A stretch of DNA of 37,893 nucleotides from Candidatus Eiseniibacteriota bacterium. Lineage in GTDB: Bacteria; Eisenbacteria; RBG-16-71-46. The DNA is taken from NCBI GenBank assembly GCA_037917155.1, contig JBAIWU010000496.1, positions 1 to 37,893 on the forward strand. The letters run 5' to 3'. A model generated the notes under the pieces. The model worked only from the letters and a program-made list of their open reading frames with translations. It did not search any database and had not been told where the DNA came from. The translations under genes were made by a program, and so were the position numbers. Shown piece after piece: positions 1-37,893 of the stretch. How positions within the stretch are numbered: position 1 is the first letter of the stretch; every line of letters starts with the position of its first letter.

Positions 1-1721
1 ACGAACGAGTCCTCGACGAACTCGTCGCCCAGCACGTTGTCGTCGAGGTGCCTGGCGAGCAACGCCTCGGCGGCCGCGGACTCCTCGTTCGAGAACACCA
101 GGCGCACGTGCGGGACCCGTCGCTTGGCGCTTCGATACCAGTCAGCCAGCGGATCGCCGGGCTGCTCGAACGGGCGCACGAGGTCGGCTGCGTAGCGCCG
201 CAGCGGCTCGAGCTCGGTGCCGAGCTTGATGAACATCTGCGCGAAGTAGCTCTGCACCACCAGCCAGGTCTCGAGCGTGTTGATGTGCTCGGCGAGGGAC
301 TTGAGGATCGACAGCGTGCCGTCGGGATTGGCCGCGTCGATCCGGGCGTACAGGCGCGTGGCGAAGCAGGTGTCCAGGCTGACGTTCGGTCCCAGCGCGA
401 TGAGGCCATCCACCGCGACGCCCGCCGCGTCCTCGTCGTGCAGCATGCGCAGGAGCTGGTCCGCGCCGGCCGAGTGCCCGACCAGCAGCACGCGCTTCGG
501 CCGGATCTCGCCCACGATCTCGCGCAGGAACATGCGCAGCACCCGCGAGTGGTCGTCGAGCCCCAGCGTCGGGCGGCGCCGTTCCTGCTTCCCGAACCCG
601 ACCAGCGTGACCGCGATCGCGCGGTGCGGCGAGGCGTTCAGGAACATGGCGAACTGGCCGCCGTCGGCGCCCAGGCCGTGCAGGAACACCACCAGGCGAT
701 CGGACGGAACCTGGTTGTCCACGTAGGTCACCGGGTAGCCGACCAGGCGGGGATTCCGCTCGGCGAGCTGCCGGACGTGCGTCGCGGTGAGCACGAACTC
801 GCGCTCGACGAGACCGCCGTCCGGGCGTCCCGCGGCTGCCGCCTCGGCCACCGGCCAGCGCAGCGCCACCCCGAGGTCGCGCGCGCTCTGCCAGCGCTGC
901 TCGGGATCCTTGACGAGGCAGGCGCGGATCACCCGATCCAGCGCGGTGGGCGCGGACGGCGTCACCTCCGTGAACGGCCGCGGCTCGTCCTTCATGATGG
1001 ACGAGATGAGCGACACCGGCGTCGCGCCGTCGAAGGCCCGCCGCCCGGTCGCCATCTCGTACAGCACGCAGCCCAGTGCCCACAGGTCGCTGCGCGCGTC
1101 CGCTTCGCGGCCCTCGAACTGCTCCGGCGCCATGTAGTGGCTCGTCCCGACGAACGTGCCCTCGACCGTGAGCGGAGTGGCGACGGTCGGCGATTGTGAT
1201 TCCGATCCCGGGCCCGTGCCCACCCGGCTCATGACCCCGGTGCGGCGCGGCTCGCGCGCCAGCCCGAAGTCCATGAGCTTGGCGCCCGAGCGGGAGAGCA
1301 TCACGTTGGCGGGCTTGAGGTCGCGGTGCACCACGCCCGCCCGGTGGGCGCGGTCGAGCGCGTCGGCGATCTCGCACCCGATCCGCACCACCTCGGCGAC
1401 CGGCAGGGGACCACGCGTGATCCGCTGCGCGAGGGATTCGCCTTCGACCAGCTCCATCACGAGGAAGTCGACGCTGCCCTCGCGGCCGAGATCGTGGAGC
1501 ACGCAGATGTGCGGGTGGTTGAGCGACGAGACGACGCGCGCCTCGCGCTCGAACCGGGCGCGGGCCTCCGGATTCCCGGACAGGTGCGTGGGCAGCACCT
1601 TGACCGCCACGTCGCGACCCAACCGCGTGTCGCGTGCGCGATAGACCTCGCCCATCCCGCCCGCTCCGAGCGGGGCCACCACCTCGTAGGGGCCCAGGCG
1701 GGTGCCGGCCGACAGTGGCAT
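1..1721 (-). CDS. Hanks-type Ser/Thr protein kinase fused to a C-terminal alpha/beta-hydrolase-like domain; 3' end runs off the window
   Basis: The minus-strand frame is open from ATG (1721-1719) to position 1, so it has no in-window stop and is absent from the ORF track. Hand translation gives MPLSAGTRLGPYEVVAPLGAGGMGEVYRARDTRLGRDVAVKVL..., then HRDLKPANVML (rc of 1311-1328), MDFGLA and HYMAPEQ. The following ~270 aa contain VVFLHGLGADG and the nucleophile-elbow LLVGHSAGAD (about 465-490). Confidence 0.85.
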   Translation of the reverse strand, partial: MPLSAGTRLGPYEVVAPLGAGGMGEVYRARDTRLGRDVAVKVLPTHLSGNPEARARFEREARVVSSLNHPHICVLHDLGREGSVDFLVMELVEGESLAQRITRGPLPVAEVVRIGCEIADALDRAHRAGVVHRDLKPANVMLSRSGAKLMDFGLAREPRRTGVMSRVGTGPGSESQSPTVATPLTVEGTFVGTSHYMAPEQFEGREADARSDLWALGCVLYEMATGRRAFDGATPVSLISSIMKDEPRPFTEVTPSAPTALDRVIRACLVKDPEQRWQSARDLGVALRWPVAEAAAAGRPDGGLVEREFVLTATHVRQLAERNPRLVGYPVTYVDNQVPSDRLVVFLHGLGADGGQFAMFLNASPHRAIAVTLVGFGKQERRRPTLGLDDHSRVLRMFLREIVGEIRPKRVLLVGHSAGADQLLRMLHDEDAAGVAVDGLIALGPNVSLDTCFATRLYARIDAANPDGTLSILKSLAEHINTLETWLVVQSYFAQMFIKLGTELEPLRRYAADLVRPFEQPGDPLADWYRSAKRRVPHVRLVFSNEESAAAEALLARHLDDNVLGDEFVEDSF

Positions 1722-2065
1722 CGTCGTTCGTGACCTCACGGGTGATGTCGCGAGCAGCTCACGTCAACGCAAGAGCGGTGAGGCCCCCGGCCTCGCCGCG
1801 AATCCCCTATCGATGCTGCTCGCGCCCGGGCGTGGCGGGGAATCTCGCGGATCGCGGAGCCGGCGAAGGCGCCCCTGCGTCCATCCGGGCAGGTGCGGCG
1901 CGGGACGCCGGCGCTTCCCGGTCCCACCGCTCGGCACTCGGCTGGTGTCCCGCGTCCCGGGATCGAGCCATCCCGTCGTGCACGCATGCCGTGCCGACCT
2001 GCGCCGGCCGGGCCCATCGCCGCCGGCGGGAACGGGTGTACGCTGCTCGCGGAGGCCGTGATCGC

Positions 2066-2614
2066 GTGATCGAGGTCGTCGTCTTCGTCGCCGGCTCTGC
2101 CGGCATCCTGGCGATGTCCTGGCGAGCCCTGCGCGTGTCGAACGCCCACGGGCGTCTGCGCTTCCTCGCGTTCGAATGCGTGCTGGCGCTCGTGCTGGTC
2201 GAGGCCCGCCGCTGGTTCGTCCGCCCGCTGGCGCCGCGTCAGCTCGTGTCCTGGCTGTTGCTCGCCTCGTCCGCATGGCTCGCGCTTCACGCCTTCGATC
2301 TCCTGCACCGGCTTGGCCGGCCTGACGCGGCACACGGCCGATCGACCGACCTGGGCTTCGAAAGGACGTCGGTGCTGGTCGCCTCGGGCGCGTACCGGTG
2401 GATCCGCCATCCCCTGTATGCCTCAGTTCTTCTCGCGGCGTGGGGTGCGTTCTGCAAAGGGCCATCGTGGGCGAGCGCGGTCCTCGCGGGGGCCGCGACG
2501 CTCCTGCTCGCGGCGACCGCTCGAGCGGAGGAGCGGGAGAACGTCGAGAAGTTCGGGGCCGCGTACGCGGAGTACACGCGCCGAACCTGGCGGTTCGTCC
2601 CGTTCGTGTACTGA
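2066..2614 (+). CDS. Isoprenylcysteine carboxyl methyltransferase (ICMT/PEMT) family membrane methyltransferase
   Basis: This is the C-terminal part of track ORF 1634..2614. It has several hydrophobic helices, WIRHPLYAS and a C-terminal AEERENVEKFGAAYAEYTRRTWRFVPFVY signature. The start is set at in-frame GTG 2066, 10 nt after GGAGG (2051-2055). The upstream part of the ORF is Arg/Ala-rich and overlaps the divergent kinase gene. Confidence 0.7.
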   Translation: MIEVVVFVAGSAGILAMSWRALRVSNAHGRLRFLAFECVLALVLVEARRWFVRPLAPRQLVSWLLLASSAWLALHAFDLLHRLGRPDAAHGRSTDLGFERTSVLVASGAYRWIRHPLYASVLLAAWGAFCKGPSWASAVLAGAATLLLAATARAEERENVEKFGAAYAEYTRRTWRFVPFVY

Positions 2615-2706
2615 GAAGGGCGAAGGATTGCCGGCGACTCGTTCGCAGGGCCCCGGCCGGCCCGGGAACCTCGAGCGGCAACGGTGACGGGGAGGCAGGA
2701 GGAACG

Positions 2707-3387
2707 ATGAGCGGATCGCACGCAGGGCTGGCCCGGAAGGTCTGGCTCCGCTTCGGGCTGGCACCGGTGGTGATGGGGTTGGTCTTCTTCCTCCCGGCCG
2801 GCACGTTGGCCTACTGGCATGGATGGGCCTACATCACGCTCCTCTGCCTCCCCATGCTGTTCGTGGTCCGGTACCTGTTCAAGAACGATCCCGAGCTGCT
2901 GGAGCGTCGCCTCTCCCAGCAGGAACCCGGGCAGGAACAGAAGCTCATCATCAAGCTCGGCAACCTCCTGTACATGGCCGCCTTCCTCCTGCCCGGGCTC
3001 GATCATCGCTTCGGCTGGTCCCATGTGCCTGCGGTGCTGGTCGTCCTGGCCGAAGCGATGGTCCTGCTGGGATACGGGGTGATCGTCCTGGTGTTCCGCG
3101 AGAACAGCTATGCGTCGCGGGTGGTCACGGTCGTGGCCGGCCAGCAGGTCATCTCCACCGGGCCCTACGCGGTGGTCCGACACCCCATGTACGCCGGGAC
3201 GATCCTCATGCTCCTGTTCACTCCCCTGGCACTCGGTTCCTATTGGGCGTTGCCGGCGTTCCTGCTCGTCGTGCCGCTGCTGGGCTGGCGCATCCTCGAC
3301 GAGGAACGGCTGCTCCTGAAGGAACTGCCGGGGTACGCCGAGTACAGGCGAAGGACCCCGTACCGACTGGTGCCGCACGTGTGGTGA
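2707..3387 (+). CDS. ICMT/PEMT family membrane methyltransferase (paralog of the preceding gene)
   Basis: ATG 2707 is preceded by GGAGGCAGGAGG (2691-2702). The product starts MSGSHAGLARKVWLRF and has TM helices, VVRHPMYAG and LDEERLLLKELPGYAEYRRRTPYRLVPHVW. Confidence 0.8.
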   Translation: MSGSHAGLARKVWLRFGLAPVVMGLVFFLPAGTLAYWHGWAYITLLCLPMLFVVRYLFKNDPELLERRLSQQEPGQEQKLIIKLGNLLYMAAFLLPGLDHRFGWSHVPAVLVVLAEAMVLLGYGVIVLVFRENSYASRVVTVVAGQQVISTGPYAVVRHPMYAGTILMLLFTPLALGSYWALPAFLLVVPLLGWRILDEERLLLKELPGYAEYRRRTPYRLVPHVW

Positions 3388-3419
3388 AGGGGCCAGGGGC
3401 ACGGGCTTCGCTCCTCCCT

Positions 3420-3453
3420 CGACGACCGAAGACGCCCGGTCTCTCGGTCGTCG
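3420..3453 (+). terminator. Strong GC-rich hairpin downstream of the second ICMT gene (candidate intrinsic terminator, no U-tract)
   Basis: Arm cgacgaccgaagac (3420-3433) pairs with gtct-c-tcggtcgtcg (3439-3453). This gives 14 bp with one bulged C (3443) and a 5-nt loop gcccg. It lies 33 nt after the TGA at 3385-3387. Confidence 0.4.
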
Positions 3454-3675
3454 CCGGACTGTGAGCGTGCTCCCATTCATCTTCGTCGCCCGCCGTCGTC
3501 TGCCGGCCGTCCGCCCGCCCCACCCGGGGGCCCGCATCACGGGGCGGTCGCGGTGCGCGCGGCCACTCGACCAGCGGCTGCGGTCGCGCCCATCCCGCGG
3601 GGACTCCCCCGCAGGTGGGCGCATCGCCGGAATCGGGAACATCGGGCGCACCTGTGGGGTAGGACGACCATCCGG

Positions 3676-6351
3676 ATGCCCCTGAGAACCTTTCGACCTC
3701 CCGATTCCATCCGCAGGCGGGCAGCCTTGCTGGTTGCCTGCCTTTCCATCTGCGCTGCGCTGCTGGTCACGCCCGACCCTGGCCCGGGGACGCGCGCCGG
3801 GACGGTGGAGACGTCCGCCCCCGCCCTATCCGACACGGGTGCCGTGACCGCCGCGCCCGATCCCCAGGCGAGGGCCGGGGTGTCGCGGCGGATCCTGCTG
3901 GGCCAGGGCTATCGCGACCTGTGGGCCATCACGTTGAGCGCGCACGTGGTCGAAGCGTCGGCCTACTCGCGCGGCGCCGCTCCGCTCGACAGTGCGGATC
4001 ACGGAGCCGCGCTGGTGCTCACGGCGGCGGATTCGAGCGTGTTCCTGTTCCGCCCGCTCGCCCACGCGCCTTCGACGGGTGGTCTGGGACCCGGTGCCTT
4101 CGCGACGAACTGGCTCGCCCGCGACGAAGAGAGCGCGTGGCACCCCGCCGGCCGGCTCGTGGCGGGCGCCCTCTATCGTGCGATCGGGGTGCTGCCCGAG
4201 AGCGCTCGCCTGGCGGTCTTCCCGCGCGATACGACGCTGGGCGATCTCGGCGGCGAATTCGCCGGCCGGCTCGGCACGCTGGAGCGGCTGCCGCGTGCCG
4301 CGACGGGCGAAGCGCCCGGCTATCCAGCGGGCACCATCGACGTCGTTCGCACGCCCGAATTGCTGGCGAGGCTCAAGGACGGGCCGGCGGACCGGGTGGA
4401 TGCCCATGCCTACCTGACCGCGCGGCTCGCCGACTTCCTGCTCGGCGGCACCGGCGCCGCGCCGCAGACCTGGACGTGGTCCGGGTGCGCCACGGGCGCG
4501 GACACCGTGTGGCGCCCGGTCCCGCTGCTCCCCGCACGCGCGTTTCCCCGGCTGGGCGGCGTGCTGCGCGGGTTGCCGCGCGAGGCCCTGCCCGCGCGCG
4601 CCGGACGCACGCTGACCGGGCCGCCCGGCGGGGATGCTGCTGCGCACGACGCGACGGATGCGCTCGACCGGCGGTTGCTGGCCGCGCTCGACCGCTCGGC
4701 GTGGGCCTCGGTGGCCGCGGGGCTCGCGACGAGGCTGAGCGACGCCGTGCTGGACTCCGTGGCGGCCGCGGTGCCCGCGGAGATGGGCCGCAAGAGCGCA
4801 TCGAACGTGCGCGCTGCGCTCCGGCAGCGGCGCGACGAGCTGGTCCATTTCGCCGCATCCGAGTACGCGCGACTGAACGAGACCGTGAACGTGTGGGGCT
4901 CGACGCGTTCGTCGTCGGTCGTGGTGGCGAGTTCCGACGCGCGCCACCTGGACGTGACGATGGCCGAGCGTGCGACGCCGGGAGCGGACGTGCCGGCGCC
5001 GTGGTTCCATCGCCGCCTCGACGCGGCGGACACGCGAGAGCTGCGGCTCTATCTGGCGGGCGCGGATACCCGCGTCGTGCTCCGCGGTACGGGAGGCGCC
5101 CCCATCGCGGTGCGTGTCGTGAGCGACGCCTCGGGTACCGAGGTCGCCGATTCGTCACGTGCCGGCGAGCTGCACGTCTACACCACGGGCGCCCCGGTGC
5201 TCGCATCCGGCCCCGGTCGGTTCCGGGTGGAGCGCCTGGCCGATCCCGGCAGCCGCTCACCGGCCGGCTTGCCGGACGAAGGGCGCGACTCGGGCGAGCG
5301 CAGCGGCTGGAAACGCGTGATCGCCCCCGGTTCGGACCGCGGGCTGCTCGTGGGCTGGCGGTTCGATCGCGAAACCTACGGCTTCGAGCAACGACCGTTC
5401 GCCAGCCGTACCGCCCTGAGCGCGCTCTATTCGCTCGGACTGCACGGCGCGGAGATCGCCCTGAGCCACGATCGGCGGCGCGCCAACTCCCGGCTCTCGG
5501 GCGGCGTACAGCTGCGCGTCTCGGGGCTCGACGTGTCGAGGTTCTACGGCTTCGGCAACTCGACGCCCGATACCGCGGCGCGGCGCGGCGCGTACGATGT
5601 GAGCCAGTCGCAGATCCAGCTGCTGCCGTACGCCGCATGGAGCGTGGGGGCTCGCACCTACCTCCGGCTGGCATTGCCGTTGAAGCTGGTCCGCACGGCG
5701 GTCGGCGCGCAGGAGCAGGGCAGCGTGCTCGACGCGGTGCGGCCCTATGGCATGGGGAGCTTCCGCGAGGCGGGCGCCCAGATCGGCCTGCTCCGGAACG
5801 GCGATCCCGCGGCTCCCGGGAGCGAAGAAGGACGGCCGCGCAGCGAACGTGTGGGCCTCGGAGGCCGCCTGCTGGCGAGTTACTTCCCCGCGGCGGGGTC
5901 GCCCTCGGCTGGCTTCGGGGTCCTCGAGGGCGACGCGGTCACGCGCTTCGAGTTGGCGTGGCGGGGCGCGCCCCGGCTCTCGTTGCGCGCAGGAGGCAAG
6001 CGTGCGTGGGGACGATACCCGTTCTTCGAGGCCGCGTTCCTGGGGGGCAGTGGCGAATTGCCGGGCACGCGCGAGCAGCGGTATGCCGGTGACGCATCGC
6101 TCTCCGGGGCGAGCGAACTGCACCTGCGCATGTGGACCCTGCGCGGGAAGCTGGCAGGCGAGATCGGGGTGCTGGGCCTGGCGGACGCGGGGCGCGTGTT
6201 CCTGGCCGGCGAGAATGCGCCGACCTGGCACGGCGTCACCGGCATGGGCCTCTGGTATGCGCCCCGTGGCGGGCGGGAGTCCTTCACGGTCGCACTCGTG
6301 AATGCCGGGGGCCGCTCCCACATCAGCACGCGCGGCGGGTTCAACTTCTAG
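3676..6351 (+). CDS. Omp85/BamA-family outer-membrane protein with a large uncharacterised N-terminal region
   Basis: Internal ATG 3676 gives a signal-like N-terminus MPLRTFRPPDSIRRRAALLVACLSICAALLV. The C-terminal ~300 aa look like a surface-antigen (D15) beta-barrel (FLGGSGELPGTREQRYAGD...GLWYAP...STRGGFNF, terminal Phe). The N-terminal ~550 aa are not recognisable to me. Confidence 0.72.
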   Translation: MPLRTFRPPDSIRRRAALLVACLSICAALLVTPDPGPGTRAGTVETSAPALSDTGAVTAAPDPQARAGVSRRILLGQGYRDLWAITLSAHVVEASAYSRGAAPLDSADHGAALVLTAADSSVFLFRPLAHAPSTGGLGPGAFATNWLARDEESAWHPAGRLVAGALYRAIGVLPESARLAVFPRDTTLGDLGGEFAGRLGTLERLPRAATGEAPGYPAGTIDVVRTPELLARLKDGPADRVDAHAYLTARLADFLLGGTGAAPQTWTWSGCATGADTVWRPVPLLPARAFPRLGGVLRGLPREALPARAGRTLTGPPGGDAAAHDATDALDRRLLAALDRSAWASVAAGLATRLSDAVLDSVAAAVPAEMGRKSASNVRAALRQRRDELVHFAASEYARLNETVNVWGSTRSSSVVVASSDARHLDVTMAERATPGADVPAPWFHRRLDAADTRELRLYLAGADTRVVLRGTGGAPIAVRVVSDASGTEVADSSRAGELHVYTTGAPVLASGPGRFRVERLADPGSRSPAGLPDEGRDSGERSGWKRVIAPGSDRGLLVGWRFDRETYGFEQRPFASRTALSALYSLGLHGAEIALSHDRRRANSRLSGGVQLRVSGLDVSRFYGFGNSTPDTAARRGAYDVSQSQIQLLPYAAWSVGARTYLRLALPLKLVRTAVGAQEQGSVLDAVRPYGMGSFREAGAQIGLLRNGDPAAPGSEEGRPRSERVGLGGRLLASYFPAAGSPSAGFGVLEGDAVTRFELAWRGAPRLSLRAGGKRAWGRYPFFEAAFLGGSGELPGTREQRYAGDASLSGASELHLRMWTLRGKLAGEIGVLGLADAGRVFLAGENAPTWHGVTGMGLWYAPRGGRESFTVALVNAGGRSHISTRGGFNF

Positions 6352-6548
6352 CGCGGCTTGCGCCGGGGCCCGGAGCGGCCTTACCGCTGCGGCGCTGGCC
6401 CGCGTGTCCGCGCAGTACGACCACTCGCCGGGCGCGGACGACGCCTCGGGCCGCCCGTCGGCACTCGTCGACCCCCGATGGCGGCGCCGAGGCGGCCGGG
6501 CGAAGGGTTCCATCCAATCCGGCCTCGCTGCCCTCCACGCGAGGTGGA

Positions 6549-7139
6549 CTAGAACGCGAAGCGTCCGCTCAGCGTCGCAACTTTGCTATCGCCCGCGCCG
6601 GCCTTGCCCTTGTCGATGCCGTAGAGAGCGCCTTCGCCACGCAGCAACACGTTCCGCGTGATGCCGTACTCGAGACCGAGCCCCAGCGCCAGGCCCGTGC
6701 CGGACTTCTTGGTCGTCCCGGTGCCCAGGGCCGAATACAGATAGCTCATCTCGGATTGCCAGAAGACGACGCCCACCCTCGCGAACGCGGAGAGGCTCTT
6801 GACGAGCGGGACTGAACCCACGGGCGTCACGTCGAATCCCGACAGCCGGGCTTCGAAGTAGTCACCGCCCATGGTCGAGACCCGCGGCTTGCCCAGGGAC
6901 AGGTAGCCCGCCTCCAACCCGAGGTGGCGTACCGCTTCGTAGCCTGCGAAGACTCGCCACGCCGAGATGCTGGGCGTCCAGTCGCCGGTGTCGAAGTTGA
7001 CGGTCCCCTGGTCGACCGTGGCGCCACCCGCACCCCCGCCCGCGCCGACGTAAGCCGCCGCGGAGCGCGCGACATCGGGCGTGCCCCAGATCATCCACAG
7101 GGCGCACGTGACCGCGAGGAATGCCAGGTTCCGGTTCAT
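6549..7139 (-). CDS. Small outer-membrane beta-barrel protein (OmpA-like/OMP_b-brl type)
   Basis: ATG 7139 is preceded by GGAGG. The N-terminus is the signal peptide MNRNLAFLAVTCALWMIWG. The protein has alternating beta-strand patterning (LGLEAGYLSLG, LALGLGLEYGI) and a C-terminal ...TLSGRFAF. Confidence 0.75.
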   Translation of the reverse strand: MNRNLAFLAVTCALWMIWGTPDVARSAAAYVGAGGGAGGATVDQGTVNFDTGDWTPSISAWRVFAGYEAVRHLGLEAGYLSLGKPRVSTMGGDYFEARLSGFDVTPVGSVPLVKSLSAFARVGVVFWQSEMSYLYSALGTGTTKKSGTGLALGLGLEYGITRNVLLRGEGALYGIDKGKAGAGDSKVATLSGRFAF

Positions 7140-7542
7140 ATCGCCTCCACTGCGGCCCCGGTGACAGCGGCCCCCATGGATCCGTGCGAAGCCGGGGAGT
7201 TCCTGCACCCCGACAGCGGAACGCAGACCGGAAGCACAATCATGCTCCCGCCGACCGCACGGCGAGCGTGGGCTCCGCGCATGGCGTCCCCCTCGGCGCA
7301 TGCGTCCCAAGGCGGACGGGGGCCCGAGCGTCGAGGTTCGGCCGTTCCCGCTCGGGAGCGAGCATGCTCCCGCCAGGGTCGAGGAGGCAACCTGCCTGCC
7401 CCCGCCGGAGCGGCGCGGTCCGTGGCAGCCGTGGACGGCCTGACCAGGCACCCGCGCCGCACCCTCCGCACCGGGAACCGCATGGGACACGTTCGGCGCA
7501 AGCCGGTGGGTGCGCCGGCATCGCCGGCCTAGAGTCGCGCGC

Positions 7543-8235
7543 ATGCCCTGGCTCGTCGTCGTGAAGCTGCTCGCTGGGTTCGTGCTCGCCGTCTATCTCG
7601 CGCGGCAGGCGGGCCGCCCCAATCGATTCGTCGGACGCTGGTTCGCCGCGCGCATGAACACCTCGCATTCGGCGCTCACGGATTGGGCGCTCGCTTCCAT
7701 CGGCGAGCTGCCGGAGGCGCGGATCCTCGATGTGGGATGCGGAGGCGGGCGTACGCTTGCGAAGCTCGTCGCGCGCTCGCGTGGCCCGGCCGCACACGGC
7801 GTGGACTTCGCGCCCGGGAGCGTGCTGCTGACACGCGAGACGAATGTCCAGGCGATCGCCCAGGGTCGTGCGAGCGTCGTGCGCGCGACCGTCTCGCGGT
7901 TGCCCTACCGGGACGCGATGTTCGGACTCGTGACCGCGTTCGAGACGCACTACTACTGGCCCACGCCCGACGCAGACCTGCGCGAGGTCGTGCGCACGCT
8001 CGCACCGGGCGGCCGCGTGCTCGTGGTGGCGGAACTCTACGCGCACGGCCCGTTCGCCGGGGCGAACCGCGCCGTGATGGCGATGCTCGGGGGACGCGCC
8101 TGGACGGAGGAGCAACACCGGCGCTGGTTCGATTCGGCGGGACTGACCGAGGTCGAGGTACGAACCGAATCGCGCCACGGCTGGATCTCGGTGAGCGGCC
8201 GGCGATCCACTGCCGGGCGCGCATCCTCGAGCTAG
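7543..8235 (+). CDS. Class I SAM-dependent methyltransferase with an N-terminal membrane anchor
   Basis: It has SAM motif I ILDVGCGGGRTL, a Methyltransf_11-like core (VDFAPGSV...LPYRDAMFGLVTAFETHYYW...LAPGGRVLV) and an N-terminal hydrophobic helix MPWLVVVKLLAGFVLAVYLA. Confidence 0.8.
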   Translation: MPWLVVVKLLAGFVLAVYLARQAGRPNRFVGRWFAARMNTSHSALTDWALASIGELPEARILDVGCGGGRTLAKLVARSRGPAAHGVDFAPGSVLLTRETNVQAIAQGRASVVRATVSRLPYRDAMFGLVTAFETHYYWPTPDADLREVVRTLAPGGRVLVVAELYAHGPFAGANRAVMAMLGGRAWTEEQHRRWFDSAGLTEVEVRTESRHGWISVSGRRSTAGRASSS

Positions 8236-8311
8236 TGAGAGTCCGCGCGGAGGCGCCCCCGTCCCCCGCACCGTTCCACCCTTCACCCGTCGCACCACAA
8301 CAGGAGGCAGC

Positions 8312-8686
8312 ATGGCGCGCGTCACCGGCATCGGCGGCATCTTCCTGCGCGCACGCGATCGCGCGGCGCTCGCGGCCTGGTATCGCGACCAGCTCGGCCC
8401 GCCCGTGCAGGCGTGGCACGGCGCTGTGTTCCCGCTCGCCGAAGCGGGCGCGCAGCAGTTCGCGCTCTGGAGCCTGTTCGCGCCGGACACCGACTACTTC
8501 GGCCCCGGCGACAAGGCCTGCATGGTGAACTTCGCCGTGGACGACCTCGACGCGCTGCTGGCGCGGCTGCGCGCCGCGGGCTGCGCGGTGGACGAGCGCG
8601 TGCAGGAGGACGAGAACGGCCGCTTCGGCTGGGTGACCGACCCCGAGGGCAACCGCGTCGAGCTCTGGCAGCCGCCGCGCCCCTGA
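8312..8686 (+). CDS. VOC (glyoxalase/bleomycin-resistance/dioxygenase) family protein
   Basis: The 124-aa product begins MARVTGIGGIFLRARD and ends ...ENGRFGWVTDPEGNRVELWQP. AGGAGG precedes the ATG. Confidence 0.85.
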   Translation: MARVTGIGGIFLRARDRAALAAWYRDQLGPPVQAWHGAVFPLAEAGAQQFALWSLFAPDTDYFGPGDKACMVNFAVDDLDALLARLRAAGCAVDERVQEDENGRFGWVTDPEGNRVELWQPPRP

Positions 8687-8907
8687 CGCCGGGCGCATCC
8701 GCGTCGCCCGTGGATGCCGGGCGATCGAGGCCTTGCGCGTCCGGGTGACAAGGCTGGCACCGTGTCGGCGCTGTTCATCGACGCGATCGCGCCGCCCGCC
8801 GATGCGCCCACGCGGCTCGCCGAACGTCGCTCCCGGTCCCAGGGCGGCCCTCGTAACGTTCGGGCTCTCGTTCAGGAGATCGCGCCACCTGCACCGGAGG
8901 ACGACCC

Positions 8908-9630
8908 ATGCCGACCACGCCCGAGCTCATCGTTGCCGTGTTGATCGCCGTCGCATACCCGATCTGGGATTACAGGTGGGGCTGGCCCCGCATGCTGCGG
9001 ACCATCCGTTCGGGTCGCCCCGACCCGCGCCTGCCCGTCTACTGGGAGATCATGGGCCAGCAGTGGCTCGTGACGCTCGTCATCGCGGTCCAGTGGGTCC
9101 TTGCCAACCAGCCGTGGTCGGCGCTGGGTCTGGTGTGGCCGGCCGGCTGGCGCCTCGGCGTGACGGCGGCGCTGGTCCTCGCCGTGCTCGTACTCGACGC
9201 CCTGCGGACCCGGGCCGTCGCGCGCCTGGGCCCCGACAGCCTCCACCGGGTACGGTCGAGCAGCGCACCACTGCTCGCATTCGCCCCGCACACGCGGGCG
9301 GAATCCGCCGGCTTCCGGCTCGTCGCGTTGACCGCCGGAATCTGCGAGGAGCTGATCTACCGTGGGTTCCTGGTGTGGGCGTTCCGCCCCTGGCTCACGC
9401 TGTGGGGCGCCGCCCTGGCGAGCGTGGTCAGTTTCGGATTCGCCCACGCGTACCAGGGACGCCGGGGCGCAGCCAGCGCCGGCGTCGTCGGAGCGGTCTT
9501 CGCCGTGCTGGCCATTCTCACCGGATCGATCGTGCCGGGCATGGTCCTGCACGCGCTCGTGGATCTTCTCGGAGGCAGGAGCAGCTACGCGATCCTGCGT
9601 GACGCCGGGTCCGCGGAAGCGGTGGCCTGA
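8908..9630 (+). CDS. CPBP family intramembrane glutamic endopeptidase (CAAX protease/Abi-like)
   Basis: It is a multi-TM protein carrying the three CPBP motifs: GICEELIYRGF (EExxxR), FGFAHAY (FxxxH) and VLHALVD (HxxxD). Confidence 0.85.
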   Translation: MPTTPELIVAVLIAVAYPIWDYRWGWPRMLRTIRSGRPDPRLPVYWEIMGQQWLVTLVIAVQWVLANQPWSALGLVWPAGWRLGVTAALVLAVLVLDALRTRAVARLGPDSLHRVRSSSAPLLAFAPHTRAESAGFRLVALTAGICEELIYRGFLVWAFRPWLTLWGAALASVVSFGFAHAYQGRRGAASAGVVGAVFAVLAILTGSIVPGMVLHALVDLLGGRSSYAILRDAGSAEAVA

Positions 9631-9757
9631 CGGGTGACATGCGTCATTGTGCTTGCCTCGCTTCGGTTGGGGATGGGAGCATCTCGCACGCGGCGGGAAT
9701 CCGCCCGCGCCGGCCGCCGCTCTTCGTTCGACCACTCCCGCGGGAGCCGAGGCGAGC

Positions 9758-10939
9758 ATGACGCGTGTGACCAGGATCCGTACTCGCGCGCGGAGGCGAT
9801 CCTCCCCCGTCCGCGACCGGCTGAACGAGTTGCTCTGGGGATACCGCGTCTCGCAGGCCCTCTTCGTGGCGGTCCAACTGGGCATCGCGGAGCGCCTGGC
9901 GGACGGGCCGCGCGAGCTGCGTGCGCTGGCGAGACGAAGCGGCGTCGATCCGGTTGCGCTGGAGAGCCTGATGCGCGCGCTGGCGTCCGTGGGCGTCTTC
10001 CGGCAGAGGCAGGACGGCCGCTACGCCCACACGGCGCTCTCGCGGGGGCTGATCCGCGGGCGGCCGTCGTCCCTCGGCGCCGCGACCATGATGTGGATGC
10101 AGGATCACTACGCCGCCTGGGGCCACCTGCTGGATTCGATCCGCACCGGGGAAGCGGCCTTCCCGCGCTCGCACGGAACCGACTTCTATCGCTTCCTCCG
10201 GCGCGATCACGAGGCCGCCGCGCGGTTCGCGGCGGCGATCGGCGAGCTGACGTCGCACGAGGCCAGGTCGGTGGTCCCGGACTACGACTTCGGCCGGGCA
10301 CGCACCGTCGTCGACGTGGGTGGCGGCCAGGGCGACATGCTGGCCGCGGTGCTCGAGGCCGTCCCCGGTGCCACGGGCGTGCTCTTCGACCAGCCCGCGG
10401 TCATCCGGACCGCCCGAGCGCGCCTCGCCCGCAATCCTGCGGCCGGACGCGTGCGCTTCGTCGCCGGCGACTTCTTCCGGTCCATCCCGCGTGGCGGCGA
10501 CGTGTACGTGCTGCGGTGGATCCTGCACAACTGGAATGATCGGGACGCGGCCCGCATCCTGCGCCAGGTCCAGGCCGCGATGCCCCGCACGGCGCGGCTT
10601 CTGGTCATCGAGGAGTTGGTGCCCGATCGCCCCCGGGCGGACTGGCGACACGCCTCGTCCGCGCTCGGCGACCTCAACATGCTGGTCCTGCTGGGCGGGC
10701 ACGAGCGCACGCGGGCGGAATACCGCGGGTTGCTCGCCGGCGCGGGCCTGCGCCTCCGCCGCGTCGTGGCGGGGAAAGGCTACGGCATCCTCGAGGCGGT
10801 GCCGGCGCCGCGGCCCGGGCGCCGCGCGTCGCCGCGTTCGGCGGCGCTCCCGGCCCGCGCAGGCTCACCGCCCCGGCGCGGTCATCCCGATGCTCGCCAG
10901 CCAGCGCTCCAGCAGCTCCGGCCAGCGCGTGATCGGTGA
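9758..10939 (+). CDS. Class I O-methyltransferase (Methyltransf_2/COMT-like with N-terminal dimerisation/wHTH domain)
   Basis: It has ATG 9758, LWGYRVSQALFVAVQLGIAERLADGP (dimerisation domain), VVDVGGGQGDML (SAM motif) and GGDVYVLRWILHNWNDRDA. The recognisable domain ends near GYGILEAV. The last ~48 aa are a low-complexity tail that overlaps the convergent gene by 75 nt. Confidence 0.82.
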   Translation: MTRVTRIRTRARRRSSPVRDRLNELLWGYRVSQALFVAVQLGIAERLADGPRELRALARRSGVDPVALESLMRALASVGVFRQRQDGRYAHTALSRGLIRGRPSSLGAATMMWMQDHYAAWGHLLDSIRTGEAAFPRSHGTDFYRFLRRDHEAAARFAAAIGELTSHEARSVVPDYDFGRARTVVDVGGGQGDMLAAVLEAVPGATGVLFDQPAVIRTARARLARNPAAGRVRFVAGDFFRSIPRGGDVYVLRWILHNWNDRDAARILRQVQAAMPRTARLLVIEELVPDRPRADWRHASSALGDLNMLVLLGGHERTRAEYRGLLAGAGLRLRRVVAGKGYGILEAVPAPRPGRRASPRSAALPARAGSPPRRGHPDARQPALQQLRPARDR

Positions 10940-11845
10940 GGCGGTGGGGCGCAGCCCGAACGCGTGGCCACCGTGCGCGAACAGGTGCAGCTCGACGGGC
11001 ACGCCCGCCTTCTTCAGGGCCAGGTAGTACACGAGCGAGTTCTCCACCGGGTCCACCGGGTCCATCACCGATTGCACCAGAAAGGTGGGCGGCGTGCGGC
11101 GGGAGACCGGAAGCGTCGGGTTCAGCTGGTACTCCCGGGTCGTCTTCTCGCGCATGTGCCCGGGGTAGACCGCGACGGCGAAATCCGGGCGGCAGCTCGC
11201 GGTGTCCGCAGCGTCGACGGACCGATACACGCGCCGGTCGAAGTGCGTGCTCACGTCCGCCACCAGGTGCCCGCCCGCCGAGAAGCCCAGGATGCCGATG
11301 CGGCGCGGATTCACGTGCAGGTCCCCGGCGTGGGCGCGCACCCAGCCGACGGTTCGTTGCGCGTCCGCCAGAGCCAGCGGAGCTTTCGGATCCACGTGGC
11401 AGTCGCACTTCCGGTCCCAGTGCGGCCCGGAATCGGGCACGCGGTACTTGAGCAGCACCGCCGTGATGCCCCGCGACGCCAGCCAGTCGCAGACCTCGGT
11501 ACCCTCGAGGTCGATGGCCAGGATCTCCTAGCCACCTCCCGGACAGACGACCACCGCGACGCCGGTGTTCCGGCCCGTCGGCGGATACACGGTCAGCGTG
11601 GGTCGTGAGACCCGCTCGACCGCCAGCCAGCGCTTGCCGGCCACGAGGTTCTCCGCGACGACGAGCGTCTCCGGGCCCGCGGTCGGCTGCGCATCGGGAA
11701 CCGCCCCGGGCCAGAGGGGCACCTGCGTGTGCCCCGCCGAGGGGCGCCACGTCTCGGACCGCACGTTCGCCGCGCCGAGCGACGCGATCGCCGCCAGGGC
11801 GATCAGGACGAGTCTCGCTCTCGCGGGGGTCCGGTCTGCGCGCAT
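10865..11845 (-). pseudogene. Secreted alpha/beta hydrolase (esterase, GFSAGGH type) interrupted by a single in-frame TAG at 11528-11530
   Basis: Track ORFs 11528..11926 and 10865..11458 are in the same frame ((11530-11458)=72). The read-through translation is ...GVAVVVCPGGG*EILAIDLEGTEVCDWLASRGITAVLLKYRVP...GILGFSAGGH...LHLFAHGGHAF. The signal peptide is MRADRTPARARLVLIALAAIASLGAA. The ATG at 11845-11843 overlaps the upstream gene's TGA (11847-11845). Confidence 0.75.
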
Positions 11846-13212
11846 CAGTCGTTCACGACCTCGTCCGACCACGCGCGCAGCGCCTGCACGACGCGATCGT
11901 CGAGTGGCGCGCCGGGCTGGCCCCACGTGGCGAAGCTCGCGGCCTGCGTCGCCTCGGCGCGGAAGGCGTGGTCGATGCCGTCGATCGCCTGGAAGCGCGC
12001 GTGCCCCGGGTGGGCCTGGTTGACGATCCGCGCGATGAGCGCGTGGTCCTCCTCCCCCGAGAGGAAGTCGGAGCGGCCGTAGAGCGCGAGCACGTGGCCG
12101 TCATAATTCGCCCATGCGGCGGCGAGGTTCTTCGCGGCGAGCTGCTGGAAGAAGCGGTAGTGGCTGCCGGCGTAGTAGGTGGCGTTCGTCATGGACGAGT
12201 CGACCCACGCCGCCAGGTCGGGTTGCGCCCGAGCCATCTCGCCGGGCGAGAGGCCCTCGGACCAGAGGTAACTGCAGACGCGTGCCTCGACCTTGAGCGC
12301 ACTGTCGATCGCCGCAGCGGACTGTCCGCCCAGCGCTGACTGGCGCCGGTCGTTCTCGAGCATGTACTCGGTCCACGTGCGCACGAGCGTGCCGTAGACC
12401 GCGATGCCGTGCACCGGCAGCTCGCCGGCGAGCAGCGGCGCCCAGGCCCCGCCCATGCTGTGGCCGAAGAGCAGGATGCGATCGGGGTCCACGGCCGGGT
12501 CCGAGCGCAGCGTCGCGAGCGCGGCACGGAACCCGTCGAGCTGCGTGTCGAAGTCGACGTCGCGCAGCGGACCGCCCTCGCTGTCGCCGCAGCCCGGCTT
12601 GTCGACGCGCATGGTCACGAAGCCGCGGCGCGCGAAGTCGCGCACGATGGCGCCGTAGCCGTCCACGCCCATCAGCGGCGTCTCCACCGTGAACGTGCCG
12701 ATGCCCTGCACGAGCATGAGCGCCGGGTGCCGCCCGGGCGTGCGCGGGCGCGTCACGAGCGTGCGCAGCCGCCCGGCGCGCGATGCGACCTCGCCGTACT
12801 CGACGTCCCAGCCCTCGCCCTGCTCGGACGGCGGCGACGCGAGCGCCAGCGTGCGCGCGCGCGGCCGGCCCGCGTGCCGCCAGCGCAGCGTCGCGCGCTC
12901 GCCGGCGCGGCGTCGCGCCATGGCCTGCGTGAGCTGCACGGGCGTCCGGAGCGTGAGCGTGTCGAGCGCGACCATCACGTCGCCGGCCTCGATTCCGGCG
13001 CGCTCCGCAGTCGAGCCGGGCAGGACGCGCTGCACCAGCACGCCGGGCTGGTCCGGCGCGAGGCGTGCGGCGGCCCGCGCGGCGGAGTCGGCGGGCGCGA
13101 GGACGACGCCGAGGAACGCGCGGCGCGGCAGCGGCGCGGGCGCGGAGGCGTACGAGACGCCGGCGGCTGCGGGCAGGACGAGCAGGGCGAGAATCAGTAA
13201 CGTGACGCGCAT
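11845..13212 (-). CDS. Secreted PDZ-domain alpha/beta hydrolase
   Basis: ATG 13212 gives the signal peptide MRVTLLILALLVLPAAAG. It has a PDZ-like segment (GVLVQRVLPGSTAERAGIEAGDVMVALD) and a hydrolase core with nucleophile elbow LLFGHSMGG and ...IDGIDHAF. The stop overlaps the start of the downstream esterase (TGATG). Confidence 0.8.
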   Translation of the reverse strand: MRVTLLILALLVLPAAAGVSYASAPAPLPRRAFLGVVLAPADSAARAAARLAPDQPGVLVQRVLPGSTAERAGIEAGDVMVALDTLTLRTPVQLTQAMARRRAGERATLRWRHAGRPRARTLALASPPSEQGEGWDVEYGEVASRAGRLRTLVTRPRTPGRHPALMLVQGIGTFTVETPLMGVDGYGAIVRDFARRGFVTMRVDKPGCGDSEGGPLRDVDFDTQLDGFRAALATLRSDPAVDPDRILLFGHSMGGAWAPLLAGELPVHGIAVYGTLVRTWTEYMLENDRRQSALGGQSAAAIDSALKVEARVCSYLWSEGLSPGEMARAQPDLAAWVDSSMTNATYYAGSHYRFFQQLAAKNLAAAWANYDGHVLALYGRSDFLSGEEDHALIARIVNQAHPGHARFQAIDGIDHAFRAEATQAASFATWGQPGAPLDDRVVQALRAWSDEVVND

Positions 13213-13284
13213 GCGGCGCACGTTCGCACGCCGCCTGGCGCGGGCGCCATCGCAGATGGCCAGCGCCGCCCGGGCGCGGACGAG

Positions 13285-13310
13285 CGCGGCCACCCCGGAG
13301 GGTGGCCGCG
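13285..13310 (-). terminator. Perfect GC hairpin between the BNR lipoprotein gene and the PDZ hydrolase gene (candidate terminator, no U-tract)
   Basis: cgcggccaccc (13285-13295) pairs with gggtggccgcg (13300-13310). This is an 11-bp perfect stem with a 4-nt loop cgga, about 100 nt downstream of the stop at 13410-13412. Confidence 0.4.
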
Positions 13311-13409
13311 GGTGCCTGCGGCGTGACTGCGACCAGGCCTGGCGGCCCGGGAGGGCGAGGGTGCGATGCGCCTGCGTGGAACTTCCCGGGAATGGGCCAG
13401 CGTCCGTGA

Positions 13410-14402
13410 TCACTGCAGCGGGTAGCTCACCACGCCGAGATCGTTGATCGCGGCAAGCAGCGTGTTCCCTCTCACCGCGAGCGCCTCCACCTCCAGGATC
13501 GGGAGGCCTTTGTTGATCTCGGACCAGGTGGCGCCCCCGTCCGACGACCGAAACACACCGCCGCCTGCGGTCGCCGCGAAGATCGCGGTGCCTGCGTGGA
13601 CGACGTCGCGGATGTCGGTGCTGGTCAGTCCCTGATTCACCGCCGTCCAGGTGTTACCGTCGTCGTCCGAGCGGAACACACCATTGCCATACGTGCCGAG
13701 GAACCACAGGCTGCCCGCCGGACAGAGCGAACTGATGCTGGAATCCGGCAGGCCGGCCCCCACCTCGCGCCAGTGCGATCCGGCGTCGTCGGATCGGAAC
13801 AGCCCTCCCCCGTAGACCGATGCGAGGAGCACGGATTGCCGACGGGCCATCTCCTTGATGTCGAGGTGGCTCAGTCCGTCGTTCACGAGCGTCCAGCCCC
13901 CGACGTTCGCACTCGCCCGGAACACCCCGACGCCGACGCACCCCGCGAACAGAGCCGTGTCACTGGAGGCCAGGGTCGAGACCGGCTGGTCTGCGAGGAT
14001 GACATGCCACGAGTCGCCGGCGTTACTGGAGGTGTAGACGCCGCTGAAGTTGTGGCGAAAGTCCCCCGAGCTGCCTGCGAACAGGTCGCCCCCGACCGAA
14101 AGGACGGAGCCGATCGAGAGCGCACCCGAGCCAATTCCTCCCACGGACAACGAGGTCCACGAAGTGCCATTGTCCGTGGACCGGTAGAGGCCGTTGTGCG
14201 TGCCCACGTAGATGCCCTGCGGGCAGGCCTCGAGACAATAGATGTCGCCCACGCGTGGCCCGCTGCTCTGGCTCCATTGCGGAGCAGCCGCCGGTTCCGG
14301 GGCGGTCACGTTCTTCCCGCCACACCCGGTCGTGACCACGCACGCGGCAAGCGCCGCGAGCACGTGCGCCCCGAAGACTTGCGCGATCGAATGGATCCTC
14401 AT
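13410..14402 (-). CDS. BNR/Asp-box repeat beta-propeller lipoprotein (sialidase/Ycf48-like fold)
   Basis: ATG 14402 is preceded by AAGGAGG. The lipobox is LAAC (Cys21). There are five SxDxGxxW-type Asp-boxes: STDNGTSW, SSNAGDSW, SDDAGSHW, SDDDGNTW and SSDGGATW. Confidence 0.8.
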   Translation of the reverse strand: MRIHSIAQVFGAHVLAALAACVVTTGCGGKNVTAPEPAAAPQWSQSSGPRVGDIYCLEACPQGIYVGTHNGLYRSTDNGTSWTSLSVGGIGSGALSIGSVLSVGGDLFAGSSGDFRHNFSGVYTSSNAGDSWHVILADQPVSTLASSDTALFAGCVGVGVFRASANVGGWTLVNDGLSHLDIKEMARRQSVLLASVYGGGLFRSDDAGSHWREVGAGLPDSSISSLCPAGSLWFLGTYGNGVFRSDDDGNTWTAVNQGLTSTDIRDVVHAGTAIFAATAGGGVFRSSDGGATWSEINKGLPILEVEALAVRGNTLLAAINDLGVVSYPLQ

Positions 14403-14743
14403 GGCATCCTCCTTGTCTGTCACCCGGTGCCCCCGACGGGCCACACAGAGCAAAGTCGGTGCCCTTCGCCGCGAGCGTCGCTCGCGGTTTCGTTCGCGCT
14501 GGAGGAGCGTGGGATCGCAAGCGTTCCGACCGCGAGTCGATCCGCCCCCACCCGCTGATCGATCCGATCGACGGCCCCGCGCTCTCATGCTCGAGAGCGC
14601 CGCCTGACGGGAGAGAGAGCCGGCATCGCGGTCGCCGGGGCGGAAACATCAGGCGTCCGTGGTGAGGATGCGTCGGCGTTCCGGGCCGGCAAGACGCCCA
14701 GGAACGCCCCCGCTCCCGAGTCTTTGGCCCGGAGGCCGGACCG

Positions 14744-15472
14744 TCAGCGCCGCAGCACGACGCTCTGCCCGACGGCCAGTCGCCCGACGCGCGTGACCGT
14801 GCCGTACACGCCGGCGTTGTTCTCGTGCGCGCGAACGACCGCCTTGAGGACGTCGGGCGTGACGATCCCGTCGTCGGGGCCGATGTTCACCATCGCGCAC
14901 CGTACGTCCAGCTGCGTGACGGCCACCGTGGGCGCATCGTTCGCCTCGCCGAACGTCAGAACGCCGCCCACCCAATCGTCCTCCTCGAACGGCACCGCGC
15001 GGCTCGAGCGAACGAGGATGTTGGGCCGGAACCGTCGGGCGTCGGCCGGGGTGCCGGCGAGCCGGCACACCTCGTCCACGGTCGCGGACGTGATCACGGA
15101 GATGCAGGCGTCGTCGAAGGTCCCGTTCCTCAGGTGCGTCATCTCCACGCGCTCCCCGAGGCGGCGCCCGACCTCCGTGGCGAGCGCGTCACCGAACACG
15201 GGCAGTTCCCGGCCGTCGGGCGTGAGGACATGCGTCGGCAGCGCCTGCCCCTCGCGATCGACCGGCCCTCGCGGAGTGAAGCGAACGAGATCCGGGAGCC
15301 CGGTTGCGCTGAGCCACGGGAACCCGGCGCGCTCGTCGAGTCGACGCAACGCGTGGCGCCGGTCGCCGTCGACTCCGTGCCAGCCCAGCGCCGCCGCTCC
15401 GAGGGACTCGCCACACATGGACTTGACTCTGTAACGAAAGATCGCCTCGATCGTCCCGATCTCGATCGTCAT
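14744..15472 (-). CDS. MOSC domain-containing protein
   Basis: ATG 15472 is preceded by GAGGAGG. The product begins MTIEIGTIEAIFRYRVKSM and contains GVDGDRRHAL, ARRFRPNILV and the C-terminal ...AGVYGTVTRVGRLAVGQSVVL. Confidence 0.85.
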   Translation of the reverse strand: MTIEIGTIEAIFRYRVKSMCGESLGAAALGWHGVDGDRRHALRRLDERAGFPWLSATGLPDLVRFTPRGPVDREGQALPTHVLTPDGRELPVFGDALATEVGRRLGERVEMTHLRNGTFDDACISVITSATVDEVCRLAGTPADARRFRPNILVRSSRAVPFEEDDWVGGVLTFGEANDAPTVAVTQLDVRCAMVNIGPDDGIVTPDVLKAVVRAHENNAGVYGTVTRVGRLAVGQSVVLRR

Positions 15473-15831
15473 CCCGCGCCCCTCCTCGCGGCCAGGGCTG
15501 TGGACACGCTCACGACCGGCTCCGCACGCGCCCCGGCCACGAGGCCTCTCGAGCGACGAGGCGGCGCGAGAAGGGGCGGCCCGGCCGGATGGCCGCGCAA
15601 GGAACCGGACGACGAGGCAATGGCCCGAAAGTGTGAGGTTGGCACACCCGCGTTTCAACACATTTCGACGGCTCGGGGGGAAGGGCGCGCGAGCGCCTAC
15701 GCCCTTCTCATCCGGCCATCGTCCGCCTACGATGCTCGCGAATCCCTGACGTTCCGCCTCGTTCCGTGCGACTCGTCGCGCCGCCGCCCCGTGCCGCGCC
15801 TCGTCGCCACCCGACCCGCCGGAGGAAACGC

Positions 15832-18528
15832 GTGAGCCAGCGAATCGGCCCCTACCCGATCGAGCGCGAGCTCGGTCGCGGCGGCATGGGCGTCGTCTAC
15901 CTCGCCCGGGATACGCGCCTCGAGAGGGACATCGCGGTCAAGGTGCTGCCGGAGGAGCTGGCTCGGGATCCGGAGCGGCTGGCGCGGTTCGAGCGCGAGG
16001 CGCGGATCCTCGCCTCGCTCCGACATCCGGGCATCTCGGGCATCTACGGCCTCGAGGACGCCGCCGGCCGGCGGATCCTGACGCTCGAATACGTGAAAGG
16101 CGACACGCTCGCCGGGCGCCTCGGACATGGACCGCTTCCGGTCGAGGATTCGCTCGACGTCTGCCGGCAGATCGCAGCCGCCGTCGAGGCGGCGCACGAG
16201 AGCGGCGTCGTCCACCGCGACCTGAAGCCGGGCAACGTGATGATCACGCCGGCGGGCGAGGTCAAGGTGCTGGACTTCGGCCTCGCCAAGGCAGGAGGGG
16301 CCGCGGGCGGGGCGGGCGCGCCCCTTTCGCAGTCGCCGACCTTCGCCCACGATGCCACGCAGGCCGGCGTGATCCTCGGCACCGTGGCCTACATGAGCCC
16401 CGAGCAGGCGCGCGGACGCTCCGTGGATCGCCGCACGGACATCTGGTCGTTCGCATGCGTGCTCTACGAGTGCCTGGCCGGGCGGCAAGCGTTCGGCGGC
16501 GAGACGCTCTCCGACACCATGGCGCGCATCCTCGAGCGCGAGCCCGACTGGAGCGCGCTGCCCGCGCGCACGCCGGCCCGGGTGCGCGAGCTGCTGCTGC
16601 GCTGCTTCGACAAGGACCCGATGCGCCGACTGCGCGACATCGGGGACGCTCGCCTCGAGCTCGAGCGCGCACTCGAAGACGTGCGCGCGGGCGGGCGCGG
16701 CACCGCGCCTGCCGAGGCGCCCGCCGACGCGCCGCGGTCGAGGCGGTCTCGCGCGGGCGGGCCCGTCCTGGCGCTCGCCGGCGTCGGGCTGGGAGTGATC
16801 GCAGGGCTCCTCGTACCCATGCTCGGAACGCGCGCCCCCGAGGTCCCCGTTCGACGCGCGAGCCTCGACCTGCGCGCCGGCGACCCGGTCGCGCTCGAGG
16901 GACCGGCTTCGGCGGCGGACTGGTTCAGCGCGCTCGCGCTGGCGCCGGGTGGAAACCAGCTCGCCTACGTCGCTCGGCATGGCGACTCGTCGGCCCTCGT
17001 CGTGCGCTCGCTCGACGGCGACGCGGGCATCGCGCTGCCGGGAACCGAGGGCGCACGCGATCCGTTCTACTCGCCCGACGGCGCGTGGATCGGCTTCTTC
17101 TCCGGCAACCTGCTGCGGAAGGTCGCGGCGTCGGGGGGCTCGCCGATCACGCTCGGCCAGTTCGACCGGGTCACGGGCGCCGCATGGCTGGCTACGGATC
17201 GTATCCTCGTGCTCGAGAACGACGGCTTCGACCTCGACTGGATCTCGGCCTCGGGGGACACGCCCGAGAGGACGAAGCACCTCGCGACCCAGTTCGGCAC
17301 GCCGGACGTCCTCCCGGGCGGCGCGTGGGTGGTCGGCCAGCTCAGCTCGGGCCAGCTCGCCTTGCTGTCGCTGACGGACGGCGCCGAGCTCGCGATCACG
17401 CGGCGCGGCGTGCTCCCGCCCGACTCGGTCCAGCAGGCCGACCTGCTGTTCGGGGCGAGCCCGCACTGGATCGCCCCGGGCTATCTCGTGTACGGCGCGG
17501 GCGACGGGCAGCTGATGGCGATGCCGTTCGACGGCCGTCGCCATGCCGTGCGCGGTGAATCGGTGCCGGTGCTGACCGGCGTGCGCATGGAATCGGGATA
17601 CGGCTCGGCCGAGTTCGCGATCGCGCGGGACGGCACGCTGGCGTTCGTGCCCGGCGACAACCAGCAGTACGCGCGCGCCGCATTCGTGAGCGCGGCAGGC
17701 CGGGTCGACACGCTGCCGCTGCCGCGCGGCCCGTACACGCAGCCGCGCATCTCCCCCGACGGGACGCAGCTGGCGATGCAGGAGCGCAACCCGATCGGCG
17801 GCTGGCAGGTGCTGCTCGTGGACCTCGCCACCGGGAACCAGCGCACCCTCGACGTGCAGGGCAACTACCGCGCCTTTCCCGCATCCTGGATGCCGTCCGG
17901 TCGCGAGCTGATGATCGGGCTGTGGGATCCGGTGCAGTTCCTCAACTACGGCGCGCGCATCCAGTCGCTCGACACGGGCCGCAGCACCGACCTGAAGCTC
18001 ACGAACATCTCCTACATGACGGTGGCCCCCGACGGGAAGTCGTTCGTCTACTCCAACTGGCGGACGAAGCAGCTGTACCTCCGCTCCCTCGGCCCCGACA
18101 CGACGACCATTGCGGTCCCGGCCGCGGGCATCGCCGCGAGCTTCTCGCCGGACGGCCACTGGCTCGCGTGGGGTGGCACGAGCGGTGCGGTCGAGGCGTC
18201 ACCCGTGCCCCCAACGGGCGCGATCTACCAGGTCGCGGAACGGGGACGCATGCCGGTCTGGACGCCCCGCGGCGATGCGCTCGTCTATCGCGACGGCTCG
18301 TCGTACGACCGCGTGCCGGTCAGCACGTCGGGCGGCTTCCGCGCCGGGCGTCCGACGCGGCTGCTCGAGGGCTCGTTCCTCTCGACGTTCGCGTGGAACC
18401 ACGCCATGAGTCCCGACGGCCGGCTGCTGGTGCTGCTGACCAGCCCGGGCCGCGACGCCGACGCACTGCGGCTCATCACCGGCTTCCCAACGATGGTGAA
18501 GCACGTGGCCGCCAGGCACCCGGGCTGA
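15832..18528 (+). CDS. Transmembrane Hanks-type Ser/Thr kinase with an extracytoplasmic TolB-like (PD40/WD40-like) beta-propeller region
   Basis: GTG 15832 lies 5 nt after GGAGGA (15821-15826). Kinase motifs are GRGGMGVVYLARD, AVKVL, HRDLKPGNVMI, LDFGLA and YMSPEQ. The single TM helix is PVLALAGVGLGVIAGLLVPML. PD40-like repeats follow: FYSPDGAWIGFFS, ISPDGTQLAMQ, VAPDGKSFVYSN, FSPDGHWLAWGG and MSPDGRLLVLL. Confidence 0.85.
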   Translation: MSQRIGPYPIERELGRGGMGVVYLARDTRLERDIAVKVLPEELARDPERLARFEREARILASLRHPGISGIYGLEDAAGRRILTLEYVKGDTLAGRLGHGPLPVEDSLDVCRQIAAAVEAAHESGVVHRDLKPGNVMITPAGEVKVLDFGLAKAGGAAGGAGAPLSQSPTFAHDATQAGVILGTVAYMSPEQARGRSVDRRTDIWSFACVLYECLAGRQAFGGETLSDTMARILEREPDWSALPARTPARVRELLLRCFDKDPMRRLRDIGDARLELERALEDVRAGGRGTAPAEAPADAPRSRRSRAGGPVLALAGVGLGVIAGLLVPMLGTRAPEVPVRRASLDLRAGDPVALEGPASAADWFSALALAPGGNQLAYVARHGDSSALVVRSLDGDAGIALPGTEGARDPFYSPDGAWIGFFSGNLLRKVAASGGSPITLGQFDRVTGAAWLATDRILVLENDGFDLDWISASGDTPERTKHLATQFGTPDVLPGGAWVVGQLSSGQLALLSLTDGAELAITRRGVLPPDSVQQADLLFGASPHWIAPGYLVYGAGDGQLMAMPFDGRRHAVRGESVPVLTGVRMESGYGSAEFAIARDGTLAFVPGDNQQYARAAFVSAAGRVDTLPLPRGPYTQPRISPDGTQLAMQERNPIGGWQVLLVDLATGNQRTLDVQGNYRAFPASWMPSGRELMIGLWDPVQFLNYGARIQSLDTGRSTDLKLTNISYMTVAPDGKSFVYSNWRTKQLYLRSLGPDTTTIAVPAAGIAASFSPDGHWLAWGGTSGAVEASPVPPTGAIYQVAERGRMPVWTPRGDALVYRDGSSYDRVPVSTSGGFRAGRPTRLLEGSFLSTFAWNHAMSPDGRLLVLLTSPGRDADALRLITGFPTMVKHVAARHPG

Positions 18529-18548
18529 TCCGCCGGAGGGGAGCGCGA

Positions 18549-18573
18549 GGTTCGAGTCCCGTTGGGGACGCCA
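18549..18573 (+). other. tRNA 3'-end-like fragment (T-loop, T-stem 3' strand, acceptor 3' strand, discriminator, CCA) without a tRNA body; tRNA-Glu-like
   Basis: The sequence is GGTTCGAGTCCCGTTGGGGACGCCA. The spacing matches tRNA positions 52-76 exactly. The upstream sequence cannot form the T-stem (CGAGG where ACGGG is needed), and there is no complementary acceptor 5' strand. Confidence 0.45.
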
Positions 18574-18650
18574 CCTGCAACGTCCGCCGTCAGCCCCAGG
18601 CCCGGACCTCGAGGCCTGGACCCACTCTTGACGACGCGGTCCTGACGGAG

Positions 18651-21600
18651 CTAGCGGATCATGATCACCCGTACAACGCCGCAGTGCCCTGGCGTGCCGA
18701 CCCGGATCATGTAGACCCCGGGACTCGCAAGGGCTCCATTCGCTGTACGCCCGTCCCAGGTCAATTCGTGCGCACCAGCGGCGAACCACTGGCCGTGAGC
18801 GAGCGATGCGATTCGGCGACCGGAGACATCGAGGACTTCAGCGGAGACCTGCCCCGCCATCGGGAGCACGAAGCGCACGTTCGTCGACCCGGCGGTCGGA
18901 TTGGGCACGGCCGGCAGCAGATCGAACAGCCGGGCGCTCTGCGGCGCGATCTGAGGAACCCCGGTGGCCGTCACCAGCTGGAGGCATCCGGGGATCAGGT
19001 GGGCGATGTAGTTGGAGGCCCTGCCGCCCGCCGAGGTGAACTGGCCGCTGGCGTACAGATCGCCGTCGCTGTCGACGACCAGCGACTGCACCGGTGCGTT
19101 CGCACCCGCGCCCAGCGCCGACCACGTGCTGCCGTTCCACACCGCCAGGTTCTGCGCGCTGTTGCCGCCCGCCGCCGTGATCTGCCCGCCCACGTACAGG
19201 TTGCCGCCCGCGTCCAGCGCCACGCCCGCCACGCCCGTGCTGCTCGTCAGTCCCGTTCCCAGCGCCACCCAGCTCGAGCCGTTCCACTCCGCCACGTTGT
19301 TGGCGCTCGCGCCGCCCGCGATCGTGTAGCCCCCGCACGCGTACACGTCGCCGCTGCCGTCCAGCGCCAGCCCGTACACGTAACCGTTCGTCCCCGTTCC
19401 CAGCGCCGACCAGCTGCTCCCGTTCCATGCGGCGATGTAGTGCGTCGTCACGCCGCCCGACGTCCCGAACGTTCCGCCGGCATAGACCAGGTGGTGCACG
19501 TCGTCCACTTTGATCGCCGAGACCGCCGGCGCGATCACCCCGTCCGTCCCCATCCCCGTCCCCAACGCGCCCCAACCCGTCCCGTTCCACTCCGCGATGC
19601 TGTTGGCGCCCGTACCGCCAGCGCTGGTGAAGCTCCCGCCGGCATAGACGTTGCCCGCACCGTCCACCGCCAGCGCGTACACCGTCGCGTTCGTCCCCGA
19701 TCCGAGCGCCGACCAGCTCGAGCCGTTCCACTTCGCCACGTTGCTCGCACCCACGCCACCCGCCGTCGTGAACGCTCCCCCCGCGTAGAGGTTGCCCGCC
19801 GCGTCCACCGCCAGCGCGTACACCGGGCCGTCCATCCCTGTCCCCAGCGCCGTGAACACCTCGCCGTTCCAGCGCGCGACGCGCGCCGCGCTCGTCCCCC
19901 CGGCGACTCCGAAGCTGCCGCCCACGTAGAGGTTGTGCTGGCCGTCCACCGCCAGCACCTGGCCGTGGCCATCCAGCCCCCCCGCACCCGCGAAACGCGA
20001 ATCCCAGCATGCGTTGACCGCTCCGTTGTCCGGCGGCCGGAGCGTCGCGATACGGCTCACCACGGAGCCACACTGCGAGCTCACCTGCACGAAGTACTTG
20101 CCGTAGTCGGAGGGCCCCACGCTGGGGATCGTATACGTTGGGGTCGTTTGCTGGCTGTAGCAGAACGCCAGGTCCGCCCGGCACCAGCCGTAGATGAGCG
20201 GCGTCGCCGAATTCGGATCGCTGGCCGTGACGGCGAACGTCGCCGTCCCCCCCAGCGGCACGACGAGATCCTGTGGTTGCGATGTGATGGACAGCGCCGG
20301 GAAGCACAGCCCGCCGGCCGCGCTCGTATCGGAGACGCAGCAGGCATTCGTCACGACGACATCGTAGACGCCAGCGTCCGCCTGATTCGCGGGGGTGATC
20401 GTGAGCGTCGACGTGTACGCCCCTGAGATCGTGCCCCCTCCGAGCGACGGGCCGTCGAAGAGCGGATAGCCGTCCTTGCGCCACCGGTAGGTCAGCGGCC
20501 CCGCCCCCGTGGCGGCCACGGTGAACGTCGCCGTCGAACCGCTGGTCAGCGACAGGTAGGGCGGCTGAACACTGATCGTCGGCCCGGTGAAGTTGTCGTT
20601 GTGCACCGACGGATACTCCTGGGCCACGGCGCTCAGAACCGTGAGAGGCGATGGCCCGAGCGTCTGGTCGTCGCCGCAGTTGGCCATGTGGATCTTGATG
20701 TCGTACTGGTCACTCGGGATGAGCGCGCCACCGCCGGACTTCGCGCCGTAGTACTTCAACGTGAAGTAGTCCTGACCGGCGTCCTTGAGACCGTTGACGT
20801 CATGCGTGTGGTACTCGTACGCGGTACCACCGTCCCATCGATTGAACACGTAAAAGTCCACGTCCGTCGCATTGTAGATGTAGATCAGGAAAGGATTCGT
20901 CGTACCATCCATGCCGTTCGGATACACGCTGTGCGTGATCGGCGCACGCATGGCACAGGCGTCGCTGCAGATGGTGGACGACTGCGGTGGCGTGCACGTG
21001 CATGGCTCGACCCGCACGTTGTCGAGGAATGCCATGCCGGCGTGTGCTCCAAGAGAGCAGTCGGTGACCAGCATCGTGAGCGTCACGGATGTGCCGACCG
21101 GGTAGGACCTGAGGTCGAATGTCACGTCCCCCCGCCGGTACCAGAAGTTGTTCCCAACGCTGGTCCAGCCGGAATTGGGCTGCACGGCGTCGATGGACGT
21201 CGCCTTGAACGTCGACACCACATTGCCCCCGACCACGAGGTCGATCTCGAAATAGGGCTCCTGCGCGGACGTGTGATCCGAGGCGTACTCGAGCAGGGCG
21301 CCGTAGCTGATGTGGAGGCAGCCGGCGTCGAGATCCGCCTGCGTGATGTTGTCCGTCTGGCTGATGCGTGTGGCGTCGCACCCTCCGCGACTCCCGTTGT
21401 GCAGGAACTCGATATCGTTGATGGCCAGCGTCTGTTGCCCCTCGTAGGGCGTCACGACGAGGCTGGTTGGGCTGATCGCGGGCTGGCCCAGCACGACGTT
21501 GTAGGGCTGCGGGTGATTGGTGCCGTCGCTCGACCAGTTGAACGTGAAGTTGCCGCCGTAGGTCGCGTACTCGACCGTCCACCCGGCGGCCGCCGTGGCG

Positions 21601-21689
21601 TTCTCGAATGTGCCGTTCTGGAAGAGCGCGAGCGCAGGGCGGGGCGCCAGGAGCGCAATCGCGAGAGCCAATCGCCCGACGGGATGCAC
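18651..21689 (-). CDS. Large secreted mosaic surface protein: jelly-roll/CBM-like N-domain, CHU_C-like internal domain, two Ig-like domains, 7-bladed propeller, FlgD-Ig/T9SS type-A-like C-terminal domain
   Basis: GTG 21689 is preceded by AAGGAGG. The signal peptide is VHPVGRLALAIALLAPRPALA. Domain evidence: LFQNGTFENATAAAGW (CBM-like opening), VYPNGMDGTTNPFLIYIY...FYVFNRWDGG, Ig-like LTYRWRKDG...AGVYDVVVTN, and seven WNGSSWSALGTG...VYALAVDxxGNLYAGGxF blades. The tail is LLPAVPNPTAGSTNVRFVLP...LDVSGRRIA...WDGRTANGALASPGVYMIRV...VRVIMIR. Confidence 0.85.
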   Translation of the reverse strand: MHPVGRLALAIALLAPRPALALFQNGTFENATAAAGWTVEYATYGGNFTFNWSSDGTNHPQPYNVVLGQPAISPTSLVVTPYEGQQTLAINDIEFLHNGSRGGCDATRISQTDNITQADLDAGCLHISYGALLEYASDHTSAQEPYFEIDLVVGGNVVSTFKATSIDAVQPNSGWTSVGNNFWYRRGDVTFDLRSYPVGTSVTLTMLVTDCSLGAHAGMAFLDNVRVEPCTCTPPQSSTICSDACAMRAPITHSVYPNGMDGTTNPFLIYIYNATDVDFYVFNRWDGGTAYEYHTHDVNGLKDAGQDYFTLKYYGAKSGGGALIPSDQYDIKIHMANCGDDQTLGPSPLTVLSAVAQEYPSVHNDNFTGPTISVQPPYLSLTSGSTATFTVAATGAGPLTYRWRKDGYPLFDGPSLGGGTISGAYTSTLTITPANQADAGVYDVVVTNACCVSDTSAAGGLCFPALSITSQPQDLVVPLGGTATFAVTASDPNSATPLIYGWCRADLAFCYSQQTTPTYTIPSVGPSDYGKYFVQVSSQCGSVVSRIATLRPPDNGAVNACWDSRFAGAGGLDGHGQVLAVDGQHNLYVGGSFGVAGGTSAARVARWNGEVFTALGTGMDGPVYALAVDAAGNLYAGGAFTTAGGVGASNVAKWNGSSWSALGSGTNATVYALAVDGAGNVYAGGSFTSAGGTGANSIAEWNGTGWGALGTGMGTDGVIAPAVSAIKVDDVHHLVYAGGTFGTSGGVTTHYIAAWNGSSWSALGTGTNGYVYGLALDGSGDVYACGGYTIAGGASANNVAEWNGSSWVALGTGLTSSTGVAGVALDAGGNLYVGGQITAAGGNSAQNLAVWNGSTWSALGAGANAPVQSLVVDSDGDLYASGQFTSAGGRASNYIAHLIPGCLQLVTATGVPQIAPQSARLFDLLPAVPNPTAGSTNVRFVLPMAGQVSAEVLDVSGRRIASLAHGQWFAAGAHELTWDGRTANGALASPGVYMIRVGTPGHCGVVRVIMIR
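18996..20006 (-). repeat. In-frame tandem coding repeats (about 141-162 nt period, 7 copies) encoding the propeller blades
   Basis: The string ccgttcca (rc of the W-N-G codons) recurs at ~19133, 19283, 19423, 19583, 19723 and 19863. The protein blades are 47-54 aa long. Confidence 0.7.
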
Positions 21690-22102
21690 GGTGGTCGACC
21701 TCCTTCGTCAGGCCGGGCTCGGAATGCACATGGATCGGATCATTCGTGCACACGGCCCCCGGCGTCGCGCTGCACGATCGACCGGGGGCCGCTGGCTTCG
21801 CATCCGCATCGCCCACGCGGCTCGGGGACCGCCGGCGGGGCCACCGCGGGTATCCGAGTGCGGGACTGCTGGCGGCGTAGTCCCCCGACCTCGCCGCATG
21901 CCCGGCGATTCCCCCCGCCGGTGCCCCGCGCCACGGATCCCGCGATGGACGTCCCCCCCCCCGCGGTGCGCGCGGCCCTCCGCTCCGGCGTCGACCGGGG
22001 AGCGCGAGCGCATCGCCCACTCATTGCGCCTCCCGGCCCATTCCTAACAACGCGGCGGGAATGCCGCTTCCGGCGTTGAACACGCGTGAGTAGACTCGTG
22101 TC

Positions 22103-22861
22103 ATGTCGTATCCCCCGCATGCGGGTGTGGAACCCCGGTGGCCCATTCGACTCATCGCCCTGTGCTCGGCCGTCCGAAAGGGCGCGGGATCGGGATGTCC
22201 GGAGCCCCGCGAGGAACTCTGGGTCCTGTTGCGTGACAGCCTCCTCCTGGCCATCACGCGCGAGGCGGCCCGGTACCGCGGGATCGGGCGCGAGGACATC
22301 CACGACCTCGCGTCGGCGAAAGCGTTAGAACTCGTCAGCCGGGCGGAACGAGGAGAGTGGGACCCCACGGGCCGATCGACGGGCGAGGTGGTGCTCTACA
22401 TTCGATCCACCGCCCGGCGGGCGTTGCTGCGCCTGATGGATCGCCGACGGGGGCAGACGTCGCTGGACGAGGCCGACGTGGAGGAGGTCGCCGTGGTCGG
22501 ACGCGGCGGGTTGCCGGGCGCCCCGGACCCGCCACCGGAGCGCTCGGCCGAGACGCAGGAGTTCCTGCGGGGGCTGATCGACTGCCTGTCGCGCCTGCGC
22601 GAGCGGGCCCGAACGGTCTGGGTCCTGCGCGGCATACACGACCTGAGCACGCGCGAGATCGCCGCGCATCCCCAGGTGGGGGTCAGCCCCGGCAACGTGG
22701 ATGTCATCCTGATGCGGGTGCGTGCGACGCTACGCGATTGTCTCGGTTCCAAGGGCCTCGAGCCGGGCCATCTGCCGCCCGGGTCGTTCACGCAGATCTG
22801 GCTCGCCATGTCCGGACTCGCGACGAGCCCCGCGGGCGCGGTGGAGGAGGAACACACGTGA
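22103..22861 (+). CDS. ECF-type sigma-70 family RNA polymerase sigma factor
   Basis: The region-2-like segment is ELWVLLRDSLLLAITREAARYRGIGREDIHDLASAKALELV...VLYIRSTARRALLRLMDRRR. The region-4 HTH is RERARTVWVLRGIHDLSTREIAAHPQVGVSPGNVDVILMRVRATLRDCL. There is no obvious SD before ATG 22103. Confidence 0.7.
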   Translation: MSYPPHAGVEPRWPIRLIALCSAVRKGAGSGCPEPREELWVLLRDSLLLAITREAARYRGIGREDIHDLASAKALELVSRAERGEWDPTGRSTGEVVLYIRSTARRALLRLMDRRRGQTSLDEADVEEVAVVGRGGLPGAPDPPPERSAETQEFLRGLIDCLSRLRERARTVWVLRGIHDLSTREIAAHPQVGVSPGNVDVILMRVRATLRDCLGSKGLEPGHLPPGSFTQIWLAMSGLATSPAGAVEEEHT

Positions 22862-23649
22862 CGCTCGATCCCGAGCGCGAACCGCGGTCCCACGTGACCG
22901 ACGACGATCTGCTCGACCTGATACACGGCGCGTCATCCACCGAGCGGCGCGAGGAGGTCGTCTCCCACCTGCTCGGTTGCGAGGCGTGCGACGGCCGCTT
23001 CCGGTCCATCGTGCGCGATCACGAGCGGGGACGGGCACTGGCCGCCGACGCGCTCACGTCCGCCCCCGCAGCGGCCCCCGGGGCGCACGCCGGAGCCGCA
23101 CGGCGGGCGTGGTGGCCGCGCTTCGCGGGGTGGCGCGCCCCGCTCGTGGCGGCGCTCCTGCTCACGATCGGCGGCACGTGGATGCTGGCGCGACATGGCC
23201 CCGGAACCGATCCCGCGGCACGCGCCCGTCCCGAGTGGCTGCCGCAGGTCACGCGCTGGGGCAACCTCCGACAGGCGGCGGAATCGAGTGCCGATTCGAT
23301 CGTCCTCGTGGCGATCGAGGCCTACGAACGCCGGGACCTCCGTCGCGCGGAGAGCCTGCTGCGCACTCCGGGTGCCGTCGGTTCCTACGAATTCCTCCGC
23401 CGGCTCTACCTGGCCAACACGCTGGAGGCGCTGGGGCGATCGGAGGAGGCGCTGCCGGAACTCGTCGGCATGTCCTGGATGCTCCCCGAGCCCTGGCGTG
23501 GCGAGTGGGACTGGACCAGCATGGTGGCCTGCGCGCGCAGCGGCCGGATGGCGAGAGCGGACTCACTGCTCGACGTACTGCGCCGGCGCGACGACGCGAT
23601 CGGCGCGCGTGCCCGCGCGCTCGGAAACGATGCCCGCGGCGGCCGCTGA
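22858..23649 (+). CDS. Zinc-finger (HxxxCxxC) transmembrane anti-sigma factor with a TPR-like outside domain
   Basis: GTG 22858 overlaps the sigma stop (GTGA), and GGAGGAGG lies at 22842-22849. SHLLGCEAC is at 22966-22989. The TM helix is WRAPLVAALLLTIGGTWMLA. The C-terminal helical region is AIEAYERRDLRRAESLL...YLANTLEALGRSEEALPELV. Confidence 0.65.
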   Translation: MTLDPEREPRSHVTDDDLLDLIHGASSTERREEVVSHLLGCEACDGRFRSIVRDHERGRALAADALTSAPAAAPGAHAGAARRAWWPRFAGWRAPLVAALLLTIGGTWMLARHGPGTDPAARARPEWLPQVTRWGNLRQAAESSADSIVLVAIEAYERRDLRRAESLLRTPGAVGSYEFLRRLYLANTLEALGRSEEALPELVGMSWMLPEPWRGEWDWTSMVACARSGRMARADSLLDVLRRRDDAIGARARALGNDARGGR

Positions 23650-26062
23650 GCGAGCGCACCGGTCGCGGACCGGGAGCCGGTGCGCGTGGGTCGTCCGGCT
23701 CGTCCTCGGGCTGCCGCTCCTCGCCTCCGCCTGTGCCCCGACTCCCCCGCCCGGCTCCGCCTACCGGGCGCTGCGCGACACGACCGACTCCCTGCTGGCG
23801 GCCGGCCGGCCCGAGGACGCGGTGCGTTCCCTTCGCGCGGCGGCCACGGGAGAGGCGATGCCGCGCGCCGCATCGTGGGAGCGGGCATGGGCCGCGGCCC
23901 GCGCGCGCGCGCTCGAGCCGGTGCTCGCCGCCCCGCCGGCCGGCCGCGCGGAGCTGGCGGCCACGCGACGACCGCTCGCGCGCGACGTCGCGGAGGAGCC
24001 CGACGACTGGGCGACGCTGCGCCCCGCCCTCGAACGCCAGTTCGCGGCCCGGCGGCGCTGGCTCGGGCCGGACTCGCCCGAGCTCGCGGCGACCATGGTC
24101 GCGCTCGCGCGGCTCGAGCGCACGCGGGGGGACCGCCTGCGCGGACTCGACCTTGATTTCGAGGCGCTGCGGATCCGCCGTGCCGCGTTCGGCGCCCAGT
24201 CACCCGAGGTGGCCGAGTGCCAGCTCATGCTGGGACGCGACCTCAAGCGCGCCTCCTCGCTCGTCGATCGGCCCGAGGGCCACGTGGACACGGCGCTCGC
24301 GATCCGCAGGCTTCGCTTCGGCGAACGGTCGCCGGAATACGCCGAGGCCCTGGCGGCGCAGGCAAACCTGCTGCGTTGGGAGGACCAGCCGCGCCCGGCG
24401 CTGGTGGAGTTCGGGCACGCACGGGATCTGTTCGCCCGCGCCGGGCCACGATACGAGGCGGCGCTCGCCGGGGTCGAGGCCGACATGGCCGTCACCGAGA
24501 TGCGCGAAGGCCACTGGGAGCGGTTGGAGCGGCTCGCGCGGGCCGCTGTCGCCCGGCTCGACGCCCGCGGCGACACGACGTCCGCCGCGAGCGCCTACAG
24601 CCTGAGCGTCCTCGGGCTGGCGCTGAGGCGGATGGAACGATGGGCCGAGGCCCGGGCGGTCCTCGGGCGGGCGACGCGCGTCGAGGAGGCGCGCCGACGC
24701 TCGGCACCCGCGGACTACTTCGTCCGGCTCGAGGCCTACGCCCTGCCCTCGTACCTCGAGCTGGCGATGGTCCAGCTGGCGATGGGGGACTCGGTGGCGG
24801 CGTGGGAGACACAGGAGCGCGGGCTCAGCCGGTGGTGCGCGGAGCGGGCATGGGCGCGCGGCGAGATGGATTCAGCGACGACGTGGAACGGGCTGCTGGC
24901 ACGCGTGCAGGCCCGTCTCACCGACGCCTCCGCGGTCATCGGCTGGCTCGATCCGTTCTACCTGCCCGGCAGCCGGATCAATCCGAACTGGACGTACGTC
25001 ATCCGGCGAACCGGTCCGGTCCACTGGGCGGAGACGCGCGCCGCCGCGTCGGTGGCCCTGCACGACGACGTCGCGACGCGTCTGCGGGGTCGATTGCGGA
25101 TCGCGGCGGCATGGCCGTTCCGGATCACGCGCTTCCCCGACGTCGTGGCGGACCAGCACACGGCCTGGCAGCGACGCTTCCGTGCCGCGGAGCCGTTCCT
25201 CGCCGGCGTGCGCGAGCTGATCGTGATCTCGCCGAACGTCGACTACGAGACGCCGCTGGAGATCGCGATCGACTCGACGGGACGCGCCCTCGACGAGCGC
25301 TTCGCGATCTCCTACTCGCCGAGCGCCCTCCACTTCGCGTCCTCGCCCCGCCCCGATCGCGACGGTCGCTCGCGGCGCGAGTGGTCCAGCCTCGTCCTGA
25401 GGGCCCCGGGCCGGCCGACGCCCGACGGAAGCGACGACCTGGCGGCGGGCGACGCCGAAGTGCGCGAGCTCGTCGGCCGCGTGCGGCACCCCGTGGTGCT
25501 CACGGGGGCGGCGGCCTCCGAGGAGCGGATCCGGTCGCTCGCGCGATCGGGTGCGCTCGCGGAGCTCGACCTGCTGCACGTCACGTCGCACGCCGCCGCG
25601 CCGGACGAGTGGACCGACGAGGTCGGACTGACGCTCGCCGAGGCCATGCCCGGCGGGCATCCGGCGCCGGGCGCACCCGGGGATCGCGACGGAATCCTCA
25701 CCGTGGAGGACATCCGCAACTGGCGCCTGCGCGCCCGGCTGGTGACGCTCGCCAGCTGCACGAGCGCCGGCCAGGTCCCCAAGCACACGGAAGGCCTCCC
25801 GGGACTGGGATCGGGATTTCTCGCGGCGGGCGCTCGCAGCGTACTCGTGAGCCTGTGGCCGGTGGACGACGAGGCCACGGCGATCCTGATGCGCGACTTC
25901 TACGAGGCGCTCTTCGAGGACCGGGCGCGGCCGTGCTCGACCGCCGAGGCGCTGCGCGAGGCGCGCGAGCGCCTCCGCAATTACCGCGACGCCTCCGGCG
26001 ATCGACCCTACGCGCACCCGGCCCGCTGGGGCGGCTACGTGCTGCTCGGCGACCCGGGCTGA
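23630..26062 (+). CDS. TPR-repeat CHAT-domain (caspase-fold) protease with a lipoprotein-type signal peptide
   Basis: ATG 23630 lies 20 nt inside the anti-sigma ORF. The signal is MPAAAAERAHRSRTGSRCAWVVRLVLGLPLLASAC. About 550 aa of TPR-like helical repeats follow. The C-terminal CHAT-like core has LDLLHVTSHAA (His at 25589-25591), LVTLASCTSAG (Cys at 25757-25759) and ...HPARWGGYVLLGDPG. Confidence 0.8.
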   Translation: MPAAAAERAHRSRTGSRCAWVVRLVLGLPLLASACAPTPPPGSAYRALRDTTDSLLAAGRPEDAVRSLRAAATGEAMPRAASWERAWAAARARALEPVLAAPPAGRAELAATRRPLARDVAEEPDDWATLRPALERQFAARRRWLGPDSPELAATMVALARLERTRGDRLRGLDLDFEALRIRRAAFGAQSPEVAECQLMLGRDLKRASSLVDRPEGHVDTALAIRRLRFGERSPEYAEALAAQANLLRWEDQPRPALVEFGHARDLFARAGPRYEAALAGVEADMAVTEMREGHWERLERLARAAVARLDARGDTTSAASAYSLSVLGLALRRMERWAEARAVLGRATRVEEARRRSAPADYFVRLEAYALPSYLELAMVQLAMGDSVAAWETQERGLSRWCAERAWARGEMDSATTWNGLLARVQARLTDASAVIGWLDPFYLPGSRINPNWTYVIRRTGPVHWAETRAAASVALHDDVATRLRGRLRIAAAWPFRITRFPDVVADQHTAWQRRFRAAEPFLAGVRELIVISPNVDYETPLEIAIDSTGRALDERFAISYSPSALHFASSPRPDRDGRSRREWSSLVLRAPGRPTPDGSDDLAAGDAEVRELVGRVRHPVVLTGAAASEERIRSLARSGALAELDLLHVTSHAAAPDEWTDEVGLTLAEAMPGGHPAPGAPGDRDGILTVEDIRNWRLRARLVTLASCTSAGQVPKHTEGLPGLGSGFLAAGARSVLVSLWPVDDEATAILMRDFYEALFEDRARPCSTAEALREARERLRNYRDASGDRPYAHPARWGGYVLLGDPG

Positions 26063-26235
26063 GCCGCGCCCCGAGCGCCCGGCGTGACGCTCGCGAGCCG
26101 ATTCAGCGTCTCCAGATTCACGACGTCGTACTGACCCACGACGAAGAGGACGGGGGTCCGGATCTTCCGCAGGAACGGCGTCGAATAGTAGTCACCCAGC
26201 ATGCCGATGGAGTGTCCCCGTTCCTCGGACCCGGG
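26035..26235 (-). pseudogene. Possible remnant of an alpha/beta hydrolase gene (C-terminal fragment)
   Basis: The minus-frame fragment has an in-frame TGA at 26238-26236 at its upstream (5') limit and ends at the TAG at 26035-26037. It reads PGSEERGHSIGMLGDYYSTPFLRKIRTPVLFVVGQYDVVNLETLNRLASVTPGA... It is too short for a hydrolase, and its 3' end overlaps the CHAT gene end. Confidence 0.25.
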
Positions 26236-26254
26236 TCACGGCAGGGGCCCCGGC

Positions 26255-26782
26255 TCACGCCCCGTCGTCCAGCACGCGGCAAATGGCGGCCATCGTGCTC
26301 CAGCTGCGCGTCGTCGAGGGAACACCGAACAGCTGGTCCAGCGTTCCCAGCCAGCCGATGGCCCGCATCTGGCGCCGGTACACGCCGACGAGAAGCCGGC
26401 CCTCCCGGGTGAGGATCCGCATCATCCACGTCCCGCTGGCGGGACACGTCATCGGCAGGGATGGCGTCCGGCGAGCTCGCCGGGCCAGGACGCTCACGAA
26501 GCGGACGATGTCCGGCCGCACGGGCACGTGAGGGAACGGGTCCCGGGCGAGCAGGCGGGCGAGCTCCCGCCCGTCGACGATCGCGACGTCGGCATCGAAC
26601 GGAAGCCGTCGCGCGACCTCGGCCCGGAGTCGCGATCGCGTGACCCGTTCGCGGATCACGAGCGTTCCGGCCGCGCCGATGTTGACGGCATCCAGATGCC
26701 TCAGTTGTCGGGCGAGCGTCGTAGGACGGAAGGTCCGGTGACCGCCGACGTTGACGCCCCTCAGCAGGACCACGAGTGCCAT
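26255..26782 (-). CDS. DUF1697 domain-containing protein
   Basis: ATG 26782 gives MALVVLLRGVNVGGHRTFRPTTLARQL...NIGAAGTLVI, a typical DUF1697 N-terminus, for a 175-aa product. Confidence 0.8.
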   Translation of the reverse strand: MALVVLLRGVNVGGHRTFRPTTLARQLRHLDAVNIGAAGTLVIRERVTRSRLRAEVARRLPFDADVAIVDGRELARLLARDPFPHVPVRPDIVRFVSVLARRARRTPSLPMTCPASGTWMMRILTREGRLLVGVYRRQMRAIGWLGTLDQLFGVPSTTRSWSTMAAICRVLDDGA

Positions 26783-26850
26783 GCGTTCGTCCTCATGGAC
26801 GGAATTCCATCCTAGGCTCCGCGACGTGCGACGCTCGCGGTGCCATGCGC

Positions 26851-28740
26851 TCAGCGCACGATCACCAGTCGCCGGGCGAGCACCCGGCCGTCCGCCTCGA
26901 GCCGCGCGAAGTAGAGACCGCTCGGCGCGAGCGCACCCGTCTCGTCGCGCCCGTCCCATGTCGCCACGTGTTCGCCCGCCGCAACCGTCCCCGAAACCAG
27001 CGCGCCCATGCGCCGGCCCTGCTCGTCGTAGACCACGAGCGATGCGCGTGCGTCCCGCGGCAGGCCAAAGCGCAGCGTCGTGCCACTCCTCGCCGGGTTC
27101 GGGCTCGGCGCCGCGAGGAACACCGCGGGCGGCGGGATCGCGCCTCCCACCCCGGCCGTCGTTCCCGGCGTCACCAACGCGTACCCGCTCTCGTTGCCGT
27201 TCACGTCGAGTGCGGAGAGCTTGTAGTAGGAGCCCGCCGGCCCCGGATCCACGTAGCCGGTGTCGCTCCGGCTCGCGACCAGGTTCGAGGGACCCGGGAT
27301 GAAGCTGCTCGAGCTGCCCCGGTAGAGCTTGTAGTACCAGAAATCCGGCTCGGTGTTGGCGCCCCAGTGCAGGTTGGTCGCCCCGCCCGCGTAGGCGGCG
27401 GTGAACGGAGCGGGCACCGCGGGCGGGAGGTTGTCGACCGAGTAGCCGGAATCCGGGGAACACTCGAAGTAGGTGGTCGGCGTCGCGGTCAGGGCCCGGA
27501 CCAGGAAGACGGAGAGGTTGTTGCCGGTGGCGTTGGAATCCGCGAGGGTCGGCACGACCAATTCGTACGCGTTGTCGCCCTGCGCGCCGGCCGTGACCAC
27601 GTAGTCCCAGCCGTCCAGCCCCACCGCCGCCGGCGAGCTGCGCGGGCCGCCCTGTCCGATCCCGGCGGCCGGCGCGGGCAGCGGATCGATGCGTCGGTAG
27701 ACCGCGTAGCCGGTGATCGGCGACAGCGAGCCGGGGACGTCGAGCCCGTTCGCGGTGAAGCGGATGCGCACCTGGCGGCCCTGGTCGTTGAGCACGTCCG
27801 CGACCGAGGTGATCTCCTGCATGACGCCGAACCTCTCGATGCGGTTGTTGACCGAATCGCAGACGTAGATGTCACCCGTCGCGTCCACCGCCACGCCATA
27901 GGGACCATTGAACTGCCCGGGGGCCGTGCCCAGCGAGCCCCACTGGCTGACGTAGGTCCCCGCGCTCGTGAACTTCTGGATCCGGTTGTTGCCGTAGTCC
28001 GCCACGTAGACGTTGCCGAAGCCGTCCGCGGCGACGCCGACGGGCTCGTTCAGCTGCCCGTTGCCCGAGCCGGCGGAGCCCCACTGCGACATGTAGGCTC
28101 CCGCGGAGCCGAATTTCTCGATGCGGTTGTTGCCGTAATCCGCCACGTAGACGCTTCCCGAGCCGTCCACCGCGATTCCGTACGGCCGATTGAACTGCCC
28201 GTTGCCCGAGCCGGCGGAGCCCCACTGCGTGAGGTACGTGCCCGTGTTGCTGAACTTCTCCACCCGGTTGTTCAGCCAGTCCGTGACGAAGATGTTCCCG
28301 CCGGGTCCCACCGCGACCATATTCGGATACCCGAACTGGCCCGGGCCGGACCCTTGCGTTCCCCACTGGGTGAGGAACGTCCCGCTGCTGCTGAACTTCT
28401 CGATCCGGTAGTTGTCGAAGTCGGCGACATACACGTTTCCGGCGGCGTCCACCGCCGCGCCCGAGGGGAGCAGGAATTGCCCCGTGGCCGAGCCCGAGGA
28501 GCCCCATTGCGTGACGAAGGCACCCATGCCGCTGAACTTCTCGATTCGATTGTTGAGGCAGTCCACGACGTAAACATTCCCGCTCCCGTCCACGGCGATG
28601 CCCTCGGGATCGTCGAACAGTCCGGCCCCCGAGCCCGACGCCCCCCATTGCACCAGGAGACCGGAGCCGTTCTCCGCTGCCGCCGATGACGCATAGATCA
28701 GGAGGGTGAGACCGACGAGACAGCAGGTCGCGCGACGCAT
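26851..28740 (-). CDS. Secreted six-bladed NHL-repeat propeller protein with an FN3-like middle module and a FlgD-Ig/T9SS type-A-like C-terminal domain
   Basis: ATG 28740 is preceded by GGAGG. The signal peptide is MRRATCCLVGLTLLIYASSAAA. There are six repeats of the form GQFxxPxGIAVDGSGNVYVADxxNNRIEKF. The tail reads ...SPNPARSGTTLRFGLPRDARASLVVYDEQGRRM...WDGRDETGALAPSGLYFARLE...RRLVIVR. Confidence 0.85.
   Translation of the reverse strand: MRRATCCLVGLTLLIYASSAAAENGSGLLVQWGASGSGAGLFDDPEGIAVDGSGNVYVVDCLNNRIEKFSGMGAFVTQWGSSGSATGQFLLPSGAAVDAAGNVYVADFDNYRIEKFSSSGTFLTQWGTQGSGPGQFGYPNMVAVGPGGNIFVTDWLNNRVEKFSNTGTYLTQWGSAGSGNGQFNRPYGIAVDGSGSVYVADYGNNRIEKFGSAGAYMSQWGSAGSGNGQLNEPVGVAADGFGNVYVADYGNNRIQKFTSAGTYVSQWGSLGTAPGQFNGPYGVAVDATGDIYVCDSVNNRIERFGVMQEITSVADVLNDQGRQVRIRFTANGLDVPGSLSPITGYAVYRRIDPLPAPAAGIGQGGPRSSPAAVGLDGWDYVVTAGAQGDNAYELVVPTLADSNATGNNLSVFLVRALTATPTTYFECSPDSGYSVDNLPPAVPAPFTAAYAGGATNLHWGANTEPDFWYYKLYRGSSSSFIPGPSNLVASRSDTGYVDPGPAGSYYKLSALDVNGNESGYALVTPGTTAGVGGAIPPPAVFLAAPSPNPARSGTTLRFGLPRDARASLVVYDEQGRRMGALVSGTVAAGEHVATWDGRDETGALAPSGLYFARLEADGRVLARRLVIVR
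27829..28659 (-). repeat. In-frame tandem coding repeats (about 141 nt, 6 copies) encoding the NHL blades
   Basis: The blocks ...NNRIEKF/NNRVEKF/NNRIQKF/NNRIERF recur every ~47 aa between aa 28 and 304. Confidence 0.7.
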
Positions 28741-29168
28741 GGCAGGACCTCCGCGGGGCGAGGAGTGCGGCTGCGTTCGCCCCCCCTCTGGGCGCGCGTC
28801 CGCGCGCCGCGATGGGGCGCAGCCGTCCGGCGTGCCGGACCGGGTCACGGTCACGAACACGCGTGGAACGATCGCCCTCGGTGGGGGTGCTGGCGACCTT
28901 GCTCACAAGGCTACGCCCGGCAGGCACGGCCCGACAGGGCATTCGTCGCGTGGACGAGGACCCGGCTTCGCTCCACGATGCGAAGGCGACGAGACGCCCT
29001 GCCAACGGGGACGGCCGATCCCGGCTCGACGGCCCGCCGCCGGTCCGCGCCGGGCTGGCGTTCGTCGCGCGAATTCACGGGCCGGTGGACAATCCGTGGG
29101 CGAACACGGATCCGCCTTCTAGGCTCGGTACGATCGATCCTTCGCCAGCGCTTGGGAGGTCGGCTGCC

Positions 29169-30221
29169 ATGGGCACGTCTTTCGTTCCCCTCCGCTCGAT
29201 GACCACGGCCACACCCCTCCTCGCCCTCGTCGCTGCCGTCTCACTCGCCGGCGCTCACCCCGTTCGCGAGAGCGCGCCGCCTGCGAAGTCGCTGCTGCAG
29301 GGGCTGGAGATGTTCCAGGCCGATGTCGGCGATTCCCCGATCGAGTTCTCGATCGGCTCGATGGGAATCTCCAAGGTGCGGGGCGCCTTCACCGACTTCA
29401 GCGAGGCCCTCACGCTCGATCCGTCCGATCTCACCCGATCGTCCGTCTCCGTGGTCATCCACACGAACAGCCTCAGCACCTTCAACGAGCACCGCGACCG
29501 CGACCTGAAGAGCGCGGACTGGTTCGACGTCGAGAAATATCCGACGGCCCTGTTCTCGAGTCGCGAGATCGTGCGACAGGGCGACGGCTACCTCATGCGC
29601 GGCAGCCTGACGCTGCACGGCGTCACCCACGACGTCGAGATCCCGTTCACCTTCAACGGGTGGCTCCGCAACGTGTACGGCTCGGACTGGGCGGGCTTCG
29701 AGGGCCACACGGTGCTGAACCGCAAGGACTACGGCATCGTCGGCCCGGCGCGGTCGAATGTCCTGCTCGAGCTGGGCAAGGCGAGCGTCGCGGACGAGGT
29801 CGACCTGCGGCTTGCGGTCGAGGCGAGCCACCCCCTGCCGCGGGACACGCTGCGCGACCGGACCGCGGACTCGCTCTGGCGCGAGGTCCTCGCCCGCGGT
29901 GTCGCGCCCGTCGTGAAGGACTTCCGAGCGCAATGGTCGGCCCCGGCCAACCCGACGCCGGTGAGCGAACTGCGCCTGGCCATCGTGGGCTACCAGCTCG
30001 CGGACCGCGGCCGGCCGCTCGACGGGCTCGAGATCTTCAGGCTGGAGTCCGAGGCGTTCCCGCGCTCGCCGACGGGGCCGACGGGCATGGCCTACGCCTT
30101 CGCCGTGCTCGGCGACCGCGAGGAGGCGCGCGCAAGCGCCCAGCGGGCGATCGCGGTGAGCCCGGTCGCCACCCGGGCCATGGAGATCCTCCGCCGCGTG
30201 CAGGCGACCGACGTGAACTAG
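29169..30221 (+). CDS. YceI-family (polyisoprenoid-binding-like) periplasmic protein with a ~135-aa helical C-terminal extension
   Basis: ATG 29169 is preceded by GGGAGG (29154-29159). A signal peptide is present. The YceI core is SKVRGAFTDFSEALTLDP...HRDRDLKSADWFDVEKYPTALF...GSLTLHGVTHDVEIPFTFNG. The extension SLWREVLARG...AFAVLGDREEARASAQRAIAVSP looks TPR-like. Confidence 0.8.
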   Translation: MGTSFVPLRSMTTATPLLALVAAVSLAGAHPVRESAPPAKSLLQGLEMFQADVGDSPIEFSIGSMGISKVRGAFTDFSEALTLDPSDLTRSSVSVVIHTNSLSTFNEHRDRDLKSADWFDVEKYPTALFSSREIVRQGDGYLMRGSLTLHGVTHDVEIPFTFNGWLRNVYGSDWAGFEGHTVLNRKDYGIVGPARSNVLLELGKASVADEVDLRLAVEASHPLPRDTLRDRTADSLWREVLARGVAPVVKDFRAQWSAPANPTPVSELRLAIVGYQLADRGRPLDGLEIFRLESEAFPRSPTGPTGMAYAFAVLGDREEARASAQRAIAVSPVATRAMEILRRVQATDVN

Positions 30222-30350
30222 TCCACCTCGAGGTGTCGCCGGGAACAAGAGACGGCTTCCCGCCGGGGAGCCCTGTGCCCTACTGTCGGAGCGGCCGCGC
30301 GGCGCCCGCCGCCGACCGTCACGCAGGCTTCCGGCGGAAGGGAACACGGC

Positions 30351-30992
30351 ATGAGCAGGATTGTCGGGTTCGGAGAGGACGTCGAGGGCTACGGCATCCC
30401 GGTGCTGAACGAGCGCGAGATCCGCGCGGCGGCCGGACTGCTGTTCCTCATGATGTTCGTCGCCGTCGTGGCCGCCGCCCTCAAGGGCAACTTCGTGCTC
30501 CTGAAGTACTCGATCGCCATCTTCCTTCCCGACATCCTCATCCGCGTCGTCGTCAGTCCCCGGTATTCCCCGTCGTTGATCCTCGGACGGCTCATCGTGC
30601 GGAACCAGGTGCCCGAGTACGTGGGCGCCGAGCAGAAGAGGTTCGCGTGGATCATCGGCGCGGTGATCGCGGGCACGATGTTCGTCCTCGTCAACGTGAT
30701 GAACACCTACGGCCCGGTCTCGGGAATCCTCTGCCTGGTCTGCCTCGTCTTCCTCTTCTTCGAGTCGGCCTTCGGCATCTGCCTGGGCTGCAAGGCCTAC
30801 TCGCTCATCTACCGCGAACAGGCCCGGTACTGCCCCGGCGAGACGTGTGCCGTGACGGACCGGCAGGCCGTCCAGAAGACCTCGTCAGCGCAGCGCCTGC
30901 TGGTCGTCGGTCTCGTCGCGTACGTGGTCCTCATGGTCCTGCTGTTCCACGGGACGTTCAGCGTGAAGCCTCATCCCCTGTTCGGCGGGTAG
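30351..30992 (+). CDS. DUF4395 domain-containing membrane protein
   Basis: The product has GYGIPVLNEREIRAAAG, YVGAEQKRFAWIIG and LFFESAFGICLGCKAY, with 4-5 hydrophobic helices. GC is visibly lower than in neighbouring genes. Confidence 0.8.
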   Translation: MSRIVGFGEDVEGYGIPVLNEREIRAAAGLLFLMMFVAVVAAALKGNFVLLKYSIAIFLPDILIRVVVSPRYSPSLILGRLIVRNQVPEYVGAEQKRFAWIIGAVIAGTMFVLVNVMNTYGPVSGILCLVCLVFLFFESAFGICLGCKAYSLIYREQARYCPGETCAVTDRQAVQKTSSAQRLLVVGLVAYVVLMVLLFHGTFSVKPHPLFGG

Positions 30993-31085
30993 GCCTCCGG
31001 CCCCCGACGGGCTCAAGGTTTCGCGGCGCACTTCCGGCACGCCTTCCTCGCGCAGCCGGGGAGCAGGCCGGTTCGTCCGAGCGCC

Positions 31086-33566
31086 CTAGTGCAGCACCAT
31101 GACCCGCCGCACGAGCACACGCCCCTCAACCTCCAGTCGCGCCAGGTAGAGCCCCGCCCCCACCGCGTGCCCGCGGTCGTCGGTGAGGTTCCATGCGGCT
31201 TCGTGCGCGCCCGCCGGCTGCGCGGCGTCGACCAGGCCCCGCACCCGTCGCCCGCTCACGTCGTAGAGCGTCAGTCGCACGCTGGCGTCCCGCGGAAGGG
31301 CGTAGCCCAGCGTCGTCGGCCCACGCGCAGGATTCGGCGCCGGCGGTGCCAGCGCCAGCTCACGGGGCAGCGACGAACCGTCCACGGCCAGCGCGCCGGC
31401 CGGCAACAGCAGCGTGCTCGCGCTCTCGTTGCCGTGCACGTCCACCGCGGTGAGCCGGTAGTAGTACGGCGCGCCCGCCGCGTCGCTGTACACGGTGTCC
31501 GCCGGGGTGGCGATCCGGTTCGAGGGTGCCGGCACGAAGGACGCGATGGTGCTGCGATACAATCGGTAGCCCGCGAGATCGGGGACCGCGTCGGGGGCCC
31601 AGTGCAGGGACGCCACGCCGCCGCTGTAGGTGCCGGCGAACGGGGCCGGCGGATAGGGCGCCAGGTTGTCCACCGAGTAGCCTGAGTCCGGCGCCGACTG
31701 CCAGAACTCCATCCCGCCCGCGGATTCGGCGACGACCATCAGCGAGGTCTTCTGGTTGCCGGTGCTCATCGAGTCCGAGGTCGTGGGCACGACGGCGCTG
31801 TAGCCGGGAAGCATCAGAGCCTGCTGCGTGGCGACGTAGCCCCAGTACACCACCTGCGCACCGTCGCGGGTCGCGCGCCAGGCCGGCCGCGCAGCCGCCG
31901 GGCCGGACCCCGGCACGTCCGCGCGCTCGAGCGCCGCGCGCGCGGCTGCCGCCGCCACCCCACCGGGAACGCGGCGCCAGATCGTGTACTGGGTCACCGT
32001 GCGCGAAGGGTCCGCGTCGAGGTAGCTGGCCGACCACTGCAGCGAGACCTGCCCGCCATTGTCGTTCGGCACGTCGGCGATCGAGGTGATGCGCGGGCGC
32101 GCGTCGCCCAGCGCGCCGAACTGGTCCAGGTTCTGCGCGTAGATGCCCGCGTAGCCGGACCACGGCGTGGACCCGCGCATGTCGCCCCAGGCGAACAACG
32201 CCCCGGCGCTGCCGTCGGCCACCGTCGCCGGCGCCTGGGAGCCGGAGTCGATCAGGCCCCCCATGTCGACCGGATTCCCCCCGTACGCCCAGCCCGGCGC
32301 GATGTTGCCGTTGCCCAGCACGCGCACCGCGTAGAGCAGGTAGTCCAGCCCGAGCCGGTCATCCAGGAACGCGATCACCGCGCCGCCCGTGCCGTCGGAG
32401 ACCATGGTCTCGGGCAACTGGTTCACGGGCGCCACCGCCAGGGCCACGCCGCCCGCCGGCCAGCCCGCGTACGGCAGCGCGTAAGGGCCGAACCGCTGCG
32501 CGAACAGGTCCGGCGATCCGTAGCGGAAGTCATCGAATGCGAGGAAGAGGCCGCCGCTGCCGTCGTTCATCGCCAGGGGTCCGCTCTGGTTCACGTTCTG
32601 CTCGGGGACGAGGAACTTGTAGCCGCCCCAGGTCGGGTCGTTCGTGCCGTTGGCGAGGAAGTGGTTGCCGCTGAGGTTGGTGTACGAGACGGGACCGTTG
32701 TCGGCGCAAACGGCGTACACGCCGCCGGAGTTGTCGGGCGCGATATCGAAGCCGTACTGGTTGAATCCCGAGCCCGTGCCGATGTAGAGCGGCCCCCAGA
32801 CGGTCCCGCCACTCGAGTTGAACCGCGCGACCTTCTGGTGCTGCAGGCTCCCGTTGTCGTTGTCGGACCAGCCGAGGAAGAAGCCGCCGCTGCCGTCCGG
32901 CAGGGCCTTCGGGAAGTTCTGGATCCCCACCGGCGTGTAGAGCCCGTTCGACCACGCCAGCGCTCCGGCCGCAGTGACGTGTGCGCCGTAGATGTCCTGG
33001 TCGCTGGTGCCGTACTGCAGCGTCCAGACGACGAACGCGCCGCCCGCGCCGTCGGGGGTCATGGTCGGCGAGTACTCGTCCTTGATCGCGGAGACGCCGC
33101 TGGTCGAGACGAGCAACCCGTTCGAGTTGAAGCCCGTCGCGTACGTGGCGCCGCCCGTCACGCGGGTGAGGTAGATGTCGCGGGTCGTGCCGCGCACGTC
33201 GGACCACGCCACGTACGCGCCGCCCGCACCGTCGCCCAGCAAGGTCGGCGTGTACTCGCCGGCCGCATTGGCGCACACCTGCAGCCCGCCCGCAGGCCAA
33301 CCCGCGAACACGGCCCCCGTGCCGGTGAGGCGCTGGACGTAGACGTGCGAGAGGCCGGCCCGCGTGTCGACCCACGTGACCAAGATGCCCCCGCTGCCGT
33401 CGGAGACCGCGCCGCCGAACTGGGTCATGAAGCCGGTCGGCGCCACGGTGACCGGGGTGTAGGCGTCGCTCCCGAACTGGGCGCGGGCGGGGATGGCGAT
33501 CGCGACGGTCAGCGCGGCGGCGAGCAGGGCGACGATGCGGGAGCGAATGGCGCCTGGGCGCGACAT
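31086..33566 (-). CDS. Secreted repeat protein: eight DGxGG-type repeats (probable propeller), then the same FN3-like module and FlgD-Ig/T9SS type-A-like C-terminal domain as 26851..28740
   Basis: ATG 33566 gives the signal peptide MSRPGAIRSRIVALLAAALTVAIAIPARA. The repeats are of the form SDGSGGILVTWVDTRAG..HVYVQRL, GDGAGGAYVAWSDVRGTTRDIYLTRV and so on. The tail is ITSIADVPNDNGGQVSLQW...APDSGYSVDNLAP...YRLYRS...VDVHGNES...APNPARGPTTLGYALPRDASVRLTLYDVSGRRV...RRVMVLH. Confidence 0.85.
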   Translation of the reverse strand: MSRPGAIRSRIVALLAAALTVAIAIPARAQFGSDAYTPVTVAPTGFMTQFGGAVSDGSGGILVTWVDTRAGLSHVYVQRLTGTGAVFAGWPAGGLQVCANAAGEYTPTLLGDGAGGAYVAWSDVRGTTRDIYLTRVTGGATYATGFNSNGLLVSTSGVSAIKDEYSPTMTPDGAGGAFVVWTLQYGTSDQDIYGAHVTAAGALAWSNGLYTPVGIQNFPKALPDGSGGFFLGWSDNDNGSLQHQKVARFNSSGGTVWGPLYIGTGSGFNQYGFDIAPDNSGGVYAVCADNGPVSYTNLSGNHFLANGTNDPTWGGYKFLVPEQNVNQSGPLAMNDGSGGLFLAFDDFRYGSPDLFAQRFGPYALPYAGWPAGGVALAVAPVNQLPETMVSDGTGGAVIAFLDDRLGLDYLLYAVRVLGNGNIAPGWAYGGNPVDMGGLIDSGSQAPATVADGSAGALFAWGDMRGSTPWSGYAGIYAQNLDQFGALGDARPRITSIADVPNDNGGQVSLQWSASYLDADPSRTVTQYTIWRRVPGGVAAAAARAALERADVPGSGPAAARPAWRATRDGAQVVYWGYVATQQALMLPGYSAVVPTTSDSMSTGNQKTSLMVVAESAGGMEFWQSAPDSGYSVDNLAPYPPAPFAGTYSGGVASLHWAPDAVPDLAGYRLYRSTIASFVPAPSNRIATPADTVYSDAAGAPYYYRLTAVDVHGNESASTLLLPAGALAVDGSSLPRELALAPPAPNPARGPTTLGYALPRDASVRLTLYDVSGRRVRGLVDAAQPAGAHEAAWNLTDDRGHAVGAGLYLARLEVEGRVLVRRVMVLH
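32112..33434 (-). repeat. In-frame tandem coding repeats (about 45-60 aa, 8 copies) of the DGxGG(a/v)xxxW-D-R...(D)IY-QR type
   Basis: Repeat cores sit at about aa 56, 112, 172, 224, 278, 335, 391 and 451 of the protein. Confidence 0.65.
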
Positions 33567-33877
33567 GGGGCCTCCGACTGCGTTTCCACTCGGTGTGGGT
33601 GACCCGCGTCTTCATCGGGGCGGCCGCTTGGGTCCTCCTGCCAGCCCCGTCCCGCGGCGCGGTGAGCGGAGCACCACGAGCCGAACGTCCGGGCAGGGCC
33701 CGCGCGTTCGACATCTCCGGGGCCGCCGTGGGGGCGTGGTGCAGCAGTGGAACATCATCAATTCTGGGTGGCCAGCTGGACGTGGAGCAAGCGGAAACTG
33801 CGGAGCCCGCTCCCCGCGGCCCGGGAGGGCGAGGCGGATGTCCCCGAGGCCCGGGGGCCGATGCGCCCGCCCCAGCC

Positions 33878-34372
33878 TCAGCGGGGGTTCGTGTTCAGCA
33901 TCTCCAGGATCTTCTCCTGCTGCTCGAGCAGCTGCAGCTGCTGGACGTTGATCGTGTGGAGCGCGGTCAGCGTCTCGTGATCGGCCTCGGCGCGCGCGTC
34001 CTGGCTCGCGGAGATGAGGTTCTGGCCCACGATGATGATGGGCAGCAGCACGAGTTGCAGGAACGACTGGCTGAGCCACGAGACGCCCGTCACGGCATCG
34101 CCCTTGAGGAACGCCCCCAGTGCCTGGGGCAGCGATACCAGGCTGATCGCCAGGAACAGGTACGCCGCCCACATCGTGCCGACGCTGCGGGTGACCAGGA
34201 GCGCGACCGCGTTGTTGAACTTCGCGATGGGCCTGTCCCGGTGCATGCGGGCGCGCACGTGGTGACTGGTGACCAGTCGCGGAACGTGCGCCCTGGGCGC
34301 CGACTTCGCGGCGGCGAGGGCCTCTCGGTGCTGCTCGGTGCTCAGTGCGGGCGTGTGCCGGGCGCTGGCCAT
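33878..34372 (-). CDS. Small two-TM membrane protein with a C-terminal coiled coil (DUF1003-like; family assignment tentative)
   Basis: ATG 34372 lies 6 nt after GGAGGA. The two helices are GTMWAAYLFLAISLVSL and FLQLVLLPIIIVGQNL, followed by SASQDARAEADHETLTALHTINVQQLQLLEQQEKILEML. Confidence 0.55.
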   Translation of the reverse strand: MASARHTPALSTEQHREALAAAKSAPRAHVPRLVTSHHVRARMHRDRPIAKFNNAVALLVTRSVGTMWAAYLFLAISLVSLPQALGAFLKGDAVTGVSWLSQSFLQLVLLPIIIVGQNLISASQDARAEADHETLTALHTINVQQLQLLEQQEKILEMLNTNPR

Positions 34373-34610
34373 GCGTGTCCTCCGTTCGGTTTCGTGGAGC
34401 TGGTTCGGGCGTTGTCCCGATCGACCGTGGGGATCGCGGAGCACTCCGAGGCGACGGTCACCTGTCCGCGAACTCGGGTCAAGCCGGCAGCGCGGCCGGT
34501 CGCCCGCGCCGGCCGAATCCCGTAGTCTCCCCGGATGCTGCCCGGCGCCCACACCCGGCGGCTCGCCCCCGCTGGATAGGTCCGCCCGCATTGCCTTCAG
34601 GAGACCGCCC

Positions 34611-37600
34611 GTGAATCGATCGATCGCGCCCGCTTCGTGGCTCGGACTCGTGGCCGCCCTGGCCCTGTTCCCGATTCCCACCGACTCCGCCCAGGCGGCC
34701 GACCGCGCGCTGTGGCTCCGCTACCCTGCGATCTCGCCCGACGGGAGGACCATCGCCTTCGAGTACCGTGGCAACCTCTGGAAGGTGTCGTCCGAGGGCG
34801 GCGTGGCCACGCCGCTCACCGTCGGCGATTCCTACAACTCGATGCCGGTGTGGTCGCCGGACGGCGGCACGATCGCGTTCGCGTCGGACCGGAACGGCAA
34901 CCTCGACGTGTACGTGATGCCCGCCGAGGGCGGGCGCGCGACCCGGCTCACCTACCACTCGGCGGACGAGATTCCCTCGAGCTTCACGCCCGACGGCAAG
35001 TCGGTGCTGTTCTCGGCCTCGATCCTCGACGCGGCGACCAACTCGGAGTTCCCGACCGCGGCGCGCCCGGAACTCTACAAGGTGGACCTCCAGGGGCACA
35101 TGCCCGAGCAGGTGCTCACCACGACGGCGCTCTACGCGGTCTACGACCACGACATGAGGCGCCTCCTCTACTCGGACCAGCGCGGATACGAGATGGAGTG
35201 GCGCAAGCACGACCACTCCTCGTTCGCCCGGGACGTCTGGATCGAGGACGTCCCCGCCAACAGGTTCACCCGGCTCACGGCGTACGGCTACGACGACCGC
35301 CAGCCCGTGTGGGGCCCGGACGAGCAGTCCATCTTCTACCTCTCGGAGAAGAGCGGAACGTTCAACGTCTGGACGATGAAGCTCTCCGATCCCGCGCATC
35401 CGACCCAGGTGACGTCGCACGCGGGCAGCCCCGTGCGCTTCCTGTCCGCCTCGCGCTCGGGCGACCTGTGCTACGCGTACGACGGCGAGCTGTGGGTGCG
35501 GCGCGCCGGCGCCACCGAGAGCCGGCGGCTGGCGATCAGCACCACCGCCGACGACGTGGGCCGCGTCGTCAAGCCGACGGACGTTTCGTCGCAGATCACC
35601 GAGTTCGACGTCTCGCCCGACGGCAGCGAGATCGCCTTCGTCGCGCGCGGCGAGGTCTTCGTGACCTCGACCGAGCACGGGGACACGCGGCGCATCACGA
35701 ACACGCCCGAGCAGGAGCGCTCGGTGAGCTTCTCCCCGGACGGCCGGACCCTGCTCTACGCCTCGGAGCGCGGGCAGAGCTGGAAGATCTTCCGCACCGA
35801 CCTCACGGACAAGGACGAGCCGAATTTCTTCAATGCGACGGGCTTCAAGGAGACGCCCGTGGTCGCGGGCGCGGCCGAGGATTTCCAGCCGAGCTTCTCG
35901 CCGGACGGCAGCGAGATCGCGTACCTCGAGGACCGCACGACGCTCAAGATCCTGAACCTGAAGACGGGCCAGTCGCGCGTCGTGCTCCCCGGAGACAAGA
36001 ACTACTCCTACGCCGACGGCGACCAGGCCTACGAATGGTCGCCGGACGGTCGCTGGCTGGCCGTGCAGTTCCTCAGCCCGGGACGCTGGTCGAGCGAGGT
36101 CGGCGTCGTTTCGGCCTCGGGTGACCAAAAGGTCGTCAACATCTCCCAGAGCGGGTACGAGGACGAGAGGCCGCGCTGGTCGCGCAAGGGCGAGGTGCTC
36201 TACTGGCGGAGCGACCGCCAGGGCCTGCGCACGCAGTCGGGCGAGGGGCGCGAGGCCGACGTGTACGCCGCCTTCCTCACGCACGCGGCCTGGGACCGCT
36301 ACCAGCTCGACCAGGCGGCCTACGACCAGCTCACCGCAAAGGAGAAGGACAAGGAGAAGGGCGCGGCGAAGGACAAGGCCGCCGGGACCGAGAAGGAAGC
36401 GCCGAAGCTGGCCGAGCCGGTCGCGATGGACTTCGAGCGCATCGAGGACCGCGTCGCGCGCCTGTCGTTCAGCTCGTCCGAGCTCGCCGACGCGGCGCTC
36501 TCGGACGACGGCGAAAACCTCTACTTCCTCGCGCGCTACGACAAGGGCTACGACCTCTGGAAGTACGTGCCGCGCAAGAAGGAGATCAAGATCGTCGCGA
36601 AGTTCGGCGCCCAGGGCGCCAGCCTCCAGCTGGGCGCCAAGGGCAAGAAGGCGTTCGTGCTCCACGACGGCCGGCTGTCGGTGGTGGATCTGGACTCCGA
36701 GAAGGAGACCGCCGTCGGCCTGTCGGCGAAGATGGACCTCGACCAGGCCCAGGAGCGCGCCTACATGTTCGAGCACATCTGGCGCCAGACCCTGAAGAAG
36801 TTCCTCGACGTGAAGATGCACGGCGTGGACTGGCAGGCGCTCAAGACCGAGTACGCGCGCTTCCTTCCGTACATCGGCAACGACCGCGACTTCGCCGAGC
36901 TGTGCTCGGAGATGCAGGGCGAGTTGAACGCCTCGCATACCGGCTGCCGGTACCGGCCGACCCGCACCGACGGCGACGACACCGCGGCGCTCGGCTTCTT
37001 CCCCGATCCGAAGCACACCGGGCCGGGAATCGGCATCCTCGAGGTGATCGAGGGCGGACCGCTGCAGAAGTCGGCGACGCGGATCAAGGCGGGCACCGTG
37101 ATCGCGGCGATCGACGGCACCACGATCGCCGCCGGCGACAACTGGTACCGGCTGCTCAATCGCAAGGCCGGCACTCCGGTGCGCCTGTCGCTGCTGGACC
37201 CGCGCACGAACACCCGCTGGGACGAGACGGTGAAGCCGATCTCGTGGGGCGATCAGTCCCAGCTCCTGTACCGGCGCTGGGCGCGCGCCAACCACGACGA
37301 GGTCGTGAAGCTCTCGGGCGGCCGCCTCGGCTACTCGCACATCCGCGGCATGAGCGACGGCCCCTATCGCGAGATCTTCCAGGACATCTTCGGCCGCGAC
37401 ACCGAGAAGGAGGCGATCGTCCTCGACACGCGGTTCAACGGAGGCGGCAACCTCGACGAGGCGCTCACCGAGTTCCTGAGCGGACGTGTCTTCATGCGCA
37501 GCGTGCCGCGCGGGCAGTACCTGGGCGACGAGCCGATGAACCGCTGGACCAAGCCGTCCATCGTAGTGATGAACGAGGGCAACTACTCCGACGCCCACTG

Positions 37601-37880
37601 TTTCCCCATGGCCTACACCGAGCTCGGGATCGGCCAGACCGTCGGCATGCCCGTCCCCGGCACGTGCAGCTCGGTGTGGTGGGAGCGACTGCAGGACCGC
37701 GACCTGATCTTCGGCATCCCCGAGGTCGCGATCTACGACATCGCGGGCGACATCATGGAGAACAAGCAGCTCGAGCCCGACTACCTCGTCGTCCCGGATC
37801 CCGCGCTCGAGGCGGCCGGGCGCGACCAGCAGCTCGAGAAGGCGGTCGAGGTGCTGCTCGCGAAGTTGCCGAAGAAGTAG
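34611..37880 (+). CDS. Tricorn protease homolog (periplasmic; TolB-like propellers + PDZ + S41 peptidase domain)
   Basis: GTG 34611 lies 7 nt after AGGAG, followed by a signal peptide. The N-terminal region reads LWLRYPAISPDGRTIAFEYRGNLWKV, VWSPDGGTIAFASDRNGNLDVYVMPAEGG, and further FSPDG repeats follow. The C-terminal part has LGYSHIRGM and VVMNEGNYSDAHCF, which match my memory of the tricorn His and Ser regions. At 1089 aa it is the size of a tricorn protease. Confidence 0.82.
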   Translation: MNRSIAPASWLGLVAALALFPIPTDSAQAADRALWLRYPAISPDGRTIAFEYRGNLWKVSSEGGVATPLTVGDSYNSMPVWSPDGGTIAFASDRNGNLDVYVMPAEGGRATRLTYHSADEIPSSFTPDGKSVLFSASILDAATNSEFPTAARPELYKVDLQGHMPEQVLTTTALYAVYDHDMRRLLYSDQRGYEMEWRKHDHSSFARDVWIEDVPANRFTRLTAYGYDDRQPVWGPDEQSIFYLSEKSGTFNVWTMKLSDPAHPTQVTSHAGSPVRFLSASRSGDLCYAYDGELWVRRAGATESRRLAISTTADDVGRVVKPTDVSSQITEFDVSPDGSEIAFVARGEVFVTSTEHGDTRRITNTPEQERSVSFSPDGRTLLYASERGQSWKIFRTDLTDKDEPNFFNATGFKETPVVAGAAEDFQPSFSPDGSEIAYLEDRTTLKILNLKTGQSRVVLPGDKNYSYADGDQAYEWSPDGRWLAVQFLSPGRWSSEVGVVSASGDQKVVNISQSGYEDERPRWSRKGEVLYWRSDRQGLRTQSGEGREADVYAAFLTHAAWDRYQLDQAAYDQLTAKEKDKEKGAAKDKAAGTEKEAPKLAEPVAMDFERIEDRVARLSFSSSELADAALSDDGENLYFLARYDKGYDLWKYVPRKKEIKIVAKFGAQGASLQLGAKGKKAFVLHDGRLSVVDLDSEKETAVGLSAKMDLDQAQERAYMFEHIWRQTLKKFLDVKMHGVDWQALKTEYARFLPYIGNDRDFAELCSEMQGELNASHTGCRYRPTRTDGDDTAALGFFPDPKHTGPGIGILEVIEGGPLQKSATRIKAGTVIAAIDGTTIAAGDNWYRLLNRKAGTPVRLSLLDPRTNTRWDETVKPISWGDQSQLLYRRWARANHDEVVKLSGGRLGYSHIRGMSDGPYREIFQDIFGRDTEKEAIVLDTRFNGGGNLDEALTEFLSGRVFMRSVPRGQYLGDEPMNRWTKPSIVVMNEGNYSDAHCFPMAYTELGIGQTVGMPVPGTCSSVWWERLQDRDLIFGIPEVAIYDIAGDIMENKQLEPDYLVVPDPALEAAGRDQQLEKAVEVLLAKLPKK

Positions 37881-37893
37881 GCGAGAGGGTCCA

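Follow-up and report, generated by a model that had tools for sequence, protein, structure and literature searches.

A conserved ECF sigma/anti-sigma/TPR-CHAT gene trio in Candidatus Eisenbacteria, a possible split counterpart of DdvS/DdvA

In the 37,893-nt stretch of Candidatus Eiseniibacteriota DNA analysed here (the window), a unit of three genes was found on the forward strand at positions 22103-26062, encoding a divergent ECF-type sigma factor (gene 1), a single-pass anti-sigma factor of the ZAS type (gene 2) and a predicted exported TPR-CHAT caspase-like protease (gene 3). The GC3 values of the three frames are 0.85, 0.86 and 0.91, respectively, indicating that all of them are coding. 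The genes are joined by overlaps of 4 and 20 nt: the sigma TGA (22859-22861) is overlapped by the anti-sigma GTG (22858-22860), with four nucleotides (GTGA) in common, and the ATG of the CHAT gene (23630) falls 20 nt within the anti-sigma ORF, which stops at 23647-23649. Direct reading of the sequence confirmed the co-directional order and fused junctions given in a preliminary description of this DNA, and moved the Shine-Dalgarno-like GGAGGAGG, placed there at 22842-22849, to 22843-22850 on the forward strand, 7 nt 5' of the anti-sigma GTG.

Gene 1 (22103-22861, forward strand; 252 aa) scored 58 bits against the sigma70-ECF model TIGR02937 (cut-off 42.9), which dispels the earlier concern that it might fail sigma-70 profiles, and 28.8 bits against Pfam Sigma70_r4_2 (cut-off 25.7). 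The family profile matched the solved ECF sigma factors AlgU, SigE, CnrH and SigW over regions 2.4-4, and the N- and C-terminal extensions of the protein are kept in the family alignment. ECF-like regions 2 and 4 had been assigned to this protein; region 4 is supported by its Pfam profile, whereas region 2 is recognized only through TIGR02937 and, from 2.4 onwards, the family profile, with Sigma70_r2 not detected by Pfam profile search.

Comparison of the sigma upstream regions uncovered a conserved motif, TTCCTAACA (22041-22049, forward strand; family form TYCTRAC), which occurs only once in the window and may be a regulatory site or an ECF-type -35 element. Of the 13 sigma upstream regions, 7 have a motif of this type 25-55 nt 5' of a -10-like hexamer, and GGCC(C/G)ATTCCTAACAA is common to the window locus and the distant locus L022. 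The -10-like hexamer itself, TAGACT (22091-22096, forward strand), is 6 nt 5' of the sigma start codon, and a TAnnnT hexamer is found 4-7 nt 5' of this codon in most loci. TTGACC-17-TACGAC is present in loci L004 and L023. A consensus scan found no strict sigma-70 promoter. The position of TAGACT suggests that a leaderless sigma mRNA may be made from a housekeeping-type promoter.

Gene 2 (22858-23649, forward strand; 263 aa) was identified as an anti-sigma gene from its position after the sigma gene and its AF2 model, which comprises a three-helix N-domain, a transmembrane (TM) helix (residues 94-112) and a three-TPR domain (residues 144-261). The predicted cytoplasmic zinc-binding domain (22891-22989, forward strand) contains His12 and His37-x3-Cys41-x2-Cys44, conserved in 97%, 98%, 100% and 100% of 155 family members, respectively, and the H-x3-C-x2-C motif is present in 153 of the 155. 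The zinc anti-sigma assignment proposed previously thus holds for the motif but not for the Pfam zf-HC2 profile, against which gene 2 scored 17.7 bits, under the cut-off of 22.2. Residues 93-112 (23134-23193, forward strand) form the sole hydrophobic segment of the protein (KD19 1.45), at a position conserved in the family. This helix is only moderately hydrophobic, a point that we counted against the main reading given below.

The predicted topology of the anti-sigma factor is N-in with one TM helix and the TPR domain outside, in line with the single helix and outside TPR-like domain described earlier. A juxtamembrane linker follows the helix outside the membrane (23236-23271, forward strand), in which W-L-P (residues 127-129) and Arg138 stand out: the linker is variable elsewhere and has low pLDDT, but Pro129 is conserved in 88% and Arg138 in 92% of the 155 members, making this segment a candidate docking or cleavage site. 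The outside domain of three TPR-like units (residues 144-261; 23287-23640, forward strand) has pLDDT > 90 across most of its length, and its AY, RRLYL and LPEPW motifs are at least 94% conserved in the same 155 members. Foldseek matched it to peptide-binding modules of three TPRs, among them PcrH, SycD and designed TPRs (target-normalised TM-score 0.63-0.77). This domain could itself be the sensor, another point against the main reading. The anti-sigma family is large (about 2,670 matches; at least 334 clusters at 50% identity), and the members sampled have no annotation beyond hypothetical protein. The best 150 matches are all 222-334 aa long, so none of these is fused to a CHAT domain.

Gene 3 (23630-26062, forward strand) encodes 810 aa. 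Its AF2 model (pLDDT 85.6, pTM 0.87) gave Csx29 (8eey_B) and DdvA (8rot_A) as best Foldseek matches, each with an E value of 1.2e-13, followed by separases. At the N-terminus lies a lipoprotein-type signal peptide ending in L-A-S-A-Cys35 (23630-23734, forward strand), and residues 18-36 are the sole hydrophobic segment of the protein (KD19 1.87). The N-termini of relatives likewise carry a lipobox (LAGC, LGAC, LVGC, LSGC, LTGC, LVAC, FASC or SLGC) or a Sec signal, so that the lipoprotein signal noted previously is conserved across relatives as a lipoprotein or signal sequence. Export is therefore predicted, rather than the cytoplasmic location that had been named as an objection, which places the CHAT protein in the same compartment as the anti-sigma outside domain. 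Residues 43-430 (23756-24919, forward strand) form a TPR-like superhelix of about 390 aa in the AF2 model, not the about 550 aa estimated before; it matches TPR_12 (45.7 bits), the family profile matches kinesin-light-chain TPRs, and it is presumably the ligand- or partner-binding sensor part.

The C-terminal CHAT domain reported for gene 3 was recovered by Pfam PF12770 with 150 bits (E 1.3e-43) over residues 524-808 (25199-26053, forward strand). The predicted catalytic residues, His654 (25589-25591, forward strand) and Cys710 (25757-25759, forward strand), align with His862 and Cys907 of DdvA, a CHAT catalytic dyad of solved structure in which a catalytic role has been assigned to His862 (PMC11506125), and the two positions had been chosen correctly from the start. 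Both residues are invariant among 46 CHAT proteins. Moreover, one alignment of 15 trio-linked CHAT proteins shows the dyad in 14; its L016 row is a different ORF from the trio-linked one, and the trio-linked L016 ORF also has the dyad, indicating that the trio-linked CHAT proteins are not pseudo-enzymes.

An anti-sigma gene adjoining a CHAT gene was found in 18 distinct loci, including that in the window (L001-3, L005, L011-14, L016, L020-23, L032, L035, L037 and L038 being the others), from Candidatus Eisenbacteria, Acidobacteriota and other MAGs. The recurrence of the synteny, named earlier as a check, extends across phyla, with gene rearrangements: the CHAT gene is convergent rather than co-directional in three loci (L022, L032 and L037), and the flanking genes vary. 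When loci were reached from the anti-sigma factor alone, the CHAT gene was present in 6 of 7 informative ones. Anti-sigma homologues lie directly 3' of the sigma gene in all informative loci except L016, where no sigma match was found upstream. L016 was counted against the main reading, as was L034, in which a different secreted protein is encoded 3' of the anti-sigma gene. Start/stop overlaps recur across the trio loci, as is typical of stoichiometric partners, and since such overlapping or abutting junctions are seen in many independent contigs, the arrangement is beyond chance. These data show that the trio is a conserved unit. The divergent 1012-aa surface protein, suggested previously as a regulon member, is not conserved beside the trio; its FlgD_ig tail alone recurs, at a frequency near background, and TTCCTAACA is confined to its single site.

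The closest described system is DdvA/DdvS of Myxococcus xanthus, reported in 2018 and 2024 (PMC6061681; PMC11506125). DdvA is an anti-sigma factor whose periplasmic domain is a TPR-CHAT, and a role as site-1 protease of itself, ahead of RseP, has been proposed for it (PMC11506125; PMC6061681). DdvA without its TPR-CHAT part becomes an RseP substrate, and the CHAT site of one protomer is oriented to the juxtamembrane linker of the other; the H862A and C907A variants were about wild type in unstimulated cells (PMC11506125), and CHAT-mediated site-1 cleavage is a proposal for DdvA itself. Both systems combine an ECF sigma factor, an adjacent zinc-binding anti-sigma N-domain, a single TM helix and an extracytoplasmic TPR superhelix with a CHAT domain bearing an intact His-Cys dyad. 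In DdvA, however, the TPR-CHAT part belongs to the anti-sigma polypeptide, whereas in the trio it is a separate predicted exported lipoprotein and the anti-sigma factor retains only a three-TPR domain of about 120 aa. The zinc site is also different (His/His/Cys/Cys predicted, versus the CHCC type in DdvA), as is sigma length (about 250 aa with extensions, versus 182 aa or slightly more in DdvS, with its sigma4 construct DdvS93-182). Reports of fused DdvA-type forms are limited to Myxococcota and one Comamonas, unlike the hosts of the trio, and the trio has no CBASS or CRISPR regulon nearby, unlike DdvA/DdvS. With the CHAT-domain profile, DdvA was the best PDB match (E 5.8e-11) with the dyad aligned; by fold (TM 0.46, 17% identity) it ties with Csx29. 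Because Foldseek matched the anti-sigma outside domain to generic TPR modules and not to the DdvA scaffold region, an origin by simple fission of a DdvA-like gene is no more than a possibility. The wiring of a TPR-CHAT protease to a sigma/anti-sigma pair, as put forward earlier, has a precedent in DdvA as a concept.

Classical regulated proteolysis of anti-sigma factors, as in RseA/DegS/RseP with RseB and in FecR/Prc/RseP cell-surface signalling, involves a signal-dependent site-1 cut outside the membrane, then a site-2 cut, and an accessory outside partner. The trio shares the single-pass anti-sigma factor with an outside domain, and two-step proteolysis is proposed for it. DegS and Prc are serine site-1 proteases, neither dedicated to nor co-encoded with a sigma/anti-sigma pair, whereas the trio has a predicted dedicated caspase-fold cysteine protease that is co-encoded and would be translationally coupled. 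In the ECF54 group of Actinobacteria, CHAT-domain proteins are likewise encoded in a conserved gene neighbourhood and proteolytic control was proposed, but carboxypeptidase and subtilase genes lie alongside and there is no recognisable anti-sigma gene (PMC8999054), unlike the trio, in which one lies between the sigma and CHAT genes. The same tripartite protease/anti-sigma/sigma logic is found in CalpL-CalpT-CalpS, a type III CRISPR system with an ECF-like sigma factor (10.1101/2024.05.08.593097); its SAVED-Lon protease is cytoplasmic and activated by cyclic oligoadenylate, and its parts are unrelated in sequence to those of the trio.

We propose, with a probability of about 0.45, that the trio is a conserved envelope signalling module, a split, trans-acting counterpart of DdvS/DdvA, in which the exported CHAT protein, as part of this reading translationally coupled to the anti-sigma factor, is likely the signal-gated site-1 protease. 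The anti-sigma factor would use its zinc-binding N-domain to keep the sigma factor inactive at the membrane, and would expose a short linker and a small TPR domain of the peptide-binding kind beyond the cytoplasm. The exported, usually lipid-anchored gene 3 product would use its TPR superhelix as sensor and its CHAT caspase fold as catalyst: on binding a cue, probably a protein or peptide, it would be activated and cut the outside part of the anti-sigma factor, with the juxtamembrane linker near W-L-P/Arg138 as the best candidate site. The remainder would then be cleared by a site-2 protease of the RseP type together with cytoplasmic proteases, which would free the sigma factor. Gene identities, predicted topologies, the intact dyad and conserved linkage were established by our analysis, from which we infer the sigma/anti-sigma binding, CHAT/anti-sigma interaction, cleavage, cue and regulon.

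It is possible, if rather unlikely, that the exported protein is a partner-sensor that controls the anti-sigma factor by binding to its TPR domain or linker, without cleaving it. It might protect the anti-sigma factor against a general site-1 protease in the way that RseB protects RseA, or relay a signal from the outer membrane, as FecA does to FecR, while its protease activity would target the arriving signal protein or the CHAT protein itself. Any stable partnership would fit the conserved linkage and translational coupling, TPR modules, typical protein-binding domains, are present on both partners, and the majority of the family's CHAT proteins are lipoproteins that lack Asp at +2, compatible with outer-membrane anchoring. 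However, the strict conservation of the dyad in trio-linked members suggests that proteolysis is important, a processing site is the easier reading of the conserved Arg in the flexible linker, and the active site of DdvA faces the juxtamembrane linker. We consider it unlikely that the anti-sigma factor senses the cue alone and that the CHAT lipoprotein is the output, the principal member of the regulon in a self-regulated sigma/anti-sigma operon, serving as an envelope or surface protease on demand that processes, for example, secreted FlgD_ig-tailed cargo or foreign proteins. Effector genes often lie within ECF operons, and TPR-CHAT paralogues without a sigma or anti-sigma gene nearby were found in L017-19; large secreted proteins with a FlgD_ig tail are encoded beside it at 6 loci out of about 16 that have the trio, but this was judged near the background, about 11% of genes in the window. 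Moreover, the anti-sigma and CHAT genes overlap and persist as a pair after inversion (L022, L032 and L037) and without an adjacent sigma gene (L016), which argues for a direct relationship, and the fused DdvA shows that one protein may hold both functions.

It is very improbable that the trio belongs, as an accessory module, to a type III-E CRISPR system (Csx29/Csx30/RpoE-like) or to another defence island with its core nearby. In the Craspase of type III-E systems, composed of Cas7-11 and the TPR-CHAT protein Csx29, the latter cuts Csx30, which regulates an RpoE-type sigma factor (PMC10028731), and type III systems are known to include ECF-like sigma factors under protease control (PMC10028731; 10.1101/2024.05.08.593097). 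Csx29 has the same fold as gene 3 and ties as its best structural match, and control of an ECF-like sigma factor via proteolysis of an inhibitor is the wiring proposed for the trio. However, Csx29 is cytoplasmic, sits on a CRISPR effector and is switched on by target RNA, whereas the trio protease is predicted to be exported, and Csx30 is not a transmembrane anti-sigma factor of the ZAS type. Profile similarity to Csx29 is also far weaker (E 1.2e-4) than that to DdvA, which replaces Csx29/Csx30 as the nearest parallel by profile. As stated before, the 38-kb window contains no CRISPR-like repeat array, and no Cas7-11 or other cas or defence family was matched by the window ORFs that were compared with Pfam (17) and PADLOC (5), the trio included, nor was a cas or defence gene present among the called genes of relatives' flanks that were looked up. 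The CRISPR or defence reading is contradicted by these results and by the predicted export of the protease.

Together, our data suggest that the trio is a two-protein form of parts that are fused in DdvA, the one known anti-sigma factor carrying such a protease.

The three genes occupy 22103-26062 on the plus strand of the window, which has a G+C content of 71% and whose DNA has its closest relatives in Candidatus Eisenbacteria MAGs. The GC3 values of gene 1 (sigma factor, 22103-22861, +), gene 2 (anti-sigma factor, 22858-23649, +) and gene 3 (TPR-CHAT protein, 23630-26062, +) are 0.85, 0.86 and 0.91 in these frames, indicating that all three ORFs are coding. The sigma stop codon TGA (22859-22861) and the anti-sigma start codon GTG (22858-22860) form a 4-nt GTGA overlap, and the ATG of gene 3 (23630) lies 20 nt within gene 2. 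The co-directional ORFs and their fused junctions are thus as first described. The Shine-Dalgarno-like GGAGGAGG before the anti-sigma GTG can also be read in the sequence, but at 22843-22850 (+), one base from the position in the preliminary description (22842-22849).

The gene 1 protein matched the NCBIfam sigma70-ECF model TIGR02937 with 58 bits over residues 49-214 (cut-off 42.9) and Pfam Sigma70_r4_2 with 28.8 bits over residues 158-210 (cut-off 25.7). The Pfam scan gave no match to Sigma70_r2, and the best NCBIfam equivalog matches were far under their cut-offs. In searches against the PDB, the single sequence retrieved a weak match to SigF and nothing else, and a 13-member family profile weakly matched the solved ECF sigma factors AlgU, SigE, CnrH and SigW from region 2.4 to region 4. 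The missing Sigma70_r2 match, together with a weak profile match that starts at region 2.4, indicates at the sequence level that gene 1 is a divergent ECF-type sigma factor. Both ECF-like regions 2 and 4 had been assigned to it earlier; region 4 is recovered by Sigma70_r4_2 and the family profile, whereas region 2 is putative, being covered by TIGR02937 and, from region 2.4 onward, by the weak family-profile match. Members of this sigma family are about 250 aa long and share a conserved N-terminal extension (W13-P...L, W40), a conserved C-terminal tail (K-G...P-G-x-F229-x2-L-W233) and the residues Cys161 and Cys213; the two extensions may be regulatory.

For gene 2, the Pfam zf-HC2 model PF13490 (cut-off 22.2) scored under threshold both for the window protein (17.7 bits) and for its homologue in locus L001 (19.9 bits), so that its placement in the ZAS family rests on motif, fold and gene context. 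The H-x3-C-x2-C motif is found in 153 of 155 members of the anti-sigma family, in which His12 is conserved at 97% and His37, Cys41 and Cys44 at 98-100%. The AF2 model (pLDDT 79.5) contains a three-helix N-terminal domain with pLDDT above 90, followed by a disordered stretch, a helix at 94-112 that is the sole hydrophobic segment, a linker and a compact helical domain at 144-261. In Foldseek searches, this last domain resembled three-TPR modules that bind peptides, PcrH and SycD among them; its matches were generic TPR proteins, with nothing specific to the scaffold of DdvA, the Myxococcus xanthus anti-sigma factor that carries a TPR-CHAT part in the same polypeptide, and the single anti-sigma sequence had no match in the PDB. 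Gene 2 is thereby assigned as a ZAS-type anti-sigma factor with predicted zinc and sigma binding. The motif, the single transmembrane helix and the TPR-like outside domain claimed for it are all present, although the Pfam threshold was missed. The outside linker holds two conserved residues, P129 in the W-L-P motif (88%) and, nine residues on, Arg138 (92%), while the rest of the linker around them is variable and modelled with low confidence. The stretch with P129 and Arg138 is therefore a candidate cleavage site, as judged from residue conservation.

Gene 3 matched Pfam CHAT (PF12770) with 150 bits over residues 524-808, and TPR_12 was matched too. In its AF2 model (pLDDT 85.6, pTM 0.87), helical repeats make up about 390 aa and precede the protease domain; the TPR-like repeats are thus present as described, but shorter than the ~550 aa proposed. 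The best PDB fold matches in Foldseek were Csx29 (8eey_B) and DdvA (8rot_A), both with E 1.2e-13, followed by separases, with probability 1.00 throughout. At the sequence level, the PDB yielded TPR proteins or nothing when queried with the complete CHAT protein, with a profile of four family members or with the CHAT domain by itself; DdvA, the gRAMP TPR-CHAT protein and separase came up only with a profile of 17 CHAT domains. With this profile, DdvA was the top match (E 5.8e-11), and type III-E TPR-CHAT proteins and separase reached E values of only 1e-5 to 1e-4. His654 and Cys710 align with His862 and Cys907 of DdvA and with the corresponding His and Cys of the gRAMP TPR-CHAT protein in this search, and both are invariant in 46 CHAT proteins. 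The two residues named at the outset as the candidate dyad are hence well placed, and proteolysis itself is predicted. The dyad is retained in 14 of 15 trio-linked CHAT proteins in the alignment and in the trio-linked ORF of L016, which was checked from its own sequence, as the L016 row of the alignment is a different ORF.

The sole hydrophobic segment of gene 3 is an N-terminal signal ending in L-A-S-A-Cys35, which agrees, as a pattern match, with the lipoprotein-type signal noted previously. Classical lipoboxes (L-[AVSTG]-G-C or L-[GV]-A-C) occur by pattern match at the aligned position in L002, L003, L005, L006, L011-14 and L032, and the CHAT proteins of L016, L021, L023 and L035 carry plain Sec signals, so that a signal peptide or lipobox is predicted from its pattern in every CHAT protein examined. 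With the N-terminal signal as the only hydrophobic segment and with these signals in relatives, the protease and the TPR domain of the anti-sigma factor are predicted to share the extracytoplasmic compartment. The common compartment originally proposed is therefore upheld as a prediction from export signal and transmembrane topology.

Close homologues are few and all metagenomic, with identities of 34-50% for the CHAT protein and 31-60% for the anti-sigma factor. Among them, all contigs that are long enough carry the trio with overlapping junctions, and the flanks differ. The trio is complete in L001 and L005, the anti-sigma/CHAT junction is present in L002 and L003, and L004 and L006-8 show sigma and anti-sigma genes and, running off the contig end behind them, the N-terminal part of a gene for an exported TPR protein or lipoprotein. 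A scan for the CHAT family in species-representative genomes yielded 22 loci, whose neighbouring genes were tested with HMMs built from the sigma and anti-sigma factors of the trio. Both genes lie beside the CHAT gene in L011-14 and L020, from four MAGs of Eisenbacteria and an unclassified one, and in L021, L023 (Acidobacteriota). Both are also present in L022 from Polarisedimenticolia, with the CHAT gene in convergent orientation, and the anti-sigma gene alone adjoins it in L016. In this last locus, the anti-sigma-like and CHAT genes (4399-8109) follow a M28/FlgD_ig peptidase, with no sigma gene directly upstream. Around the distant TPR-CHAT paralogues of L017-19 and L026-31, the HMM search found neither sigma nor anti-sigma genes nearby.

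The family was also approached from the anti-sigma side. Among 1.84 billion representative proteins, the anti-sigma profile had 2,670 matches with an E value of 0.001 or lower; 525 of these reach 1e-10 or lower, and 334 reach 1e-30 or lower. The family comprises 334 or more clusters at 50% identity, from several poorly studied phyla. The best 150 of the 2,670 matches are all 222-334 aa long, meaning that none of these is fused to a CHAT domain, and the members looked up were annotated solely as hypothetical proteins. A metagenome scan with the anti-sigma alignment added one 1.6-kb contig. The distant members sampled include co-directional trios (L035 and L038), a trio with a convergent CHAT gene (L032) and a convergent pair (L037). 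In L034 (642-2965), a gene for another secreted protein takes the place of the CHAT gene, separated from the sigma and anti-sigma genes by 378 nt. The anti-sigma gene adjoins the sigma gene in the same order as in the window in L001, L004-6, L011-14, L020-23, L032, L034, L035 and L038. Altogether, the anti-sigma gene is linked to a CHAT gene in 18 distinct loci from Eisenbacteria, Acidobacteriota and other MAGs, and a CHAT gene was found in 6 of the 7 informative loci reached via the anti-sigma factor alone. Together with the retained dyad, these data indicate that the trio is a conserved functional unit and not a chance juxtaposition, and the recurrence expected for its synteny was found.

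Additional CHAT genes were observed in some lineages. L018 carries tandem paralogous TPR-CHAT genes (5638-8709 and 8726-12028) without sigma or anti-sigma genes, and L035/L036 have a second CHAT gene (L035 1-384, -) about 5 kb upstream of the trio. These lineages therefore hold several CHAT proteins, exported or non-exported.

A link to CRISPR or other defence systems was considered and rejected. There is no CRISPR-like repeat array in the window, and no match to cas or defence families was obtained for 17 window ORFs with Pfam or for five ORFs, including the trio, with PADLOC, which bears out the CRISPR independence claimed for the module. The only sizeable tandem repeat of the window, about three copies of a 141-bp unit (27829-28316) within an NHL-repeat gene, encodes protein repeats and is not a CRISPR-like array. 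Genes called in those flanks of relatives that were looked up are unrelated housekeeping or secreted-protein genes, with no defence genes among them, and a Cas7-11/gRAMP gene was found neither in these flanks nor in the 38 kb of the window. A type III-E Craspase accessory module (Csx29/Csx30/RpoE) was likewise rejected, since Cas7-11 and an array are missing and the protease carries an export signal. The neighbours of the trio in the window are Ser/Thr kinases, methyltransferases, hydrolases, a tricorn-like protease and FlgD_ig-tailed secreted proteins. Of two Ser/Thr protein kinases (15766-18528, +, and 3-1763, -), one has C-terminal PD40 beta-propeller repeats and one an alpha/beta-hydrolase domain; the former coordinates place a kinase two genes upstream of the trio, with no link to the trio in other loci. 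Further envelope proteases near the locus are a 1203-aa tricorn-like protease at the window edge (34269-37880, +; PD40 repeats, Tricorn_C1, PDZ and Peptidase_S41) and a PDZ-hydrolase (11845-13413, -). Two ORFs of 932 aa (3553-6351, +) and 267 aa (33878-34681, -) show coding-type GC3, and neither Pfam nor PADLOC gave a match for them.

Upstream of the sigma gene, a -10-like TAGACT (22091-22096, +) lies 6 nt before the ATG, and a TAnnnT hexamer is found 4-7 nt before the sigma start codon in most loci, which suggests a leaderless mRNA. In L004 and L023, TTGACC-17-TACGAC occurs upstream of the sigma gene. These sequences suggest a promoter of the housekeeping type and not the autoregulated one that is classical for ECF sigma factors; the latter was dropped, because a k-mer pair search of the sigma upstream regions found no common -35/-10 pair. 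A strict scan for sigma-70 promoters and terminators found none. A TYCTRAC motif, TTCCTAACA in the window (22041-22049, +), lies 25-55 nt upstream of the -10-like hexamer. It is present in 7 of 13 sigma upstream regions (window, L001, L004, L005, L006, L022 and L023), was not found upstream of sigma in L011-14, L020 and L021, and is single-copy in the window. The window and the distant Polarisedimenticolia locus L022 share the near-identical motif GGCC(C/G)ATTCCTAACAA. TYCTRAC may serve as a -35 element for an ECF sigma factor or as a site for a regulator.

The divergent 1012-aa protein (18651-21689, -; Ig/beta-propeller/FlgD_ig) had been put forward as a regulon member. This was rejected, as no orthologue lies next to other trios and as the share of loci in which the trio has a FlgD_ig-tailed neighbour (6 of about 16) is close to background, given that about 11% of the genes in the area bear such a tail. 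Such neighbours differ among loci, being S8 or M28 peptidases or Kelch or Ig propellers. Three large secreted proteins of the window (18651-21689, 26851-28860 and 31086-33566, all -) share a C-terminal tail of the FlgD_ig type, probably a sorting domain.

The closest known system is DdvA with its ECF sigma factor DdvS. DdvA is a transmembrane anti-sigma factor with an N-terminal zinc domain and a periplasmic TPR-CHAT part, whose catalytic dyad is His862/Cys907 and whose active site points at the juxtamembrane linker of the partner protomer; without the TPR-CHAT part, DdvA becomes exposed to RseP, and signal-induced CHAT self-cleavage was proposed as the site-1 step, the first, outside-membrane cut (PMC11506125). 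Fused DdvA-like proteins have been reported only from Myxococcota and one Comamonas (PMC11506125). CHAT genes were also noted near ECF54 sigma factors, which are without an anti-sigma factor (PMC8999054), and the ECF re-classification paper makes no mention of CHAT in its main text (PMC7826278). Full-text literature searches found no description of an operon of sigma, anti-sigma and separate exported TPR-CHAT genes. Like that of DdvA, the TPR-CHAT part of the trio is predicted to lie outside the cytoplasm. Different from DdvA, in which ZAS domain, transmembrane helix and TPR-CHAT part form one polypeptide, these are divided between two genes in the window and in all relatives, so the trio is not a member of the DdvA-type anti-sigma factors, even though by analogy it appears to work like DdvA. 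Moreover, DdvA controls an adjacent CBASS/CRISPR island, whereas none is found beside the trio in the window or in the flanks of relatives. The trio is thus a split, trans-acting form of DdvA-type logic that is widespread and unannotated. The preliminary interpretation holds in that the module is real, conserved, CRISPR-independent and set in a common compartment, but its concept has a fused precedent in DdvA and its regulon idea fails.

What the analysis establishes is the parts of the trio with the topology predicted for them, an intact dyad and a linkage that is conserved and translationally coupled. We propose that the N-terminal domain of the anti-sigma factor would sequester the sigma factor, and that the exported TPR-CHAT protein would sense a cue, probably a protein, via its TPR superhelix. 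It may then cleave the anti-sigma factor outside the membrane, a cut that would license RseP-type site-2 cleavage and release the sigma factor. We give a probability of roughly 0.45 to the exported CHAT protein being the site-1 protease of the anti-sigma factor. Binding of the CHAT protein to the anti-sigma factor as a partner, with no cutting of it, draws on the same parts list as the site-1 protease does, and we regard it as unlikely; that the CHAT protein is merely an output of the operon draws on this list too and appears less likely again. More broadly, we tentatively suggest a large unannotated class of trans-envelope signalling systems in bacteria, in which a dedicated exported, possibly outer-membrane-anchored CHAT protease of caspase fold would, when gated by a ligand, make the site-1 cut in its own ZAS anti-sigma factor at a conserved juxtamembrane Arg (LP-x8-R). 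This would be an extracytoplasmic caspase-like cascade to an ECF sigma factor that needs neither CRISPR nor another known defence system, with the fused DdvA as a derived special case.

Only a few protease types are known to carry outside cues to ECF sigma factors, and DdvA is the one anti-sigma factor known with a caspase-like TPR-CHAT domain, a logic that the trio shows as two proteins. While enzyme and substrate are one membrane protein in DdvA, the split form offers a simple two-protein cleavage experiment, which is the main value of the trio. If the mechanism is true, it would add a cysteine-protease branch to the regulated proteolysis of anti-sigma factors and would tie bacterial caspase-fold enzymes to ordinary envelope signalling, beyond immunity and cell death.
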